DNA from: Solirubrobacteraceae bacterium
GTDB lineage: Bacteria; Actinomycetota; Thermoleophilia; Solirubrobacterales; Solirubrobacteraceae
NCBI GenBank assembly: GCA_052148275.1
Contig: JBKQIR010000013.1
Coordinates: 17,446 to 81,445 of the forward strand
Direction: 5' to 3'
DNA: 64,000 nt
Shown here: in pieces, positions 1 through 64,000 of the stretch
Position numbering within the stretch: the first letter of the stretch is position 1
Layout: the number at the start of each line of letters is the position of its first letter
Made by a program: the position numbers and the translations under genes
The notes under the pieces: model-generated
Told to the model about the DNA's origin: nothing
Database searches by the model: none
What the model saw: only the letters and a program-made list of their open reading frames with translations

Positions 1-614
1 CGGGTGCGCAGCAGCTCAGCCGAGCCGGCGAGCGCTTCGGTGACCAGCTCGGCCGCCTGCGCGGGGGGCATTCCGTACGCGATCCCGGCGTCGGTCCAGG
101 CCTCGGCGATGAGCGCGACGTAGGCGGGCGCGACGCCCATCAATCCCATCGCCACGTCGATCAGCCGCTCCGGCATCTCCACGACCGTTCCGCAGCGTCC
201 GAAGAGCTCCGTGAACTCGGCGACGAGGATGTCGTCCACGAGACGCCCGCGGTCGTAGCAGACCACGCCGCGGCGCACCTCCACCGCCGTGTTCGGCATC
301 AGCCTGAGGACCGGCGTGTCCGGAAAGGCCGCCTCGAGCTGCTCGAGCGTCACGCCCGCGAGGATCGAGGCGATCGCTGTGGCTCGGCCGCCGATCTGAT
401 CGGCGACCGTCTGCAGCTGATAAGGCTTGTGGCAGAGCACCAGCAGATCGGCGCGGGCGGCGACCTCGGCGTTGCTGAGGAGCGCCTCGCCGCCGGTCTC
501 GTCCGCCAGCCTTTGCGCCGGCCCCCGGAGGGCGTCGCTGCACAGAACCGGGACGCCCCACCCGCGAGCGAGGGCGGTCCCCATGTTGCCGCAGCCGATG
601 ACGCCGATCACCAT
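1..614 (-). CDS. proC: Pyrroline-5-carboxylate reductase (partial, runs off the left edge)
   Basis: Not in the ORF track. Manual translation from ATG 614 gives MVIGVIGCGNMGTALARG (Rossmann motif), LVLCHKP, ISILAG-like ASILAGVTL, VLRLMPNTAVEV and GVAPAYVALIAEA, all typical P5C reductase motifs. Confidence 0.9.
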   Translation of the reverse strand, partial: MVIGVIGCGNMGTALARGWGVPVLCSDALRGPAQRLADETGGEALLSNAEVAARADLLVLCHKPYQLQTVADQIGGRATAIASILAGVTLEQLEAAFPDTPVLRLMPNTAVEVRRGVVCYDRGRLVDDILVAEFTELFGRCGTVVEMPERLIDVAMGLMGVAPAYVALIAEAWTDAGIAYGMPPAQAAELVTEALAGSAELLRT

Positions 615-727
615 CGCCGCAAGCATAGCCCCGGCGAACACCGCGCCAGATGGATAGCGGCGATACTGCGATGACTATCCAACCGGCCGATGCCCAGACG
701 GCGTGGGTCACGAACCATACCTCGCCT

Positions 728-1405
728 ATGAGCGCCGATGTGATCATCTCCTACGACGGAACCCCCAACGACGACGACGCCCTCGCGCTGGGCAGGATGC
801 TCCAGAGCGCCGGCGCCAAGCTGGCGCTCGCGTATGTGCGTCACTCCCGCGAGTTCGACCCGCGCCGTGAGGATCTCGCCCAGCATGACGCCCAGAAGCG
901 GCTCGCCCATGGCGCCGCCGTGCTGGGCGCGCCGGACGTCGCCCAGAGCATCGTGATGGGCGCGTCCACCGGCACGACCCTCGGCGCCCTTGCGGCGCGT
1001 GAGGGCGCATCACTGATCGTGTTCGGCTCCGACTACCGAACCCCACCCGGTCACGCTGACCCCGGCGCGTCCGCTCAGCACCTGCTCGAGGGCGGCTCGG
1101 TCGCCGTCGCGATCGCGTCCGCGGGTCTGCGGACGAAGATCGAAAACGGCTCGATCAAGTTGATCTCGGTGCCGCTCGCCGGTCCCAAGAACGACGTCGC
1201 CCGTGAAACTGCCGCGTCGCTGGCGAGCAAGCTCGGTGCAGAGGTTGTGGAGTCCCGCCACGACCCCGTGGACCTGATCGTCGTCGGCTCGCAGCCGGAG
1301 GCCCCTCCGGGCCGGATCGTGCTCGGCGGAGACGTGCGCTCCGAGCTGAACGGCGCTCGCGCCTCCGTGCTGATCCTGCCTGCGGACACGCCGCTGCTGC
1401 TGTAG
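728..1405 (+). CDS. Universal stress protein (USP family)
   Basis: IISYDGT at the N-terminus, LIVFGS and LIVVGS motifs, ending SVLILP. Start is estimated at ATG 728; the ORF track extends to 650. Confidence 0.8.
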   Translation: MSADVIISYDGTPNDDDALALGRMLQSAGAKLALAYVRHSREFDPRREDLAQHDAQKRLAHGAAVLGAPDVAQSIVMGASTGTTLGALAAREGASLIVFGSDYRTPPGHADPGASAQHLLEGGSVAVAIASAGLRTKIENGSIKLISVPLAGPKNDVARETAASLASKLGAEVVESRHDPVDLIVVGSQPEAPPGRIVLGGDVRSELNGARASVLILPADTPLLL

Positions 1406-1436
1406 GCAGCAGCAGCGGCATCCCGTCAGCGAAGGC

Positions 1437-2096
1437 TCATCGCAGCATCCGCCAGCGCACTGTGCAGAGGCCGGCGCAGCCGAGCGCGTCGCGCGTGGCC
1501 GGGTCGAGATCGAACGTGCGGCCCGACACATAGGGACCGGAGTCGTCGCGCGTGGCGACCACGCAGGTTGTGCCATTGCACAACTGCAAGCGTGATCCGC
1601 ACGGGGCGATCAACGTCGCGATCCCGTGCGTCGCGTGAAATCCGCAGCCGGTGCCGCCCGCGTCGTAGTACCAGCTGGCGATTGCCGGGCCCTGCAGGGG
1701 CGGCGGCTCGGATCTCGTCCACAGCTGCCGCAGATATGCCTGTGCGGCGGGGTTGCGCTGGCAGCGGATGTAGCCCTGCAGTCGCTTGATCTGCGCCGGG
1801 CTCGCCGGCAGGCCCGCGCCGTATGTCGCGTCGATCGCCCTGATCGCCATCTGCACCGTGAAAGTGAGTGTGCAGCGGGCCGCTCGGGGTTGTGGCGTGG
1901 CGGGCTGAGTAATGGTCAGGCGCAGCGCATTGTCATCTTGGAGTTGCTGCGTCTCGTGCTGGAGTTGCTGCGCCTGCGCAGCGGCTTGTGGTCTGTGCGC
2001 AACTGCAGAGATCTGCGCGCCGTGCGCGGCAGGGTGAAGCGCGAGCGCGGCAGGGTGAAGCGCGAGCGCGATGCTCGCGAGGAACGGCAAGTACAC
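1437..2096 (-). CDS. Secreted RlpA-like (double-psi beta-barrel) cell-wall protein / lytic transglycosylase family
   Basis: Signal peptide with an ALALHPA duplication. C-terminal ASWYY...CG...PCGSRL...DDSGPYVSGRTFDL matches the RlpA/DPBB pattern. AAGGAGG SD lies upstream of the GTG. Confidence 0.7.
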   Translation of the reverse strand: MYLPFLASIALALHPAALALHPAAHGAQISAVAHRPQAAAQAQQLQHETQQLQDDNALRLTITQPATPQPRAARCTLTFTVQMAIRAIDATYGAGLPASPAQIKRLQGYIRCQRNPAAQAYLRQLWTRSEPPPLQGPAIASWYYDAGGTGCGFHATHGIATLIAPCGSRLQLCNGTTCVVATRDDSGPYVSGRTFDLDPATRDALGCAGLCTVRWRMLR

Positions 2097-2489
2097 GTTG
2101 TGTGTCCTCCTTGGTGGTGGCCTTGGTCAGCAGAGCGCGCTCGTTCCCCTACTCGCTTACGTTCGGGGGCGCGCCCGTGTTGATCAGGTGGTCAACCTCC
2201 TTCCGCGCGGACATCGCCCGCGTCGTCGTCTGTCAATGCCCGTTCACTTCGCCGGCGCGCTGCGCCGGCGGCGAGAAACCCAATTGGGTCGACTGGCTCC
2301 GGCCGCTCCTGATCATTTGGCGGCACCGGACCCAGGCGGGCCTTACGTGCACCTGGGAACCGGCGATGGCGTCCCTCAACGGCTGCCGGTTGGCTGGTGC
2401 GGCGACGATGCTGCCACGTCCGCCTAAGCAAGAGCGAAAGAGCCCGTCACACAGCGGCGGCTGGGTGCACTCGCTAGATTGGCCCGACG

Positions 2490-2855
2490 ATGACACCCAA
2501 GCCAGGTATCGAGGCTGTCAGTGAATTTGTCGTCGACGATCGGTTGCTGACCGACGTCGGGGGCACGATCGGCGTCGCGGTGCTCTCGACACCGGGGATG
2601 ATCTCGGTGATGGAGCGCACGGCCGCGATGCTCGTCTACCCGCACCTGCCCGAGGGAAAGGCGACAGTCGGCTTCCAGGTCTGCGTCAAGCACGTCCGGG
2701 CCGCGCCGCGGGGCGCGCGATGCGACGCACGGGCGACGCTCGTGGAGGTGATCGATGGGCGCAAGTTCCGCTTCGAGGTCGAGGTGCGCGGCGAGGACGG
2801 GCAGACGATCGGCGTCGGCACGCACGAGCGGCGCATGATCGACGCCCGCCGCTAG
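2490..2855 (+). CDS. Hot-dog fold thioesterase, fluoroacetyl-CoA thioesterase (FlK)-like
   Basis: VLSTPGMISVMERTA, ATVG..V.VKH..AAP.G and GTHER are FlK family motifs. Confidence 0.85.
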   Translation: MTPKPGIEAVSEFVVDDRLLTDVGGTIGVAVLSTPGMISVMERTAAMLVYPHLPEGKATVGFQVCVKHVRAAPRGARCDARATLVEVIDGRKFRFEVEVRGEDGQTIGVGTHERRMIDARR

Positions 2856-2867
2856 CGTTCGGCGCCA

Positions 2868-4358
2868 ATGGTCGCCGGACGGAGCCGTTCGCTACGGTCT
2901 CTCGCGCGGGCCCACTGGCTGGCGCTGTCGCTGCTGATCGTCGGCGCGGCGCTCCGTGTGGCTGCGATGGTCGCCTACCAGCCGGCTCTGTTCTTCGGCG
3001 ATTCGTGGGGCTACGTGGTGAGCGCCTTCTCGGGGCACACGCTCGGGCTCGCGTCCGTCGCGCTCTCGAATGACCGGCCCAGCGGCTATCCCGTCCTGCT
3101 GTGGCTGCTCAGCGAACCGGGCCGCGATCTGACTCGTCTGATCGCCGTGCAGCACGTGGCCGGCCTGGCGATCGGCGCGCTCGTCTACGTCGCGCTGCTG
3201 CGGGCGGGGATCCCGCGCTTCGGCGCCGCCTGCGCAGCCGCCCTCGTCCTGCTCGACGGCTACACGATCACGCTCGAGCAGTACGTGATGTCCGACACGT
3301 TCTTCGCCCTCACGGTGCTGGTGGCGTGCCTGCTGCTCGCGTGGCCGGCGCTGAGGTCCCCGCCGGCGTCCGCCGGGCGCGCCGCGGGGCCCGCCATCGG
3401 CCCGATCCGGGCCTCCGCCGCAGGGCTGCTGCTCGCGGCCGGGACGCTCGAGCGCCTCGAGGGCGCGTTCGCGATTCCGGTGCTCCTCGCATACCTGCTG
3501 TGGCGTCGCGCCGGCTGGCGGGCGTTGCTGGCCTACGTCCTTGCGGCGGTGCTCCCACTGCTGGCGTATGCAGGCGCTGAGCAGGCGCGCTTCGGCACCT
3601 TTGCGCTCACCCAGGAGTCGGGCTGGACCCTCTACGGGCGCATCGCCGGCTTCGCGGACTGCGCCGGCGCGGGTGTTGCGCCGGCCGCGCGCCCGCTCTG
3701 CGAGACCGCGGCGCAGCGCGCGAGCCAGCCGGATTCAGGGACCTGGTACATCTTCGATGGCGCCTCGCCCGCCGTACGCGAGTTCGGGCCGCTGAGCCGC
3801 ACGGAGGCCGAGCAGCGCTACTCGGACGGCGTGCTGCGCGCGTTCTCGATCCGCATCATCGAGCACCAGCCGCTCGCCTATCTCGACGCCGCCGGCAGCG
3901 ACTTCCTGCGCTTCTTCACGCCGGGCGCGACCGCGTTCGACGATGCCGTGAGCGCGACCTCACTGCCGGCCGCCGCCGCCGCCGAGTACGTCGACTCCTA
4001 CGTCCAGGGCCGGTTCCTGCCGGGTGTGCAGCCGAGCGTGCGCGCGCCGGCCGCGGTGCTGCGCGTCTACCGCGCGGTCGTGCACGTACCGCGCCCCGTG
4101 CTGGCGCTGCTCGCGCTCGCCGCCCTGCTCGCCGTGGCGCTCCGGACGCCCTGGTGCCGGGAGGTGCTGCTACTCGCGGGCAGCGCCGTCGCCCTGCTGG
4201 CGGGCACGGCCGCGACGGCCGGCTTCGGCCTGCGCTACCTCCTGTGCGCCGTTCCGCTGCTCGCGATCGGCGGCACGCTCGCACTGCGCGACGTATGGGC
4301 GACCGCGCGGGGCGCCCGCAGGCGCCCCGCTCCCCCCGTCACTGAGGCTGCGCCGTGA
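2868..4358 (+). CDS. Multi-pass membrane protein, probable GT-C-like (lipid-carrier-dependent) glycosyltransferase
   Basis: About 10 hydrophobic segments, FFGDSWGY and RPSGYP loop motifs, EQYVMSDTFF, and a large extracytoplasmic loop with two Cys. Confidence 0.5.
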   Translation: MVAGRSRSLRSLARAHWLALSLLIVGAALRVAAMVAYQPALFFGDSWGYVVSAFSGHTLGLASVALSNDRPSGYPVLLWLLSEPGRDLTRLIAVQHVAGLAIGALVYVALLRAGIPRFGAACAAALVLLDGYTITLEQYVMSDTFFALTVLVACLLLAWPALRSPPASAGRAAGPAIGPIRASAAGLLLAAGTLERLEGAFAIPVLLAYLLWRRAGWRALLAYVLAAVLPLLAYAGAEQARFGTFALTQESGWTLYGRIAGFADCAGAGVAPAARPLCETAAQRASQPDSGTWYIFDGASPAVREFGPLSRTEAEQRYSDGVLRAFSIRIIEHQPLAYLDAAGSDFLRFFTPGATAFDDAVSATSLPAAAAAEYVDSYVQGRFLPGVQPSVRAPAAVLRVYRAVVHVPRPVLALLALAALLAVALRTPWCREVLLLAGSAVALLAGTAATAGFGLRYLLCAVPLLAIGGTLALRDVWATARGARRRPAPPVTEAAP

Positions 4359-4911
4359 TCTCCGCGATGGCTCGCTGCGGAGTCACGGGCACCGGCTGGT
4401 GGAGCGCTGCTGCGACCGAGCCCGCCCATGCTTCGATCTCGTTCCAGTCGCGGCGATCGCGCATCTCGGTCGGCATCCCGCGCGCCATCTTCTTGCGGAT
4501 GAAGCCTGCGCTGTCGTCGACGCTGCCGCCGAACACGACGTGCTCGCGCGCGCCGATCTCGCGCGCTCGCTGCTCCACGCGTGGCGGCTTCAGCCACCGC
4601 TGCGCCTTGGCCGGATCCTCGGGATCCTTGCCGACCGGGCCGCTGCTGAACAGCCACACCTCGCGCGCGTGCAGCTCCTCGCGAGCAAGCAGCCGCAGTG
4701 ACTCTCCCTGCCATCGGCCCTGGTACACGGCGCTGCCGAGCACCACCGCGCGATAGGGACCCAGCGAGCGCACGTCCCGCGCTCGCTCCACGTCGACCTC
4801 GAGCCCGCCCTGCCGAAGCTTCTTCCCGATCGCCTCGGCGATCTCAGCCGTGGAGCCGTGCTTGGAGGCGTAGGCAACGAGGACGCGGTCATGTTTGTCG
4901 TTTCCGTTCAT
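4339..4911 (-). CDS. Flavodoxin-domain protein (HemG / flavodoxin_5-like)
   Basis: VLVAYASKHGSTAEIA (FMN phosphate loop), AVVLGSAVY, WLFSSGP, DRRDW. Confidence 0.85.
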   Translation of the reverse strand: MNGNDKHDRVLVAYASKHGSTAEIAEAIGKKLRQGGLEVDVERARDVRSLGPYRAVVLGSAVYQGRWQGESLRLLAREELHAREVWLFSSGPVGKDPEDPAKAQRWLKPPRVEQRAREIGAREHVVFGGSVDDSAGFIRKKMARGMPTEMRDRRDWNEIEAWAGSVAAALHQPVPVTPQRAIAEITAQPQ

Positions 4912-5075
4912 ACCTCCAGCATTGCGCTGGATCGCCGCAACGCATCCGTCGCGTGGGCGGAGTCGAGTCCGGGGTTATCACTCAGTGAATGTGTGCGGAA
5001 TTGCAGACGTGGTCTGGTGTCGCGGGTTTGCCGCTGCCTGACAAAGGACTGCCCGCCCGGTTATGCTGGCGCTCG

Positions 5076-5585
5076 ATGAGTGCCGCCGAAGGCTCCCCGA
5101 GCGCGCCAGACCGACCCGTGATCATCGCCTACGACGGCTCGCCGGCCGCGCGCCGGGCGATCGCCGCCGCCGCCGAGCTCCTCGGACACAAGCGGATCCT
5201 GGTGCTGACCGTGTGGGAGGCGGGCCTCGCATATGCGGCCGCTCAGGTTCCGCGCGACCCGATGATGATGACCCCGATCGTGGATCCCCAGCTGGTCGCC
5301 GAGGTCGATCACGAGCTGCACGCGCACGCCGAGACCCTGGCACAGGACGGCGCCAAGCTCGCCGTGTCGCTCGGCCTCGATGCGGAGCCGTTGGCGGTGG
5401 CCGACGCGGGCGATGTCGCGAGCACCGTCCTTGACCTCGCGCGGGAGCGTGATGCGGCGGCGATCGTGGTCGGCTCGCGCGGCCACAGCGGCCTGCGGGC
5501 ACGGCTCGAGGGCAGCACCTCCAAGGAACTGCTCAAGCATGCTCCGTGCGCGGTCATCGTGGTGCACGATCCCGAGCACGCATAG
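5076..5585 (+). CDS. Universal stress protein
   Basis: VIIAYDGS, AIVVGSRGHSG...LEGSTS..LLKHAPCAVIVV (USP signature). Start estimated at ATG 5076. Confidence 0.9.
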   Translation: MSAAEGSPSAPDRPVIIAYDGSPAARRAIAAAAELLGHKRILVLTVWEAGLAYAAAQVPRDPMMMTPIVDPQLVAEVDHELHAHAETLAQDGAKLAVSLGLDAEPLAVADAGDVASTVLDLARERDAAAIVVGSRGHSGLRARLEGSTSKELLKHAPCAVIVVHDPEHA

Positions 5586-5693
5586 TCCGACACCGGCCGG
5601 CGGGCCGAGCCGCTGCGTGACGCCGCCTGTGACGGCTGTCCCCGCAGGTGGTTAGGATCGACGCCATGAGATTGCGCGCGCTGGCGATCGTGT

Positions 5694-7289
5694 TTGCTCG
5701 TGGCGGCGGCGCTCGCCGGAGCGCTGCTGGCGGGCGGCGCGTCACCGGCCGCCGCGGCGAACCCGCCGGGGACGGTGACGCTCGGCAGCACGAGCGGGAC
5801 ACCGAGCGCCAACCCGTGCCTGTCGATGATCCCATGCACTTATGTGCCGTTCAGCAACGCCGAGGTCCCCGAGCTGCAGGTGCCCGCCACGGGGACCGTG
5901 ACAAGCTTCTCGGTCAACACCGGCAGCAGCGGCGGGATCGTGGAGTTGCGTGTGCTGACGCCCGGCTCCGGAGGCGCTTTCACGGGAGCCGGCACGGGCC
6001 CGTCGGAGACGCTCGCCACGACCGGCGTCAACACCTTCACGGTGTCGATACCGGTGAAGGCCGGTGACGTCCTTGGCCTCGACAACGCCACGAGCGCGCT
6101 CATCTTCGCGACCGTCGGCGCCCCCGCGTTCACCGCCTATTATGAGGAGCCGTCGCTCGCCGACGGCAAGACGGCCGTTCCCAATCAGGACGCGGCCGGC
6201 GACCAGCCGCTCCTCAGCGCCACCGTGAAGCTCACCCCGGCGTCGGTCAACAGCTTCTCCTCGAGCTGCTCCGGCACGCTCCCTTCCACGGGCGGCAGCT
6301 GCACGCTGCAGTGGACGCTGTCCAATACGAGCACCTGCACACTGTCGAGCTCGCCGGACCTGCTCGGCGGCACGCAGTCGACCGGGTGCGCCGACAGCGC
6401 CACCAACACGAACCAGGTCAGCTTTCCCCAGAACACAGGCACCACGCCGGTGAGCTACACCTTCACGCTGACGGCGACCGGAGCCTCCGGAACGACGCCT
6501 GCGAGCCGGACCACGACGGTCACCGTGCAACCCTTTAGGCCCACCCCGCCACCACCGCTGAGCGCGTCGATAGTCAAGGCCGCGACCGTCGGCGACCAGC
6601 TCCTGTTGACGATCGCGTGCCGCAACGGCTCGGCGACGGCCACCTGCAGCGGGCCGGTGACGGTCACCTCGCACGTGACGACACAGGCGGGCAAGCCGAT
6701 CGAGGTCGCCGCGCGGGCGGCCAGGCCCGCGCGAGGGAAGGCGAAGCCGGCGCCGAAGACCACAAGCGCGGTCCAGGTCGCGAGTGCGTCCTATTCGACC
6801 GCGACAGGCACGACCGCGACCGCGACGCTGACCCTGAACGCAACGGGAAAGCGGCTCCTCAACCGGTTCTACACGCTCCCTGCGACGGTCACGATCGGCG
6901 GCACCACGGCGCTCACGACACGAGTCAGCTTCAGCTACGCACGGATCACGTCGTTCATCGAGTTCGACGTGCAGTACGGACCGGCCTCGAGCTTCGCCAG
7001 GCAGCTGTCGATCGTCGGCCTCCCATCGAAGGCGAGCGTGGCGGTCATCTGCCGCGGCGGCGGCTGCCCGTTCGCGCACCGGACCTTCTCGCCGCACGGG
7101 AGCACGCTCGTGCTCAGCTCCGCGTTCGCGCACAGCCACCTGGCCCCCGGAAGCACCATCGAGCTCGAGATCACCGCGGCCAACCACATCGGCAAGGTCG
7201 GGCTCCTGAGGATCCGCGGCGGTCAGCCGCCGACGTTCAGCACCCTCTGCCTCCCTCCGGGCGCGCCCGCGCCACTGGCCTGCGTGTAG
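5694..7289 (+). CDS. Secreted Ser/Thr/Gly-rich multidomain surface protein (probable true start 5666 via a 1-nt frameshift)
   Basis: Signal peptide LLVAAALAGALLAGGASPAAA, several beta-rich modules with paired Cys, and a C-terminal 4-Cys domain. Confidence 0.7.
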   Translation: MLVAAALAGALLAGGASPAAAANPPGTVTLGSTSGTPSANPCLSMIPCTYVPFSNAEVPELQVPATGTVTSFSVNTGSSGGIVELRVLTPGSGGAFTGAGTGPSETLATTGVNTFTVSIPVKAGDVLGLDNATSALIFATVGAPAFTAYYEEPSLADGKTAVPNQDAAGDQPLLSATVKLTPASVNSFSSSCSGTLPSTGGSCTLQWTLSNTSTCTLSSSPDLLGGTQSTGCADSATNTNQVSFPQNTGTTPVSYTFTLTATGASGTTPASRTTTVTVQPFRPTPPPPLSASIVKAATVGDQLLLTIACRNGSATATCSGPVTVTSHVTTQAGKPIEVAARAARPARGKAKPAPKTTSAVQVASASYSTATGTTATATLTLNATGKRLLNRFYTLPATVTIGGTTALTTRVSFSYARITSFIEFDVQYGPASSFARQLSIVGLPSKASVAVICRGGGCPFAHRTFSPHGSTLVLSSAFAHSHLAPGSTIELEITAANHIGKVGLLRIRGGQPPTFSTLCLPPGAPAPLACV

Positions 7290-7337
7290 CGCCCTGCCGT
7301 ACGTCTCGGTTGATCTGCCGCCTGGTCGTTCACGTGA

Positions 7338-7940
7338 CTAGCCTGTCCCGCCCGCCCTGAGTGCGACCGGGCGGCATATCTGCCCGGCGGCCTTGAAGGC
7401 CGGGCTGTTGACGTCGAGCGACCCGAGGGCCTGGTAGTAGGCGGAAGGGTTGTTGGCCGCGGTGCGCGGGTCGGGGAAGTCGATCCCGTGTGAGCGCATG
7501 CAGTCCGAGAACGCGATCCCCTCCTGAACACGTTGTGCGCGCTGCGCCGGCGACAGCGAGGTCGCGTTCGGAAACGCCTGACGAATCTGGGACGCGCACG
7601 CCTTCTCGGCCGTCTGGATCTTGACCGAGGGGTAGGCGGCGAGGTCACGAAGGATGGCGAGCAGCGAGCCTGCGCCGACCCCGGGGTCGGGGATGTTGAT
7701 GCCCTGGGCGCGCATGCAGCTGGCTGCGGCGACGCGGGCGCGCACGAGCGTGGCCGCGTTCGGGCGAGTCGTCGCCAGGGCGGCTGCGCTGCTCGTCGAG
7801 GAAGGGCTGTGCGAGCTGGAGCCGCATGCCGCCAGCACCGCGCACGCGACGACGACCGCGCACGAGCCGACCAGCGACCTCAGCGGCGCGCGCGGCGGCC
7901 TCAGCGGTGTGCGCGTGGACGTCGAGTCGGCGGACGTCAT
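7338..7940 (-). CDS. Lipoprotein with two CMRxxG-xxPDP repeats
   Basis: Lipobox LAAC, Ser-rich linker, then CMRAQGINIPDP and CMRSHGIDFPDP...SPAFKAAGQIC. Start estimated at ATG 7940. Confidence 0.75.
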   Translation of the reverse strand: MTSADSTSTRTPLRPPRAPLRSLVGSCAVVVACAVLAACGSSSHSPSSTSSAAALATTRPNAATLVRARVAAASCMRAQGINIPDPGVGAGSLLAILRDLAAYPSVKIQTAEKACASQIRQAFPNATSLSPAQRAQRVQEGIAFSDCMRSHGIDFPDPRTAANNPSAYYQALGSLDVNSPAFKAAGQICRPVALRAGGTG

Positions 7941-8084
7941 CGTTCTGGACGTATTGTCCCGCACCGCGGAGCTGGCGCCGCGGTCTCGGATCAGGCGGCA
8001 TCCGCCGATCGCGGATAAGGCCGCGCGAGAGGACGACCCCCGTCGGATCACCACACAATCCTTGGAGGCCGTAAGCTGGCCGGC

Positions 8085-8918
8085 ATGTGCCGCTGGCTCG
8101 CCTACACGGGCGCACCGCACGTTCTGGGCGACGCGTTGATCTCACCCGCGCACTCACTGATCGATCAGAGCCTGCACTCGCGGCTGGGTGCCGAGGCGAC
8201 CAACGGGGACGGCTTCGGGATCGGCTGGTACGACGACGCGCCCGAGCCGGGGGTGTTCAAGAGCGTCGAGCCGGCGTGGAACGACGACAACCTGCGAGAG
8301 CTCGCCGGCCACATCAAATCCGGTCACTTCTTCGCTCACATCCGGGCGGCGATCGGCTCCGCGGTCCAGCAGACCAACTGTCACCCGTTCCGCCACGGGC
8401 GCTGGCTATTCATGCACAACGGCTTCGTCCAGGATTTCCGCGCGGCGAAGCGCGACCTCGTGCTCGCCGTCGATGAGTCGCTGTATCCCGAGATCGCGGG
8501 CCAGTCCGACACGGAGGTGCTGTTCTACCTGGCGCTGACCTTCGGCCTGCAGGACGATCCGCCGCAGGCCGTTGCTCGCACGGTCGGCCTCGTCGAGGAG
8601 GTAGGGCACCGCAAGGGCGTGCAATACCCGTTCCAGGGAACGATCGCCACCACCGACGGCGAATGCGTGTGGGCCTTCCGATACTCCAGTGAGGGCAGCT
8701 CGCGCTCGCTCTTCTACTCCCGGCACGGCCCGACGCTCCGTGCGCTCTTCCCGGATCCAACGGCCCTCGAGGGGCTGCTCGATGACGCGCGGCTCGTCGT
8801 CTCCGAGCCGATCGGTGGCCTTGCCGGAGCGTGGGAGGAGGTCCCCGAGTCGACCTGCGGAATGTTCGGCCGCGGTGAGGACTCCCTGCAACCGTTCGTG
8901 CCGATCCCGCCGCGGTGA
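8085..8918 (+). CDS. Class II glutamine amidotransferase (YafJ/EgtC-like Ntn hydrolase)
   Basis: N-terminal MCRWLAY (catalytic Cys2), NGDGFGIGWY, HIRAA, NCHPF, FMHNG, GQSDTE. Confidence 0.9.
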   Translation: MCRWLAYTGAPHVLGDALISPAHSLIDQSLHSRLGAEATNGDGFGIGWYDDAPEPGVFKSVEPAWNDDNLRELAGHIKSGHFFAHIRAAIGSAVQQTNCHPFRHGRWLFMHNGFVQDFRAAKRDLVLAVDESLYPEIAGQSDTEVLFYLALTFGLQDDPPQAVARTVGLVEEVGHRKGVQYPFQGTIATTDGECVWAFRYSSEGSSRSLFYSRHGPTLRALFPDPTALEGLLDDARLVVSEPIGGLAGAWEEVPESTCGMFGRGEDSLQPFVPIPPR

Positions 8919-8922
8919 AGAA

Positions 8923-8943
8923 GGCCGGGCCGGATGCCCGGCC
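8923..8943. terminator. GC-rich hairpin between convergent genes, possible bidirectional terminator
   Basis: ggccgggc-cggat-gcccggcc is an 8-bp stem with no U-tract. Confidence 0.35.
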
Positions 8944-8946
8944 GCC

Positions 8947-9600
8947 TCAGCGCGGGTCCTCGCGATCGACGTTCCAGAAGCGCAGCACCTCCGCCCGGAC
9001 CAGTCCGGCCTCGTCGTCCGCGCCGTCCAGCGAGCGCGACAGCCCGAAGCGCGCGATCGCCCGCTGGCCGCCCTCGTGGTCGCTGTAGAGGAGGTCGACG
9101 AGCACGCGCTCGTGTCTGCTGATCGACCGGCGCAGAGGTTCGAGCTCGGGGTCCGCGGCGTCGCGGACGGCGCCCTGCCAGAAGCCGGGCGACCCGGCGG
9201 GGATGTAGAGGTCGCGTTGCTGGCGGCGGACGTTCGCGGGGTCCGGAGGCGGGTCGGCGCTCGCGCTCCCGGACAGGAAGCGCAGGTGCCAGCCGTGGAT
9301 CACGGCGAGCCCTGAGCCGCCGTTGCGCAGCGCGATCGCCATGTAGACGTGGCCGTCGCGGATCTCCGCGGCGCACCCATGGCCCGATACGCGCAACACG
9401 ACGTCGTCCCCGAAGCGGATCAGCTCGGGCGGATCGTCCTCGCGCGAGGGGATCAGGATCGGGCGCTGGTTGGCGAGCAGCGAACGCTCGGCGACGCGCG
9501 CCGAGCGGCCGGCGGAGCGCACCGAGCTGAAGGTCGCGACCGCCAGGATGAGCGTCCCGCCTGCCGTCGCCATTGATGAGATCGTGCTCCAGTCCGTCAT
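8947..9600 (-). CDS. Hypothetical protein with one N-terminal TM helix
   Basis: ATG at 9600 overlaps the upstream AKR stop (ATGA). MTDWSTISSMATAGGTLILAVATF is hydrophobic and is followed by a soluble domain. Confidence 0.7.
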   Translation of the reverse strand: MTDWSTISSMATAGGTLILAVATFSSVRSAGRSARVAERSLLANQRPILIPSREDDPPELIRFGDDVVLRVSGHGCAAEIRDGHVYMAIALRNGGSGLAVIHGWHLRFLSGSASADPPPDPANVRRQQRDLYIPAGSPGFWQGAVRDAADPELEPLRRSISRHERVLVDLLYSDHEGGQRAIARFGLSRSLDGADDEAGLVRAEVLRFWNVDREDPR

Positions 9601-10595
9601 CCCGGCCGGGGCGTTCCCGGTACCTCGATCCCCGAGATCGCGTGCGGCACGTACGGCTCCTCGAGCCGTGCGCTCTCCTCCTCGCTGAGCGACAGCTGCT
9701 GCGCGGCGAGCGCGTCCTCGATGTGCTCGAGCTTCGTCGCGCCGACGATCGGGGCGCTCACGCCGGGCTTGTGCAGCACCCACGCCAGCGCGACGCGGGC
9801 GCTCGCCTCACCTCGCTGACCCGCGACCTCGGCGAGCCGGTCGACGACCGCGAAGTCGAGATCGAGCCGGGGGTAGAGCGAGTCGCCGAACTTGTCCGTG
9901 TTCGCCCGCGTCGTGTGCCGGAGTCCCTCGCGCGTGCGGTTGCCGGCGAGGATCCCGCGCGCGAGCGGGCTCCACGGGATCACGCCGACGCTCTCCTCGA
10001 CGCACAGCGGGATCATCTCGCGCTCCTCCTCGCGATAGATGAGGTTGTAGTGGTTCTGCATCGAGATGAACGACGTGATCGCAAGCGACTGCGCCTTGGC
10101 GAACTGCCAGGCGAACATGCTGCTGGCGCCGATGTAGCGGGCCTTGCCCGCCCGCACGACGTCGTGCAGCGCGTCCATCGTCTCCTCGATCGGCGTGCGC
10201 GGATCCCAGCGATGGATCTGGTACAGGTCGACGTAGTCCACCCCGAGGCGAGCCAGCGAGGCGTCGATCGATGCGAGGATGTGCTTGCGGGAGAGGCCGC
10301 GGCCGTTCTCCCCGGGCATCGTCTGCCCGTGCACCTTGGTCGCGAGCACGTACTCCTCGCGCGTCCCGAACAGCTCGCGCAGCAGCCGGCCGGTGATCAC
10401 TTCGCTCTCGCCGCCGTTGTACACGTCGGCGGTGTCGAAGAACGTGACGCCGCCCTCGACTGCGCGCTGCACGATCGGGCGCGCCGCCTCCTCGTCCAGG
10501 GCCCACGGGCGGCTTGCGTGCGGTCCGTAGCTCATCATCCCCATGCAGATGCGCGAGACGCGCAGGCCGCTTGCGCCAAGGTTCACGTAGTCCAT
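9597..10595 (-). CDS. Aldo/keto reductase (YajO / aryl-alcohol dehydrogenase-like)
   Basis: LGASGLRVSRICMGMMSYG, FFDTADVY, VLATK, DLYQIHRWD, PWSPLARG. Confidence 0.95.
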   Translation of the reverse strand: MDYVNLGASGLRVSRICMGMMSYGPHASRPWALDEEAARPIVQRAVEGGVTFFDTADVYNGGESEVITGRLLRELFGTREEYVLATKVHGQTMPGENGRGLSRKHILASIDASLARLGVDYVDLYQIHRWDPRTPIEETMDALHDVVRAGKARYIGASSMFAWQFAKAQSLAITSFISMQNHYNLIYREEEREMIPLCVEESVGVIPWSPLARGILAGNRTREGLRHTTRANTDKFGDSLYPRLDLDFAVVDRLAEVAGQRGEASARVALAWVLHKPGVSAPIVGATKLEHIEDALAAQQLSLSEEESARLEEPYVPHAISGIEVPGTPRPG

Positions 10596-10611
10596 GCCGC
10601 TCCTTCCGGTG

Positions 10612-11475
10612 TCAGGCGCCGATGGCGCTGAGCGTGTCGAACTGCTCGTCGGTGAGCGTCAGCCCGGCCGCCGCGAGGTTGTCCTCCAGGTGCACGACCG
10701 ACGAGGTCCCCGGAATCGGGAGCATCACCGGCGAGCGCCTGAGCAGCCAGGCGAGCGCGAGCTGCGCGGGGGTCGCGTCGAGCTCCTGCGCGGTCCGATC
10801 GAGCGGACCGCCGGCGCCGGCAAGCTTGCCGGTCGCCAGCGGGAACCACGGGATGAAGCCGATGCCGTGCTCCTGGCAGTGGTCCAGCAGCGCCTCGGAC
10901 GAGCGGTTGGAGAGGTTGTAGAGGTTCTGCACGCTCGCGATCGTCGCGGTCTTCTGCGCCTCCTGCAGCTCCGCCACGCCCACCTCCGAGAGGCCGATGT
11001 GGTGGATCTTGCCCTCCTGCTGGAGCTCGACGAGCTCGCCGAGCTGCTCGGCGAGCGGCACCTTCGGGTCGATGCGGTGCAGCTGGTAGAGGTCGATCTG
11101 CTCCAGCCCGAGGTGACGCAGACTGAGATGGCACTGCTGGCGCAAGTACTCAGGGCGCCCGAGTGGCGCCCAGATGCGAGGGCCGTGGCGCGTCAGTCCG
11201 GCCTTCGTGGCGATCACGAGCTCCTCTGGGTACGGATGCAGCGCCTTCCTGATGAGCTCCTCCGAGACGAACGGCCCGTAGGAGTCGGCGGTGTCGATGA
11301 AGGTGACGCCGAGCTCGACGGCGCGCCGCAGGACGCGGATCGCCTCCTGCGGGTCGGCGGGGTCTCCCCACACGCCCCTGCCAGTGAGCTGCATGGCGCC
11401 GAACCCGAGCCGGTTGACGGTCGTCTCGCCACCGATCTCGAAGGTTCCGGAGGCGGACACGAGGCTGGTTGTCAT
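10612..11475 (-). CDS. Aldo/keto reductase (pyridoxal reductase / YdbC-like)
   Basis: [46 protein letters not shown]. Confidence 0.95.
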
Positions 11476-11493
11476 GACGGATCGCTCCTTTCT

Positions 11494-12483
11494 TCAGTGG
11501 TTCAGCGACGCCATCCCGGCGGCGTCGTAGCGCTCGCCGGCCGCCCTCGGTAGCTCGGCGTCGATCCGCGCGAGGTCCTCGGCGCTCAGCTCCACGTCGA
11601 CCGCGGCGGCGTTCTGCTCCAGATAGGTGCGGCGCTTGGTGCCGGGGATCGGCACGAGATCCTCTCCCTGCGCGAGCACCCACGCGAGCGCCAGCTGTGC
11701 CGGCGTGATGTCCTTCTCCTTCGCGATCTCCGCGACCTTGGCGGCGAGCTTCAGGTTCGCGTCGAGGTTCTCGCCCGTGAAGCGCGGGCCGCCCCGGCGG
11801 AAGTCGTTCTCGTCGAGCTCGTCGGGCGAGCTGAAGCGCCCGGAGAGGAAGCCGCGCCCGAGCGGCGAGTAGGGGACGAACGCGATCTCGAGCTCGCGGC
11901 AGGTCGGCAGCACCTCGTCCTCCGGGTCGCGCGTCCACAGCGAGTACTCGGTCTGCACCGCGGCGATCGGGTGCACGGCGTGCGCGCGGCGGATCGTCTC
12001 GGGCGCCGCCTCGCTGAGCCCGATGTGCAGCACCTTGCCGGCCGCGACGAGCTCGGCCATCGCGCCGACCGTCTCCTCGATCGGGACGTTGGGGTCGACA
12101 CGGTGCTGGTAGTAGAGGTCGACGTGGTCGGTCCCCAGGCGCCGGAGCGAGCCGTCGATCGAGCTGCGCACGTGCTCGGCGGAGCCGTCCAGCGGGCCGA
12201 GCGTCGAGAGGTCGCCGGGTACGGCGTTGTCCATCCGGCGCGCGAACTTCGTCGCGATCACGAACGCGTCGCGGTGCCCCTTGATCGCGCGGGCGATCAG
12301 CTCCTCGTTGGTCAGCGGCCCGTACAGCTGGGCGGTGTCGAGGAAGTTGATGCCGAGCTCGAGCGCCCGCTGAATCGTCGCGATCGACTCAGCTTCGTCG
12401 CTCGAGCCGTAGAAGGCGGACATCCCCATGCACCCGAGGCCGAGCGCTGATACCTCGAGCGAGCCGAGTTTCCTGGTCTTCAT
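11494..12483 (-). CDS. Aldo/keto reductase (AKR13-like)
   Basis: [48 protein letters not shown]. Start estimated at ATG 12483. Confidence 0.95.
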
Positions 12484-12630
12484 CCCTGCTCCCATTCGTT
12501 CGATTACAGCCAGCCCCGCTGGAGCGGCAACTACATTCGATTATCGCGGGGTCGATGGTCCGTTCGGCGCATCAGGCGCGGCACGGCGTGTATGAGGGCG
12601 CCATGCATAGGTCGTATACTCGCGCGCTCC

Positions 12631-13782
12631 ATGACCCGCACGGAGACATCGAACCCCTTCCGCTTCTCCGCCCCGCTCGAGCGCGCTGATGACCTCGTCG
12701 GTCGCGACGCGGAGCTGGCGGCGCTCGAGCGCCTCGCGCGCGCCGGCACCTACACGCTGCTGGAAGCGCCGCGGCGCTACGGCAAGACGAGCCTGCTGAA
12801 GGCTGCCGCGCTGCGCTGGCGCGAGCCGGGCAACGCCCTCGCGGTATGGGTCGACTACTCGGCGGTGCTGACGATCGACGAGGCGGCCCGGCGGCTCGAG
12901 GACGCGTACGTGGACCCCCGCGCGCACGGCGGCCTGAGCGACCTGCTGCGCGAGCTGGTGGCGAGCGTGCGCCTTCGCCTCGGGCCGCTCGAGCTCGCAC
13001 CCCAGCGCGGCGGCACGCCGCCCGAGCTCGATCCGGCGGCATCGATGCACCGGCTGCTGGAGATCCCGGTCGAGGTCGCGCACCGCACCGGTCACCGTGC
13101 GCTCGTGACCTTCGACGAGTTCCAGGACGTCCTCAGCGTCCCCGGCCTCGACGGCCTCATGCGATCCCACATCCAGCACCACGCCGAGCACGTCACCTAT
13201 GTGTTCGCGGGCTCAGAGCCGACGATGCTCACCGCCCTGTTCGCGGATCGCGCGCGGCCGCTGTACGGCCAGGCGAAGCCGATGGCGCTGCCGCCGATCG
13301 CCCCCGACCTGCTGGCGGACTCGATCGCGCGGCGCTTCGAGCATACGGGACGCTCCGCGGGGGAGGGCGGGCAAGCGGTCGCGAGCTTGGGAGCCGGGCA
13401 TCCGCAGCGCACGATGCTGCTCGCTTGGCAGCTGTGGGAGCTGACGCCGCCGGGGGAGGTGGCGACGCTCGAGCTCGCGCACGAGGCGCTCGCGCAGGTG
13501 ATCGCGGATCGCCGGCCGGAGCTCGACGCGACCTGGCGCGCGCTCAGCACCGTCGAGCAGCGGGTCGCGGTCGCCGTTGCGCATGGCCTGGCGCCGAGCG
13601 GGTCGAGAGCGCAGCGCGCGACCGGAATCCGCAACCGCTCGGCCGCCGGCCAGGCGGCGAACTCGCTCGTCGCCGCCGGCCAGATGCGACGCGACTCCGA
13701 CGGGCACGTGGCGCTCGTCGATCCGCTGTTCGCCAGCTACCTGCGCAACCGCCACCCGCTCCCTGTGGGATCCTGGCCGTAG
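12631..13782 (+). CDS. Stand-alone P-loop ATPase (archaeal-ATPase / STAND-like)
   Basis: LVGRDAEL, Walker A APRRYGKTS, Walker B LVTFDEFQ, FAGSE, and a C-terminal winged-helix-like end with DPLFASYL. Confidence 0.85.
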   Translation: MTRTETSNPFRFSAPLERADDLVGRDAELAALERLARAGTYTLLEAPRRYGKTSLLKAAALRWREPGNALAVWVDYSAVLTIDEAARRLEDAYVDPRAHGGLSDLLRELVASVRLRLGPLELAPQRGGTPPELDPAASMHRLLEIPVEVAHRTGHRALVTFDEFQDVLSVPGLDGLMRSHIQHHAEHVTYVFAGSEPTMLTALFADRARPLYGQAKPMALPPIAPDLLADSIARRFEHTGRSAGEGGQAVASLGAGHPQRTMLLAWQLWELTPPGEVATLELAHEALAQVIADRRPELDATWRALSTVEQRVAVAVAHGLAPSGSRAQRATGIRNRSAAGQAANSLVAAGQMRRDSDGHVALVDPLFASYLRNRHPLPVGSWP

Positions 13783-13850
13783 GCGCCGTCGGATCCGGGC
13801 CGCAGCCGGGGACATAACAAATCAGACCGAGTTCGGATAGGTTTCCGACT

Positions 13851-13898
13851 GTGAGCACCCAAGCCCCGGCACCTGTGAGCACCCAGGCTCCAGCACCA
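13851..13898 (+). repeat. 24-bp tandem duplication at the gene start (STQAPAP x2)
   Basis: gtgagcacccaagccccggcacct / gtgagcacccaggctccagcacca. Confidence 0.85.
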
Positions 13899-14660
13899 CC
13901 CGCCCGCCGGGTTGGAGAGACCTCCAGACGAGACAGGTGGTGGGTCGCGCCGCTGCTCACCGGGATCGGCCTCTCCCTGTTCGGCGTCTACTCGATCGTC
14001 GTCGGGGCGATGGGCTCCGACTACCGTTACACGAAGGGTGGCGCGAACTACCTCTCGCCGTTCTACTCGCCCGACCTGAAGAGCTTCGGGCTGCACATCA
14101 CCTTCACGTACGCGTTCTTCGTGATGTGGGTCCCGCTCGGCTTCCGGCTGACCTGCTACTACTACCGCAAGGCCTACTACCGCGCGTTCTTCCTCGCCCC
14201 TCCCGGATGCGCCGTCGCCGGCTTCAAGCGCCGCAAGTACAGCGGCGAGACGAAGTTCCCGTTCACGCTGATGAACTTCCACCGCTTCTTCCTGTACCTC
14301 GCGACGATCGTGCTCGGCTTCCTCTGGTACGACGCGGTGCGCGCCTTCTTCTTCAAGAGCGCCGACGGCTCGCTCAGCTTCGGCGTCGGCCTCGGCTCGC
14401 TGGTGATGCTCGTCAACGTGATCTTCCTTTCCTTCTTCACGTTCGGCTGCAACTCGCTGCGCCATCTGATCGGCGGCAAGCTCGACTGTTTCACGAATAC
14501 GGCGGCCGCGAAGGCGCGCCACGGGCTCTGGCGGCGGGTCACGATGTTCAACCACCACCACATGGCGATGGCGTGGATCAGCCTCGCGACGGTCGGCCTC
14601 ACCGACCTGTACATCCGGCTGGCGTCCGCCGGCGTCTTCACCGACCCCAAGATCTTCTGA
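13851..14660 (+). CDS. Succinate dehydrogenase membrane anchor subunit, mycobacterial Sdh1 (Rv0249c)-type
   Basis: YLSPFYSP, FRLTCYYYRKAYYRAF, MNFHRFF, five TM helices; lies directly upstream of sdhA/sdhB. Confidence 0.85.
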   Translation: MSTQAPAPVSTQAPAPPARRVGETSRRDRWWVAPLLTGIGLSLFGVYSIVVGAMGSDYRYTKGGANYLSPFYSPDLKSFGLHITFTYAFFVMWVPLGFRLTCYYYRKAYYRAFFLAPPGCAVAGFKRRKYSGETKFPFTLMNFHRFFLYLATIVLGFLWYDAVRAFFFKSADGSLSFGVGLGSLVMLVNVIFLSFFTFGCNSLRHLIGGKLDCFTNTAAAKARHGLWRRVTMFNHHHMAMAWISLATVGLTDLYIRLASAGVFTDPKIF

Positions 14661-14714
14661 GCATGAGCGACGGAGAGGTCGAATTGAGGATTGCCGTGGA
14701 GAGGATCGCCTGAG

Positions 14715-16463
14715 ATGGTGGTGGAGCATCGGGAGGTAGAGCGCCACGACTACGACGTGATCGTGATCGGCGCAGGTGGCGCCGGCATGCGCGCGGCGAT
14801 CGCCGCCGCCGACGCCGGCGCGCGGACGGGCCTGATCTGCCGTTCACTGCTCGGCAAGGCGCACACGGTGATGGCCGAGGGTGGCGTGGCGGCGTCGTTC
14901 GGCAACGTCGACCACGACGACAGCTGGCGCGTGCACTTCCAGGACACGATGTTCGGCGCCAAGTGGGTCAACAACTGGCGCATGGCCGAGCTGCACGCGA
15001 AGGAGGCGACCGACCGCGTCCGCGAGCTCGAGGAGTGGGGCGCCGTCTTCGACCGCACGCCTGACCGCCGGATGTCGCAGCGGTCGTTCGGGGGTCACAG
15101 CTTCAAGCGGCTGGTTCACATCGGCGACCGGACGGGACTCGAGCTGATCCGCACCCTGCAGGACAAGGCGGTGCACACGACCGGCATCGACGTGTTCATG
15201 GAGTGCACGATCACGCGGCTGATCAAGGATGGCGACCGGGTATGCGGGGCGTTCGGCTACCGGCGCGCGAACGGGGCGTTCATCGTCTTCGCGGCGCCCT
15301 CGATCGTGCTCGCAACGGGCGGCGCCGGACGCTGCTGGCAGATCACGTCGAACTCGTGGGAGGGCATGGGCGACGGTCAGGCGCTCGCCTACGAGGCGGG
15401 CGCGGAGCTGCTCGACATGGAGTTCGTGCAGTTCCACCCGACGGGGATGGTCTTTCCGATCGGCGTCCGTGGCCTGCTCGTGACCGAAGCCGTGCGCGGG
15501 GAGGGCGGGATCCTGCGCAACAACGAGGGTGAGCGCTTCATGGAGCGCTATGACCCCAAGCGCCTCGAGCTCTCGACCCGCGATGTCGTCGCCCGATCGA
15601 TCTACACCGAGGTGAAGGAGGGCCGGGGTACGCCCCACGGCGGCGTGTTCCTCGACGTCACGCACCTGCCCGGCGACTTCGTCAAGCGCAAGCTGCCGAG
15701 CATGTACGACCAGTTCTACGAGCTGGCGGGCGTCGACATCACGAAGGCGCCGATGGAGGTGGGGCCGACCTGCCACTACATGATGGGCGGTGTGCGCGTC
15801 GACGCCGAGACGGGAGCGAGCATCGTCCCCGGGCTGTTCGCCACCGGCGAGTGCTCAGGTGGGATGAACGGCGCCAACCGGCTCGGCGGTAACTCCCTCT
15901 CGGACATCCTCGTGTTCGGCAAGCGCGCGGGCGACGGGGCCGCGATCGCGGCCGGCACGGCGCCCAAGCCACAGCTCGGCGCCGACGAGCTCGATCAGGC
16001 GGCCACCGAGATGATGAGCTACTTCGGGGGCTCCGGCGGGGAGGATCCGTTCGCGCTGCGCTCCGACCTACAGGCCACGATGCAGATGGACGTCGGCATC
16101 TTCCGCGAGCAGGACGGCTTGGAGTCTGCGCTGAAGGCGCTCGACGCGTTCGACGAGCGCGTCAAGAAGGTCCGCTCCCCGTCGAGCACGACCGTGTACA
16201 ACCCGGGCTGGCACCTCTGCCGCGACCTGCGCAACATGATGATCGTCGCGCGCGCCGCGGCGACGGCGGCGCTGCAGCGCAAGGAGAGCCGCGGTGCTCA
16301 CAGCCGGCTCGATTTTCCCGCCTACGATGAATACTGGGAGCAGCACAACGTCATCCTCCACGACGAGGGCGGGGAGATGACGTTCGAGCATCGGCCCGTC
16401 CAGAAGTCCGAGGAGCTCCGCGAGCTCGTCGAGCAGCGCCAGGCAGCCGAGCGCGCGCCATGA
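14715..16463 (+). CDS. sdhA: Succinate dehydrogenase / fumarate reductase flavoprotein subunit
   Basis: VIGAGGAG (FAD binding), KAHTVMAEGG (covalent FAD His), QFHPTG, EAVRGEGG, HYMMGG, GANRLGGNSL, RKESRGAH. Confidence 0.95.
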   Translation: MVVEHREVERHDYDVIVIGAGGAGMRAAIAAADAGARTGLICRSLLGKAHTVMAEGGVAASFGNVDHDDSWRVHFQDTMFGAKWVNNWRMAELHAKEATDRVRELEEWGAVFDRTPDRRMSQRSFGGHSFKRLVHIGDRTGLELIRTLQDKAVHTTGIDVFMECTITRLIKDGDRVCGAFGYRRANGAFIVFAAPSIVLATGGAGRCWQITSNSWEGMGDGQALAYEAGAELLDMEFVQFHPTGMVFPIGVRGLLVTEAVRGEGGILRNNEGERFMERYDPKRLELSTRDVVARSIYTEVKEGRGTPHGGVFLDVTHLPGDFVKRKLPSMYDQFYELAGVDITKAPMEVGPTCHYMMGGVRVDAETGASIVPGLFATGECSGGMNGANRLGGNSLSDILVFGKRAGDGAAIAAGTAPKPQLGADELDQAATEMMSYFGGSGGEDPFALRSDLQATMQMDVGIFREQDGLESALKALDAFDERVKKVRSPSSTTVYNPGWHLCRDLRNMMIVARAAATAALQRKESRGAHSRLDFPAYDEYWEQHNVILHDEGGEMTFEHRPVQKSEELRELVEQRQAAERAP

Positions 16464-16500
16464 CCATGAAGTCCACACGACAGGTGCCGAGGAGCGAACG

Positions 16501-17223
16501 ATGAGCAAACGCACGCTCGAGATCTGGCGGGGCGACGCCACCGGCGGCGAGCTCGTCTCCTACGAGGTCGAGGCCGAGGAGGGCATGGTCGTCCTCGATG
16601 CCGTGCTGGAGATCCAGGCCAGCCAGGCGCCGGACATGGCCGTGCGCTGGAACTGCAAGGCCGCCAAGTGCGGATCGTGCTCCGCGGAGATCAACGGCAA
16701 GCCGCGGCTGATGTGCAAGACGCCGATTCACCACCTGCCCGAGGACGCGCCGATCACCGTCCAGCCGCTGCAGACGTTCCCGCTGATCCGCGATCTCGTC
16801 ACCGACGTCTCCTGGAACTACACGGTCAACAAGCGAATCCCGCCGTTCACGCCGAGGTCCGACACCGACTGGTTGATCGGCCAGGAGGACGTCGACCGAC
16901 CGGCCGAGTTCCGCAAGTGCATCGAGTGCTTCCTCTGCCAGGACGTGTGCCACATCCTGCGTGAGCAAAAGCTCCAGGACGAGTACTTCGGGCCTCGCTT
17001 CCTGGTGCGGATCGCGAGCCTCGAGATGCACTCGATCGATGACCTCAATCGCCTCGACCTCGCAGCGGACGAGGGCGGCCTCGGCCTGTGCAACATCACC
17101 AAGTGCTGCACCGAGGTCTGCCCCGAGGGGATCCACATCACCGACAACGCGATCATCCCCCTCAAGGAACGCTACGTCGACCAGCACTACGACCCGTTCT
17201 TCAAGCTGTTCCGCAGGAAGTAA
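16501..17223 (+). CDS. sdhB: Succinate dehydrogenase iron-sulfur subunit
   Basis: CKAAKCGSC...C (2Fe-2S), CIECFLCQDVC and CNITKCCTEVCP clusters. Confidence 0.95.
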   Translation: MSKRTLEIWRGDATGGELVSYEVEAEEGMVVLDAVLEIQASQAPDMAVRWNCKAAKCGSCSAEINGKPRLMCKTPIHHLPEDAPITVQPLQTFPLIRDLVTDVSWNYTVNKRIPPFTPRSDTDWLIGQEDVDRPAEFRKCIECFLCQDVCHILREQKLQDEYFGPRFLVRIASLEMHSIDDLNRLDLAADEGGLGLCNITKCCTEVCPEGIHITDNAIIPLKERYVDQHYDPFFKLFRRK

Positions 17224-17263
17224 CACCCCCTGGCCCCACGGCCCCGTGAGCGCCACGTAGGCT

Positions 17264-18268
17264 GTGGCGGGCATGCCGACACGGGACCATACGGCGCTGG
17301 CGGTGCATCTGAGCGCAGAGGGCGCGAACCGCGGCGTGGATGGGACGCCCGCGGTTGCAGTATTCGGGCCCGACCCGCTGCTGAGCGTGACGATCGAGGT
17401 GCGCGGTGAACGCGACGACGTCCACGTGCATGCTGCTGGGCAGGGCGTCTGGCTGGCGCGGATGGCGGGCGAGCTCGGCGCCTGGCCGATCCTCTGCTGC
17501 CTGGCCGGCGGGGAGACCGGGCTGGTCCTGACCCGCCTGCTGGAGCGGCTGCCGGGCGAGCGGCGCGTGGTCGGCACCGGCGGCGCGAGCGGCAGCTACG
17601 TCGTCGACCGTCGCGGCGGCGAGCGCCGCCTGATCGCGAGCGCGCTGCGGCCGCCGCCGCAGCGCCACGAGCTCGACGATCTCGTCTCCGCCACCTACGC
17701 CGCCGCGATCCGCAGCGCGGCCCTGGTGATCTGCAACCCGTTCCCGCCGGAGGGGCTCCCGCGCGAGGTCTACGAGACGATCGCCGCCGACGTCCGCGCC
17801 GCCGGTGTGCCGATCCTCGTCGACCTTTCGAGCCCTCGGCTGGACTGGACCCTGGGCTCCCGCCCCGACCTCGTCAAGTTCAACGACTGGGAGCTCGCCG
17901 AGTACGTGCAGGGTCCCGTCGACGGGCCGCGCCTGCAGCGCGCGGCCCGCCGCGTGTGCGACGCCGGCGCCCGTGCGGTGGCCGTCACCCGCGCCGGGGC
18001 GCCCGTCGCGGTCGTGCCCTGCGACGCGGAGCCGTTCGAGATCGTGCCGCCCTTGCTCCCGCATGGCCACGGCGAGGGATGCGGCGACTCGATGATGGGC
18101 GCGATCGCGGCCGCCTGGGCGCGCGGCCTTCCGCTGCGCGAGTCACTCGTCCTCGGGGTCGCCGCGGGCACCGCGAACTACCTGCGCCACGGCCTCGGCA
18201 CGGGCCGGCGCGAGGTCGTCGAGGAGCTCGCGCGTCGAATCACCACGCGTCCGCTCGCCGGAGGGTGA
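17264..18268 (+). CDS. PfkB family carbohydrate kinase (1-phosphofructokinase-like)
   Basis: AAGQGVWLARM, DLVKFNDWELAE, GEGCGDSMMGA (PfkB anion-hole motif). Confidence 0.85.
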   Translation: MAGMPTRDHTALAVHLSAEGANRGVDGTPAVAVFGPDPLLSVTIEVRGERDDVHVHAAGQGVWLARMAGELGAWPILCCLAGGETGLVLTRLLERLPGERRVVGTGGASGSYVVDRRGGERRLIASALRPPPQRHELDDLVSATYAAAIRSAALVICNPFPPEGLPREVYETIAADVRAAGVPILVDLSSPRLDWTLGSRPDLVKFNDWELAEYVQGPVDGPRLQRAARRVCDAGARAVAVTRAGAPVAVVPCDAEPFEIVPPLLPHGHGEGCGDSMMGAIAAAWARGLPLRESLVLGVAAGTANYLRHGLGTGRREVVEELARRITTRPLAGG

Positions 18269-18319
18269 CAAAGCGGAGCCCCGTTTGACCCGACGATCGA
18301 ACAGAGGCGGGGAGCGGCT

Positions 18320-19081
18320 CTAAGGTCCGGGCCCGGCGTCGATGGTCGCGCTCACGTCCGCCTGGCGCGGTTGGCTGCCGAACGCGGTCAGAACCCACGT
18401 TGCGCCGGCAGCCGCCCAGGGGGTGACGTCTGCGCCGGGCGAAAGGTCGACGACCACGTCGAACCCCGGCGCGTCCGCAGGGCGCAGCGCGCGGATCTGC
18501 TCGGCGTAGCTCGCGAGCGCGCCGGGGTCCGGGAGATCGATCGGGAACAGGCCATCCCAACGCGCCGCACGCTGCAGCGGGCGGCGGTTCGGCCAGCGTG
18601 CGGCAACCCATATCGGGATCCGCGGCCTCTGCACAGGGGCGGGCTCGAACTCGCCGCCCCACAGGGCGGCGAGCCGCTCCAACCCCTCATCCAGCAACCG
18701 TGCGCGCTCCCGCGGGTCGGTAACCTCGCCGAACGGCTCGAGCTCGCGGTTGCCCTCGACGCCCAGCCCGACCCCGAGCGTCAGCCGGCCGCGGCTGAGA
18801 TGGTCGAGCGTCACCGACTCGCGCGCGAGCTTCTGGACGCGGCGGCGGGAAAGCGGCGTGACCAGCGGCCCGAGACGCAGCCGCTCGGTGGCGCAGGCGA
18901 TCGCGGCGAGCGACACCCACGGGTCCGCGAGGGCGCGCACCGGCTCGCGATAGGCGACGTGGTCCCACAGGAAGAAGCCGTCCCAGCCACGATCCTCGGC
19001 GCGCCGGGCCAGGTCGGCCAGCAGGTGGGGGTCGACCAGCTCGTCGAACGGCGCCACGAAGATGCCCCGTTTGACGTCCAC
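18320..19081 (-). CDS. LLM class flavin-dependent oxidoreductase
   Basis: AEDRGWDGFFLWDH, DPWVSLAAIA..T.RLRLGPLVTP, TLDHLSRGRLTLGVG. Start estimated at GTG 19081. Confidence 0.9.
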   Translation of the reverse strand: MDVKRGIFVAPFDELVDPHLLADLARRAEDRGWDGFFLWDHVAYREPVRALADPWVSLAAIACATERLRLGPLVTPLSRRRVQKLARESVTLDHLSRGRLTLGVGLGVEGNRELEPFGEVTDPRERARLLDEGLERLAALWGGEFEPAPVQRPRIPIWVAARWPNRRPLQRAARWDGLFPIDLPDPGALASYAEQIRALRPADAPGFDVVVDLSPGADVTPWAAAGATWVLTAFGSQPRQADVSATIDAGPGP

Positions 19082-19223
19082 CGACGCGACTCTACCCGGC
19101 GTCCGGCCGCTGCGCCGCTCATCGCGGAGCCGGCGGGCGTGAAGGTCATCCGACCGGTTCGAGGACCCGTGCGCCACAATCGGTGAGCGGCGCGAGCCGC
19201 AGTGACCGAACAAGGAGCTTGTA

Positions 19224-20414
19224 TTGCGTATCTTGATCCTGGGCGGGGACGGCTTTTGTGGCTGGCCCACGTCTCTGCACCTGTCGGCGTGTGGCCATGA
19301 GGTCGCGATCGTGGACAACCTCGCTCGCCGCACTGCCGATGTCGAGCTCGAAGCGGAGTCGCTGACTCCGATCAGACCGCTCGGCACGCGCCTGGCGGCG
19401 TGGCGCGAGCTGAGTGGACGGGAGATCCCGTTCCACCGCCTCGACGTCGCCGCCGACTATCGCGAGCTGCTCGAGCTGCTGATCGAGTGGCAGCCCGATG
19501 CGGTCGTTCACTTCGCTGAGCAGCGCGCCGCGCCCTACTCGATGAAGAGCTCGTGGCACAAGCGCTACACGGTCAGCAACAACGTCAACGCGACCCACAA
19601 TCTGCTCGCGGCGCTCGTCGAGTCGCAGCTCGATGCGCACGTCGTGCACCTCGGGACGATGGGCGTGTACGGCTACGGCACGGCCGGCGTGAAGATCCCC
19701 GAGGGGTATCTGCGGGTTCGCTTCGACACCGACGAGGGTGCCGAGGTCGAGCAGGAGATCCTCTATCCGGTCAACCCCGGCAGCGTCTACCACATGACCA
19801 AGACGCAGGATCAGCTGCTGTTCGCGTTCTACAACAAGAACGACGGGACGGCGGTGACGGATCTCCATCAGGGGATCGTGTGGGGGACGCAGACGGCGCA
19901 GACGCGGCTCGATGAGCGCCTGATCAACCGCTTCGACTATGACGGTGACTACGGCACGGTGCTCAACCGGTTCCTGATGCAGGCCGCGGTCGGCTATCCG
20001 CTCACGGTTCATGGCACGGGAGGTCAGACGCGGGCGTTCATCCACATTCAGGACACGGTCCGTTGCATCCAGCTTGCGATCGAGAACCCGCCGGCGCCCG
20101 GGTCGCGGGTGCGGGTGTTCAACCAGATGACCGAGTGTCATCGCGTGATCGATCTCGCGAAGCTCGTGTCGAGCCTCACGGGCGCGGAGATCGACCACGT
20201 CGAGAATCCTCGTAACGAAGCTGCGGAGAACGATCTGTATGTCGAGAACCGCCAGCTCGTCGAGCTTGGTCTCGAGCCGATCCGTCTGCAGGACGACCTG
20301 CTCTCGGAGGTCACCGAGATCGCCCGCGCGTACGCTGATCGTTGCGACATGACGAAGATCCCGTGCGGCTCGAAGTGGATCCAGCGCACGGAGCAGACCG
20401 CCGACAGGACGTAG
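19224..20414 (+). CDS. sqdB: UDP-sulfoquinovose synthase
   Basis: LGGDGFCGWPT, HFAEQRAAPYSMKS, HLGTMGVYG, YHMTK, DLHQGIVWG, RFDYDGDYGTVLNRF, GTGGQTRAFIHIQD are SqdB/SQD1-specific motifs. AAGGAG SD precedes the TTG. Confidence 0.9.
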   Translation: MRILILGGDGFCGWPTSLHLSACGHEVAIVDNLARRTADVELEAESLTPIRPLGTRLAAWRELSGREIPFHRLDVAADYRELLELLIEWQPDAVVHFAEQRAAPYSMKSSWHKRYTVSNNVNATHNLLAALVESQLDAHVVHLGTMGVYGYGTAGVKIPEGYLRVRFDTDEGAEVEQEILYPVNPGSVYHMTKTQDQLLFAFYNKNDGTAVTDLHQGIVWGTQTAQTRLDERLINRFDYDGDYGTVLNRFLMQAAVGYPLTVHGTGGQTRAFIHIQDTVRCIQLAIENPPAPGSRVRVFNQMTECHRVIDLAKLVSSLTGAEIDHVENPRNEAAENDLYVENRQLVELGLEPIRLQDDLLSEVTEIARAYADRCDMTKIPCGSKWIQRTEQTADRT

Positions 20415-20518
20415 CCGACACCGCCCGCCCGATAATCTCGGCTAAGGGCCCGGATGATTCGCGTGGGATCCGAGATCGTCGATCGCGTCACCACTGGCTC
20501 GGCGTCTGATGTCGGTGG

Positions 20519-20926
20519 TTATTCGCTGGTCGACAGCGATGCTTCGGGTCGGGTCGGCTGAAAGAGCTCGATTGGGTTGCCGCTCGGATCGTCGAGGAGG
20601 ATCTGGTTGCCTCCGACGCCGGTAACGATGTCGTTGCGAAACCGGACGCCGGCATCGCGGAGCGCTGCGACGGACGCTGGGAGGTCTTCTAGTTCGACCA
20701 TGAACCTGTTCCAGCCGCCGGGTTCGGGACGGGTCCCGTCCGGCATCGCTTGCCCACCACCGCCTGCGCCGCTCGGTGCGCTGAGAACCAGTCGAAGGTT
20801 GCCTCGCGTGAGCATCGCAAAGGTGGGAGCGGGGTGCATTTGCTCTTCGAAGCCGAGGTGCTCGCAGTAGAACGCGATTGCGGCGTCGACGTCATCGACG
20901 ATGTAGCGGACGCTGACGGTAACCAT
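20519..20926 (-). CDS. VOC (glyoxalase/bleomycin resistance) family protein
   Basis: SVRYIVDDVDAAIAFY...LLDDPSGNPIELFQP. Confidence 0.9.
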   Translation of the reverse strand: MVTVSVRYIVDDVDAAIAFYCEHLGFEEQMHPAPTFAMLTRGNLRLVLSAPSGAGGGGQAMPDGTRPEPGGWNRFMVELEDLPASVAALRDAGVRFRNDIVTGVGGNQILLDDPSGNPIELFQPTRPEASLSTSE

Positions 20927-20971
20927 GGATGCGGCTCCTTTGGTCGGGTTGTGCGTGGCGGCGGGTGGCGC

Positions 20972-21334
20972 TCACGTGTAGAGCTCCCGGTCTGGCTCAT
21001 CGATCTGCACGACGGTCCCGTCAGGGGCCGGAACCAGGAGGGAGCGGCCCCATTCCTGGTCGACGATCGTGCCCTCGGGCCGAAAGCCCGCTGTTCGCAG
21101 CCTTGCCTCGACCGCCTCGAGTGGCTCGTCGGTGACGAAGTTCAACGCCAGCCCGGTTCGTCCGTGCCCATCGGCGGCGATGGTGGCGTCGTGCAGGCAG
21201 AGCTCGCCGCCGGCCGCCGCGAGCTCGATCCAGTGCCCGGAGCGCGAGCGCACAGCGGGAGTCAGGCCGATCGCTTCATAGAACCGAAGGGCCTCTGCGA
21301 CGTCTGGGACGAAATGAATCGGCCTGACCCTCAT
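20972..21334 (-). CDS. VOC family protein
   Basis: [18 protein letters not shown]...[22 protein letters not shown]. Confidence 0.85.
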
Positions 21335-21501
21335 CGCGAGGCTGCCTCATCAAGACGATCGAGATGAGCTGTGAGAGCGTCCTCGACGAGCTTGGACAGG
21401 GACGATGCCTGATCGACTGCGGCGTGTTTGACGCGGCGGATCAGGCTCGGCGGAAGGTAGACGTTGAACTGCTGCTTCTGTGACGCGGCACCATTCGGCA
21501 T
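21331..21501 (-). CDS. CopG / ribbon-helix-helix small regulator (56 aa)
   Basis: Not in the ORF track. Manual translation: [56 protein letters not shown]. The stop overlaps the next start (ATGA). Confidence 0.8.
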
Positions 21502-21591
21502 CAGCCCCGAAATGCTAGCAAGCTAGCCCGGCGGCGGAGATCAGCACCTCTGGTTTGACGGATGGGTCTTTCGGCGAGCTCGGAGCGGGTT

Positions 21592-24567
21592 TCAGTGCTC
21601 GTCGGGGGCCGGTTCTGCGCGTGACCCCGCTCCGGTCCCGTCGGCCCCGGGTGGAACGACGTCCGGAGTAGGCGACGCCGGCTTGCCGAGCGACTTGGGG
21701 CGCAAGGGCGCGACCATGCCCCTGTAGGCCACCGTCTCGGCGCACAGCACGCGATGAACGAAACGGGGCTTGCCATGGAGGTCGAACGTGCACGGGTCCG
21801 ACAGCACTTCGATCACGACCCAGGGCAGGCCCTGGACGGTCGTGTAGCTGAGAATCCGGATGTCCATCAGCACGACGACCTTCACGCCCGCGTCCGTCAG
21901 GCCGACGAACACGCCGGGCGTGATCACATGTCCCGGAGAGATAGCCAGCGTCTCGAGCGTCTCGAGCGCCTCGTGGTAGACGATCTCGCCGGGGTGAACC
22001 TGCTTCATGTACTCGTCGTAGTCGCCGTCTCTCAGGTGCGCGATCTCGTCCTGGACCAGTTGGCTTTGGGCGCCGAGGTCGCGGCAGCGATCGAGAGCCT
22101 CGGGCGTGTCGTCGTGTCGGGGGTCGGGCACCGCGCCGCACTTCACCTCGTCGAGCGGGACGATCGCGCCGGTCGCTCCCTTCGGGCCGGTGCATGTCGC
22201 ATCAAACCTGCCGGGGAGCTCAAACGAGTAGGGAGTCGCGACCGCAGGCACGATGACCTTCACGGTCCCGCCAGGCGAGAGATCGGCTTTGCCCTGGAAG
22301 TCGGAGCTGACCAGCGGTGAGTCCTCTTCGTCCAGGTCGAGGTGGCGGTCGATCGTGTATTTCTCGATCGAGGATCCCTTGTCGACGTCGAAGCGGCACG
22401 GCAGCTGATCCTTGTTGTCGGCGAGCTTCCCGATGAACACGTACTCGCGGTAGATCGCGTCGCTGCCCTCGGTGCCGATGTTGATCCGGGCCGCGACGAC
22501 CTCGCAGCCGGCCTGCTGCTCGATCTGCTTGCGGACGATGGGCGGAAGCGAGCGGATCGACGCGCGGCCGTACTTGAACGTGAACCGGTCATGGCCCGCG
22601 AGCTGGCGTTCGGGTGGACAGTCCTTCTCGTTGTTGCAATCGCGCGTCGGGACGTCGACGAGCAGTGGTGTGATGTCCTTGCACATGACCGGGCTGACCG
22701 CTCCGAACCAGCCGCGTGTCGTGTCGTCGCCGGCGTGACAGAACGGGTCGTGGAAGGCGAACGTCAGATCGCCGCCGACCTCGAGTTCCTCGATGTTGCT
22801 GTTGCCTTCGACCTTCAGCTTCGCCGGCTTCGGGAGCACGTGCAGGAGGTTGCTGTCGAGGTCCGAGGGGCTCAGATAATCATCGGGATCTCGCGTTGCC
22901 AGTCGCAGCGGCTCGGCGCTTACGGCCTCCTTGGCGACGCCGACGCCGCCCTGCAGCCCGCTGCCTCCGAACAGCTCCAGCCCTGCGAACACGAACGTGC
23001 GCATCAGCTTCGGTCCGTCAGCGTCCCGGGTCCCGATCAAGACGATCGCCGCGCCCGCGTCGACTGTCAGCTTGTCGATGAGCGGTCGCGCGATCCCGGG
23101 GAGATGGTCGGCGAGCCAATCCTTGATCTTGCTGATCGGCAGGTCATGCGAGGCCCGTAGCATCACGGCGCCGAAGCTCTTCGCCCCAGCCGTCTTCTCT
23201 TTGTCGCCGCAGTGCTCCGGCGGCGTGGTCTCGTCACAGGTCTTGGCGCGCTCCGGCATCGGGACCTCGCCGCACTCGACGGGGCCGACGGGAAGCAGCA
23301 ATCCCGGCAGGGAACGGTGGCTCCTCATGCATTCCTGGTCCCAGTCCCGGTCGACGAGCAACCAGAACTTCCCGTCCCCGAGGACCAGCTTGCCCACCCC
23401 CGGGTCCAGCCGCGCCTCGCCGACCAATGGCGATGGTGCCCACGGATCGTCTGGGTTCTTGGTCGCGAGCTGGACCGGCACGGTGGCTTTCGCTGCGACG
23501 AGCTCCTGGTCCTTGACTCGCAGCTCGCAACCATCGGAATCGAGCGGCGTCCGCGTCCACACGAATCGCCGGAAGGTCGCGTGTCCGGCGACGCCGATGT
23601 CGCCGATGTTGACCGCGATCGAGTCCGGGCCATGGCAGGCCACCTTGACGAGGAAGCGCTCCGAGAACCGGGTCCGGTCCGTCTCGGAGCAGAGGTCGTC
23701 GGGCTTGCGGTCGACCGGCACGATCGCTACCCGCCGGTCGTCGGCCTGCTCGAGCGGTTCATTCGGGTTGCGCCGGATCTCCGCCAGGCTCTGGCCGACG
23801 TGCTGTTCCCTGAACAGCGCCCCGGCGGTGTCGACGCCGGCTGCGGCCAGTTCCCGGTTGAGGACATCGAGCACGCAGCTCGAGCGGTTCGCCGACAGCG
23901 GTAGGTTGTGAGCCTGTCCGGCTGTGCGGCTCGCCTCCCCGATCACCGCGACGTAGGCGCCCTGGTGCTGGATCAGTTCCTTGAGCGCGGGCACGATCGA
24001 CTCACGGATGAACGTGAGGTGCCCAGGCTTGACGAACGACTTGTCGATGTCGAAGTTCGTCAGCAGCCACGCCTTGTCGCCGACCTGCTCCCCGATGACG
24101 TGCGAGTACTCGGTGAAGCCCACCGTCTTGCCCACGCCGTCACCCTGTTCGAGCTTCGCCGGCAGATCGCACGGCGAGCGCTGCAGAATCCCGCCAGGCG
24201 AGTCAGAAGCGCGAGCTCGGCGGGAGAGCACGGCGCCATGGAGGGCGTTGGCGTAAGCCCGGCGGCTGCGCTCGTCGATCAGCGACTCCTCGTCGTGGCA
24301 TTTGCCGCCACAGGTGCAGCGGCCCGCACAGCGGGCAAGCGGACGCTCTCTGGCGGCGCCGGGGCCGGCCCGCAAGGCGGCCATGCCGGCTACCGCTCGG
24401 TTGCCCGCGCTGCGCTGAAGCGCAATCGCGGTCTGCTGAGACAGACCGCTCGGCTCGCGACGGCCGCAAGTCGGCGCGCAACACACGTCCAGCGAATCCG
24501 GCGGACGTGAGCGTCGGCCAGGACCCTCCCTTCGAGCTGACCGAGCGACTGCAACTGCAGCGGCCAC
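21592..24567 (-). CDS. 991-aa hypothetical protein: eCIS-cargo-like N-terminus, OmpA-like domain, three Cys-containing repeats
   Basis: LQRSAGNRAV, CAGRCTCGGKC, ILQR; NFDIDKS...GEASRTA...NLPLSANR...DRRVAI; three internal repeats of about 170-190 aa. Start uncertain. Confidence 0.75.
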   Translation of the reverse strand: MAAAVAVARSARREGPGRRSRPPDSLDVCCAPTCGRREPSGLSQQTAIALQRSAGNRAVAGMAALRAGPGAARERPLARCAGRCTCGGKCHDEESLIDERSRRAYANALHGAVLSRRARASDSPGGILQRSPCDLPAKLEQGDGVGKTVGFTEYSHVIGEQVGDKAWLLTNFDIDKSFVKPGHLTFIRESIVPALKELIQHQGAYVAVIGEASRTAGQAHNLPLSANRSSCVLDVLNRELAAAGVDTAGALFREQHVGQSLAEIRRNPNEPLEQADDRRVAIVPVDRKPDDLCSETDRTRFSERFLVKVACHGPDSIAVNIGDIGVAGHATFRRFVWTRTPLDSDGCELRVKDQELVAAKATVPVQLATKNPDDPWAPSPLVGEARLDPGVGKLVLGDGKFWLLVDRDWDQECMRSHRSLPGLLLPVGPVECGEVPMPERAKTCDETTPPEHCGDKEKTAGAKSFGAVMLRASHDLPISKIKDWLADHLPGIARPLIDKLTVDAGAAIVLIGTRDADGPKLMRTFVFAGLELFGGSGLQGGVGVAKEAVSAEPLRLATRDPDDYLSPSDLDSNLLHVLPKPAKLKVEGNSNIEELEVGGDLTFAFHDPFCHAGDDTTRGWFGAVSPVMCKDITPLLVDVPTRDCNNEKDCPPERQLAGHDRFTFKYGRASIRSLPPIVRKQIEQQAGCEVVAARINIGTEGSDAIYREYVFIGKLADNKDQLPCRFDVDKGSSIEKYTIDRHLDLDEEDSPLVSSDFQGKADLSPGGTVKVIVPAVATPYSFELPGRFDATCTGPKGATGAIVPLDEVKCGAVPDPRHDDTPEALDRCRDLGAQSQLVQDEIAHLRDGDYDEYMKQVHPGEIVYHEALETLETLAISPGHVITPGVFVGLTDAGVKVVVLMDIRILSYTTVQGLPWVVIEVLSDPCTFDLHGKPRFVHRVLCAETVAYRGMVAPLRPKSLGKPASPTPDVVPPGADGTGAGSRAEPAPDEH

Positions 24568-24599
24568 GTCGTCAAGCCTACACGCGATCGAAACGCTGG

Positions 24600-25778
24600 T
24601 CAGCCGTATCGGTGCACGAACGAATCGAGGCGCAGGAGCGCCTCTTGGAGCTGTTCGAGCGACGACGTGTAGGAGAAGCGCACATGGTGCTCGGCGTCGA
24701 AGACGCCAAAGTCATCGCCCGGGACGACGGCCACGCCGGCTTCGTTGAGCATCCGGCTCACGAGCTCGGAACTGTCGCCGAAGCGGTCGCAGCGGGCGTA
24801 GACGTAGAACGCCCCCTGTGGCATCACCGGCACCCCGAAGCCGAGTTCACGCAGGCCGCTGACGAGCAGATCCCGACGGGTCTGGAAGAGCCGCCGTCGT
24901 TCCTCCACGATCGCCCAGACCTCGGGCGTGAACGCCGCCAGGGCGCCGTACTGAGCCGGGACCGGGGGCGAGATGTAGAGGTTCTGAGCCAGCTTCGTGA
25001 CGGCATCCATGGCCCACTCGGGACAGACCAGCCAGCCCAGCCGCCAGCCGGTCATGCCGAAAGTCTTGGAGAAGCTGTTGACCACGAAGACGTCATCCGA
25101 GGCGCATAGTGCGGTCGACGGAGGCCTGTCATACACGAGCTCGCTGTACACCTCGTCGACGAAGCACAGTCCGCCCTGCTTCGCCGTCCACTGCAGGAGC
25201 GCCGTCAGCTCGTCGGGCGCGATCGCGGTGCCGGTCGGATTCGAGGGTGTACCTACGAGCAGCCCGCGCGCCCGGTCGGTCCACAATGGCGCGACCGACC
25301 CGATGCTCAGCTGATAGTTGTCCGCCGGACCGACGTGCGCCCCCACCGGCTCGGCGCCGTAGAGGCGGATCAGGTTGCGGTTGCACGGATAGCCGGGGTC
25401 GCTCATCAGGACCTGATCGCCGGCGTTGAGGGTCGCCCCGAAGGCGAGCAGGAGCGCGGCCGAGCCTCCGGAGGTCACCACGATCCTGCCGACCGGAACC
25501 TCGGTCCCGAAGCGCTCGGCGTAATACCGGCTGATCGCTTCCCGCAGCTGCGGGATCCCGAGCGAGGAGGTGTAGTGGACCTGACCGTCCGCGATCGCCC
25601 TGGTCGCCGCGTCGACCACGGGCGCGGGCGTGCCGAAGTCGGGCTCGCCGGCCACGAGGCGCACCACCGAGCGGCCGGTTGCCTCCACCTCCCACGCCTT
25701 CTCCATCACCTCGACGACGCGGAACGGCGCGATGCCGTCCATGCGGGCAGCAAGGCGCTGCTCGGCCAGTCGCGTCAT
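24600..25778 (-). CDS. PLP-dependent aminotransferase, class I/II (AspC-like)
   Basis: AGEPDF, GIPQLREAI, DPGYPCN, PSNPTG, DEVY, NSFSKTFGMTGWRLGW (PLP lysine). Confidence 0.95.
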   Translation of the reverse strand: MTRLAEQRLAARMDGIAPFRVVEVMEKAWEVEATGRSVVRLVAGEPDFGTPAPVVDAATRAIADGQVHYTSSLGIPQLREAISRYYAERFGTEVPVGRIVVTSGGSAALLLAFGATLNAGDQVLMSDPGYPCNRNLIRLYGAEPVGAHVGPADNYQLSIGSVAPLWTDRARGLLVGTPSNPTGTAIAPDELTALLQWTAKQGGLCFVDEVYSELVYDRPPSTALCASDDVFVVNSFSKTFGMTGWRLGWLVCPEWAMDAVTKLAQNLYISPPVPAQYGALAAFTPEVWAIVEERRRLFQTRRDLLVSGLRELGFGVPVMPQGAFYVYARCDRFGDSSELVSRMLNEAGVAVVPGDDFGVFDAEHHVRFSYTSSLEQLQEALLRLDSFVHRYG

Positions 25779-25846
25779 CGGCGCATCGTATCGATGCGGT
25801 CGTGCCCGCCTGCCGTGTCGCTGAACCGGGATCGGTCGACCATGCG

Positions 25847-26239
25847 TCAGCCTGCGAGCGGACCGAGATCCGGGGGGACGTCGACCGCATGCTCCTGGAG
25901 TGCGTCGAACGGGACGACGTCGAGCGCGCGTTCATGAGTGCAGGCAAGCACGACGTAGGCGGCTGCGCCGTCTCTGTGCGCTCGCAGCCAGTTCGCGGCG
26001 GTGACGCACCAGCGGTCGCCGGGTACCAATCCGGGGAACGCGTACTGCGGCGCCGGAGTGATCAGGTCGTTGCCGATGCTGCGTTGGTGCTCCAGAAATG
26101 CCGCTGTCACAACGGCGCAGATCGTGTGGCTACCTCGATCCTCGGGGCCCGAGCTGCAGCAACCGTCGCGGTAGAAACCGGTGAGCGGGTCCTGGCTGCA
26201 GAGCTCCAGCTCGCCTCCGAGCACGTTGCGATCGGTCAC
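25847..26239 (-). CDS. DUF2237 family protein
   Basis: NVLGGELELCSQDPLTGFYRDGCC...HTICA...NDLITP...PGDRWCV..W. Confidence 0.9.
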   Translation of the reverse strand: MTDRNVLGGELELCSQDPLTGFYRDGCCSSGPEDRGSHTICAVVTAAFLEHQRSIGNDLITPAPQYAFPGLVPGDRWCVTAANWLRAHRDGAAAYVVLACTHERALDVVPFDALQEHAVDVPPDLGPLAG

Positions 26240-26316
26240 GCCGCGATTATCGCCGTTGGAGGGGCCACGGCGGCGTGACCTCAGCGCATCAGGTGGCAGA
26301 TCTCGGTCTCGACCTG

Positions 26317-26622
26317 TCAGGGAGCCAGTTCCTCAACGACCTCGTAGGAGCCGTCGAGGAGCACCTGTTGAACGTGGATTCCGGTCCGGTTGAGTTGTGA
26401 TTCACGCCCGAGTGTGCGTTGCGCCTGGCGCAGCTGCTCGAGAGTCCCGTCGAACAGCCCGAACGAGACGACGACGTCGGTGTCCGAGACGTCGCGGCAG
26501 TGGTAGATCCTGATCCAGCCGCGCAGCAGGTCGCGGTTGGGTCCCTGCGCGGGATTCCACGCGGTCCGGAACGCGTCGTACGCGCCAGGATGCAGTCGGC
26601 GCGCGGTGAGTGTGCAGATCAT
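26317..26622 (-). CDS. Small dimeric alpha/beta-barrel (ABM-like) hypothetical protein
   Basis: MICTLTARRLHPGAYDAFRTAW...VVSFGLFDG...YEVVEE. Start estimated at ATG 26622. Confidence 0.6.
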   Translation of the reverse strand: MICTLTARRLHPGAYDAFRTAWNPAQGPNRDLLRGWIRIYHCRDVSDTDVVVSFGLFDGTLEQLRQAQRTLGRESQLNRTGIHVQQVLLDGSYEVVEELAP

Positions 26623-26731
26623 CAGATCAGCTCCTGTGGCGTGGTGCCCCGAACGGTTATGGTCGGGCTTCGAGGACGATGCTGAACGGGGTCTCCGCCG
26701 CGGTGCGTCGATCACGTGGCCTTGCCGCCCG

Positions 26732-27103
26732 CTATCGCTCGTCCCAGACCTGCACGACGGTCTGTCCCTTGATCAGGCCGCCGTCGAGCTCGAGAACGGT
26801 CACGCACAGGACGTTGGTCCCGTCGGAGTAGCGGCAGGCCTGCGTGTACGCGGCTCCGGCTGCGTCCTTCACTCGGTGTCCGACGGCATGCGTCATGTCA
26901 CGGCCGTACATGTCCTCGAGCCAGGTCTTGATCTCCCCGCGGTTGTGGAGCACGCGTGGCGATCCCGGTTGGGTGATCCTGTCGGCGATCGTGACCGACG
27001 CATCCGGGGCGTACATCGACAACTGCGTGGATGCGTCGCGCTCCTGCGCGGCGCGAGTGAACCGATCGAGGTCGAACGTCGTGCTGCTGGTCGTGGTGCT
27101 CAT
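26732..27103 (-). CDS. SnoaL-like / NTF2 fold protein
   Basis: FDLDRFTRAAQERDA...YAPDA...CRYSDG..VLC..VLELDGGLI...VVQVWD. Confidence 0.8.
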   Translation of the reverse strand: MSTTTSSTTFDLDRFTRAAQERDASTQLSMYAPDASVTIADRITQPGSPRVLHNRGEIKTWLEDMYGRDMTHAVGHRVKDAAGAAYTQACRYSDGTNVLCVTVLELDGGLIKGQTVVQVWDER

Positions 27104-27210
27104 GGGGTGCTCCTCGTGGGATGTGATTTCGTCCTGCGCCCAGCAGACTCGTGCAGGCGCGTCGATCCAGCGTCAAACGAGCGTCAAACCGCGCGATAGG
27201 CTTTGCTGCG

Positions 27211-30200
27211 GTGCTGCGCGCACGTCTCCTTGGAGCGTTCGAGGTCGAACTGAACGGGAGGGTTCTCGACTCCTCCCCGTCGCAGCGCCCATGGGCGGTG
27301 TTCGCGTATCTCGCGCTCGCGCCGCGGCCGGTTTCGCGCGCCGAGCTGGCGACACGGTTCTGGCCGGACGTGCTCGACCAGAGCGCCCGCGCAAGCCTGC
27401 GGAGTGCGCTGTGGACCCTCCGTCGCCAGCTCGGCGAACGGCTCGTCGTCGAGGGCGACCGCGTCGGCCTGAGCGACGCCGACGGGCTGTGGATTGATGC
27501 GCGGGAGTTCGAATCGCTGGCGGCCGTCGATCCCGAGCAGGCACTCGAGTTGTGTCGCGGCGAGCTGCTCGAAGGCTGTCAGGACGACTGGGCGATCTCA
27601 GCACGTGAGCGTCATCGCGAGCGCGTCATCGCGCTGCTCGAGGAGCAGGCGCGCCGCTGCGAGCGGCGGGGTGACCCCCGTGTGGCGATCGATATCACAC
27701 GCCGCGCGGTGGCGTGCGACCCGTTCGACGAGGAGGCGCACCGGCGATTGATCGTCCGGCTGGCCGGCGCCGGCGATCGCGCCGGCGCGCTGCGCACCTA
27801 TCGCACGCTGGCCGAACGACTGCGCCGCGAGCTTGGCGTCGCGCCCTCGGCGATGACGCGAGAGCTCGTGGCGCGTCTGAGCTCCGAGGCGCCGGAGGCG
27901 CCGGGTGTCAGGCGCGCGCCTGTCCCTGGGTCGTTGCCGCTCGTCGGCCGGGATCGCGAAGTGGCGGAGCTGGAGCACGCCTGGCGGGCGGTCATCAACG
28001 GGACCGGCTCGGCCGCGCTGATCCGCGGCGAGGCGGGGATCGGCAAATCACGGCTGGCCGGCGAGCTGCGGCTGCGCGCAGGCTCGTCCGGGGGGCTGAC
28101 AGCAACCTCCGCGGCGCTCGACCTGGGCGGAACCGCCCCCTTCAGCCTCTGGGCCGAGCTGATCCGCGAGCTGTTGCCTGTTCTGTCCGCGCCGCCGGCG
28201 GATGCCGGCTGGCCCGATGACCTCGCGGCGCTGACGTCTGAGCTGCCGTCGCACTTCCCACGCGGCGCGGCGGCGCGGTCGGACCTCGCGCCGGATCTCC
28301 AACGCACGCGGCTGTTCGAAGCGGTTGTGGCGCTACTCGGCTGGGCCGCGCGCAAGGGACCGTTGCTGCTCGTGCTGGAGGACGCTCACAGCGCCGACGT
28401 GTCGAGCCTGGAGCTGACGGCATACGCTGCGCGCAGGGCGGCGCGCCTGCCCGTGATGATCGTCCTCACGCGTCGTGATCTTCCGCCGAGCGCCGCCGCC
28501 GATCAGCTCGAGCACGCGCTCCGGTCCCGCGATCTGCTGGCCTGTGAGATCGAGCTGGGACCGCTGCCGGCGCACGCGATCGCCGGGCTCGCCCGCGCCG
28601 CCGCGAGGCTGAGTGACGACGACGTGACGCACGTCGTCGCATGCGCGGAGGGCAATGCCCTGCTCGCCGTCGAGACCGCACGGGCGTTGGAGCGTGGCCA
28701 GGGCGGGGTCGCCGCGAGCCTCCGCGGATCGACGCGGGCAACGCTCGCGCCGCTCGCCGCCGAGGTCCGACGGCTCGTCGAGATCGCCGCCGTCGCAGGC
28801 CGCCCGCTCGACAGCGTCGAGCTTGGTCAGCTCGCGCTCGAGGATCCCGACGAGGCCGCCGCGCAGGCGCTGGAGACCGGGTTGCTGCTGTGGACCGACG
28901 GCGGGATCGGCTTCCGCCACGCGCTCTTGCGGGATGCGGTCTTCGCCGAGACCGCGGCGCCGCGGCGCCGCGGGCTGCACGCACGCTGGGCCGAGGCTCT
29001 GCTCTGCAGCGAGACGGCCGGTGCGATCCCGCGCCCGGCCGAGGTGGCTCGGCACCTGCGGCTCGCCGGCAGGGATGCCGACGCGGTGCCCCAGCTTGTC
29101 CGCGCCGCCACCGCGGCGCGCGCGGTTGCGGCGCTCGACGAGGCGATCGCGTTCCTACAGGAGGCGCTCGCGATCGCGCCGGGACGCGCGGAGATGTGGC
29201 TCGAGCTCGGCGAGCTCGAGGCCTGGCAGGGCCGCCGCGAGCAGGCCGAAGACGCGTTCGTCCGCGCGATCGAACTGCTCGACACGGTCGAGCCGCTCCT
29301 GGTTGCGCGCGCGTGGCTGCGCCGCGCGCGCGCCTACCACGGTCCGATCTGCGTCCCGCGTGCCGTGCTGGAGAGCGCTCGCAATGCGATCGAGCTGCTC
29401 GAGCGTGCCGAGACGCCCGCGCCGAGGGAGCGCAGCGAGGCGCTGGCTGCGTGCGCATGGGCGGAGGCCGTCGCCGGCAGCGTCGAGGAAGCCGAGTGCC
29501 TGCTCGCCGAGATCAGCTCGGATGGGTCACCCGGCGATGATCTGCGGACCTACGACGTCGGTCACGCTCGCGCGCTGACGTTGATGCGGCGAGGTCGCTT
29601 TGTGGAGTCCTACGGTCCGTCGATAGCGGCGGGCGAGGCGATCGCGCGCGTCGGGCGGCCCGACCTCGGCTACGGCTGCTGGGCCAACGCCGCCAGTGCG
29701 GCCGCCGGCGCCGGCGAGCCCGAGCGAGCGCTCGAATTCCTTGATCGTGGCACGGCCGCGCTCGCCGGTCATGGGCTCAGAAGCCTGGAGATACATCTGC
29801 TGGCCGCGCGGGCGTTTGTCCTGCGAGGGCTCGGACGGCTCCAGGAGGCACGTTGTGCCGCTGATTGCGAGCAGGCGCTCGCCGCGCAGCTGGCGCAGCC
29901 GCAGCTGATGGCAATGGCGAGCCACGACCGCGGTCTCATCGCCCTCCAATCGGGAGAGCACGAGCTGGCGGCCGTTCTGCTCGCCGAGTCGCTGCGTGAG
30001 GGCGCGCCGATCAGCCGGCCGCTCACGCGCCTGGCGCTGGCTGAGGCGCTCGCGCGCGACGGTGAGGCGGGGCTGGCCGCCGAGCAGCTCCGCGCCGCCG
30101 TGCTCGAGCCCGTGAGACCCAGCGACTTCCCCCGCGCGCTGGTTCCGAGGCTCGCCCATGTCCAAGCCCTGATCGCTCTCGTACGCGGCGATCACGAGGA

Positions 30201-30414
30201 AGCGGTCCGCAGGCTACAGGAGTCTGTGCGCGGTTGGGAGCGCCTCGTCATGCGTGCCGTCGACGCCGAGGGCATCACGACCGTGCTTGCTGATCTGGGG
30301 CGCCCAGTTGTCGGCCTCGTGGACCCCGAGCGCGAGCTCGACCGCGCTCAGTCCGAGCTCGCAGCGATTCAATCACCGGCGCCAACAGGGAGATCAAATG
30401 CCGTCATTCCATGA
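27211..30414 (+). CDS. SARP/AfsR-like regulator: wHTH + BTAD + AAA ATPase + TPR-like repeats
   Basis: RLLGAFEV, SLRSALWTLRR, DPFDEEAHRRLI (BTAD), LVGRDRE, GEAGIGKSRL (Walker A), LVLEDAH (Walker B), FRHALLRDA. Confidence 0.9.
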   Translation: MLRARLLGAFEVELNGRVLDSSPSQRPWAVFAYLALAPRPVSRAELATRFWPDVLDQSARASLRSALWTLRRQLGERLVVEGDRVGLSDADGLWIDAREFESLAAVDPEQALELCRGELLEGCQDDWAISARERHRERVIALLEEQARRCERRGDPRVAIDITRRAVACDPFDEEAHRRLIVRLAGAGDRAGALRTYRTLAERLRRELGVAPSAMTRELVARLSSEAPEAPGVRRAPVPGSLPLVGRDREVAELEHAWRAVINGTGSAALIRGEAGIGKSRLAGELRLRAGSSGGLTATSAALDLGGTAPFSLWAELIRELLPVLSAPPADAGWPDDLAALTSELPSHFPRGAAARSDLAPDLQRTRLFEAVVALLGWAARKGPLLLVLEDAHSADVSSLELTAYAARRAARLPVMIVLTRRDLPPSAAADQLEHALRSRDLLACEIELGPLPAHAIAGLARAAARLSDDDVTHVVACAEGNALLAVETARALERGQGGVAASLRGSTRATLAPLAAEVRRLVEIAAVAGRPLDSVELGQLALEDPDEAAAQALETGLLLWTDGGIGFRHALLRDAVFAETAAPRRRGLHARWAEALLCSETAGAIPRPAEVARHLRLAGRDADAVPQLVRAATAARAVAALDEAIAFLQEALAIAPGRAEMWLELGELEAWQGRREQAEDAFVRAIELLDTVEPLLVARAWLRRARAYHGPICVPRAVLESARNAIELLERAETPAPRERSEALAACAWAEAVAGSVEEAECLLAEISSDGSPGDDLRTYDVGHARALTLMRRGRFVESYGPSIAAGEAIARVGRPDLGYGCWANAASAAAGAGEPERALEFLDRGTAALAGHGLRSLEIHLLAARAFVLRGLGRLQEARCAADCEQALAAQLAQPQLMAMASHDRGLIALQSGEHELAAVLLAESLREGAPISRPLTRLALAEALARDGEAGLAAEQLRAAVLEPVRPSDFPRALVPRLAHVQALIALVRGDHEEAVRRLQESVRGWERLVMRAVDAEGITTVLADLGRPVVGLVDPERELDRAQSELAAIQSPAPTGRSNAVIP

Positions 30415-30796
30415 CACCACGACGTCCGCCGCGCCGCCCGAGGACGTATGGAAGCTTCTCTACGACCCGTCCCGCTTCCCGGACTGGTGGGCTGGGATCG
30501 GCACCGTGGAGGTCAACGGCAGCCGCGAGTACACGATGTATCCGGAGGGCTATCCGGACTTCCCGATGGCCCAACTGCTCGAGACACAGCATGATCAGCA
30601 ACGCGTCACGGTCTCCTGCCTGGTGTCGGATCTCCGCTTCGACTGGCGGCTGCAACCGTCGGGGTGCGGGACGCTGATCACGGTTGACGTCGAGATCCCG
30701 GATGCCGAGGCTCACCGCCTCGAGGCGCAGCGTGACGTGATCAGCGCCTCGATGCAGCGGCTCGCCCAGCTCGCCGCCGGGGCGCCGGAGCGCTGA
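30398..30796 (+). CDS. SRPBCC / polyketide cyclase-like protein
   Basis: APPEDVWKLLYDPSRFPDWW. Overlaps the regulator 3' end by 17 nt; AGGGAG SD. Confidence 0.8.
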   Translation: MPSFHDTTTSAAPPEDVWKLLYDPSRFPDWWAGIGTVEVNGSREYTMYPEGYPDFPMAQLLETQHDQQRVTVSCLVSDLRFDWRLQPSGCGTLITVDVEIPDAEAHRLEAQRDVISASMQRLAQLAAGAPER

Positions 30797-30904
30797 TGCC
30801 GTGACCGCCGGGCGTTGACAGGCGGACCATTCAGAGCCACTCGCCGGATCACCCCACTAATTTCCTCGCGGACCCTTAGCGCCACCGCGACCCGGCCGGG
30901 CGGT

Positions 30905-31603
30905 TCAGACGGGGATCCCGGCGAGGTGCCGGCACGCGCCGGTCTCGACGAGTGAGAGCCCAAGATCCACAGATACGACATGGCGCAGTTCAGCGACGAT
31001 CTGGGCTCCAGCGACCGTGTCGTTCTCCAGATTGCTGACGACCATGCCGATCGACGCGAGGTCCCCGTTCGCGACGCTGCGCGCGGCGCCTTCCGTGTCC
31101 TGCACGCGTGCTGCGACATCGCCGGTGAGCTGATCGATCTCGGCCCGCGTGTGCGCGTTCTCCGCGTCCGGCGGCAGTCCGAGCCGTTGGACCTCGTCGA
31201 GCGCGCGGGTGCTCGAGCCGATCGCGTTCTTGATGCGGTTCAGCGCCCCGAAGCTGAGGTCAAGACTCGTCGCATCGCGCTGGATCTCGTTCTTCCAGTC
31301 CAGGATGTCCGTGCACGCAGCCGACGCCCACAGCCGGTCGGCAGCCAACCGGCTGGCCGCAGGCGAGGTCTCGGCGCTGCTCATCGTGCTCTGGGGGCCG
31401 TTGTGGGCGCTGGGAAGCGATACGGCACCGGTGCCGACGGCGACCAGCAGCCCGCCGGCCGCAATCGCACCCATGATCAGGACGACTCGGCCAAGCCGGA
31501 TCGCGACCGAGATCTCGCCCGCCGTGGACTGGGTCCGGAGGCGCCGGCGTGCGTGCCCTGCCGGCGCAGACGCGCCGGCAGCGGGCAGGTCCGCCTCCGG
31601 CAT
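30905..31603 (-). CDS. Hypothetical membrane-anchored helical protein
   Basis: One TM segment (VVLIMGAIAAGGLLVAVG) then LWASAACTDILDWK helical domain. Start uncertain (31603 or 31630). Confidence 0.6.
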   Translation of the reverse strand: MPEADLPAAGASAPAGHARRRLRTQSTAGEISVAIRLGRVVLIMGAIAAGGLLVAVGTGAVSLPSAHNGPQSTMSSAETSPAASRLAADRLWASAACTDILDWKNEIQRDATSLDLSFGALNRIKNAIGSSTRALDEVQRLGLPPDAENAHTRAEIDQLTGDVAARVQDTEGAARSVANGDLASIGMVVSNLENDTVAGAQIVAELRHVVSVDLGLSLVETGACRHLAGIPV

Positions 31604-31917
31604 CGGGTTGCCATCGCCAGATGCTCGCATCACCGGGGAGCTGTGGCGACCGAGGCGGAGTTGACTGCGAAGGCGTTGCTCATCGACTCCGCAGGATGCT
31701 CGGCGAGCCGAAGAAGACGCACAGAAAGTTCCCACAAGACCGTAAGAAGTAGTGCACACGAACTCCGAGATCCGTGGGTTCGGCGGCGGACGGGAGCCGG
31801 CGATAGCCGCCGAAACCGCCGAACACGAGGCGTGCGGGTGCAGCCGCTGCGGCTGAGCGACATCGCGGGTTGCGGCCGACGCGTCGAGGCGCGAGGATAT
31901 CGCCATAGGGAGGAAGC

Positions 31918-32517
31918 ATGAAGTGCAACGATATCCGGATCGCCGCTCTTCGCGCCTGCCTCGTCACCCTGGCATGCGCGGGCTGCGGCGGCTCGCGTCA
32001 CGCGAGCAGGCAAGCCGAGAAGGAACCCGTCGCCGGCTCGCCCGTCCGGATCGCCTGCCAACCGGCGGTTCGTGCCGCGGTCGGCCGTTTTCTCCACATG
32101 CCGACGTCGACGGTCAGCGAGTCCGGCTCGCAGGGCAACAATGGGTTCCCTCAATGCTCATTCGAGGTCGCCCTGTCCGGACGCGCGCACATGGAGATCC
32201 TCACCAACGTCGACAACGGGCCGTCGCCGTACTTCATCCTCGAGCGCACGGCCATCGAAGCCGCCCAGCAATTCACCGCCCAGCGGATCTCCCCGGCGCC
32301 GGAGTCGATCACCGGACTCGGCTTGGAGGCCGACTGGTTTCCCGCCTATCCCCAGCGGTTGATGGCAACCGATGGGAAGCTGCTGATCACGACCTCGGTC
32401 ACCTGGCCGGGCGCGAGCCAGCGCCGCGATCAAGCGCTTGCCGTGGCGATCACGCGGCCGTACCTGCATACGCCGCACGGCAAGGCCGCCATCGCCGTCG
32501 CCGAGGGCTACCCGTAG
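31918..32517 (+). CDS. Putative lipoprotein
   Basis: LVTLACAGC lipobox, GGGAGG SD, two Cys. Confidence 0.65.
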   Translation: MKCNDIRIAALRACLVTLACAGCGGSRHASRQAEKEPVAGSPVRIACQPAVRAAVGRFLHMPTSTVSESGSQGNNGFPQCSFEVALSGRAHMEILTNVDNGPSPYFILERTAIEAAQQFTAQRISPAPESITGLGLEADWFPAYPQRLMATDGKLLITTSVTWPGASQRRDQALAVAITRPYLHTPHGKAAIAVAEGYP

Positions 32518-32607
32518 GTTGGCCAGCCGGCCCGAACGGGATGAGAAGTCGGCCTGCTCGGGGGCGTCGAGGCGGGCCAGCGCCGGTCGGCTCTCGCTTC
32601 CCTGAGA

Positions 32608-33072
32608 TCAGGCGATGGCCGTAACGTGCAGAGCGCGAATTCCCTTCGGGCTGCGCACCTGCACGATGTCGCCGACCTTGGCGTGCAGGAGCGCCTCTCC
32701 GATCGGGGAGGCGATCGACAGTCTGCCCTCGGCAGGGGCCGCCTCATATGAAGAGACGAGTCTGAACGTCTTGGAATCTCCGCGATCCTGGTCGGTGAAT
32801 GTGACCACGCAGCCGAGAGACACTTCGTCTGTCGATCTGGATGAGTCGACGACTACGGAGCTCGCTGACCGTTCGCGGAGCTTGGCGATCCGGGCCTCGA
32901 GCATCGCCTGCTCGTTCTTCGCGGCGTCGTATTCGGAGTTCTCGGAGATGTCGCCCCATTCGCGCGCGACCTTGATCCGCTCGGCGACCTCGCGGCGTCC
33001 GCGGCCTTCGAGGTCGGCTAATTCCTGACGCAGGCGTACCAGTTCATCGGCGGTGATCTGCGAGCTGCTCAT
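32608..33072 (-). CDS. greA: Transcription elongation factor GreA/GreB family
   Basis: AREWGDISENSEYDAAKNEQ (acidic catalytic tip), SIASPIGEALL..KVGD. Start at ATG 33072. Confidence 0.9.
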   Translation of the reverse strand: MSSSQITADELVRLRQELADLEGRGRREVAERIKVAREWGDISENSEYDAAKNEQAMLEARIAKLRERSASSVVVDSSRSTDEVSLGCVVTFTDQDRGDSKTFRLVSSYEAAPAEGRLSIASPIGEALLHAKVGDIVQVRSPKGIRALHVTAIA

Positions 33073-33221
33073 CTTCGGGCTCCTGGAGTCGTGGAGGTGC
33101 CCGCGTCCTGTGTGAAGCCCGCGGTCAGCTCTCGTTCTGAGGCCCAGCCTAGCGTTCCTCGACACGACGCGAGCCCAGTTCGAGACCCAAGCTGCGGCGG
33201 AGGCCTTCCTCAACGAGGTGA

Positions 33222-34829
33222 TCAGCGACGCCACCACCAGGACCAGCGCGTCGTTTCGGTTGCGCACAGTCGCGTGTGTACGTAGGCGAGCTCGTCGGCC
33301 GTGGTCTCGAGCGCCTTGCGGAGGTCTTCGTCCAGTTCCCCGGCGGCTCGCGAACACAGCTCGAGCACGGCAATCGTCTCGCTGTCGCGGCGGACGGGCA
33401 GGATGACGACCGACGCCATGCCGTGCGACGCCAGCGCCGCGAGATGGCCATCGCCCTCGTTGCCGAGGTCGCCGTACCACGTCAGGGCGCCGTCGGCGGC
33501 CGCGCGTCCAATCGCTGAGGTGTAGGCGTCGAGGCGGACCTGAAGGGTCGACGCTTCGAACTGCGCCATTGCGTGCGGCTCGCTGGACCAGATCGCCGAG
33601 CAGACGTAGCGCTTCGATCGCGAGGTGCGCGACCAGGTGATCACCGCATCCCATCCCCCACGGGACCCAATCACTCGCTCACCTTCGCTCAACACCGTCC
33701 GTGAAGAGCGGCAATCGACGAGCGCCGACGCCAGGGCGAGTTGTGCCGAGTGGGTCCAGCTCGGGCCGGTTCGTACCTTGATCCCCGGAGGTTGAACGGG
33801 GCCGTCGACGGCGTGCTGGTCCGCGCCGACGCCCGCCGCGTATCCTGGGGCGCGATCTGGCAGGGACGCATCGGCATCATCCGTAGCGCCGTCGTCCGGT
33901 GCCGGCGCGCCATCCATCCCGGTGCGGCTCTCGGCATCGCCTGACCCAACCGCGTCGCCGTCGGCAGGCGGCATGGCCTCCGCGGCTTCGACATCGGCCT
34001 GCGCGATATTGTGCTCCGCGTCCCACTGCGCCTGCAGCGCCCGCATCTGCTCGATCGCCGACTCCGCGACGCGCTGGGACCGCATCGCCGCCCGCTGCGC
34101 AATCGCGACATCTTCTTGAGACGCCTCCGCTTCGAGCCGGGCCGCATCGGCGTCAAGCCGGGCCGCCTCGGCTCTCAGCCGAGCCGCCTTTGAATCCTGC
34201 GCGGCTGTCGCCGTGCTGACCTGCGCGTCCGCAAGCGCAGCCTCGAGCTCCGCTGCGCGCGCCTGCTCCGCCGCCAGCGACGCGTCGAGCTCCTCGGCGC
34301 GGGCTCGCTGGCGCCCGTGCGACTCCTCGAGCTCGGCGCTCCGGGCCCGTTCTTGGGCGAGCAGAACGTCGAGGTGATCGCTATGACGGTTAGCCTCGTC
34401 GGCTCGGGCCTCCCACTCCGTACGGGCCTGCGCCTCTGCCGCAAGCGCCGCCGAGTCACGCTCGTGCGTCTGGCGCATCGCTTCGAGTTCGGCTCCTCGC
34501 TGGTCGAGCTCGGTCTCCAGCACGTTGACGCGCACTGCGGTCTCGGCCGCGGCCCGGTGCGCGTCGCGTGCCCCGGTGAGCAGCCGCCCCAGCTCGTCGA
34601 GCTCATCAACCGCGTCGGCGAGCACGAGGGCCAGCTCGCCAGCGCGCGCACCTGCTGCCTCGAGCGAGCTCCCGAGCTCCTCCACGGGGTCACTCGACCC
34701 GCCGCTCGATCGATTTGTAGAGGCGTCAGCCATCGGCGGGGCGGACCATTCCGCGAGCCCGTCGAGCAGTGTCAGCTGGGGCGCTGGTCGGAGCGCAATC
34801 GGTGAATCATGCAATGGTTCAACGGACAA
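33222..34829 (-). CDS. Long coiled-coil protein with a C-terminal GAF-like domain
   Basis: Heptad-like Ala/Glu-rich run (about aa 50-270), an acidic linker, then IGRAAADG...W...ASHGMASVVILPV...VLELCS. Confidence 0.65.
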   Translation of the reverse strand: MSVEPLHDSPIALRPAPQLTLLDGLAEWSAPPMADASTNRSSGGSSDPVEELGSSLEAAGARAGELALVLADAVDELDELGRLLTGARDAHRAAAETAVRVNVLETELDQRGAELEAMRQTHERDSAALAAEAQARTEWEARADEANRHSDHLDVLLAQERARSAELEESHGRQRARAEELDASLAAEQARAAELEAALADAQVSTATAAQDSKAARLRAEAARLDADAARLEAEASQEDVAIAQRAAMRSQRVAESAIEQMRALQAQWDAEHNIAQADVEAAEAMPPADGDAVGSGDAESRTGMDGAPAPDDGATDDADASLPDRAPGYAAGVGADQHAVDGPVQPPGIKVRTGPSWTHSAQLALASALVDCRSSRTVLSEGERVIGSRGGWDAVITWSRTSRSKRYVCSAIWSSEPHAMAQFEASTLQVRLDAYTSAIGRAAADGALTWYGDLGNEGDGHLAALASHGMASVVILPVRRDSETIAVLELCSRAAGELDEDLRKALETTADELAYVHTRLCATETTRWSWWWRR

Positions 34830-35269
34830 GGGACAGCCTCCGCGTCAGCGTCTTGGCCCATGGCGCCGTCGATCTCGACACGGGACGAGGGTCGCTGTCG
34901 TTGCGGCCGGCGGCGGGCTCGGGCTTGCTGGGGGAAGAGACACGACGCATCTCCCGTAGATTCGGCTCGAGCGCGGCCGCTCGTTAACAAGTCGATGGCC
35001 CGCCGACGAATCGCCACCCACGCTCCACGACAGAGCGGTCGGACGCGACCCGGGAAGCGCTGGCGCAAATCCACGATACCGGTGTGGAACGTGACCGATG
35101 AGCATTGCTCACGTTTTGAGCCTCAGAGACCATCCACCGGAGAGCCGACATGATGATTCTTGCCCTTGATCTTCTTGGCCTGTGTGCCCTTCTGTCCGTG
35201 TTCGTCGTCGCTGCGTGCGTCTCCGCCATGAATGGAGATCAGCGCGAAGGCGCGATCGCCGCCGGCCGG

Positions 35270-35506
35270 TTAGCTGCCGAGCTGGGCGAAGAACGTGTAG
35301 ATGACCATCGCGCTGACGGCAAGCACGAACACGCGTAGCGCCCACAGCGCGAGCCTGGTCCGGGGGCTGAGCCGGGCGCGCGGGGCTGGGCGGGATTTGT
35401 CTATGACGAGCTGATCTGGTTCGAGGAACATGACGAGTTGCTCGTCGTCCGGTTGGTCGTGCTGCGGCATCGGGAGGTGCGTTGGATGGTGGGCACTACG
35501 GGTCAT
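35270..35506 (-). CDS. Small single-TM protein downstream of the Nramp-like gene
   Basis: ATG directly abuts the transporter stop; RLALWALRVFVLAVSAMVIYTFF is a TM helix. Confidence 0.6.
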   Translation of the reverse strand: MTRSAHHPTHLPMPQHDQPDDEQLVMFLEPDQLVIDKSRPAPRARLSPRTRLALWALRVFVLAVSAMVIYTFFAQLGS

Positions 35507-36892
35507 CTAGCCGTGGATCAGGTGCACTGTCTGCAGAAACGAGTCGATCCCGTATCCAGCGCCGCAGACCGATACGAACATGACGATCGCGATTGCGACC
35601 CTGTTAAGGGATGCTGTGTTGACCCATTTGCCCATCAGCTCTCGGTCGTTGGCGAGCATGAGCATGAACACGAGCGTGACCGGCAGCAGGACGGTGGCAA
35701 GCACGTTGGCGTTGAGCGTGATCGAGAGCAGCGGAGCGCCCGGGATCAGGATGATCAGGGCGGCAATCAGCGCAACCGTGATGTTCGCGGCATAGAACGG
35801 CACGGCCTTGTGCGGCGCGTTGTTGAAGCTGCTCGCCTTGCCGATGCACTCGCCGGCAGCGTAGCCGGTGCTGGCGGAGATCGTCAGCACGGCAACCGCG
35901 CCGGCTTCGATCAGCCCGAGCGCGAACACGGTGCCGACCGCGCTCCCCGACACCGAGCGCAGCGCCCCCGGGAAACCGGCGCCCGCGAGCACCTGAATGC
36001 TCCCGCCGCCGCGGGTCGCGAGCGCGGCGCCGGCGATCAGCGCGCCACATCCGAACACGGCCGCGAGCGCGCCGCCCGCGATCGTGTCGAGCCGCCCGTG
36101 CATGAGATCCCGAGGGGTCAGGCCTTTGTCGGCCGAGGCGCTCTGCTGGAAGAAGATCATCCACGGCGTGACGGTCGCACCGATCGTGGAGGCCACAAGC
36201 AGCAGCAACGTGTTGAAGCTGCCGCCCGGAAGCGGCGAGAACGTACCCAGCGCATGAGCGACCGCGCTCCAGTGCGGCCTGACCATGACCGCGGCAACCA
36301 GGAACAGGCCGTTGAAGATCGCGAGGCCGAGCGCGATCCGCTCCCACCGCCAGTAGCGTCCGCCGCTCAGGGTGAACACCACCAACACCAGACCGAGCGC
36401 TGAGGCGACGCCCGGGCCGAGGTGGAAGTAGGCAAGCCCGACGCGGATCGAAACGAACTCGGCGATCATCGTGACGAGGTTCGTGAACAGCAAATCGCCC
36501 GCCGCGAACCAGCCCCAGAGTGGACCGTACCGCTGCAGCACGAGCTGGCCATAGCCGCGATGCGTGACCGCTCCGACGCGCATGCACATCTCCTGACAGA
36601 CGATCGCCATCCCGAACGTCACCACTATGAACGGCAGAAAGAGCCCCAGTCCGTACGTCGCGCCGGTGGTCGCGTAGGAGATCATGCTCGGCCCGTCGTT
36701 CTCGCCGAGCATCGCCAGGATCCCAGGACCGACGAGCAGCCACAGAAGCTGCCACCTGTGGCCACCGCGCCGCGCGCGGTGCACGCGCGAGCGATCAAGC
36801 GATCTGGCGATGTCCTCAGCGTTCAGTGAAGGGAGCGGCAGGGCGACGGTACCGCCCGCCGCCGTCTGCGGCTCGGCCGGCGGTGGCGTCAC
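35507..36892 (-). CDS. Nramp-related divalent metal transporter (non-canonical metal site)
   Basis: GPGILAMLGENDGPS, QEMCMRVGAVT.RG, IGATVTPWMIFFQQS, 11 TM segments. Confidence 0.85.
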   Translation of the reverse strand: MTPPPAEPQTAAGGTVALPLPSLNAEDIARSLDRSRVHRARRGGHRWQLLWLLVGPGILAMLGENDGPSMISYATTGATYGLGLFLPFIVVTFGMAIVCQEMCMRVGAVTHRGYGQLVLQRYGPLWGWFAAGDLLFTNLVTMIAEFVSIRVGLAYFHLGPGVASALGLVLVVFTLSGGRYWRWERIALGLAIFNGLFLVAAVMVRPHWSAVAHALGTFSPLPGGSFNTLLLLVASTIGATVTPWMIFFQQSASADKGLTPRDLMHGRLDTIAGGALAAVFGCGALIAGAALATRGGGSIQVLAGAGFPGALRSVSGSAVGTVFALGLIEAGAVAVLTISASTGYAAGECIGKASSFNNAPHKAVPFYAANITVALIAALIILIPGAPLLSITLNANVLATVLLPVTLVFMLMLANDRELMGKWVNTASLNRVAIAIVMFVSVCGAGYGIDSFLQTVHLIHG

Positions 36893-37572
36893 GCTCGCCC
36901 CGTCTCCAGCTCGATTCGCATCGCGCGCGCCAGCTGACCGCCGAGCGGTAGCTCACGCGCGCCGCTGCGCACGAACACGGGTCCCCCGAACGGCTGACGA
37001 CTTGTCACTTCGAGGCGATCGCCGAGCGCGATTCCGTGATCGGCGAGGTACCGCAGCATTTCAGGATCGGAGTCCGAAACGCGCACGAACCGCCCGACTG
37101 CGCCTGGCTGAAGCTCATCCAGGCTCCGCGTCTCGCGCTCCTGGATCTCGAGCCTGGCCGTGGGGATCGGGTCACCATGCGGGTCGACCGTCGGATCGCC
37201 GAGCCTTGCGGAGATGAGCTGTTCGAGCTCCTCGGAGAGCACGTGCTCGAGCACCTCCGCCTCGTCGTGCACGCGATCCCACGGCATCCCCAACTCCTTA
37301 GCCAGGAAGAGCTCGAGTAGTCGGTGGTGGCGCAGCACCTCGAGCGCCACGCGGCGCCCCTGCTCGGTGAGTCGCACGCCGTGGTAGGGCTCGTGCTCGA
37401 CCAGACCAAGCTCGGAGAGCTTGCGCACCATCCCCGACACCGAGGCGGGGGTGACACCCAGGCGCTCGGCCAATTCGTTCGTCGATACCGCCGCGCCTTT
37501 CCGAGCCTCGAGCGCGTAGACGGCCTTGGCGTAGTCCTGAACGTGAGGAGATATCGACTCGGACTCGGCCAC
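36889..37572 (-). CDS. mntR: DtxR/MntR family metal-dependent repressor with a FeoA/SH3-like domain
   Basis: QDYAKAVY, SVSGMVRKL, RHHRLLELFL, VHDEAEVLEH, DPHGDPIP. Confidence 0.92.
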   Translation of the reverse strand: MAESESISPHVQDYAKAVYALEARKGAAVSTNELAERLGVTPASVSGMVRKLSELGLVEHEPYHGVRLTEQGRRVALEVLRHHRLLELFLAKELGMPWDRVHDEAEVLEHVLSEELEQLISARLGDPTVDPHGDPIPTARLEIQERETRSLDELQPGAVGRFVRVSDSDPEMLRYLADHGIALGDRLEVTSRQPFGGPVFVRSGARELPLGGQLARAMRIELETGRA

Positions 37573-37608
37573 AGTTGATATTTAGGCAGGCCAAACTCTT
37601 TTTGTCAA
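37573..37608 (-). promoter_or_regulatory. Housekeeping-sigma promoter with an overlapping DtxR-type operator, probably leaderless
   Basis: On the minus strand TTGACA (37608-37603) is followed by 17-18 nt and then TAAATAT, a few nt before the GTG. The imperfect palindrome GTTTGGCCTGCCTAAA (37596-37581) lies between them. Confidence 0.6.
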
Positions 37609-37836
37609 GACTCCACAAGAGCGAGGCAATGAATTCCGACCGGCACCCCACCGACAGAAGACCTCGAAGATCTCCCGCCCGACGCGGTCAGCGTGTCGAT
37701 CTGATGCAGGTGTGGATGCCGCTGAGCTGCGACCGGAGGTTCCGGTCTGACGCAGGCAGGCCACAAGAAACTGGTAAGACGAATCGCCGTCGTCGCACGG
37801 GTAATTGGTGAAAGACCCCTGCTGGCATTCCGTACA

Positions 37837-38862
37837 TTGACCGGATACTCTGGCCCGGTTCTGCACGCTCGTCGTCATAGCCGCGTTCTCGCCACCGGCG
37901 ATGTGCTCGCCGATGTGCGCTCTGCTCGCTCAGAGCCTTGGGCCGGTGATTCTTCCGCGGCCGCCGAGCTCGAGCGACGAGGACGCATGGTCGCGTGGTT
38001 GGTGTTGGCCTGCGTCGTGTTGCCATCGACCGTCGCATGCGTGACGCGCATCGGATCAAATGGTCCGCCTGCCGTGAGGACGTCGAAGGCAGCCGGCGTG
38101 AGGACCGCAAGCAACGAGGGCCTGAGGATCTCCTCCCAGCAACGCTCGGATGCACAGCTGGCAGCGGCACTCAGTCACGATCTCGCGCCCGTGAGCGCCT
38201 CCAGAGCGGGCCTTTACGGCCTCCGAGCGGGATCGTTGCAAGCACGCGCGGCGAGCGCGAGGAACATCGCTCGTCTGGAGCGCAACGCTGCGTCGAGCCT
38301 TGCCGGGCTGGCGACGCCGGCACGCGACCGCCAGGCGATGGCGGCCCTCCGCAGCTCGCTCGCAGCCGAGGCAGCGGCCTTCGCCGCCCTCGGTGCGGCG
38401 GCCGCGGGCGACAACCGTTCTGCGTATGCCGGCGCGCGCTCGATGGTGTTGGCTGCGAGCAACCAGCTCAGCGTGGCGGCAGCGCTCTTCACCAGGCAAG
38501 GCTTTGCGCTTCCACCCCTGCAAACGTTGTATCTCGTCTCGCTGCCCTCCTCGCCTGCCCGGCCGGGAGCGCCTTCGCAGAGACAAGCGGTCACGCCGGT
38601 CACGCAGCAGCCGGTCGCACCGGTCACGCAGCAGCCGGTCGCAGCGAAGCCGGTCGCACCGGTCACGCAGCCGGCGGTCGCACCGGTCACCCCGCAGCAG
38701 GCTGCGCCACCCAGTTCGTCGCCCGCAACCGGTTCCAGTGCAACACCCGGATCGACCGATGGCAAGCCACTATCCCCAGTCGTCGTCGTCGTTCCGGCCG
38801 GATCGACGACATCGTCGCATGCGACATCGCCGTCCACAGTGGTCGTGGTGCCAGGCGGGTGA
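37837..38862 (+). CDS. Membrane-anchored/secreted protein with a Pro/Gln-rich repeat tail
   Basis: Hydrophobic MVAWLVLACVVLP segment, a helical Ala-rich domain and PVTQQ repeats. The stop overlaps the next GTG. Start uncertain. Confidence 0.55.
   Translation: MTGYSGPVLHARRHSRVLATGDVLADVRSARSEPWAGDSSAAAELERRGRMVAWLVLACVVLPSTVACVTRIGSNGPPAVRTSKAAGVRTASNEGLRISSQQRSDAQLAAALSHDLAPVSASRAGLYGLRAGSLQARAASARNIARLERNAASSLAGLATPARDRQAMAALRSSLAAEAAAFAALGAAAAGDNRSAYAGARSMVLAASNQLSVAAALFTRQGFALPPLQTLYLVSLPSSPARPGAPSQRQAVTPVTQQPVAPVTQQPVAAKPVAPVTQPAVAPVTPQQAAPPSSSPATGSSATPGSTDGKPLSPVVVVVPAGSTTSSHATSPSTVVVVPGG
38590..38700 (+). repeat. Coding tandem repeats (PVAPVTQQ-like)
   Basis: Repeated ccggtcgcaccggtcacgcag units. 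Confidence 0.8.
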
Positions 38863-41261
38863 ATCGCGCCGTGGCCTTTCTCCAAGTCACCTGCGCCAGG
38901 AGACTGCGAGCGGTGGGGTTGTTGCTGGTCCTCACGCTGGCCTTCCTGCCTGTGTTCGTCCAGGTCGGCCGAGCGTTCGCCGCGCCGTCGGTGTCTCCGA
39001 AAGTGAGTCGCATCGCGCCGGCGGCCGGGCCGCTCGGCGGTGGCACGAAAGTGACGATCACCGGATCGGGATTCACCGGCGCAACTGCGGTCCACTTCGG
39101 AGCGGCCGTGGCATCATTTACGGGCGACTCAGCCACGCAGATCACGGCGACGGCGCCGGTTGGGTCGCCCGGCGCCGTGAACGTGACGGTAAAGACCGCA
39201 GGTGGCACGTCTGCGACCAGCAAGGCTGATCTGTTCACATACGATCCGGTGCCGACGGTCACGGGCATCGCGCCGTCGGCCGGACCTGTGAACGGGGGAA
39301 CGCAGGCGACGATCACCGGTACCGGGTTCACCGGTGCAACCGCGGTCCACTTCGGGGCGACCGTGGCATCACTTAAGTCCGACTCGGCCACGCAGATCGT
39401 GGCGACCGCGCCGGTTGGGCCGCCCGGCGCCGCGGACGTGACGGTAACGACCGCAGGTGGCACGTCTGCGACCAGCAAGGCTGACCTGTTCACCTACGAT
39501 CCGGTGCCGACGGTCACGGGCATCGCGCCCTCGGCCGGGCCTGTCGGCGGGGGGACGCAGGTGACGATCACGGGTACCGGGTTCACCGGCGCGACAGGTA
39601 TCGACTTCGGGGGGACCGCGGCGCCATCATTCACGGTGGACTCAGACACGCAAATCACGGCCAACTCGCCGGCCGGGTCGGCGGGCGTCGTGGATGTGAC
39701 CGTCGTGAGTCCGGGTGGGACCTCAGCGACACACAGCGCCGACGCGTTCACCTACGATGCCGTCGTCAACCCTGACCACGTGGGGACGGTGACCGGCGTC
39801 AGCCCGGATGCGGGGCCACCGGTCGGGGGCGTCGCCGTGACAATCACCGGCACGGGCTTCGATGGCGCGACGGCAGTCGCTTTTGGGGCCGTCGCGGCAC
39901 TGTTCAAGGTCGACTCAGCCACGCAGATCACGGCGATCGCGCCGGCCGAGTCGCCGGGCACTGTGGACGTGACGGTAACGAACGCGGGTGGAGCATCGGC
40001 GACCAGCACGGCTGATCTGTTCACCTACGATCTGGTGCCGACGGTCATGGGGATCAGCCCGGCGTCTGGCGAGACGTCAGGTGGGGCTTTGGTGACCATC
40101 TCGGGGACGGGCTTCGACGGCGCGACAGCGGTCGACTTCGGGGCCACGGCAGCACGATCGTTCACTGTCGATTCAGCCACGCAGATCACGGCGACAGCGC
40201 CGCAGGAGCCTGCGGGAACGATCAGCGTGACGGTGGAGGCCCCGGGTGGCACGTCGGACGTCGACAACGCTGATCAGTTCACGTACACCAACGTGCCGGT
40301 GACGCCCGCCGTCTTCGGACTCAGTCCGTCGGCAGGTCCGGTCGGTGGCGCGACGAAGGTCACGATCACGGGCTCGAACCTGACCGGTGCGACTGCAGTG
40401 CAGTTTGGGTCAGAGAACGCGGTCTCGTTTGAGGTGGTTTCGGCAAACGAGATCATCGCCGTCTCACCACCGGGTGGCGCCGGCACTGTTGAGGTGCTGG
40501 TCGCGCAGGCGGGCGCCGACTCGATCTCGTCCTTGCCCGCCGGTGCGTTCACATACGCGTACGCACCCACGGTGAGGCCTGGTGCTGTGAGCGGCGCGAT
40601 GCCCACGACGGCGACGCTCAACGCCGCGATCAACCCGAACGGACTTCCCCTCACCAGCTGTCAGTTCCAATACGGCATCACATCCAGCTACGGACAGACA
40701 GCCGCGTGCGCACAGCCGGTCTCCAAGACGACGGTCCCGGTGGCTGTCAGCGCCGTGCTCAATGGCCTCGCGCCCGCGACGAGCTACCGCTACCGAATCA
40801 CCGCGACAACCGCGGCCGGTACGACCGACGGGCCCGCCGCGACCTTCACCACACCACAATTGCAGCCCGTCGGCGTGCCGCTCGTTGGTCTTCTGCTGCA
40901 GCGAGTCACGCGTCGCGCAGGGGTCATCGGCAAGCTGCTGGGAATCCAGGGAATCACCAGGGCGGCCCGCGGCGAGTCGCTCGTCCTGCGCTGCGTCAAG
41001 GCCTGCTCTGACCTGCTCGCGTTGGACATCCCGCTCGACGCCCGTGTCCTGCCACGCAGGATCACGCTCGCGCGTGCCCTCCTCATCTCATCAGCAACAC
41101 GGATTGAGATCGACGTATCAGCGCGCGGCAAGCTGAGCCGTTATGCCAGGTACGCGTTCACCACCTCAGGCCCGAACCTCGATGTGCGCATCACCAGAAG
41201 CGGCTGTCTGACCCCTGCGGGAAGGGTCGTGAAGTGTCCCGGTGCCGTCCGCGCACCGTAG
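38859..41261 (+). CDS. Secreted IPT/TIG-repeat surface protein (6 IPT, FnIII-like module, C-terminal Cys domain)
   Basis: Signal peptide from GTG 38859 (GTGA overlap), six P.V.GI.P..GP..GGT.VTITG.GF.GAT.V.FG units, then ATLNAAINPNG...QFQYG. Confidence 0.88.
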   Translation: MNRAVAFLQVTCARRLRAVGLLLVLTLAFLPVFVQVGRAFAAPSVSPKVSRIAPAAGPLGGGTKVTITGSGFTGATAVHFGAAVASFTGDSATQITATAPVGSPGAVNVTVKTAGGTSATSKADLFTYDPVPTVTGIAPSAGPVNGGTQATITGTGFTGATAVHFGATVASLKSDSATQIVATAPVGPPGAADVTVTTAGGTSATSKADLFTYDPVPTVTGIAPSAGPVGGGTQVTITGTGFTGATGIDFGGTAAPSFTVDSDTQITANSPAGSAGVVDVTVVSPGGTSATHSADAFTYDAVVNPDHVGTVTGVSPDAGPPVGGVAVTITGTGFDGATAVAFGAVAALFKVDSATQITAIAPAESPGTVDVTVTNAGGASATSTADLFTYDLVPTVMGISPASGETSGGALVTISGTGFDGATAVDFGATAARSFTVDSATQITATAPQEPAGTISVTVEAPGGTSDVDNADQFTYTNVPVTPAVFGLSPSAGPVGGATKVTITGSNLTGATAVQFGSENAVSFEVVSANEIIAVSPPGGAGTVEVLVAQAGADSISSLPAGAFTYAYAPTVRPGAVSGAMPTTATLNAAINPNGLPLTSCQFQYGITSSYGQTAACAQPVSKTTVPVAVSAVLNGLAPATSYRYRITATTAAGTTDGPAATFTTPQLQPVGVPLVGLLLQRVTRRAGVIGKLLGIQGITRAARGESLVLRCVKACSDLLALDIPLDARVLPRRITLARALLISSATRIEIDVSARGKLSRYARYAFTTSGPNLDVRITRSGCLTPAGRVVKCPGAVRAP
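38995..40560 (+). repeat. Six IPT/TIG repeats with about 255-bp period
   Basis: The junction sequence gcaggtggcacgtctgcgaccagcaaggctga...tacgatccggtgccgacggtcacgggcatcgcgcc is near-identical at about 39199 and 39454. Confidence 0.85.
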
Positions 41262-41305
41262 AGCCGAAGTCGTTGCGGGTTCCGATCCTGCCGCCCGCCG
41301 TAGCC

Positions 41306-42940
41306 TCATGCACTCGATCGAGACGGCGCGAGCACGACGGCCAGTGGCTGCGTGTTGAGGACGTCGGCAGCGGTCGCCCACCCTCGGCGCGCGGTCGCGA
41401 CCGCGTAGCGCATGTTGTCCAGGCCGCGGACGGAGTGCGCGTCGGTGGAGCAGACGACCCGCACGCCGGCGGCGAGTGCGTCGCGGACGTGCTCGCCGCT
41501 GAGGTCGAGGCGGAGCGGGAGGCCGTTGACCTCCAGGTAAACACCCTCGTCGAGCGCGACCTCGTAGATGCGCTCGAGGTCGAGGGCGTTCTCGGGCCGG
41601 CGGTTGATGTAGCGGCCCGTGGGATGGCTGAGGCAGCGGACGTGCGGGTTACGCAGTGCCGCCTCGACGCGCCGGGTCATTTCGCGGCGGGGGGCGCGCT
41701 GGCCGCCGTGGACGCTCGCCTGCACCCAGTCGAGCTCGGCAAGCACGTCGTCGGGTAGATCGAGTCGGCCGTCGGGCAGGATGTCGCACTCGATGCCGCG
41801 CAGGACGCGGAAGGGGGCAACGAGCTCGTTGACGCGCGCAATCTCGTCGGCCTGGCGCCGGACGTCGTCGGGCTTCAGGCCCGGAACGGCGCCGACGGCG
41901 GGCGTGTGATCGCAGATCGCGAGGTACTCGTAGCCGCGCGCCGCCGCGGCGCGGGCCATCTCCGCGACGCTGGCGGTGCCGTCCGAGCGGGTCGTGTGGC
42001 AATGCAGGTCGCCACGGATGCCGCCGAGCTCCACCAGCGCGGGCGGTTCGCCCCGGAACGGCTGCTCTCGTAGCTCGGGCGGACACCACGGCACGCGCAG
42101 CCGGCCGAACACGTCCATCTCCGAAGCGCCGTCCTCGGGAAGCGGCTCGAGCCCGGCGAGATAGGCCGGCGAGCCGGTGGCGCGCACCAGTGCGGTTCCG
42201 AACGCCTGGGGTGCGGTCGCGACGACCTCGATCGGCACCCCCTCGACGGTCACCCCGACCGCTCGGCGCTCGCTCTGCTCGATCACCGCCACGATCTGGG
42301 GCAGCTCGGCGAACCGCGCCAGCACGGTGCGCGGGTCCTCGGCTGCGCACACGACCGCGAGGCGGGAGCACGAGTCCCGCCATCGGCGCACGTCGCCGGC
42401 CGCCTGGCCGTCGAGCGCGTCCGCGATCCTGCCGACCAGCTCGCGCGCGCGGCTCAGCAGCAGTCCCTCGCGCGGCCACGCCACGTCCTCCCGGGCCAGG
42501 ATCTCGAGGAGCTGCGCCTCGGTCGCCGGTCCGATGCCCGGCACGCTGCGCAGACGACCCGCGGCCGCCGCCTCGCGGAGCTCGCGCGCGGTGCGGATAC
42601 CGAGCGACCGCGCCAGCTCCACAGAGCGCTTGGCGCTGAGCCCGAGATAGCGGCCGATGCCGATGAGATCCGGCGCGAGCTCACGCTCGAGCTCGACCAG
42701 CTCCGCGATCTGCCCGGTGTCGACCAGCTCGCGCAGGCGGGAGTCAATCCCTGCACCGATCCCGCGCAGCTCACGCGCTCGCCCGGTCCGGACGAGCTCG
42801 ACGACAGGCAAGGCGGCGCCGCGGATCGTCTCGGCCGCGCGGCGGTACGCCCGAGCGGAATACGGATTCGCCTGCTGGAGCTCGAGCAACGACGCGAACG
42901 CATCCAACCGGTCGGCGAGCTCGCGATTCTCCACAGCCAT
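41306..42940 (-). CDS. polX: Family X DNA polymerase-like / PHP domain protein with an altered polymerase site
   Basis: AYRRAA, HhH motifs GIGAGI and VPGIG, ATGS; PHP motifs DLHCHT, CDH, GIECDI, HPTGR, STDAH. Confidence 0.88.
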   Translation of the reverse strand: MAVENRELADRLDAFASLLELQQANPYSARAYRRAAETIRGAALPVVELVRTGRARELRGIGAGIDSRLRELVDTGQIAELVELERELAPDLIGIGRYLGLSAKRSVELARSLGIRTARELREAAAAGRLRSVPGIGPATEAQLLEILAREDVAWPREGLLLSRARELVGRIADALDGQAAGDVRRWRDSCSRLAVVCAAEDPRTVLARFAELPQIVAVIEQSERRAVGVTVEGVPIEVVATAPQAFGTALVRATGSPAYLAGLEPLPEDGASEMDVFGRLRVPWCPPELREQPFRGEPPALVELGGIRGDLHCHTTRSDGTASVAEMARAAAARGYEYLAICDHTPAVGAVPGLKPDDVRRQADEIARVNELVAPFRVLRGIECDILPDGRLDLPDDVLAELDWVQASVHGGQRAPRREMTRRVEAALRNPHVRCLSHPTGRYINRRPENALDLERIYEVALDEGVYLEVNGLPLRLDLSGEHVRDALAAGVRVVCSTDAHSVRGLDNMRYAVATARRGWATAADVLNTQPLAVVLAPSRSSA

Positions 42941-43029
42941 AGTGTGCTGCGCACACCCGCTGGCGGCGCTGACCTCACGCGATCGCTTGATCCACGAAAC
43001 GGCGACACTCCCGCACGGTGGGTCCTCCT

Positions 43030-43056
43030 TGTCACATCTCTTCGCTTACAGGGGTC
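43030..43056 (+). promoter_or_regulatory. ECF41-type promoter candidate
   Basis: TGTCACA-N16-GGTC, compared with the published ECF41 consensus TGTCACA-N16-CGTC; sits immediately upstream of an ECF sigma remnant. Confidence 0.5.
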
Positions 43057-43059
43057 CTG

Positions 43060-43496
43060 GTGGTAGAACCGAGGCACGGGCGGGAGCTGCCGTTCGGCGT
43101 GCGCATTCCCGATCCGATCGTCGATCCCGCCGACGGCACCGATCCGGAGCACGAGGCGCTCCTTGCGGACTCGGTCGGGCTCGCGTTGCTGATTGTCCGC
43201 GCTCGTCGCGGTGCTCGACCCCGACGTGGTGCTGCGTGGCCGACTTCGGTGGCGGCGTGAGGCAGGAAGTGCGCGGCGCCGGGGCCGTGGCGAGCCGGGC
43301 CCAGGCCTATTCGCGGCTGGGTCTCGTCATCCATCCGGCGCTCGTCAACGGCGCCGTCGGCACGGTCACGACACGTGATGGCCGTCCGTTCTCGATCGGC
43401 GCCGTCACGGTGCGCGACGGCAAGATCGTCGAGCTGGACTTCCTGTCTGACCCGGAGCGCCTCGCCCAGCTCGACCTGACGGCGCTGGGCGGCTGA
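43060..43496 (+). pseudogene. Internally deleted ECF sigma factor with a SnoaL-like C-terminal extension (SigJ/ECF41-like)
   Basis: IPDPIV..ADGTDPEHEALLADSVGLALL jumps directly to ALVAVLDPDVVLR...LVNGAVG...DGKIVELDFLSDPERL with frame changes. The sigma2 and sigma4 regions are absent. Confidence 0.8.
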
Positions 43497-43662
43497 CGAT
43501 GCCGTTCGCGCGGCAGCGCCCGGTCACTTTGGCCGCGCCCCCAGGCAGCCTGATCATCGGGTCCGCCCCGAGAATCAGTCAGAGCCCCGACACTCGCGCG
43601 GCAACGAGCGGCGAGACCGGCGCCGCTGCCGCGGCCGGCAGCGGTCTGTGCGCCGCTGCCCG

Positions 43663-43680
43663 GTGAAACCGCTGTGAAAC
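43663..43680 (+). promoter_or_regulatory. OmpR-type direct repeat upstream of the response regulator
   Basis: gtgaaac-cgct-gtgaaac, 11-bp period, about 40 nt before the ATG. Confidence 0.5.
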
Positions 43681-43717
43681 ACTCCTGCGGCTAGCTTCAT
43701 CGGGAGAGGAGTGGCCG

Positions 43718-44380
43718 ATGCGGGTGCTGGTGATCGAGGACGACGAGGAGCTGGCTGAGACGGTCGCCGCCGGCCTGCGCCAGGCGCGGATGGCGGTCGA
43801 CATCGCTCTGGACGGCGAGGCCGGCCTGGCGCGAGCGCTCGTCCACGATTACGAGGTGATCGTGCTTGATCGCGACCTGCCGGCCGTCCATGGCGATGAG
43901 GTGTGTGCGAGGCTCGTCGCCGCCGGCGGCCGCAGCCGGGTGCTGATGCTGACCGGCGCGGCGGAGAATGAGGACCTCATCGACGGGCTTGGGCTCGGCG
44001 CCGACGACTACATGACCAAGCCGTTTGACTTTCCGGTGCTGATCGCACGGATCGGCGCGCTCGCCCGCCGAGCGCAGCCGAGCATCCCTCCGGTGCTCGC
44101 GCACGGCGACGTCGTGCTCGACACCGCCGGGCGCTGCGCCCACCGGGCCGGTATGCCGCTTGCGTTGAGGCCCAAGGAGTTCGGGGTGCTGGAGCTGCTG
44201 CTCGCCGCCCAAGGCCGAGTCGTCTCGGCCGAGGAGCTGCTCGCACGCGTCTGGGACGAGGCGGCCGACCCGTTCACCGGCGCGGTCAAGATCACGATCA
44301 GCCGGCTGCGAGCCAAGCTCGGCGACCCGCCCGTGATCCAAACCGTAACCAGGGCCGGCTATCGCATCGGAGGACAGTAA
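43718..44380 (+). CDS. OmpR-family response regulator (CutR/VanR-like)
   Basis: VLVIEDD, VLDRDLP (phospho-Asp), GADDYMTKPF, wHTH with ISRLRAKLG and GYRI. Confidence 0.93.
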   Translation: MRVLVIEDDEELAETVAAGLRQARMAVDIALDGEAGLARALVHDYEVIVLDRDLPAVHGDEVCARLVAAGGRSRVLMLTGAAENEDLIDGLGLGADDYMTKPFDFPVLIARIGALARRAQPSIPPVLAHGDVVLDTAGRCAHRAGMPLALRPKEFGVLELLLAAQGRVVSAEELLARVWDEAADPFTGAVKITISRLRAKLGDPPVIQTVTRAGYRIGGQ

Positions 44381-45858
44381 TGCGCCGCGCAGCCCACGTC
44401 GTCACGCCCCGCTCGTGGTTGCGTCTGCCGCGCCGTAGCGCCCGGCTCCGGCTCACCGCCCTCTACGGCGGGTTGTTCCTTCTCTCCGGCGCCGCGCTGG
44501 TCGCCATCACCTACGTCCTCTTTCAACAGGCGACCGAGTACACGAAGCCGCACTTACCGGACATCCCTCGCACGCCCGCCCCTCAGCGACTCCAGCTGCC
44601 TCAGCTGGCCCGGTTCCTACCTCAGCTGGCATATGACCAGCAACAGCTGGCCAAGGCCCAGCATCAGCTGATACAGATCCGCATGCCGGCCGGGCAGACT
44701 AGGCCGCCCCTGGCACCGCACCTACCTCAGCTGGCACCGTACCTACCTCAGCTCGCACAGGACCGGCGCCGGCTCGCCCAGAACCAGCATCAGCTGACAC
44801 ACGCAGTGAATCAGCTGGCACAGGCCGTGCATCGAGTGGCACAGGCCGGGTCGGTCGAAGCCGCACAACGCGATGCCGACTCGCACCAGCTTCTGGTCAA
44901 CTCCGGAATCGCTCTGGCCATCGTGGCCGTTATTGCCGTTCTCCTGGGGTGGCTCGTAGCGGGTCGAGTGCTGGGACCGGTTCGGGCGATCACCGCCACC
45001 GCCCGCAGGATCTCAGCCACCAATCTGCATGAGCGTCTCGCCCTCGACGGCGCCGACGAAGAATTCAAGCAGCTGGGCGACACCCTCGATGATCTGTTCG
45101 CGCGCCTCGAAGCGTCCTTCGAGGCGCAGCGCCAGTTCGTCGCCAACGCCTCACACGAGCTGCGCGCGCCCTTGACCCGCCAGCGAGCGCAGATCCAGGT
45201 CGCGCTTGCCAACCCCGAAGCGGACCTCGCCTCCCTGCGCACCGCTCACGAGCGCGTGCTTGCATCCGAGCAGCACCTGGAGCAGATGATCGACGCCCTG
45301 CTCGCTCTCACCCGCAGCCAGGCAGGATTGGAGCGCCGTGAGCACCTCGACCTCGCGGCCCTCGCCTCCGAGGCCATGCTTGCGCGCGAGTCACAGCTGG
45401 CAGGCCTCGATCTCGACGTTCGCGCGACGCTGGCCACAGCGCCGACCACGGGCGATCCACGACTGCTCGAGCGCCTGATCGCCAACCTGATCGACAACGC
45501 GATACGCCACAACATCCCGGGCGGACATGTCGAGATCACCACCGGGACGCGTGACCGGCACGCCTTCGTGTCGATCGCGAACACCGGCCCGACCGTCCCG
45601 CCCGAGGAGATTCAGCGTCTCTTCCAACCCTTCGAGCGACTGGACGGCGCCCGTACCCGCCACAACAGCGGCCACGGGCTGGGGCTCTCCATCGTCCAGG
45701 CGATCGCCAACGCGCACAGGACCGAGCTCAGCGCTCGCGCGCGACCGGGGGGCGGACTCACCATCGAAGTCTCGTTCCCGCCCGCGATCGGCGCCGGCTC
45801 CGAGCTGAGGTTCGCCACCGCTTGGACAAAACGCGGCAGCCCGAGCGTCCGGCGATAG
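44380..45858 (+). CDS. Sensor histidine kinase (HAMP-HisKA-HATPase)
   Basis: TAATG coupling, two TM segments, ANASHELRAP (H-box), NLIDNAIRHN, GLGLSIV. Confidence 0.93.
   Translation: MRRAAHVVTPRSWLRLPRRSARLRLTALYGGLFLLSGAALVAITYVLFQQATEYTKPHLPDIPRTPAPQRLQLPQLARFLPQLAYDQQQLAKAQHQLIQIRMPAGQTRPPLAPHLPQLAPYLPQLAQDRRRLAQNQHQLTHAVNQLAQAVHRVAQAGSVEAAQRDADSHQLLVNSGIALAIVAVIAVLLGWLVAGRVLGPVRAITATARRISATNLHERLALDGADEEFKQLGDTLDDLFARLEASFEAQRQFVANASHELRAPLTRQRAQIQVALANPEADLASLRTAHERVLASEQHLEQMIDALLALTRSQAGLERREHLDLAALASEAMLARESQLAGLDLDVRATLATAPTTGDPRLLERLIANLIDNAIRHNIPGGHVEITTGTRDRHAFVSIANTGPTVPPEEIQRLFQPFERLDGARTRHNSGHGLGLSIVQAIANAHRTELSARARPGGGLTIEVSFPPAIGAGSELRFATAWTKRGSPSVRR
44596..44796 (+). repeat. 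126-nt-period duplication in the kinase sensor loop
   Basis: LPQLARFLPQLAYDQQQLAKAQHQL (44596-44670) and LPQLAPYLPQLAQDRRRLAQNQHQL (44722-44796). Confidence 0.8.
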
Positions 45859-45867
45859 TCTTCTGGC

Positions 45868-46485
45868 GTGAGCGACGACGGGCTCCCAGCCGAGACCGAC
45901 CCGCCGATCTCTGAGGACCTGCAGCAACGCGGGATCGACTTTCTGCAGGGGCTCTTAGCCAGCGGCAAGGTGGATCTGGACCGCTTTCAAGAGGCCCTCG
46001 ATGCGCTGCTCGTGGCCCATAACCACGCTGACTTCGCGTCGGTGGTTCGCAGCCTGCCGCCACCTGTCGAGTTCACTTCGCCCGCGCGGCGGCGTCAAGA
46101 GCCGCTCGAGATCACCACCTCGATGGGAGAGGTTCGCCTCGAAGGCCGCTGGCAGGTGAGCCGTCTCACCAAGATCCAGACGGGCATGGGCACCGTGATC
46201 ATCGATCTGAGTGAAGCCGAGTTCGATGACTGGGACGTCGAGATTGTCGTCCACGCCCACATGGGCGCAATCACGGTCATCGTTCCCCGCGGCGTCGAGG
46301 TCCGACAAGTGGGCAGGAGCGGCCCGGTCGATATCGCCCTCGAGCCTCCAATTCCGGGCTTTCCCGTCGTGCGGCTCAGCGCCACCTGTGACATGGGCAC
46401 AATCCGCGTGATGCATCCGACCGAGAAAAGGCGCCGCCGCCGGAGATGGCGTTGGCAAGGGGGCAAGACCAGACCACGTCCATGA
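45868..46485 (+). CDS. DUF1707 / LiaF-like (cell-envelope stress accessory) protein
   Basis: N-terminal helical SHOCT-like part (LASGKVDLDRFQEALD) plus beta-solenoid MGEVRL..., MGTVIIDLSEA, MGAITVIVP. Confidence 0.7.
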   Translation: MSDDGLPAETDPPISEDLQQRGIDFLQGLLASGKVDLDRFQEALDALLVAHNHADFASVVRSLPPPVEFTSPARRRQEPLEITTSMGEVRLEGRWQVSRLTKIQTGMGTVIIDLSEAEFDDWDVEIVVHAHMGAITVIVPRGVEVRQVGRSGPVDIALEPPIPGFPVVRLSATCDMGTIRVMHPTEKRRRRRRWRWQGGKTRPRP

Positions 46486-46501
46486 ACGGGACACGTCTCC
46501 C

Positions 46502-46590
46502 AAGTTCAGGTGTTCGCCCGATCAACTCCTTCCGGGTGTAGCCGGTCAGTGTGCAGAACGTGTGGTCAATAATCGCCTGTTTCGCCACGG
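46502..46590 (-). pseudogene. PAS-domain fragment
   Basis: IIDHTFCTLTGYTRKELIGRT matches the PAS N-terminal consensus (N.AFC.LTGY.REELIG); the rest of the gene is absent. Confidence 0.5.
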
Positions 46591-46656
46591 CTCAAGGAAG
46601 CGCGGCGTACGCCGATATCTCCGGTAGTTCCGTCGCGCCAGCCTGCGCGGCGTTCG

Positions 46657-48237
46657 GTGATCCTCGTGCGCCTTCTTGACTCCCGACGTGTCGCCTACCT
46701 TGTCCCTTATGGGGTGTGTTTCGCGGCGAGTTGGGGGTTGGTCGGGCTGCATTCCCACCTGCATGGCGGTGAGGTCGCGGTGGCGTTCGCATTGCAGGTC
46801 ATCGTCGGCGGCCTGCTTGTCTGCCTGCCGTGCTGGGAGTCTCGGCGGTGGGTGGTCGGCTGCGGAATGGTTGCATTCCTCGCTTCGGTTGCGCTGTTGC
46901 GAGACGGCGTCCGGCCGACGCCAGGGTATGGCTCACTCGTGCTGCTCCCGATCCTCTGGGCGTCACTGAGAAGCCGTCGAGGCGAGCTTGCAGGCGCAAT
47001 CATCGGCGCTGCGGTCGTGTTGTTCGCCCCGATCGTCCTGCTCGGCGGCGCGCAATACCCGGACGGCGGGTGGCGCTCAGGCGCGCTGCTGATCCTGATT
47101 GCGACCGTGCTTGGCGTGACGGTGCTGGTCCTGGTCGACCGGCTGCGCTCGAGCGAAGAGCGCCAGCGCCAGTTGGCCGAGCACTCGCACGAGATGTTCA
47201 CCACCCAGGACACGCTGCGGCAGATCGCGACCCAAGTGGCGAAGGGCGCCGAGCCGGCGGAGGTGTTCCAGGCCGTCGCTGCGCAGATCGCCAACCTCCT
47301 CGGAGGGACACAGAGTTGCGTCGTCCGCTTCCGCGGTCCAGCTGGGGTCGGAGAGATCGTCGGGGGCTGGAGCGCCGACGGCACAGACATCACCGGCGAG
47401 ACGATCGATCTGGCAGGGCCGAGCGCCGCAGCGCAGGTCTACCAGACTGGTGCTCCGGTGCAGATCGCCGACATGGATCGAGCGGACGGACCAATCCGCG
47501 AACGGCGCGGTGGCGCCGCCGTCTACGCACCGATCCTCCTCGACGGCAAGCTGTGGGGATCGGCCGGGGCGGCCGTGGAAGCAATCACGAGGATCCCTCC
47601 GGGCGCCGCGGAGCGCCTCGCGCGATTCGCCGAACTCGTCGCGGTGGCGATCGCAAACGCCCAAGCGCAGCAGACACTCGTTCACCTCGCCGCGACCGAC
47701 CCGGTGACCGGCCTCGCGAACCACCGAGCCTTCCACCAACGCCTCCGCTCCGAGGTCCAGCGCGCATCCCGACACGGCCGGGCGCTCAGCCTCGCGATCC
47801 TCGACCTTGACCACTTCAAACAGGTGAACGACGAGCACGGCCACCAAACCGGCGACGCGATCCTCGCCGCCGTTGCGCTACGTCTGGCAGCGGTCGCACG
47901 ATCCGGCGAGCTCGTCGCTCGCGTCGGCGGTGAGGAATTCGCGTGGCTGATGCCCGAAACCACCCAGCAAGGGGCCTACCTCGCCGCCGAGCGCGCCCGT
48001 CGAGCGATCGAGGTCTCGCCGTTCGAGGGCGCAGGAGCGGTCACGATCTCCGCGGGCGTGTGCTCGAACCAACACGCCCATACCGCGCAGGAACTCCTCA
48101 GCGCCGCCGACCAAGCGCTCTACCGCGCAAAGCGCAACGGTCGCAACATCACCTTCATATACAGCCGAGACGCAGAACGGATTCTGACAAGCCCGGCGAG
48201 CGATCATCAGCATCGTGAGCCATACACCACCCCATAA
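46657..48237 (+). CDS. Membrane GAF-GGDEF diguanylate cyclase
   Basis: Five N-terminal TM segments, a GAF domain, TDPVTGLANHR, DLDHFKQVNDEHGH, RVGGEEF. Confidence 0.92.
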   Translation: MILVRLLDSRRVAYLVPYGVCFAASWGLVGLHSHLHGGEVAVAFALQVIVGGLLVCLPCWESRRWVVGCGMVAFLASVALLRDGVRPTPGYGSLVLLPILWASLRSRRGELAGAIIGAAVVLFAPIVLLGGAQYPDGGWRSGALLILIATVLGVTVLVLVDRLRSSEERQRQLAEHSHEMFTTQDTLRQIATQVAKGAEPAEVFQAVAAQIANLLGGTQSCVVRFRGPAGVGEIVGGWSADGTDITGETIDLAGPSAAAQVYQTGAPVQIADMDRADGPIRERRGGAAVYAPILLDGKLWGSAGAAVEAITRIPPGAAERLARFAELVAVAIANAQAQQTLVHLAATDPVTGLANHRAFHQRLRSEVQRASRHGRALSLAILDLDHFKQVNDEHGHQTGDAILAAVALRLAAVARSGELVARVGGEEFAWLMPETTQQGAYLAAERARRAIEVSPFEGAGAVTISAGVCSNQHAHTAQELLSAADQALYRAKRNGRNITFIYSRDAERILTSPASDHQHREPYTTP

Positions 48238-48521
48238 CCAGCGCGACGCGCCGGTGCTTTGTCCGGCGGTGGTCCGGTGCCGGCGCTTGTCGGCGGCCGC
48301 CGCCATGTCGTAATCGACCGTCGCCAAGGCTGGGGCGTCCTCGGTCGGCTCACGAATTGCACCTGGTTGGGGCTCGCGAGGTGTGCGGTGGCCGCCCCGA
48401 AACCGATGCCGTCGTCTGCTCGGTGGCCACGAACTGGGGGCACGACCAACGGCTTGGACGCCGGATATATCGCGCGATGTGCTCGACAAGAGCTTGCCGG
48501 GGCGGGTATGGTTTCGGCGCC

Positions 48522-49139
48522 ATGGGCTTGCGCGTTGGCGGTGGTGGTCGACTTCGGGTTCTCGGGCCGGTGGTGTTGATGCCGGCTGCGGCGTTTGGCG
48601 TGCACCAGTTGCGCTACTACCTGGCGTACGGGTCGGCTGCGGGCGCGATGCTGGCGCGCACTGGCCACTCGTATCTGCATTCGGTGGTGCCGTGGATCGT
48701 GTTGCTGGTCGCGGTTGCGCTGGGCGGGTTCTTGGGAGCGCTTGGTCGCGCAGTCGCTGGGCAGCGCTCACCGCGGCGCTATACGCTCTCGCTGCTGGGG
48801 TTGTGGTTGGCTTGCTCAGCGTGCCTGGTCGCGGTGTTCGCTGCTCAGGAGTTTCTGGAGGGCTTGTTCGCGACCGGGCATCCCGCGGGGCTTGCTGGGA
48901 TCTTCGGGTATGGCGGCTGGTGGTCGATCCCCGCCGCGGTGTGTATCGGCCTGGTCCTCGCGGCGCTGTTTCACGGCGCGCTGTGGGTGCTGGAGGAGGT
49001 CGCCCGACGCCACACGCGACCACGGCCACACAAGAAGACCCGCGCTGACCCGACGCTCGCTCCCGTCGATGTCCTGCTTCCTCGGCTGGCGCCGCTGGCC
49101 GAAGGATGCTGCCGTCGCGGTCCGCCTGGCTTGCGTTAG
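48522..49139 (+). CDS. Hypothetical His-containing membrane protein
   Basis: VHQLRY...GHSYLH...QEFLEG...GHPAG...LFHG with four TM segments. Start uncertain. Confidence 0.6.
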   Translation: MGLRVGGGGRLRVLGPVVLMPAAAFGVHQLRYYLAYGSAAGAMLARTGHSYLHSVVPWIVLLVAVALGGFLGALGRAVAGQRSPRRYTLSLLGLWLACSACLVAVFAAQEFLEGLFATGHPAGLAGIFGYGGWWSIPAAVCIGLVLAALFHGALWVLEEVARRHTRPRPHKKTRADPTLAPVDVLLPRLAPLAEGCCRRGPPGLR

Positions 49140-49418
49140 CTGAGCGCGGCGCTGTGCGGCGCCCCTTGTCTGGGTGCTCGTGCGTCGCATGCCGGGACGC
49201 GGTCCAAGCTCCGGGCGCCTTGTGCGCGACGGCTGTCGTTGGACCCGAACCTGGCTGGGATCAGCATGCTCGTGCAGGCGGTCGCCGCAGCGCGGCCACG
49301 CCGACGGGCTGCTGGTCTGGCCGCGAGCGCCGGCTCGGCGTCTCGCGGGGCATCAGCTAATTCGCTCGGGGTCCTGCGTTTGTGGGCTTCCCCGGCTGAC
49401 GACCGTTAGGAGTCGCAG

Positions 49419-50411
49419 ATGAGCAGTATCGCTGGGTCAAGGAAAGCTCCCGCCGCCGCGGTTCGCAGCGAGGCGGGCAGCGCGCACGTCAAGGCGTATT
49501 TCTTCTCCGACAGCCGCCGTTCAGTTCAGACCGTGCTCGGTCTGATCTGGGTGCTGGTCGGGGCACTGCAGTTCCAGTCGTTCATGTACGGCAAGGGGTT
49601 CATCCAGATGCTGACCGGCCTGACCGCCGGGCAGCCCGGATGGGTCGCCGACAGCGTCAATCAGGGCGCGGCCACAATGCAATCCCATCAGGCGATCTTT
49701 AACACTGGGGCCGCGCTGATCCAGGTAGCGATCGGGTTCGGGATCCTCTACAAGCGCACGACCAAGCCCGCGATCGCGGTGTCGTTCGCGTGGGCGCTGG
49801 CCGTGTGGTGGTTCGGAGAAGCGTTCGGGATGCTGTTCATGAACATGGCGATGCCGCTCACCGGCGCGCCGGGCGCGGTCAGCCTGTACGCGCTGATCGG
49901 CGCGATCGTATGGCCCAACGACCGTCCCGGCGGGCTGCTCGGAGTACGCGGCGCGCGGATCGCATGGGCGGCGCTATGGCTCGTGATGGCCTGGCTGTGG
50001 CTGCTGGCGCCGAGCAGCAGCGCGAACGCGATCCACAACGCGATCAACGCCGCACCGTCCGGAATGAGCTGGCTCAGCAGCGTCCAAGACGGCTTTGCGA
50101 GCATCACCAAGGGCAACGGCCTCGTGTTCGCGCTTCTCCTCTCAGCGCTCTCGGCAGCGATCGGGATCGCGGTCGCGGTGAACTGGCGCGCGAAAGAGTT
50201 CCTGATCCTGGCGGCCGTGCTGAACCTGATCTTCTGGGTCGTCGGCCAGGGCTTCGGCGGCATCTTCGCCGGCGGCGCGACCGACCCCAACGCCGGCCTG
50301 CTGTTCATCGTGCTCTCCTACACGCTCTACACGCTCGTGCCCTACGAGCAGCGACTCGCGCCAGCGACACGGCGAGATTCGAAGGGACAGGAGGTCGCGG
50401 TGACCGCCTGA
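49419..50411 (+). CDS. Multi-pass membrane protein (possibly DoxX/DoxD-like)
   Basis: LGLIWVLVGALQFQ..., WWFGEAFG, GGIFAGGATDPN; two-fold internal repeat; AGGAG SD. Confidence 0.6.
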   Translation: MSSIAGSRKAPAAAVRSEAGSAHVKAYFFSDSRRSVQTVLGLIWVLVGALQFQSFMYGKGFIQMLTGLTAGQPGWVADSVNQGAATMQSHQAIFNTGAALIQVAIGFGILYKRTTKPAIAVSFAWALAVWWFGEAFGMLFMNMAMPLTGAPGAVSLYALIGAIVWPNDRPGGLLGVRGARIAWAALWLVMAWLWLLAPSSSANAIHNAINAAPSGMSWLSSVQDGFASITKGNGLVFALLLSALSAAIGIAVAVNWRAKEFLILAAVLNLIFWVVGQGFGGIFAGGATDPNAGLLFIVLSYTLYTLVPYEQRLAPATRRDSKGQEVAVTA

Positions 50412-50471
50412 CCGCGGACGCCGCCTACCCCGGTGGAGGCATGCCGCCGCAATACGCAAGGGAGATGGCCA

Positions 50472-50503
50472 CCCGCTCGCGTCCCATCCGGGACGCGAGC
50501 GGG
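50472..50503 (+). terminator. Perfect 14-bp hairpin, candidate intrinsic terminator
   Basis: cccgctcgcgtccc-atcc-gggacgcgagcggg, 60 nt after the 50411 stop, with no U-tract. Confidence 0.45.
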
Positions 50504-50834
50504 GCCGAGCCGGCCCCATCGCTTCCCGTCAGGCCCGCCACTCGCGCCCTGACATGCCGGGCCCGGCCAGCGCAATGAACAGCGCGGCCGCCGCGAGAGG
50601 CTCAGGGCTTCGTTCGCGGCCGTGGTCGAGTGAGGTTTGCGCTGCCAGGTTCGTAGTCGCCTGATCGCCTGAGATCAAGCGGTCTCACCAGCCGCGGTCT
50701 CAGTCAAGGCTGTCGTCGCGTCGCCGAGCACGCGGAGGGCGGCGGCGGGCCGCGGTCACAGGGGGTTCGTGGCGCGCGCGCCCCTCCGGGGAAACCGTCA
50801 CGATGTGCCATGTCGGCGGCAGAGAGGAGCACGT

Positions 50835-52025
50835 ATGCGAGAGTTGAGCTTGGGTGTGGTGGGGACGGCGCGCAAGCCGGACGAGCGCCGGCTGCCGATC
50901 CACCCCGCGCACATCGAACGGATCCAATCCAGCCTGCGGCAGCGCATGTACTTCGAGCTCGGCTACGCTCGGCGCTTCGGGATCGCAGATGACCGCGTGT
51001 CCGCGCGGGTCGCCGGGTTGCGCTCCCGCGAGCAGCTGATGGCCGAGTGCGACATCGTGCTGCTACCCAAGCCGATCGCCGCGGACCTCGCGATGCTGGC
51101 CCCAGAGACCGTCCTGTGGGGATGGCCTCACTGCGTCCAGGACGAGGAAGTGACCCAGGTCGCGATCGACCGCCGCCTGACGCTGATCGCATGGGAGGCC
51201 ATGAACCACTGGACTAGCGACGGCCATTTCAGCCTTCACGTCTTCCACAAGAACAACGAGATCGCAGGCTACAGCTCGGTGATGCACGCGCTCGCGCTGA
51301 CCGGCGCCACCGGCGCGTACGGCCGGCGGCTGCGGGCGATCGTGATCAGCTTCGGCGCCACCGCTCGCGGCGCGGTCACCGCACTGTTCGCACTCGGCGT
51401 GCACGACGTCGACGTCCTCACGCACCGCCGGGTCGCTGCCGTGGGAGCACCGATCGCGCCGACCCGTTTGATCCATTTCGAGAACGATCCACAGCAGCCC
51501 CATCGCGCGGTCGCGATCAGCAGCTTCGGAACGCGTCCGATCGCCGAGCTCCTCGCCGAACACGACATCGTCGTGAACTGCATCCTGCAGGACACCGACA
51601 ACCCACTCGTCTTCGTCACGCACGACGATCTCCCCCTTTTCGCGCCCGGAACTCTGATCATCGACGTCTCCTGCGACGAGGGCATGGGATTCGAATGGGC
51701 GCGTCCAACCTCGTTCGCCGCTCCAATGTTCACCGTCGGGAATGACATCCATTACTACGCCGTCGACCACAGCCCGTCGCACCTGTGGAACGCCGCGACC
51801 TGGGAGATCAGCGAAGCGCTGATCCCGTTCCTCGGGCCGGTCATGTCCGGAGAGGATGGATGGGATGCCCAAGAGACGATCCGCCGCGCAATCGAGATCC
51901 GCAACGGGATCGTCCAGAACCCGAAGATCCTCTCATTTCAATCCCGCTCTCCAACGTATCCCCACCCCAGGCTGAGCGTCCCGCCGCCAACCGTGCACGC
52001 GGAGTCCAGCGCACGCGCGCGATGA
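50835..52025 (+). CDS. ceo: N5-(carboxyethyl)ornithine synthase (AlaDH/PNT family)
   Basis: KPDERRLPIHP, WGWPHCVQ, NNEIAGYSSVMHAL, SFGATARGA, IIDVSCD, YYAVDHSPS. Start at ATG 50835 after a GAGGAG SD. Confidence 0.85.
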   Translation: MRELSLGVVGTARKPDERRLPIHPAHIERIQSSLRQRMYFELGYARRFGIADDRVSARVAGLRSREQLMAECDIVLLPKPIAADLAMLAPETVLWGWPHCVQDEEVTQVAIDRRLTLIAWEAMNHWTSDGHFSLHVFHKNNEIAGYSSVMHALALTGATGAYGRRLRAIVISFGATARGAVTALFALGVHDVDVLTHRRVAAVGAPIAPTRLIHFENDPQQPHRAVAISSFGTRPIAELLAEHDIVVNCILQDTDNPLVFVTHDDLPLFAPGTLIIDVSCDEGMGFEWARPTSFAAPMFTVGNDIHYYAVDHSPSHLWNAATWEISEALIPFLGPVMSGEDGWDAQETIRRAIEIRNGIVQNPKILSFQSRSPTYPHPRLSVPPPTVHAESSARAR

Positions 52026-52322
52026 GATCCCACATCCAAGCGGGGGCACCACGTCGCGGCGACGCGACCCGCGACCGTCGGATCATCACACACTCGGACG
52101 CCCCGACGCGCGGCATCGACACGGCGCCAGTTCCACCTGAGGAACGAGCCGACCCGGGGCGCAAGGCGCGACAGCAGACGCGCCGCACAGGATTGCGAGG
52201 CTCGGGACAACCTCTCCGCCATTGGCAGCGCTTGCTCGTTCGCCGCTATCCAGCTGAACGCGGCGTGCGGGGATCAATGGACAGCTTGGGCGGACGGCGG
52301 TTGAGCGCTATCTCGCCAAGCC

Positions 52323-53021
52323 TCAGTGGCCGTGGTGAATGAACGCGCCGTGGGCGGTCCAGGCGGCAAAGTCGGGGATCAGAGCGATTGCTAGCACGAG
52401 CCCGCCAACGAGGGCGCCTACGACTGCGATCGAGCGCCCAGCGGAGCCTTGCGCTACCTCCGGCAGCTCGGCGGCCGCGCGGCGAGCGGCCCGCAGCGAG
52501 GCGGGCATCGCCGGCAGGTGTCCCAATACGTGAACCGACAGGCACACGATCCAGACGATGAAACTTGCCTTGTGGATCATCGTGAGCTGACCGCGACCGC
52601 TCGGCCCCACGAATAGCAGCGCGAGCCCGCTGACGAACACGCTCACCGTGCTCAGCACCACGATCGGCGCGATCAGCCGTAGCACCATTTCAGGCGGACC
52701 CTTGCGGCGGTAGGCCGGGTCACGCGTGTAATAACGCGCAAACCGATAGCCGGTGCTTCCCAGCTTCAGAGCGACCGGTCCGATCAGCAGCAGACCAACG
52801 AACAGATGGACCGAGATCAGCTGATGGATCCGCAGGATCGTAAGCCCGATCACGGCCAGCAACAGGATCAAAATCGCGCCGGTGATCGCCGTGAGCTGTT
52901 CGTTGCCGTCAGTGCCGCCACCGATAAGGCGCCCACGCGTCCGCGCGCCACCAATCCGCCGTCGGTGAGCTATCGCAGGCTTTGGGGGCCGAGAGCCCTT
53001 CAAAAATGGGGACGATTCCAT
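52323..53021 (-). CDS. Hypothetical membrane protein (cytochrome b-like His pattern)
   Basis: GNEQLTA...ISVHLFVG...KLGSTGYRF..YY...IHKASF...VHVLGH; five TM segments. Start uncertain. Confidence 0.65.
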   Translation of the reverse strand: MESSPFLKGSRPPKPAIAHRRRIGGARTRGRLIGGGTDGNEQLTAITGAILILLLAVIGLTILRIHQLISVHLFVGLLLIGPVALKLGSTGYRFARYYTRDPAYRRKGPPEMVLRLIAPIVVLSTVSVFVSGLALLFVGPSGRGQLTMIHKASFIVWIVCLSVHVLGHLPAMPASLRAARRAAAELPEVAQGSAGRSIAVVGALVGGLVLAIALIPDFAAWTAHGAFIHHGH

Positions 53022-53124
53022 TGAGCGAGTGTGTTGCCGCGCTCTAAAGGCTCGTTCACCGCTCAATTAGAAAGCTCTTTGAGCTCACTGGCGACTGTGG
53101 ACGAAAAGCTCGGCGAACCCGTTC

Positions 53125-53462
53125 TTGGACGAGCCAGGCCTGGCACCGGCCGACTACCACCCGCAGGGCAAGGCTTCATCGGCGACTTCACGACCGTATA
53201 TGGGCACGCTCCGCAATCGCCAGCGTTCTTCGGCTAAGCCGCAGCACAAGCAGTCCTCGACGCGATCCACCAAGCTGGCCGCAACGCGCGAGACCGAGCG
53301 CTGCTCGCGAGGATTTTCTTCGACCTGCACGCTGTCCCGTCCGTGCTTGGCAGCTACTCGATCGACGCTGCCGGCACCGCAACAATCACGCCATCGTTCA
53401 TCTTCAGCGCCGTGAAGAACGGAGCGCGCGTTCCTGACCCTACGCTGGTTGGCGCGCCTTGA
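53125..53462 (+). pseudogene. 3' remnant of a branched-chain amino-acid ABC substrate-binding protein (LivJ/K-like)
   Basis: PGLAPADY / frameshift / PPAGQGFIGDFTTVYGH..PAFFG, in-frame TAA at 53235, then AAAQAVLDAIHQAG...SVLGSYSIDAAG...FSAVKNG. Confidence 0.7.
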
Positions 53463-53923
53463 CCACCATGCAGACGGACGCCGCTCGTCGAACCTCGTGT
53501 CGCCAACCACAGACGTGCGAGCTGGGCGATTCGCTCGCGCGTGCGGATCTGCTACCGATCCTTCTCGAGTGCGATCAGAACGGCGACGCCCAGACTACGG
53601 TCGCACTGCCACTGTCGCGCGCGGCGCGTACTGGCCCGACTGGACGGGTTTCCTCCCGTCGCCACCTGGAACCGTGCGGCGGTTCTCTCGCGACGTTCTT
53701 AACGGCCGGCATTGGTCACGCTCGCCAGGCTCGACGGGCCCGGCCGCAGCGACGCTTCCAGAGAGGCTGATCAACCCACGCGGTTCCGCGATTCCTGCGC
53801 CCCAAGTGGCGCTCGGGTCGGGGGTACGGGCTCTGGGGCGCTTGACGGGCTCGGGTGCGACGGGCGGGTCCTCGGCGGTGAGCTCCCGCCAGCGCAACGG
53901 CGCGTCGGTCTCGCCCCGATCGT

Positions 53924-54120
53924 CAGGCGCGCAGCGCTTCGGTCGGGCTTAGCCGCGCGGCCTTCGCGGCCGGGTACACGCCGGCGAGCGCGCCGATCAG
54001 CAAGCCGGCGGCCGATGCCGCCACGAGCGCAGAAATGGGCACTACGAACGGCTCGTTTTGGGCGAGTGAGTAGATCTCGGTGGCGCCTGCGCCGAGGAGC
54101 AGACCGGCGATCCCGCCGAC
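53924..54120 (-). pseudogene. C-terminal remnant of a MacB/FtsX-type ABC permease
   Basis: VGGIAGLLLGAG...LLIGALAGVYPAAKAARLSPTEALRA*. Confidence 0.85.
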
Positions 54121-55567
54121 GGGATCAGGTCGTGTGGCGCGGCAGCCTCCTGGACGGCGTAGTTGCCGCCCGAGGTCGCCAGCAGCGCGGTGACCGGCAC
54201 CGACAGGACGCCGAATGCCTTCGCCTCAGCGAAGCTCACGCTCACCGACGCCTCGTCCAGGACCGCCCCCGTGTGGTGGCCGCTGAGCGCGATCGTCACC
54301 GGCACGGTCGCCGAAGCGCTCGAGCTGGAGCCGCTGGAACCGCTACCAGCACCCGAGCCGCTGCCGGAGCCGCTCGAGCTCGAGCTCTGGGCGACCGGAC
54401 TCACAGCGCTGATCGTGCCGTTGACGACGTCGCCGTCGGGCAGTTCCACCGTCACCTTCTCGCCCACGACCGCCTCGCTCTGCGAGCTGGCGGCAAGCTC
54501 GACGGTCACGACCAGCTGAGTCGAGGTCGTCTGCAGGATCGCCGAGGCGGGCTCCCGCACTACCCGAGGAGCCCGAGGAGCCTAAGGAGCCCGAGGTGCC
54601 CGACGAGCCGCTGCTCGACGCCGCGCTCGAGCTTGCGCTCGCCGCGGAACCGTCGCCGAGGCTGCTGCCGCCCCCTGACGAGCTCGAACGCCCACCGGTA
54701 CTCACAACGGTGCCGCTGGACGAGGTCTTTGACTGCGCCTCGGTCTTCTGCAGGGCGGAGATCAGCGCCTGCAAGGTCGCCTGTTCGGCGGAGATGCTCG
54801 AGCTCGACGCCTTGCCACCCTTGCCGCTGGGCGTGGTCGTAGTGGAGATCCGCGTCGTGGTAGATGATGGTCGGAATGGTCGGCGTCGTCGTGGTTGGCG
54901 TGGTGGTCGTCGTGGTCGTCGCCGTGGTGGGGGTCGTTGTGGTCGTCGTGCTTGCGCCGAGTTTCAGGTTGACGAACTCCGAACTCGCTGCGACGACGGG
55001 CGTGCTCGCCGCAGCGGCGCCTGAGCCTCCGCCCGTCGAGCCGAGCGTCGCGTCGACCGCCGAGATCAGCTGGTCGCCCGGCAGAAAGACGATCTGGCCG
55101 AGCGTCAGCTCACCGGTCTCGGTCTCGCCGAGCGAGTCCTGGAAGGCTTCGACGCCGTCGGTCGTGGCGGTTCTCGTCGTTGACGACGATGCCGTCCGGA
55201 TTGAACCCCAGCGCGACGAGATCGGCGTTGAGCTGGAGCACGTCCTGGCCATCCGTGATGCCGGCCGTCAGATCCCGGTACGCAGGGGTCGTGCCGTCCA
55301 TCAGGATCACCGGCGAGCGTCGATTTTGTAGAGGGCCTGACCCTGCTTGATCACCTGACCGACGGCCGGCAGCCACGTAATCGTCCCGCTGAGGCGGTTG
55401 TAGACCGTCTGCTGGTCGGCGTAGCTCAGCGTCCCGGCTTCGGTGTCGGTTTCGACGAGGTTGCGCCGCTGTACCGTCGCCGCGCCCGCAACCTGGCTGG
55501 GAATGCTAGCGACGGCACAACGCTGACCACCACGGCGAGCGACGGCGAGCGCCGCGCCCGGCAGCAA
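54121..55567 (-). pseudogene. Frameshifted peptidoglycan-binding periplasmic adaptor (MFP) of a MacAB-type exporter
   Basis: Pieces in changing frames: GTLSY...GTITWLP..GQVIKQGQALY / PVILMDG..PAYRDL...DVLQLN.DL.ALGF / TGELTLGQIVFLPG / VTVELPDG...GTISAV...VLSVPVTALLA. At least four frame breaks. Confidence 0.85.
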
Positions 55568-55617
55568 GCGCCTAACGCCGTCCGCCGACGCGCATCCTGC
55601 GTAGTGCTGTCAGCCGG

Positions 55618-56244
55618 TCATGCACCCGAGGTTCCCGTCGCGCCGGTAGCACCGGCCCTGCCAAAGCTGGGCCGCAGGCTCGCGCACGCTGCGTTCGCTG
55701 TCTTGAACGCCGGCGTGTTGAGCTGGCTGCGGAAGTTCGTGCCGCCACTGCCACCGCCAGCGCCGAACCCGAAACCACCGCCGCCCGGGCCACCGCCGCT
55801 GGTCGTCGGATCAGGAATGTTGACGCCGTGGGAGCGCATGCACTCGGCATACTTCACGAGCTCCTGGGTCCGCTGTGCGCGCTGCGCGGCCGTGAGATTC
55901 GCGGCGGGGAACGCCGCGGCGAGGTACTGCTTGCAAGCCGTCTCCGCCGCCTGCACCTTAGCGCGCGGATAGTTGCGAAGCGCCGAGAAGATGCTGCCGG
56001 CGCCACCGCCACCGCCACCCGTCGTGGAGCCTGAATCTGAGACGTTGATCCCGTGCGCGCGGAAGCACTTGGCGAGGTTCAACCGCGCCGTCGTCGAGCC
56101 GGCGGTCGTGCCGCTCCCGGCGCCCGCGGCGGCGCTGGAGCTGCTCGACACCGATGATCCACACGCGCCCACCGCGACGGCGACCGTGAGAACAGAAAGC
56201 GCGACCAGCAAACGTCTCGGCATGAATGTGACTGTGGTGAACAT
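55618..56244 (-). CDS. Lipoprotein with two C(F/M)RxHG-xxPD repeats
   Basis: Lipobox VGAC; CFRAHGINV and CMRSHGVNIPDP...TPAFKTANAAC; AAGGAG SD before ATG 56244. Confidence 0.8.
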   Translation of the reverse strand: MFTTVTFMPRRLLVALSVLTVAVAVGACGSSVSSSSSAAAGAGSGTTAGSTTARLNLAKCFRAHGINVSDSGSTTGGGGGGAGSIFSALRNYPRAKVQAAETACKQYLAAAFPAANLTAAQRAQRTQELVKYAECMRSHGVNIPDPTTSGGGPGGGGFGFGAGGGSGGTNFRSQLNTPAFKTANAACASLRPSFGRAGATGATGTSGA

Positions 56245-56258
56245 TTTCAGATAGCTCC

Positions 56259-56390
56259 TTAGATAACGTTCCGGCCACGGGCTGATGCCACGCCTGCCGG
56301 GATCAGAGCGATCCCAGCCGCCAGCACAGCGACAGTGAAACCAACCGTGCGATGTCCAGCAGGACCACGAGCAGCCCTTTGAGCGCGCAT
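56259..56390 (-). pseudogene. 43-aa ORF that is essentially only a Sec signal peptide
   Basis: Manual translation MRAQRAARGPAGHRTVGFTVAVLAAGIALIPAGVASARGRNVI*. Its stop overlaps the lipoprotein SD. Confidence 0.4.
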
Positions 56391-56552
56391 GTTCAACTCC
56401 ATTTCGAAAACGACACTTCTCACGTTATCGACAGAACACCGATAGCTCGCGCTCCGTCGACCCGATTCTTACGACCTTCCTACACCCCTCATCGCGCTCG
56501 AACCAATAAGCGTCATTAAGCGACGCAGGCGTCGTTGTTGCCTTGATCGTGG

Positions 56553-56579
56553 TCAGGCGGGCCGTTCGCGCCCGCCTGA
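56553..56579. terminator. 10-bp hairpin, possible terminator
   Basis: tcaggcgggc-cgttcgc-gcccgcctga, about 100 nt downstream of the minus-strand gene ending at 56678. Confidence 0.35.
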
Positions 56580-56677
56580 AAGGGTCGCTCCAAGCACACG
56601 CAACACACGCGACGGTTTGCCACCGTTCTGCCACACGAGATCGCCAACGTGCTCGCACGGTTGGTATCGACTACGCG

Positions 56678-58213
56678 CTATGGATCAGCGAGATGGACGA
56701 CATCTTGAAGGCCTCGTTGCGTGTCACACGTGTGTGCGGGTCGCATGAAGACGTGACCGGAGCGATCTGCCAGATCGCGAATAGGCGGGCCGCCGCCCGC
56801 TACCAGAGGCGGGCTCGGGCCGCCGGTTGCGGTCGCGGTGACCGCCGCCGATGTGCTGGTGAACGGTCGTACCGGCGTGACGCGAGGCATCCAAAGCCCG
56901 TCGGCGCGGCTACGGCGGTGCATTGCCGCCAGTGCGCCGACGGCGCCCCAGCCGACCGGGACGAGGATCCAGAAGCTGATGACCCGGTACAGCATCACGC
57001 CGGCGATTGCCGTGGCGGCTGGCATGTGGTAGGCGATCAGCAAAACTGACAGAGTTCCTTCGACCACTCCGATCCCGCCCGGCGTGATTGGCAGGGCGGC
57101 GGCGATCTGCGTCAGTCCATAGGCGGCGAGCACTCCCTGCCAGGGCACGTGACCGCCGACGGCGAGGAGCGAGAACACGAGGCAGGCACAGTCAAAGACC
57201 CAGTTCAAGACCGCGGCGGCGATGCAGCGAAGCACCACCCGCGCCCGCGGTTGCGCTCCGTGGAGCTCGTGCGCGCCCGCATGCACGAGCTGGCCGGCGC
57301 GGCTCCAGCGCGCGCTCGCGCACAGACGCTGCACCCCACGGGAAGCGGCTGCGCGGAAGCGCGGCTGCCGCACCAGCAGCCCGCCCGCGAGGGCCGCGAG
57401 TCCGACAGCAGTGGTGAGCGCGGTCGCGATCACGCGGAACGGCGCTGCCGGGCCGGAGCTGCCGGCAAGATCGATACCGACCAGCGCGATGAGCAGCAGC
57501 GCGACGGCCGACATCACCCAGCTGACGGTGAGCGCGCTGGCCGTGAGCGATTTGCGTACGCCGCGGCGGCGCAGCTGATCGAATGAGAACGTGACCGCCC
57601 AGGCGGGCCCGCCCGGCAGCGTGATCGCCACGGCGTTGCTCGCGAGCGTCAGTACGATCATCGAGCCGAGCCGCAGGTTGACGCCGCCGGCGCGCAGCAA
57701 CAGGCGCGTGAGCTGCGCAAACGCGACCAGAGCGAGCGCCTCGGCGTAGATCGCCCAGCGAAGCGTCCGCCAATGCAGGTGCTTGAGCTGCGCGAACGCG
57801 GTCTCGACCGTCCCGAACTGCGAGGCGATGATGACCGCAGCGAGCGCGAGTACCGCGAGCATCACGCTCCACCGCGCGCACCGCAGCCACCAGGCGCATC
57901 GCTTGGATAAGTGCGTTGCTTCGGTGTCTTTGCTCGCGCGTTCCCGGGGGTGGTTCGCTGTGGGCCTGGCCGCGTCCTGCGCCCACTGCACCCGCACGCG
58001 CGCGAGCGCCCAGGCCGACAGCAGAAAACTGATCGCCAGATCAACAACGAGCCGCGACGCGCTGTGACGATCGTCGGCATCCACGACTCGCAAGCCACCG
58101 CCAACGGCGTTGGCGACCGCCACGAAGGCAAGCAAGCACAGGACCGAGGTGAGACGCTCACCACCCCACGGACGCTCGGCCCTTTGTGAACGTCGAGCCT
58201 CAGCGAGTCGCAT
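56678..58213 (-). CDS. Lysylphosphatidylglycerol-synthase TM / YbhN (flippase-like) membrane protein
   Basis: TLASNAVAITLPGG, AALPITPGGIGVVEG, MLYRVISFW. Start uncertain. Confidence 0.8.
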   Translation of the reverse strand: MRLAEARRSQRAERPWGGERLTSVLCLLAFVAVANAVGGGLRVVDADDRHSASRLVVDLAISFLLSAWALARVRVQWAQDAARPTANHPRERASKDTEATHLSKRCAWWLRCARWSVMLAVLALAAVIIASQFGTVETAFAQLKHLHWRTLRWAIYAEALALVAFAQLTRLLLRAGGVNLRLGSMIVLTLASNAVAITLPGGPAWAVTFSFDQLRRRGVRKSLTASALTVSWVMSAVALLLIALVGIDLAGSSGPAAPFRVIATALTTAVGLAALAGGLLVRQPRFRAAASRGVQRLCASARWSRAGQLVHAGAHELHGAQPRARVVLRCIAAAVLNWVFDCACLVFSLLAVGGHVPWQGVLAAYGLTQIAAALPITPGGIGVVEGTLSVLLIAYHMPAATAIAGVMLYRVISFWILVPVGWGAVGALAAMHRRSRADGLWMPRVTPVRPFTSTSAAVTATATGGPSPPLVAGGGPPIRDLADRSGHVFMRPAHTCDTQRGLQDVVHLADP

Positions 58214-58700
58214 TGCTTTCAAAGCCTTAGCTCGACGCTGCCCGACGAAGCTTGTGCTCAGGGCCGGCCGGCGAGCGTGCGATCGCCCGCGCACAGCGTC
58301 GGTCGCGCACACAGCGATGAGAGCTATTGGAGAGCAAATTGAAACAGTGCGGGCCTGAAGGCTTGAGCTGAGTGGAGCACCCGGTAGCTGTTATCGGCAA
58401 TCCCACCACGTGAACCAACCAGCCAGCGAAGAATCGCCGAATAAGAGCCGAAGAGCGATAAGCGGACGGTGCGCAGTCCGGGTCGTGTGATGTGGTTACG
58501 AGTAAAACTCGTCGCCGGGGCATTGCGTTGTCACTACCGGGAGGGCCGGAAGGCCAAGATGTCCAAGGCGCGCATGCAACTCGCCGACGAGGAGCGCGAG
58601 CAGCGCTGGAAGTGTCCTATGAATTGTGTGCGACGGCTTTGGCTGCGGACGCCAGAGGTGATGAGGCGGGCGCGCGGGGCGCGGTTGTGGCTCGTCGACG

Positions 58701-58985
58701 CTACTTGCTGTGTGAGCCCCAGTACGCCTCGGCCTCCGCCTCCATGACGGCCAGGCGGGAGTAGTAGTCCGGAAACTCGTTTAGGTGTGCCCGAGCGATC
58801 TTCGCGGTTACGTCCGTATCGTCGTCAGTGACGTTCGTCTCCAGGTCATGAGTGCCGTGCTCGAGCTCGACGTTCATCCCCATCCGGAACTGCTCGACAT
58901 CGAAATGAGATGTCGCCCAGTCGATCCCGATCCGCTCGCCGGCGGCACTGGCCGCGTCCGTCGTGAACTTCTGCTTCTCGTTCAT
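58701..58985 (-). CDS. DUF5661-like small acidic protein
   Basis: FRMGMNVELEHG...TDDD..VTAKIARAHLNEFPDYYSRL..ME. Start at ATG 58985. Confidence 0.75.
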   Translation of the reverse strand: MNEKQKFTTDAASAAGERIGIDWATSHFDVEQFRMGMNVELEHGTHDLETNVTDDDTDVTAKIARAHLNEFPDYYSRLAVMEAEAEAYWGSHSK

Positions 58986-59074
58986 GGCCGACAGCGTAGG
59001 GCCTCCGATTCGGCATCGATACGGAAAGCGCGCCGCAACGTCCCGCGCGGCCTGGTTGATCGTGTCGCAGCGGA

Positions 59075-59806
59075 TCAGCCCAGCACGGCGAGCACACCCA
59101 GGTCGTAAGCCCGCCGAAGACATTGGCGTCGGCTCGCTGGTCCGATACCTCCGAAGACGACCGCTCCGTCGCTCGTGATCAGCGACCAGCCGCGCTCAGT
59201 GGCCCGGAGCCAAAGGCGATCAACCGCGGCCGGGCAGTGGCGCACGGCGCCTTGGGCTCGAGTCTCGAATGCTGGAGACGTTTGAGCTACTGGGGCTCCC
59301 CGCCGCAGTTTGCGGGTGATTGCGCCATCCGGTGCATCGCGAGTTGTGCCGTTGATCGGGCTCGGGGTGAGCGATCGCTGTGCGGGCGGCCATTCCGAGA
59401 TCGAGTAGCCGTAGAACCCGATCCAGCCGAGGATCTGCCGGCCTGTGATCGAGAACGCCGCCCGCTCGAGTTGCGCGAGCTCGCGGGCGGCGATCTTGTC
59501 AGCGACCCACGGTGGCGCGTTGCGTCCGGTGAGGTCGCGCAGCAGAGCGTGTGCCAGGCGTCGGGCCCCGCCTGTGCTGGGCCAGCCCCAGCCGAACGTG
59601 CCGCGCTCGGGGGCGGGCATGTATTCGGCGCCGGTGTCGCGAACCACCAGGACGGTCGGGACGCCGGCTTCCCGCTTTCCGACGTAGATCTGGTCGAGGC
59701 CGCGTCGCGACAGTCCGCCGGCGCCCGTGGTCGCTCGTGCGCTCAGGCCGTCGCGCTCGGACGCGGGCGGTTGCGCGTTGCGGCTGATCTGCTCTGTTGT
59801 GAACAT
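59075..59806 (-). CDS. Hypothetical protein with a DUF6166-like domain
   Basis: FGWGWPSTGGARRLAHALLRDLTG...FSITGRQILGWI. Start estimated at ATG 59806. Confidence 0.5.
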   Translation of the reverse strand: MFTTEQISRNAQPPASERDGLSARATTGAGGLSRRGLDQIYVGKREAGVPTVLVVRDTGAEYMPAPERGTFGWGWPSTGGARRLAHALLRDLTGRNAPPWVADKIAARELAQLERAAFSITGRQILGWIGFYGYSISEWPPAQRSLTPSPINGTTRDAPDGAITRKLRRGAPVAQTSPAFETRAQGAVRHCPAAVDRLWLRATERGWSLITSDGAVVFGGIGPASRRQCLRRAYDLGVLAVLG

Positions 59807-59844
59807 CGGGGCACTTCCCTTCCACGGGGAGGTTTTGGCTGTGT

Positions 59845-61332
59845 TCACAGCTTGCCAATCGGTGCTGTCAGTGGCCTGTGTGCCACCTGTGATTCAGCTG
59901 TGGGTTTGGCGAGCGGCAGCGTGACCTCGAACCTCGTGCCTGCACCAGGCTCTGAGCTCATTGAGGCGGTGCCGTGGTGGGCGTTCATGATCGCCGCGAC
60001 GATCGCCAGACCCAGGCCGCTTCCGGAGATCGGTCCCGAGGCGCTCTGTGCGGTTGATCTGCCGCGGTAGAAGCGCTCAAAGACATGCTCTGCCTCCTCG
60101 GGGTCGATGCCCTCGCCCTCATCGGCGACCGCGAGCGTCGCCTGCCCCTCGTGGATCGCTGTGCTCACGTGCACGGGTGTGCCGGGATCCGTGTGGATCT
60201 GAGCATTCGCGACGAGATTGGCCGCGACCTGCCGCAGGCGCTGCTCGTCGCCCAACACGATCACGGGACCTGGGGCGCGGATGTCGATCGGCCGGGCGGG
60301 ATCTCGGGCGCGGGCGTCCTGAAGTGCGTCGAGCGCGATCTGTGCCAGATCGACATGCCGGCGCTCGAGCGGCCGCTCTTCATCGAGGCGCGCGAGCAGC
60401 AGCATGTCGTCGATCAGCATGCCCATGCGAGTGGCTTCGGATTCGATTCTCGCCATCGACTTCGCGAGGTCCTGCGGGTTGTCCTGCGCTCCGCGGCGAA
60501 ACAGCGCCGCGTACCCCCGGATCGAGGTCAGCGGAGTTCGCAGCTCGTGCGACGCACCCGCGACGAATCGCCGCAATTGCGCCTCGGAGCGGTCCCGCCG
60601 CGCGAACGCGTCCTCGAGACGTTCGAGCATCCCGTTGAGCGCAAGCCCGAGTCTGCCGATCTCGGTGTGCGCGTCGGCTGGGGCGACGCGCACGTCCAGG
60701 TCACCGTCCGCGATCCCCGCGGCCGTTTCGGCGATCCGCTCGAGCGGGCGAAGACCGGCGCGTAACAGCACGAACGCGCCGACCGCCAGCAGCGCCAGCA
60801 CGATCCCGGCGACGATCAGCTCGACGTGCACGAGCCGGTTGAGCGTGTCGCTCACGATATCCAGCGGAACGGCAACCACAAGGATCCCCCGCGCGCCTGG
60901 CAGCAAGCTCACCTGCGCGCGGTAGCGCGCCGTCCCACGCACGGCGCCGACGTCGAACCGCGAGGCGGCCGAGCGCGTCGAGCTCGAATGCGGCGGCGGC
61001 TGCAGCACCGTCGGCAAACGTGGCGGTGGGCTGGGCTCATCGTAGGGCCCCACCTGAACCGACGCCAGGACCTGGTTGCCGGTCGTACGCAGCTGCACGA
61101 ACGTCTCCGGCGACGCGATGTTCCGCAGGACCTTTGTGCTCACCACCAGGCCGGTGCTATGCCTGGGCGCGCTCACGACCCCGTCCACCAGGCGCCGGGC
61201 GGCCACGAGCTGCTGATCGACGCGATCGAGCAGGAAGGAGCGCAGCGCGAGATAGGTGCCGCCACCGGCCGCGAGCAGCCCCGCCAGGCACAGCCCGAGC
61301 AGCCCGCTCAGCAGGCGAGTCCGCAGCGACAT
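59845..61332 (-). CDS. Sensor histidine kinase (HAMP-HisKA-HATPase)
   Basis: AGASHELRTPLTSIRGY, NLVANA, DEGEG, FERFYRG, GSGLGLAIV; TGATG coupling to the regulator. Confidence 0.93.
   Translation of the reverse strand: MSLRTRLLSGLLGLCLAGLLAAGGGTYLALRSFLLDRVDQQLVAARRLVDGVVSAPRHSTGLVVSTKVLRNIASPETFVQLRTTGNQVLASVQVGPYDEPSPPPRLPTVLQPPPHSSSTRSAASRFDVGAVRGTARYRAQVSLLPGARGILVVAVPLDIVSDTLNRLVHVELIVAGIVLALLAVGAFVLLRAGLRPLERIAETAAGIADGDLDVRVAPADAHTEIGRLGLALNGMLERLEDAFARRDRSEAQLRRFVAGASHELRTPLTSIRGYAALFRRGAQDNPQDLAKSMARIESEATRMGMLIDDMLLLARLDEERPLERRHVDLAQIALDALQDARARDPARPIDIRAPGPVIVLGDEQRLRQVAANLVANAQIHTDPGTPVHVSTAIHEGQATLAVADEGEGIDPEEAEHVFERFYRGRSTAQSASGPISGSGLGLAIVAAIMNAHHGTASMSSEPGAGTRFEVTLPLAKPTAESQVAHRPLTAPIGKL
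59865..59892 (-). promoter_or_regulatory. Three 11-bp-periodic hexamers (TCACAG/ACACAG/TGACAG) upstream of the 59806 gene
   Basis: ctgtca 59865, ctgtgt 59876, ctgtga 59887 on the plus strand. Confidence 0.5.
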
Positions 61333-62042
61333 CAACGGGACGCCGCTCGCAGGCTGTAGCCGAACCCGCGCACGGTGTGGATGAGCGGGTCTCCCGTGGC
61401 ATCGACCTTCTTACGTAGATAGCTGATGAACGTCTCGACCACGTTCGCGTCACCCCCGAAGTCGTACTGCCAGACGTGGTCGAGGATCTGAGCCTTCGAC
61501 AGCACCCGGCCAGCGTTCAGCAGCAGGAATCTCAGCAGCCGGAACTCCGTCGGGGTCAGCGTGATCGCACGATCCGCGCGGTACACCTCGAGCGTGTCCT
61601 CGTCGAGCACGAGATCCGCGTACGCCAAGCGGCCGGAAACCTCATCCCGATCGCCGCTGGTTCGCCTGACGATCGCGCGGACCCGAGCGATGAGCTCGTC
61701 GAGGCTGAACGGCTTGGTCAGGTAGTCATCGCCGCCGATCGTCAGCCCGGCGATCTTGTCCTCGGTGCCGTCGCGCGCGGTCAGGAAGATCACCGGGACC
61801 CTGATACCGTCCGCCCGCAGACGACGGCACACCTCGAACCCGTCGGTATCCGGCAGCCGAACATCGAGAATCACCACTGCCGGCCTCGATTCCATCACCG
61901 CCCGCAGCGCACCGCGCCCATCGCCGACAGTGACGGCCTCGAACCCCTCGTAGCGCAGACCGAGCGCCACCAGCTCGGTGATGTTCGGCTCATCATCGAC
62001 GACCACTACCCGCACACCCTCATCGGATCCGCGCGAGCTCAT
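61332..62042 (-). CDS. OmpR-family response regulator (TcrX/MprA-like)
   Basis: VVVVDDEP, ILDVRLPD, IFLTARD, GGDDYLTKPF, VETFISYLRKK, HTVRGFGY. Start at ATG 62042. Confidence 0.95.
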   Translation of the reverse strand: MSSRGSDEGVRVVVVDDEPNITELVALGLRYEGFEAVTVGDGRGALRAVMESRPAVVILDVRLPDTDGFEVCRRLRADGIRVPVIFLTARDGTEDKIAGLTIGGDDYLTKPFSLDELIARVRAIVRRTSGDRDEVSGRLAYADLVLDEDTLEVYRADRAITLTPTEFRLLRFLLLNAGRVLSKAQILDHVWQYDFGGDANVVETFISYLRKKVDATGDPLIHTVRGFGYSLRAASR

Positions 62043-62064
62043 GCCAAGAGCTTGACATCGCATC

Positions 62065-62081
62065 CTGTGAGTTTTCTGTGA
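62065..62081 (-). promoter_or_regulatory. TCACAG-N5-TCACAG direct repeat, candidate autoregulatory box
   Basis: ctgtga at 62065 and 62076, about 23 nt upstream of the regulator ATG. Confidence 0.6.
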
Positions 62082-62104
62082 CCGGCACCGACATGTCGGT
62101 GCCA

Positions 62105-62830
62105 TCACGTGTTGACCCACACGCTGAGCCCGGTCCCGATCTTCTGTGGCTGCACAGCTCGGTGGTGGTGATGGAGGAGCCCCGCGACCCCGGCCGTCAC
62201 GATGAACACGCCGATCAGCACCGCGAACGAGGCCAGCACCGCCGGCCAGTGCGCGTAGAGCTTGTCGCGTGTGCGGGCGATGCTGGCGAGGGCGCTATCG
62301 CCGGCGAGCGCGAGCACCAGGACGATCCCGATCAGCGGCGCCACGAAGCAGACGTTGAACAGCACCAGCAGCGTGATCTGTCGCGTCGTGTCGACGCCCG
62401 ACCCCACGATCGCTGCGATCGCGGCGAAGTACGGGAACGCCGTCGGCAGCTCGACCGCCGTGATCGTGGCACCGAGAATCGCGCTCGAGCGTCCCTCGGG
62501 CTTGGTACCTGGCGGCTCGCGCTGAGCGAGCCAGCTGCGGCGCCACCAGAGGAAGCACGCAACCCCGAGCATCGCCGCACCCACTACGATCTCGAGGACG
62601 TGTGCAGCCTCGCGAAGCGGGTGCGCGAACGCTGAGAGCAGAAGCTGACCCGGGCCAAGCGCGATCGCAACGCCGCCGGCGAGGTAGACGGCGAACACGG
62701 CGAGCGTGAACTCGGCGACGCGCCGGCGACCGCCGTGTCCTCCCGCCAGATAGAGCCCCGGCCCGATCGTCGTCGGGTTGAGCGCGTCGGCGAGCCCGAT
62801 CGAGACCACGAGACCGACTAGCCGCAGCAT
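62105..62830 (-). CDS. GAP/Sap family (glycolipid-addressing) membrane protein
   Basis: GLADALNPTTIG, ELPTAFPYFAAIA, LFNVCFVAP; six TM segments. Start at ATG 62830. Confidence 0.8.
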   Translation of the reverse strand: MLRLVGLVVSIGLADALNPTTIGPGLYLAGGHGGRRRVAEFTLAVFAVYLAGGVAIALGPGQLLLSAFAHPLREAAHVLEIVVGAAMLGVACFLWWRRSWLAQREPPGTKPEGRSSAILGATITAVELPTAFPYFAAIAAIVGSGVDTTRQITLLVLFNVCFVAPLIGIVLVLALAGDSALASIARTRDKLYAHWPAVLASFAVLIGVFIVTAGVAGLLHHHHRAVQPQKIGTGLSVWVNT

Positions 62831-63012
62831 GAACGCTCCCGAAATTCCACCAGGCGCGCTTCGGCGCCTGCTGCGATGTTCGTACAGATGGCGGCGGCGG
62901 CGACGAGGGGCGCGTTGTCCGCTCGTGCACACCCTCGAGAGTGCGGCCGCAGACAGGTCACCACACCGCCCGCGGCGGGCATGAGAACGTCGGTGACAAG
63001 CGCGATGCGCAT
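62818..63012 (-). pseudogene. N-terminal remnant of a GT4 glycosyltransferase
   Basis: MRIALVTDVLMPAAGGVVTCL is the GT4 first-strand/GGV motif; similarity is lost after about 21 codons. Confidence 0.55.
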
Positions 63013-63153
63013 CAAACGAGAGGCAAGTGGAAGGCGGCCCGTAGGACGCTAGACGAAGCTCCTCAATCGGATCTGAGGCGCTCGTGAGATGACTCTCAGA
63101 AACGGAGCACAGGTCCTTGCCGCGCGGGCCAGTGGTGACGCGACGCGGGCCGC

Positions 63154-64000
63154 TCAGCGCAGGTACACGGCGAAGAAGTCGCGGTCGTCTGGCGTGAGGT
63201 AACGCTGTGGTGAGCGATCCATGGTTGGCAGCAGGTTCGCGGGATCGCCAGCACCCGGGTAGCGGTAGGTGATGAAGCTCGGCCAGTAGGTGTTGATGTC
63301 GAGCTCCATCGCGCGCACTGCGCCCGCGTGGATCATGATCGCCGCCAGCGAGGCGACGGTCTGGTAGTCCGCCGCGGCGTAGATCAGGTTGCCGTAGCGG
63401 TCGACGCCGACCGCCGAGCGCCAGACGCGAATCGCGTTACCCAGCGTCGCCCCCCACTGCGCTCCGTCGGACAGGTTCGGGTTGGGCCGTCCCCCGTTGA
63501 CGATGAGCGGCAGGTTCTGTCGGGCGTAGACGACGTCGGAACCGGCGTTGGGTCCGCCTGTCCACGCGGCGACGTCGATCCGGCCGTCGCGATATCGCAG
63601 GATCGTGGCGAGGCCTGATGTGAGTGGCGCGTAGGTGTGTCCGTCGATCACGACCCCGCCTCCGGAGTCGCTCAGCTTGAAGGCGCTGTTGAACGTCGCC
63701 ACGAGACCGGGGCGCAGCGATGGCGGAACCTCCATCGGCCCCCGAGATGGCAGCGGCACGCTCGGCTCGAGCCGGCCGGGGTACAGCCAGGTTGAGGTTT
63801 GGGTGTGGTCGATCCAGGCGACGCCGGCGACCATCTGTGGATAGGCGGGATCGCTGCGGAAGTCCGTCACGAGCACCGGCGGTCGCGCGCCTCCGTCCGC
63901 GAACGTCGCGCGCCACACGCCCTCGCCGGGCAGCGCGGGGGAGATCACCGGCCGAATCTGGGGTGGACGGTAGTAGAGGAGAGGGTGGTGCGGCGCGGCG
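63154..64000 (-). CDS. Phosphodiester glycosidase (NAGPA/DUF2233-like) family protein (partial, starts beyond the right edge)
   Basis: LVATFNSAF...GG, RQNLPLIV.GG, WRSAVG, GAVRAMELDIN. Confidence 0.8.
   Translation of the reverse strand, partial: AAPHHPLLYYRPPQIRPVISPALPGEGVWRATFADGGARPPVLVTDFRSDPAYPQMVAGVAWIDHTQTSTWLYPGRLEPSVPLPSRGPMEVPPSLRPGLVATFNSAFKLSDSGGGVVIDGHTYAPLTSGLATILRYRDGRIDVAAWTGGPNAGSDVVYARQNLPLIVNGGRPNPNLSDGAQWGATLGNAIRVWRSAVGVDRYGNLIYAAADYQTVASLAAIMIHAGAVRAMELDINTYWPSFITYRYPGAGDPANLLPTMDRSPQRYLTPDDRDFFAVYLR

Follow-up and report, generated by a model that had tools for sequence, protein, structure and literature searches.

Toxins of the PVC-metallopeptidase/DUF4157 type combine a constant N-terminus with highly variable C-termini (Zhang et al. 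2012, PMC3482391; Geller et al. 2021, PMC8213781), and both 'Tox-OmpA' domains and the absence of adjacent immunity genes have already been described for PVC-type toxins (PMC3482391). [quoted passage not shown] In AlgoCIS, the cargo proteins Cgo1 and Cgo2 carry a disordered N-terminal domain ahead of the functional part (Xu et al. 2022, PMC8894135); such a domain is needed for loading, DUF4157 is dispensable, and the loading sequences of different systems are reported to lack conservation (bioRxiv 10.64898/2026.05.27.728243). Given that the known loading signals of contractile injection systems (CIS) are described as disordered and non-conserved between systems, cargo is found mainly by operon proximity or by the DUF4157 marker. 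In the actinobacteria, the Streptomyces davawensis CIS effector Tme contains DUF4157, tape-measure-like and nuclease regions (PMC11126660).

We analyzed a stretch of 64,000 nucleotides (hereafter, the window) from a Solirubrobacteraceae bacterium. One of its genes encodes a protein with a leader that is shared with injection-system proteins; this protein is hence probably a cargo whose gene lies far from those of its machine. The reading we favor, with a probability of about 0.58, is that the gene specifies a polymorphic PVC/eCIS-type effector with an addressing leader and without the DUF4157 core. As in the PVC/DUF4157 toxins, the N-terminal extension contains LQRxxGNxA(V), an adjacent immunity gene is usually lacking, and OmpA-like, peptidase, PLA2 and LysM domains occur as partners. 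Unlike those toxins, the protein has no HExxH metallopeptidase-like core, its leader includes a Cys4 cluster, and its gene lies neither in nor near a CIS operon. It resembles the AlgoCIS cargo in having a disordered N-terminal domain before the functional part, but the leader carries conserved motifs and cysteines, and the gene is an orphan whereas the AlgoCIS cargo genes are, by description, within the CIS cluster. With Tme it shares the actinobacterial CIS context and none of the three Tme regions named above.

According to the favored reading, the DUF4157 core was lost or was never present, and the N-terminal addressing leader has been retained. This leader (about aa 48–130) is a basic segment, predicted to be disordered, in which an LQRxAGNRAV helix is followed by an L-x-R-C-x3-C-x-C-GG-x-C cluster and this in turn by an acidic helix. 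It would act as the loading sequence for a CIS encoded elsewhere in the same genome, and cleavage at the invariant LQR/R130 junction, or close to it, would release the mature part. What remains, an OmpA-like domain of the peptidoglycan-binding type plus three novel β domains and a C-terminal one, would then function in an oxidizing compartment of the cell envelope, either on peptidoglycan or bound to it. We infer loading, cleavage, target and activity alike.

The open reading frame and its leader

The features of the ORF and of its N-terminal part are as follows.
21592–24567, minus strand: whole ORF, 991 aa counted from the first GTG; homologues found
24427–24567, minus strand (aa 1–47): variable basic stretch, or possibly 5' UTR, from alignment with the 95%-identical relative (L018)
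24391–24423, minus strand (aa 49–59): ALQRSAGNRAV, first leader motif, predicted helical (aa 44–59)
24295–24339, minus strand (aa 77–91): LARCAGRCTCGGKCH, second leader motif, a C-x3-4-C-x-C-x3-C cluster after L-x-R
24217–24294, minus strand (aa 92–117): acidic stretch, then predicted helix (DEESLIDE...ALHGAVLSRR)
24178–24189, minus strand (aa 127–130): ILQR, leader/body junction, R130 invariant in 6/6 family members

Translation of 21592–24567 confirms that the ORF bearing the leader motifs is real, as the initial annotation had it, and places the interval singled out there at aa 1–130. Codon-position GC (0.70/0.48/0.85) is typical for genes of the window. ALQRSAGNRAV, CAGRCTCGGKCH and ILQR all fall within the first 130 residues; C80-AGRCTCGGKCH-91 lies inside nt 24295–24339, and aa 92–117 match the 'EELLEE...LxRAV' tail of the leader module. 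The ILQR/R130 junction is a putative processing site.

The first 135 residues are basic and of low complexity (25 A, 22 R, 14 G; K+R 23 versus D+E 12). The highest Kyte-Doolittle value for any 12-aa window within the first 140 residues is 1.0, which leaves no Sec/Tat h-region or transmembrane segment and bears out the earlier statement that there is no Sec signal peptide. Residues 1–131 are predicted to be disordered (pLDDT <50). With its Ala/Arg/Gly-rich composition and without an h-region, the segment thus has the disordered, non-hydrophobic character by which the N-terminal region of eCIS-associated toxins (EATs) is recognized. On inspection, the protein was also judged to have neither a T7SS-type signal nor a lipobox or Tat motif.

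Is the motif translated at all? One might suppose that the motifs arose by chance in the low-complexity sequence of a GC-rich genome and that the true start (e.g. M62) lies downstream of them. Several observations lean that way. The 47 codons upstream of ALQRS evolve as if unconstrained, to judge from 11 nonsynonymous and 2 synonymous codon changes relative to the 95%-identical relative; the codon directly before ALQRS (24424–24426) is the non-canonical ATT in the window and ATG in this relative; and the NCBI-recorded product differs from both start variants compared. However, the LQRSAGNRAVAG codons are kept in the same relative with one synonymous change, the profile built from the leader matches 439 clusters and always N-terminally, and homologues of 32–46% identity retain the motif in their protein sequences. 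Because of this last point the start cannot lie downstream of the motif, and the chance explanation, refuted by conservation, is given next to no weight. The start codon appears to be either GTG 24567, which is also present in the 95%-identical relative, or the codon next to ALQRS, and either way the motif would be inside the product.

A leader family and its overlap with DUF4157 proteins

To our query with a leader profile, as proposed in the initial annotation, 439 cluster representatives among 1.84 billion proteins responded at E ≤ 1e-3, with every match near the N-terminus; the window ORF itself scores E = 7.5e-20 in a local search. The Q, G, N and A of ALQRSAGNRAV are invariant across the family, and the Cys cluster motif is present in 1–3 copies among homologues. 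Scanning genomes with a 3-sequence leader alignment gave 598 pattern matches, at least 8 of them confirmed, and a metagenome scan gave 4 short contigs. As a conserved module, the leader goes far beyond a motif arisen by chance. The protein had been called an orphan, and this holds for its surroundings, which are devoid of injection genes, but not strictly for the protein, since five homologues were found by protein search and one more in a genome.

Leader-bearing proteins range from 73 to 1093 aa, and what follows the leader is diverse, including peptidoglycan-binding domains, M35 peptidases, phospholipase A2 and many segments without assignment. Among 73 long members, Pfam detects PG_binding_1 (10 times), Aspzincin_M35 (three times), OmpA, PLA2 and eCIS_core (twice each), LysM and PG_binding_3. 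A constant, strictly N-terminal leader joined to variable C-termini is a hallmark of polymorphic effectors, and the family shows just this combination of a constant N-terminal trafficking region with many unrelated C-terminal domains by which Zhang et al. (2012) delimited polymorphic toxins. As for an adjacent immunity gene, no neighbour is conserved among the window and four related loci (L001, L005, L017 and L018).

The same domain counts can be taken differently. The leader could be the export signal or pro-region of a CIS-independent Thermoleophilia route, type VII-like or of some other kind, for cell-wall proteins, with its likeness to DUF4157 proteins reduced to a shared LQR processing motif. 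Peptidoglycan-binding domains are indeed the commonest leader partners (14/73, counting PG_binding_1, OmpA, LysM and PG_binding_3), and DUF4157 occurs in only 2/73 long members. Leader-only genes also occur in envelope-stress contexts, one after PspA-PspAA (L003) and another near PspC/LiaF and a signal-peptide-bearing M14-Amidase_2 hydrolase (L002). Against such a route, the 991-aa protein lacks WXG/YxxxD-type and LXG features as well as a Sec or Tat h-region, and there are proteins in which the full leader is fused to DUF4157. We regard it as possible, though on the unlikely side.

In the fusions in question (P0157 and P0172), DUF4157 comes after a complete leader that also contains the Cys cluster. 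More generally, the earlier claim that the LQR motif recurs in the N-terminal extensions of DUF4157 proteins proved correct: LQRxxGNxA(V) is present in 6/13 such proteins, the 13 being those with at least 95 aa ahead of HExxH. Two of the six (P0192 and P0199) belong to CIS loci, alongside genes for sheath, tube, gp25, Pvc16_N and AAA proteins, and in another protein (P0148) ALQRSIGNAAV appears twice, directly before each DUF4157 unit. For PF13699 proteins this extension is accessory rather than defining; in the window protein it is found at aa 49–59. The companion claim, that CxCGGxC is typical of DUF4157 proteins, does not hold in general, as the Cys4 cluster occurs in 0/96 such proteins examined. 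CxCGGxC instead marks a Solirubrobacterales-centered sub-family, with three bridging examples only (P0157, P0172 and P0093).

DUF4157 itself is missing from the window protein, in agreement with the initial annotation. Pfam returns no family at E ≤ 1 for the 991-aa sequence, which means that PF13699/DUF4157 is absent from it; a locally built DUF4157 HMM has no match in any frame of the window, and no HExxH is seen in the protein. A further mark of EATs is a DUF4157 domain carried by the protein itself or encoded no more than two genes away, and this is lacking here. As DUF4157 is dispensable for loading in AlgoCIS, a cargo without it is mechanistically plausible.

About 44% of the collected leader proteins are only 73–130 aa long. 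These many leader-only proteins are not accounted for by a simple cargo model, and their uncovering as a large set of miniproteins is a result beside the window protein. A frameshift artefact was considered as their source and rejected: 26 cluster members, spread over many contigs, share the 106-aa form, and in L002 the downstream gene has its own Sec signal. One candidate (P0111) was left out, since its ten 'LQR' repeats suggest a spurious translation of repetitive sequence. More speculatively, the LQR-Cys4 leader could be an autonomous, DUF4157-independent addressing module through which one Solirubrobacterales CIS recruits dozens of scattered cargo genes, with the Cys4 serving metal-dependent docking, the leader-only miniproteins acting as loading competitors, plugs or regulators, and the cargo aimed mainly at peptidoglycan. 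This extension is tentative, and we would sooner bet against it.

A cysteine-rich body with an OmpA-like domain

Downstream of the leader, the protein is organized as follows.
23698–24135, minus strand (aa ~145–290): OmpA-like domain of the peptidoglycan-binding type (Foldseek; weak NCBIfam; JGI name of a homologue)
22108–23694, minus strand (aa 292–820): three homologous β-rich domains (292–447, 448–652, 653–820)
21688–22107, minus strand (aa 821–960): C-terminal helical and β domain with invariant Cys 828, 926 and 942
21592–21687, minus strand (aa 961–991): proline-rich, low-complexity tail, then stop codon

Foldseek assigns an OmpA_C-like α/β fold to aa ~145–290. The best match is YiaD (2k1s, E = 1.6e-4, prob 1.0), and >40 OmpA/Pal/MotB/TagL chains match with prob 1.0 and TM (target) 0.5–0.73. 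The domain reads GEAS..T...HN..LS..R..CV and DDRRVAIVPV, so that in addition to the fold it shares the N..LS..R and DDRRV motifs with OmpA/Pal/MotB C-terminal domains (PF00691). It differs from these in having GEAS in place of the canonical GxTD, in falling below the Pfam threshold (NCBIfam OmpA models match the protein weakly, E = 0.05–0.13), and in its setting, namely a monoderm actinobacterium and a position between a signal-less leader and three novel β domains.

The β domains are related to one another (D2 versus D4, 26% over 126 aa, E = 3e-6; D2–D3, E = 2e-4; D3–D4, E = 0.01), and each is closed by a conserved P-V-x-C-G/K/x...P...C motif. When this β-rich body (pLDDT 75) was compared with PDB folds, no credible match was obtained (best E = 6e-3, prob 0.16). 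The 850-aa body brings to light three novel domains with no PDB counterpart.

Eighteen cysteines are invariant in the body. They suggest extracytoplasmic life, a point in favor of the CIS-independent export route; a disulfide-rich, peptidoglycan-binding body would fit any route of export. A cytoplasmic protein is harder to reconcile with them. In that case the Cys4 module would have nothing to do with export and would instead be a domain that binds metal and serves regulation or interaction, and the ligand of the OmpA-like fold would be a different one. This idea draws on the lack of a recognizable signal peptide and on the GEAS sequence and sub-threshold Pfam score of the OmpA-like domain; moreover, Streptomyces CIS act intracellularly. 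On the other hand, the invariant cysteines together with the OmpA-like fold point to the envelope, the leader partners are of secreted type (M35 peptidase, phospholipase A2 and PG_binding_1 domains), and the leader is predicted to be disordered rather than a folded domain. We consider a cytoplasmic role improbable.

Genomic neighbourhood and contractile injection systems

The immediate neighbours of the gene are as follows.
24600–25778, minus strand: class I/II aminotransferase
20972–21334 and 20519–20926, minus strand: two VOC/glyoxalase genes

The aminotransferase and VOC genes had been noted before and are confirmed; the CopG gene reported with them was not found, and only a sub-threshold MerR match was seen. 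CIS genes are absent from the 20 window ORFs examined with Pfam, from all 64 kb searched by tblastn with CIS proteins, and from 6.9 kb beyond the window start, which upholds the view that no injection-system genes are nearby. No eCIS operon is thus found within some ten genes of the window ORF, a proximity otherwise used in recognizing EATs (Geller 2021, Danov 2024). In 12/13 leader loci examined, the window included, about 10 kb of surrounding sequence is free of CIS and DUF4157 genes. While this scatter favors an export route unrelated to CIS genes, no secretion-system gene recurs among the 25 most frequent Pfam families of 88 flank proteins, and the sole secretion-type machinery that adjoins a family member is a CIS.

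That one case is in a Solirubrobacterales MAG (L006), in which a leader protein of 863–883 aa without DUF4157 is encoded 174 nt from, and convergent with, a CIS cluster consisting of Baseplate_J, gp25, a VgrG-like gene, CIS_tube-LysM and a gp19 tube gene. These CIS genes were detected by tblastn with CIS proteins from two other loci (L013 and L014). Like Tme, this leader protein is predicted to have TM helices and extended disordered stretches. The same 1.44-Mb contig holds a further leader gene (L008), an orphan. One CIS adjacency in 13 loci could be due to chance, roughly 5–10% if there is one CIS locus per genome.

The idea that the protein is cargo for a system encoded elsewhere, already put forward in the initial annotation, thus gains direct support from this adjacency and from a co-varying CIS contig (see below), but 12 of the 13 loci are away from CIS genes, and loading is something we infer. 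An eCIS operon is listed for Solirubrobacter soli DSM 22325 (PMC8213781, supplement). If the favored reading is true, a conserved DUF4157-independent leader would make orphan cargo easy to find across whole genomes of a soil lineage that is abundant yet poorly studied, and would provide a defined peptide for loading tests and possibly for cargo-delivery engineering.

The soil runs that hold the window also contain a contig ~82% identical to the CIS genes of L006. Its depths are 60, 9.98 and 8.7–10.3 in runs X1, X2 and X3, compared to 61.1, 9.8–11.1 and 9.8–10.8 for the window, and both are low in run X4; the comparison is of assembler k-mer depths in one high-depth and two or three low-depth samples, and the contig could belong to a co-abundant relative rather than to the window's genome. 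Metatranscriptome contigs of 95–97% identity span parts of the ORF; a close relative is transcribed in soil.

Leader sequence and start codon of the window gene

The G+C content of the window is 65–74%, and the GC distribution over codon positions in its genes is that of high-GC actinobacteria. Translation recovered the three leader motifs exactly as the initial annotation had given them:

21592-24567, minus strand: ORF of 991 aa
Residues 49-59 of the protein: ALQRSAGNRAV
Residues 80-91: CAGRCTCGGKCH (Cys cluster)
Residues 127-130: ILQR

Residues 1–135 are Ala/Arg/Gly-rich and carry a net charge near +11; the remainder of the protein is acidic. Mean hydropathy over 12 residues never exceeds 1.0 in the first 140 aa, and hence this region contains no Sec/Tat h-region or membrane segment, bearing out the proposed lack of a Sec signal peptide. 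The DUF4157 core had also been described as apparently missing, and a Pfam scan of the protein indeed returned no family even at E ≤ 1; NCBIfam gave only weak OmpA and YiaD matches (aa 172–282).

Between the end of the upstream aminotransferase gene (24600) and the first GTG of the ORF lie 32 nt, and this GTG is kept in L018, a 95%-identical relative. The codon directly before ALQRS (24424–24426, minus strand) is ATT in the window and ATG in L018 (L018:1686), where the gene is called from that ATG. For the window copy, translation may begin at the GTG further upstream (24567) or at ATT as a rare start codon, or it may be inefficient. By our own count on the alignment, 13 of the 47 codons from the GTG to the ATT/ATG position differ between the window and L018, and 7 of the next 90 do so (4 nonsynonymous). 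With 11 of those 13 changes nonsynonymous, the stretch before ALQRS appears to be unconstrained, either a variable N-terminal tail or UTR. Within ALQRSAGNRAVAG (aa 49–61), the single change is synonymous, and the ALQRS motif is under purifying selection. The initial annotation had allowed for a true start downstream of the motif; instead, the motif is conserved in L018 and in homologues of only 32–46% identity, and a chance motif or mis-start artefact is extremely improbable. In the P0002 locus (L017:9300-10060), the leader (LALQHIAGNRAA...CVGRCTCGGSC) is out of frame with the body and immediately precedes the called start, pointing to a real frameshift or an assembly indel.

Relation to DUF4157 proteins and extent of the leader family

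The leader motifs had been regarded as typical of DUF4157 N-termini, and this holds for the LQR motif though not, across DUF4157 proteins at large, for the Cys cluster. In the classical DUF4157 protein P0148, both DUF4157 units have ALQRSIGNAAV immediately in front of them. A DUF4157-core query that excluded the LQR motif retrieved 96 short PF13699 proteins, 7 of which contain [LMVI]Q[RKQ]xxGNx[AG]; the motif is present in 6 of the 13 with at least 95 residues before HExxH, where about 1e-4 per protein is expected by chance (our own estimate). None of the 96 has a CxCGG cluster. Three proteins bridge the two types: in P0157 (527 aa), LQ..AG.RA and LARCQGACTCGGKC are followed by an acidic region, a complete DUF4157 domain and one further domain at the C-terminus; in P0172, LQRAAGNGAV and CSCGGTCPRC come before the start of DUF4157; and P0093 combines the leader with a degenerate core. 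Based on P0148, the six motif carriers and these intermediates, the window leader is a module of the type that some proteins carry ahead of DUF4157, joined here directly to the body.

A search among 5.8 billion proteins found only five full-length homologues of the window protein, and a sixth is encoded at L005, in a Solirubrobacterales MAG. A leader-only profile identified 33 proteins by word-indexed search and 439 cluster representatives at E ≤ 1e-3 (66 at E ≤ 1e-10) by exhaustive search. Among the best 150 of these 439 matches, the leader lies within about the first 150 residues; the leader-bearing proteins are 73–1093 aa long. Its consensus is a-L-x-LQRxAGNRAV, 5–25 variable residues, tLARCGAGGCTCGGxCGG and an EELLEE-type acidic stretch; two to three copies of the unit 'L-x-R-C-x-GG-C-T-C-GG-R-C + acidic helix' are present in P0004 and P0005.

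Proteins of 130 aa or less make up 75 of the 170 examined. These short forms are real genes, because 26 cluster members share a 106-aa form (a named Solirubrobacteraceae MAG protein is among them), several 80–88-aa forms share the identical end ...AVAQR, and the M14-Amidase_2 protein downstream of the leader-only gene at L002 has its own Sec signal peptide. Three leader-only proteins (range 82–108 aa) consist of the LQR motif, CGAGGCTCGG and an acidic tail:

L003:10001-10249, leader-only protein
L002:10001-10321, leader-only protein
L004:10001-10327, leader-only protein

One of these genes directly follows PspA-PspAA, and two lie near PspC/LiaF, upstream of peptidoglycan hydrolase genes. At L004, a 405-aa protein (10336-11553) is encoded 9 nt after the leader-only gene and begins with its own LQRAVGNRR motif, without a Cys cluster, forming a tandem leader-gene pair.

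In 73 longer members, Pfam found PG_binding_1 in 10, Aspzincin_M35 in 3, eCIS_core, OmpA and prokaryotic phospholipase A2 in 2 each, and PG_binding_3, LysM and M35 in 1 each; the remainder matched no Pfam family. Among the matches listed in a genome scan, leader genes occur nearly all in Solirubrobacterales MAGs, plus Pilimelia terevasa, and the C-terminus differs in each. The family has the architecture of polymorphic effectors, in which a constant N-terminal region is joined to interchangeable C-termini (PMC3482391).

The known kind is that of PVC/eCIS polymorphic effectors marked by DUF4157. The leader variant has no entry in Pfam or NCBIfam and no description in the eCIS/PVC literature surveyed, and a full-text search pairing DUF4157 with 'LQR' gave no result. 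New here are a conserved leader without the metallopeptidase, its Cys4 cluster, its distribution centred on Solirubrobacterales, the fusion of one leader to many C-termini, its many stand-alone miniprotein forms, and an 850-aa body containing three domains without a recognised fold.

The body of the window protein

AlphaFold2, run on a six-member alignment, gave pLDDT < 50 at aa 1–131, with short helices at 44–59 and 99–115, and moderate confidence elsewhere. Foldseek matched aa ~145–290 to the peptidoglycan-binding domains of OmpA, Pal, MotB, TagL and YiaD (probability 1.0, best E = 1.6e-4); this region keeps N..LS..R and DDRRV, with GEAS in place of GxTD. A second model of aa 292–960 (pLDDT 75) had no credible PDB match in a fold search. 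Residues 292–447, 448–652 and 653–820 are mutually homologous (D2 versus D4, E = 3e-6), and all three domains end in a conserved 'PV.CG..P.P...CD'-like motif.

Eighteen body cysteines are invariant across the family. Read as disulfide-forming, they would place the function outside the reducing cytoplasm, and a purely cytoplasmic role is improbable. Likewise invariant is R130, where leader and body meet (ILQR|SPCD). Other leader proteins have similar h-Q/A-R motifs ahead of their variable domain, and in P0148 such motifs flank DUF4157; a processing site at this junction is plausible.

Injection-system genes and the route of the window protein

P0192 and P0199, DUF4157 proteins with an LQR motif, are encoded inside contractile injection system (CIS) loci with sheath, gp19 and CIS tube, gp25/Phage_base_V, Pvc16_N and AAA genes. 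Near the window gene, no such genes had been noticed, and we likewise found none among 20 window ORFs scanned with Pfam. A tblastn search of all frames, with 14 proteins of the CIS loci L013 and L014 as queries, was also negative, as were the 6.9 kb that precede the window. CIS genes were also absent at L001–L005, L007–L012, L016 and L017. A leader-bearing gene adjoins a CIS cluster at L006, on a 1.44-Mb contig of a Solirubrobacterales MAG:

9941-12532, plus strand: leader-bearing gene (LQRSAGNRA and CKGTCTCGGRC, without DUF4157)
12706-14691, minus strand: Baseplate_J
14688-15089, minus strand: gp25
15129-16808, minus strand: VgrG-like Phage_GPD/Phage_base_V protein
16805-17446, minus strand: CIS_tube-LysM
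17451-17900, minus strand: gp19 tube protein

The leader-bearing gene is convergent with Baseplate_J and ends 174 nt from it. Its product contains hydrophobic TM-like segments as well as a very long low-complexity region rich in Gly, Pro, Ser and Ala. In this it resembles Tme of Streptomyces davawensis, a tape-measure-related effector, but it lacks DUF4157. The same contig carries, at a distance of about 870 kb, a second, orphan leader gene (L008), whose situation is that of the window gene.

Window DNA is present in soil metagenomes, and soil metatranscriptome contigs of 95–97% identity cover several parts of the ORF, so a close relative is probably transcribed in situ, although DNA can occur in RNA libraries. 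Three soil runs with the window at near-100% identity (X1–X3) also contain a CIS-like contig (19,172 bp in X1) that is ~82% identical to the L006 CIS genes.

Depth of CIS-like and window contigs in three soil metagenome runs
Run, CIS-like contig, window contig
X1, 60, 61.1
X2, 9.98, 9.8-11.1
X3, 8.7-10.3, 9.8-10.8

Other X1 contigs touching these stretches have depths of 2–22, and in a fourth run (X4) both contigs are at ~2–6. By differential-coverage logic, the matched depths across runs make it likely that the window's population carries a CIS locus. Independently of the depths, the Geller et al. supplement (PMC8213781) records an eCIS operon for one Solirubrobacter genome out of three, that of Solirubrobacter soli DSM 22325, and for none of Conexibacter or Patulibacter.

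The best-supported reading, to which we give a probability of roughly 0.6, is that the window protein is an orphan cargo whose CIS is encoded at another place in the genome. The leader, disordered and basic, would act as a loading sequence, by analogy with the N-terminal domain that loads AlgoCIS cargo, where DUF4157 is dispensable for loading (bioRxiv 10.64898/2026.05.27.728243). The leader would probably be cut off at LQR, and the OmpA-like, beta-rich body would act on or at the target peptidoglycan; with a system of the cytoplasmic Streptomyces type, it would act on or at the peptidoglycan of the producer's own envelope. For PVC-type toxins, 'Tox-OmpA' modules and absent immunity genes have been noted (PMC3482391). 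The main rival, possible if doubtful, is that cell-wall proteins are exported independently of a CIS, by a route using the same leader: peptidoglycan-binding partners preponderate, 12 of 13 leader loci have no CIS nearby, and leader-only genes adjoin psp and envelope genes.

Several smaller observations concern these loci. The 19,172-bp X1 contig, aligned to L006:12719-16296, ends ~60 nt past Baseplate_J, at the very position of the leader-bearing gene in L006; a cargo region that is variable or repeated could account for this assembly break. A 1087-aa BTAD + AAA_16 + TPR regulator (SARP/LAL type) is encoded at 27151–30414 (plus strand) in the window, 2.6 kb upstream of the leader gene on the opposite strand; BTAD regulators are very common in actinobacteria. 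CIS locus L014 ends with one, and such regulators are reported to adjoin eCIS operons (PMC8213781). The CopG neighbour reported initially was not found; the VOC/glyoxalase protein of 120 aa encoded immediately downstream of the leader gene (20972–21334, minus strand) has in addition a sub-threshold MerR match (E = 5e-4). Two plus-strand ORFs, of 531 aa (5694–7289) and 396 aa (12592–13782), have gene-like codon bias and no Pfam family at E ≤ 1e-5. At 20000–20400, runs X1–X3 gave short contigs (depth ~98 in X1 versus 61 flanking), and this excess would fit a short segment within the epimerase gene that is repeated or shared between strains.
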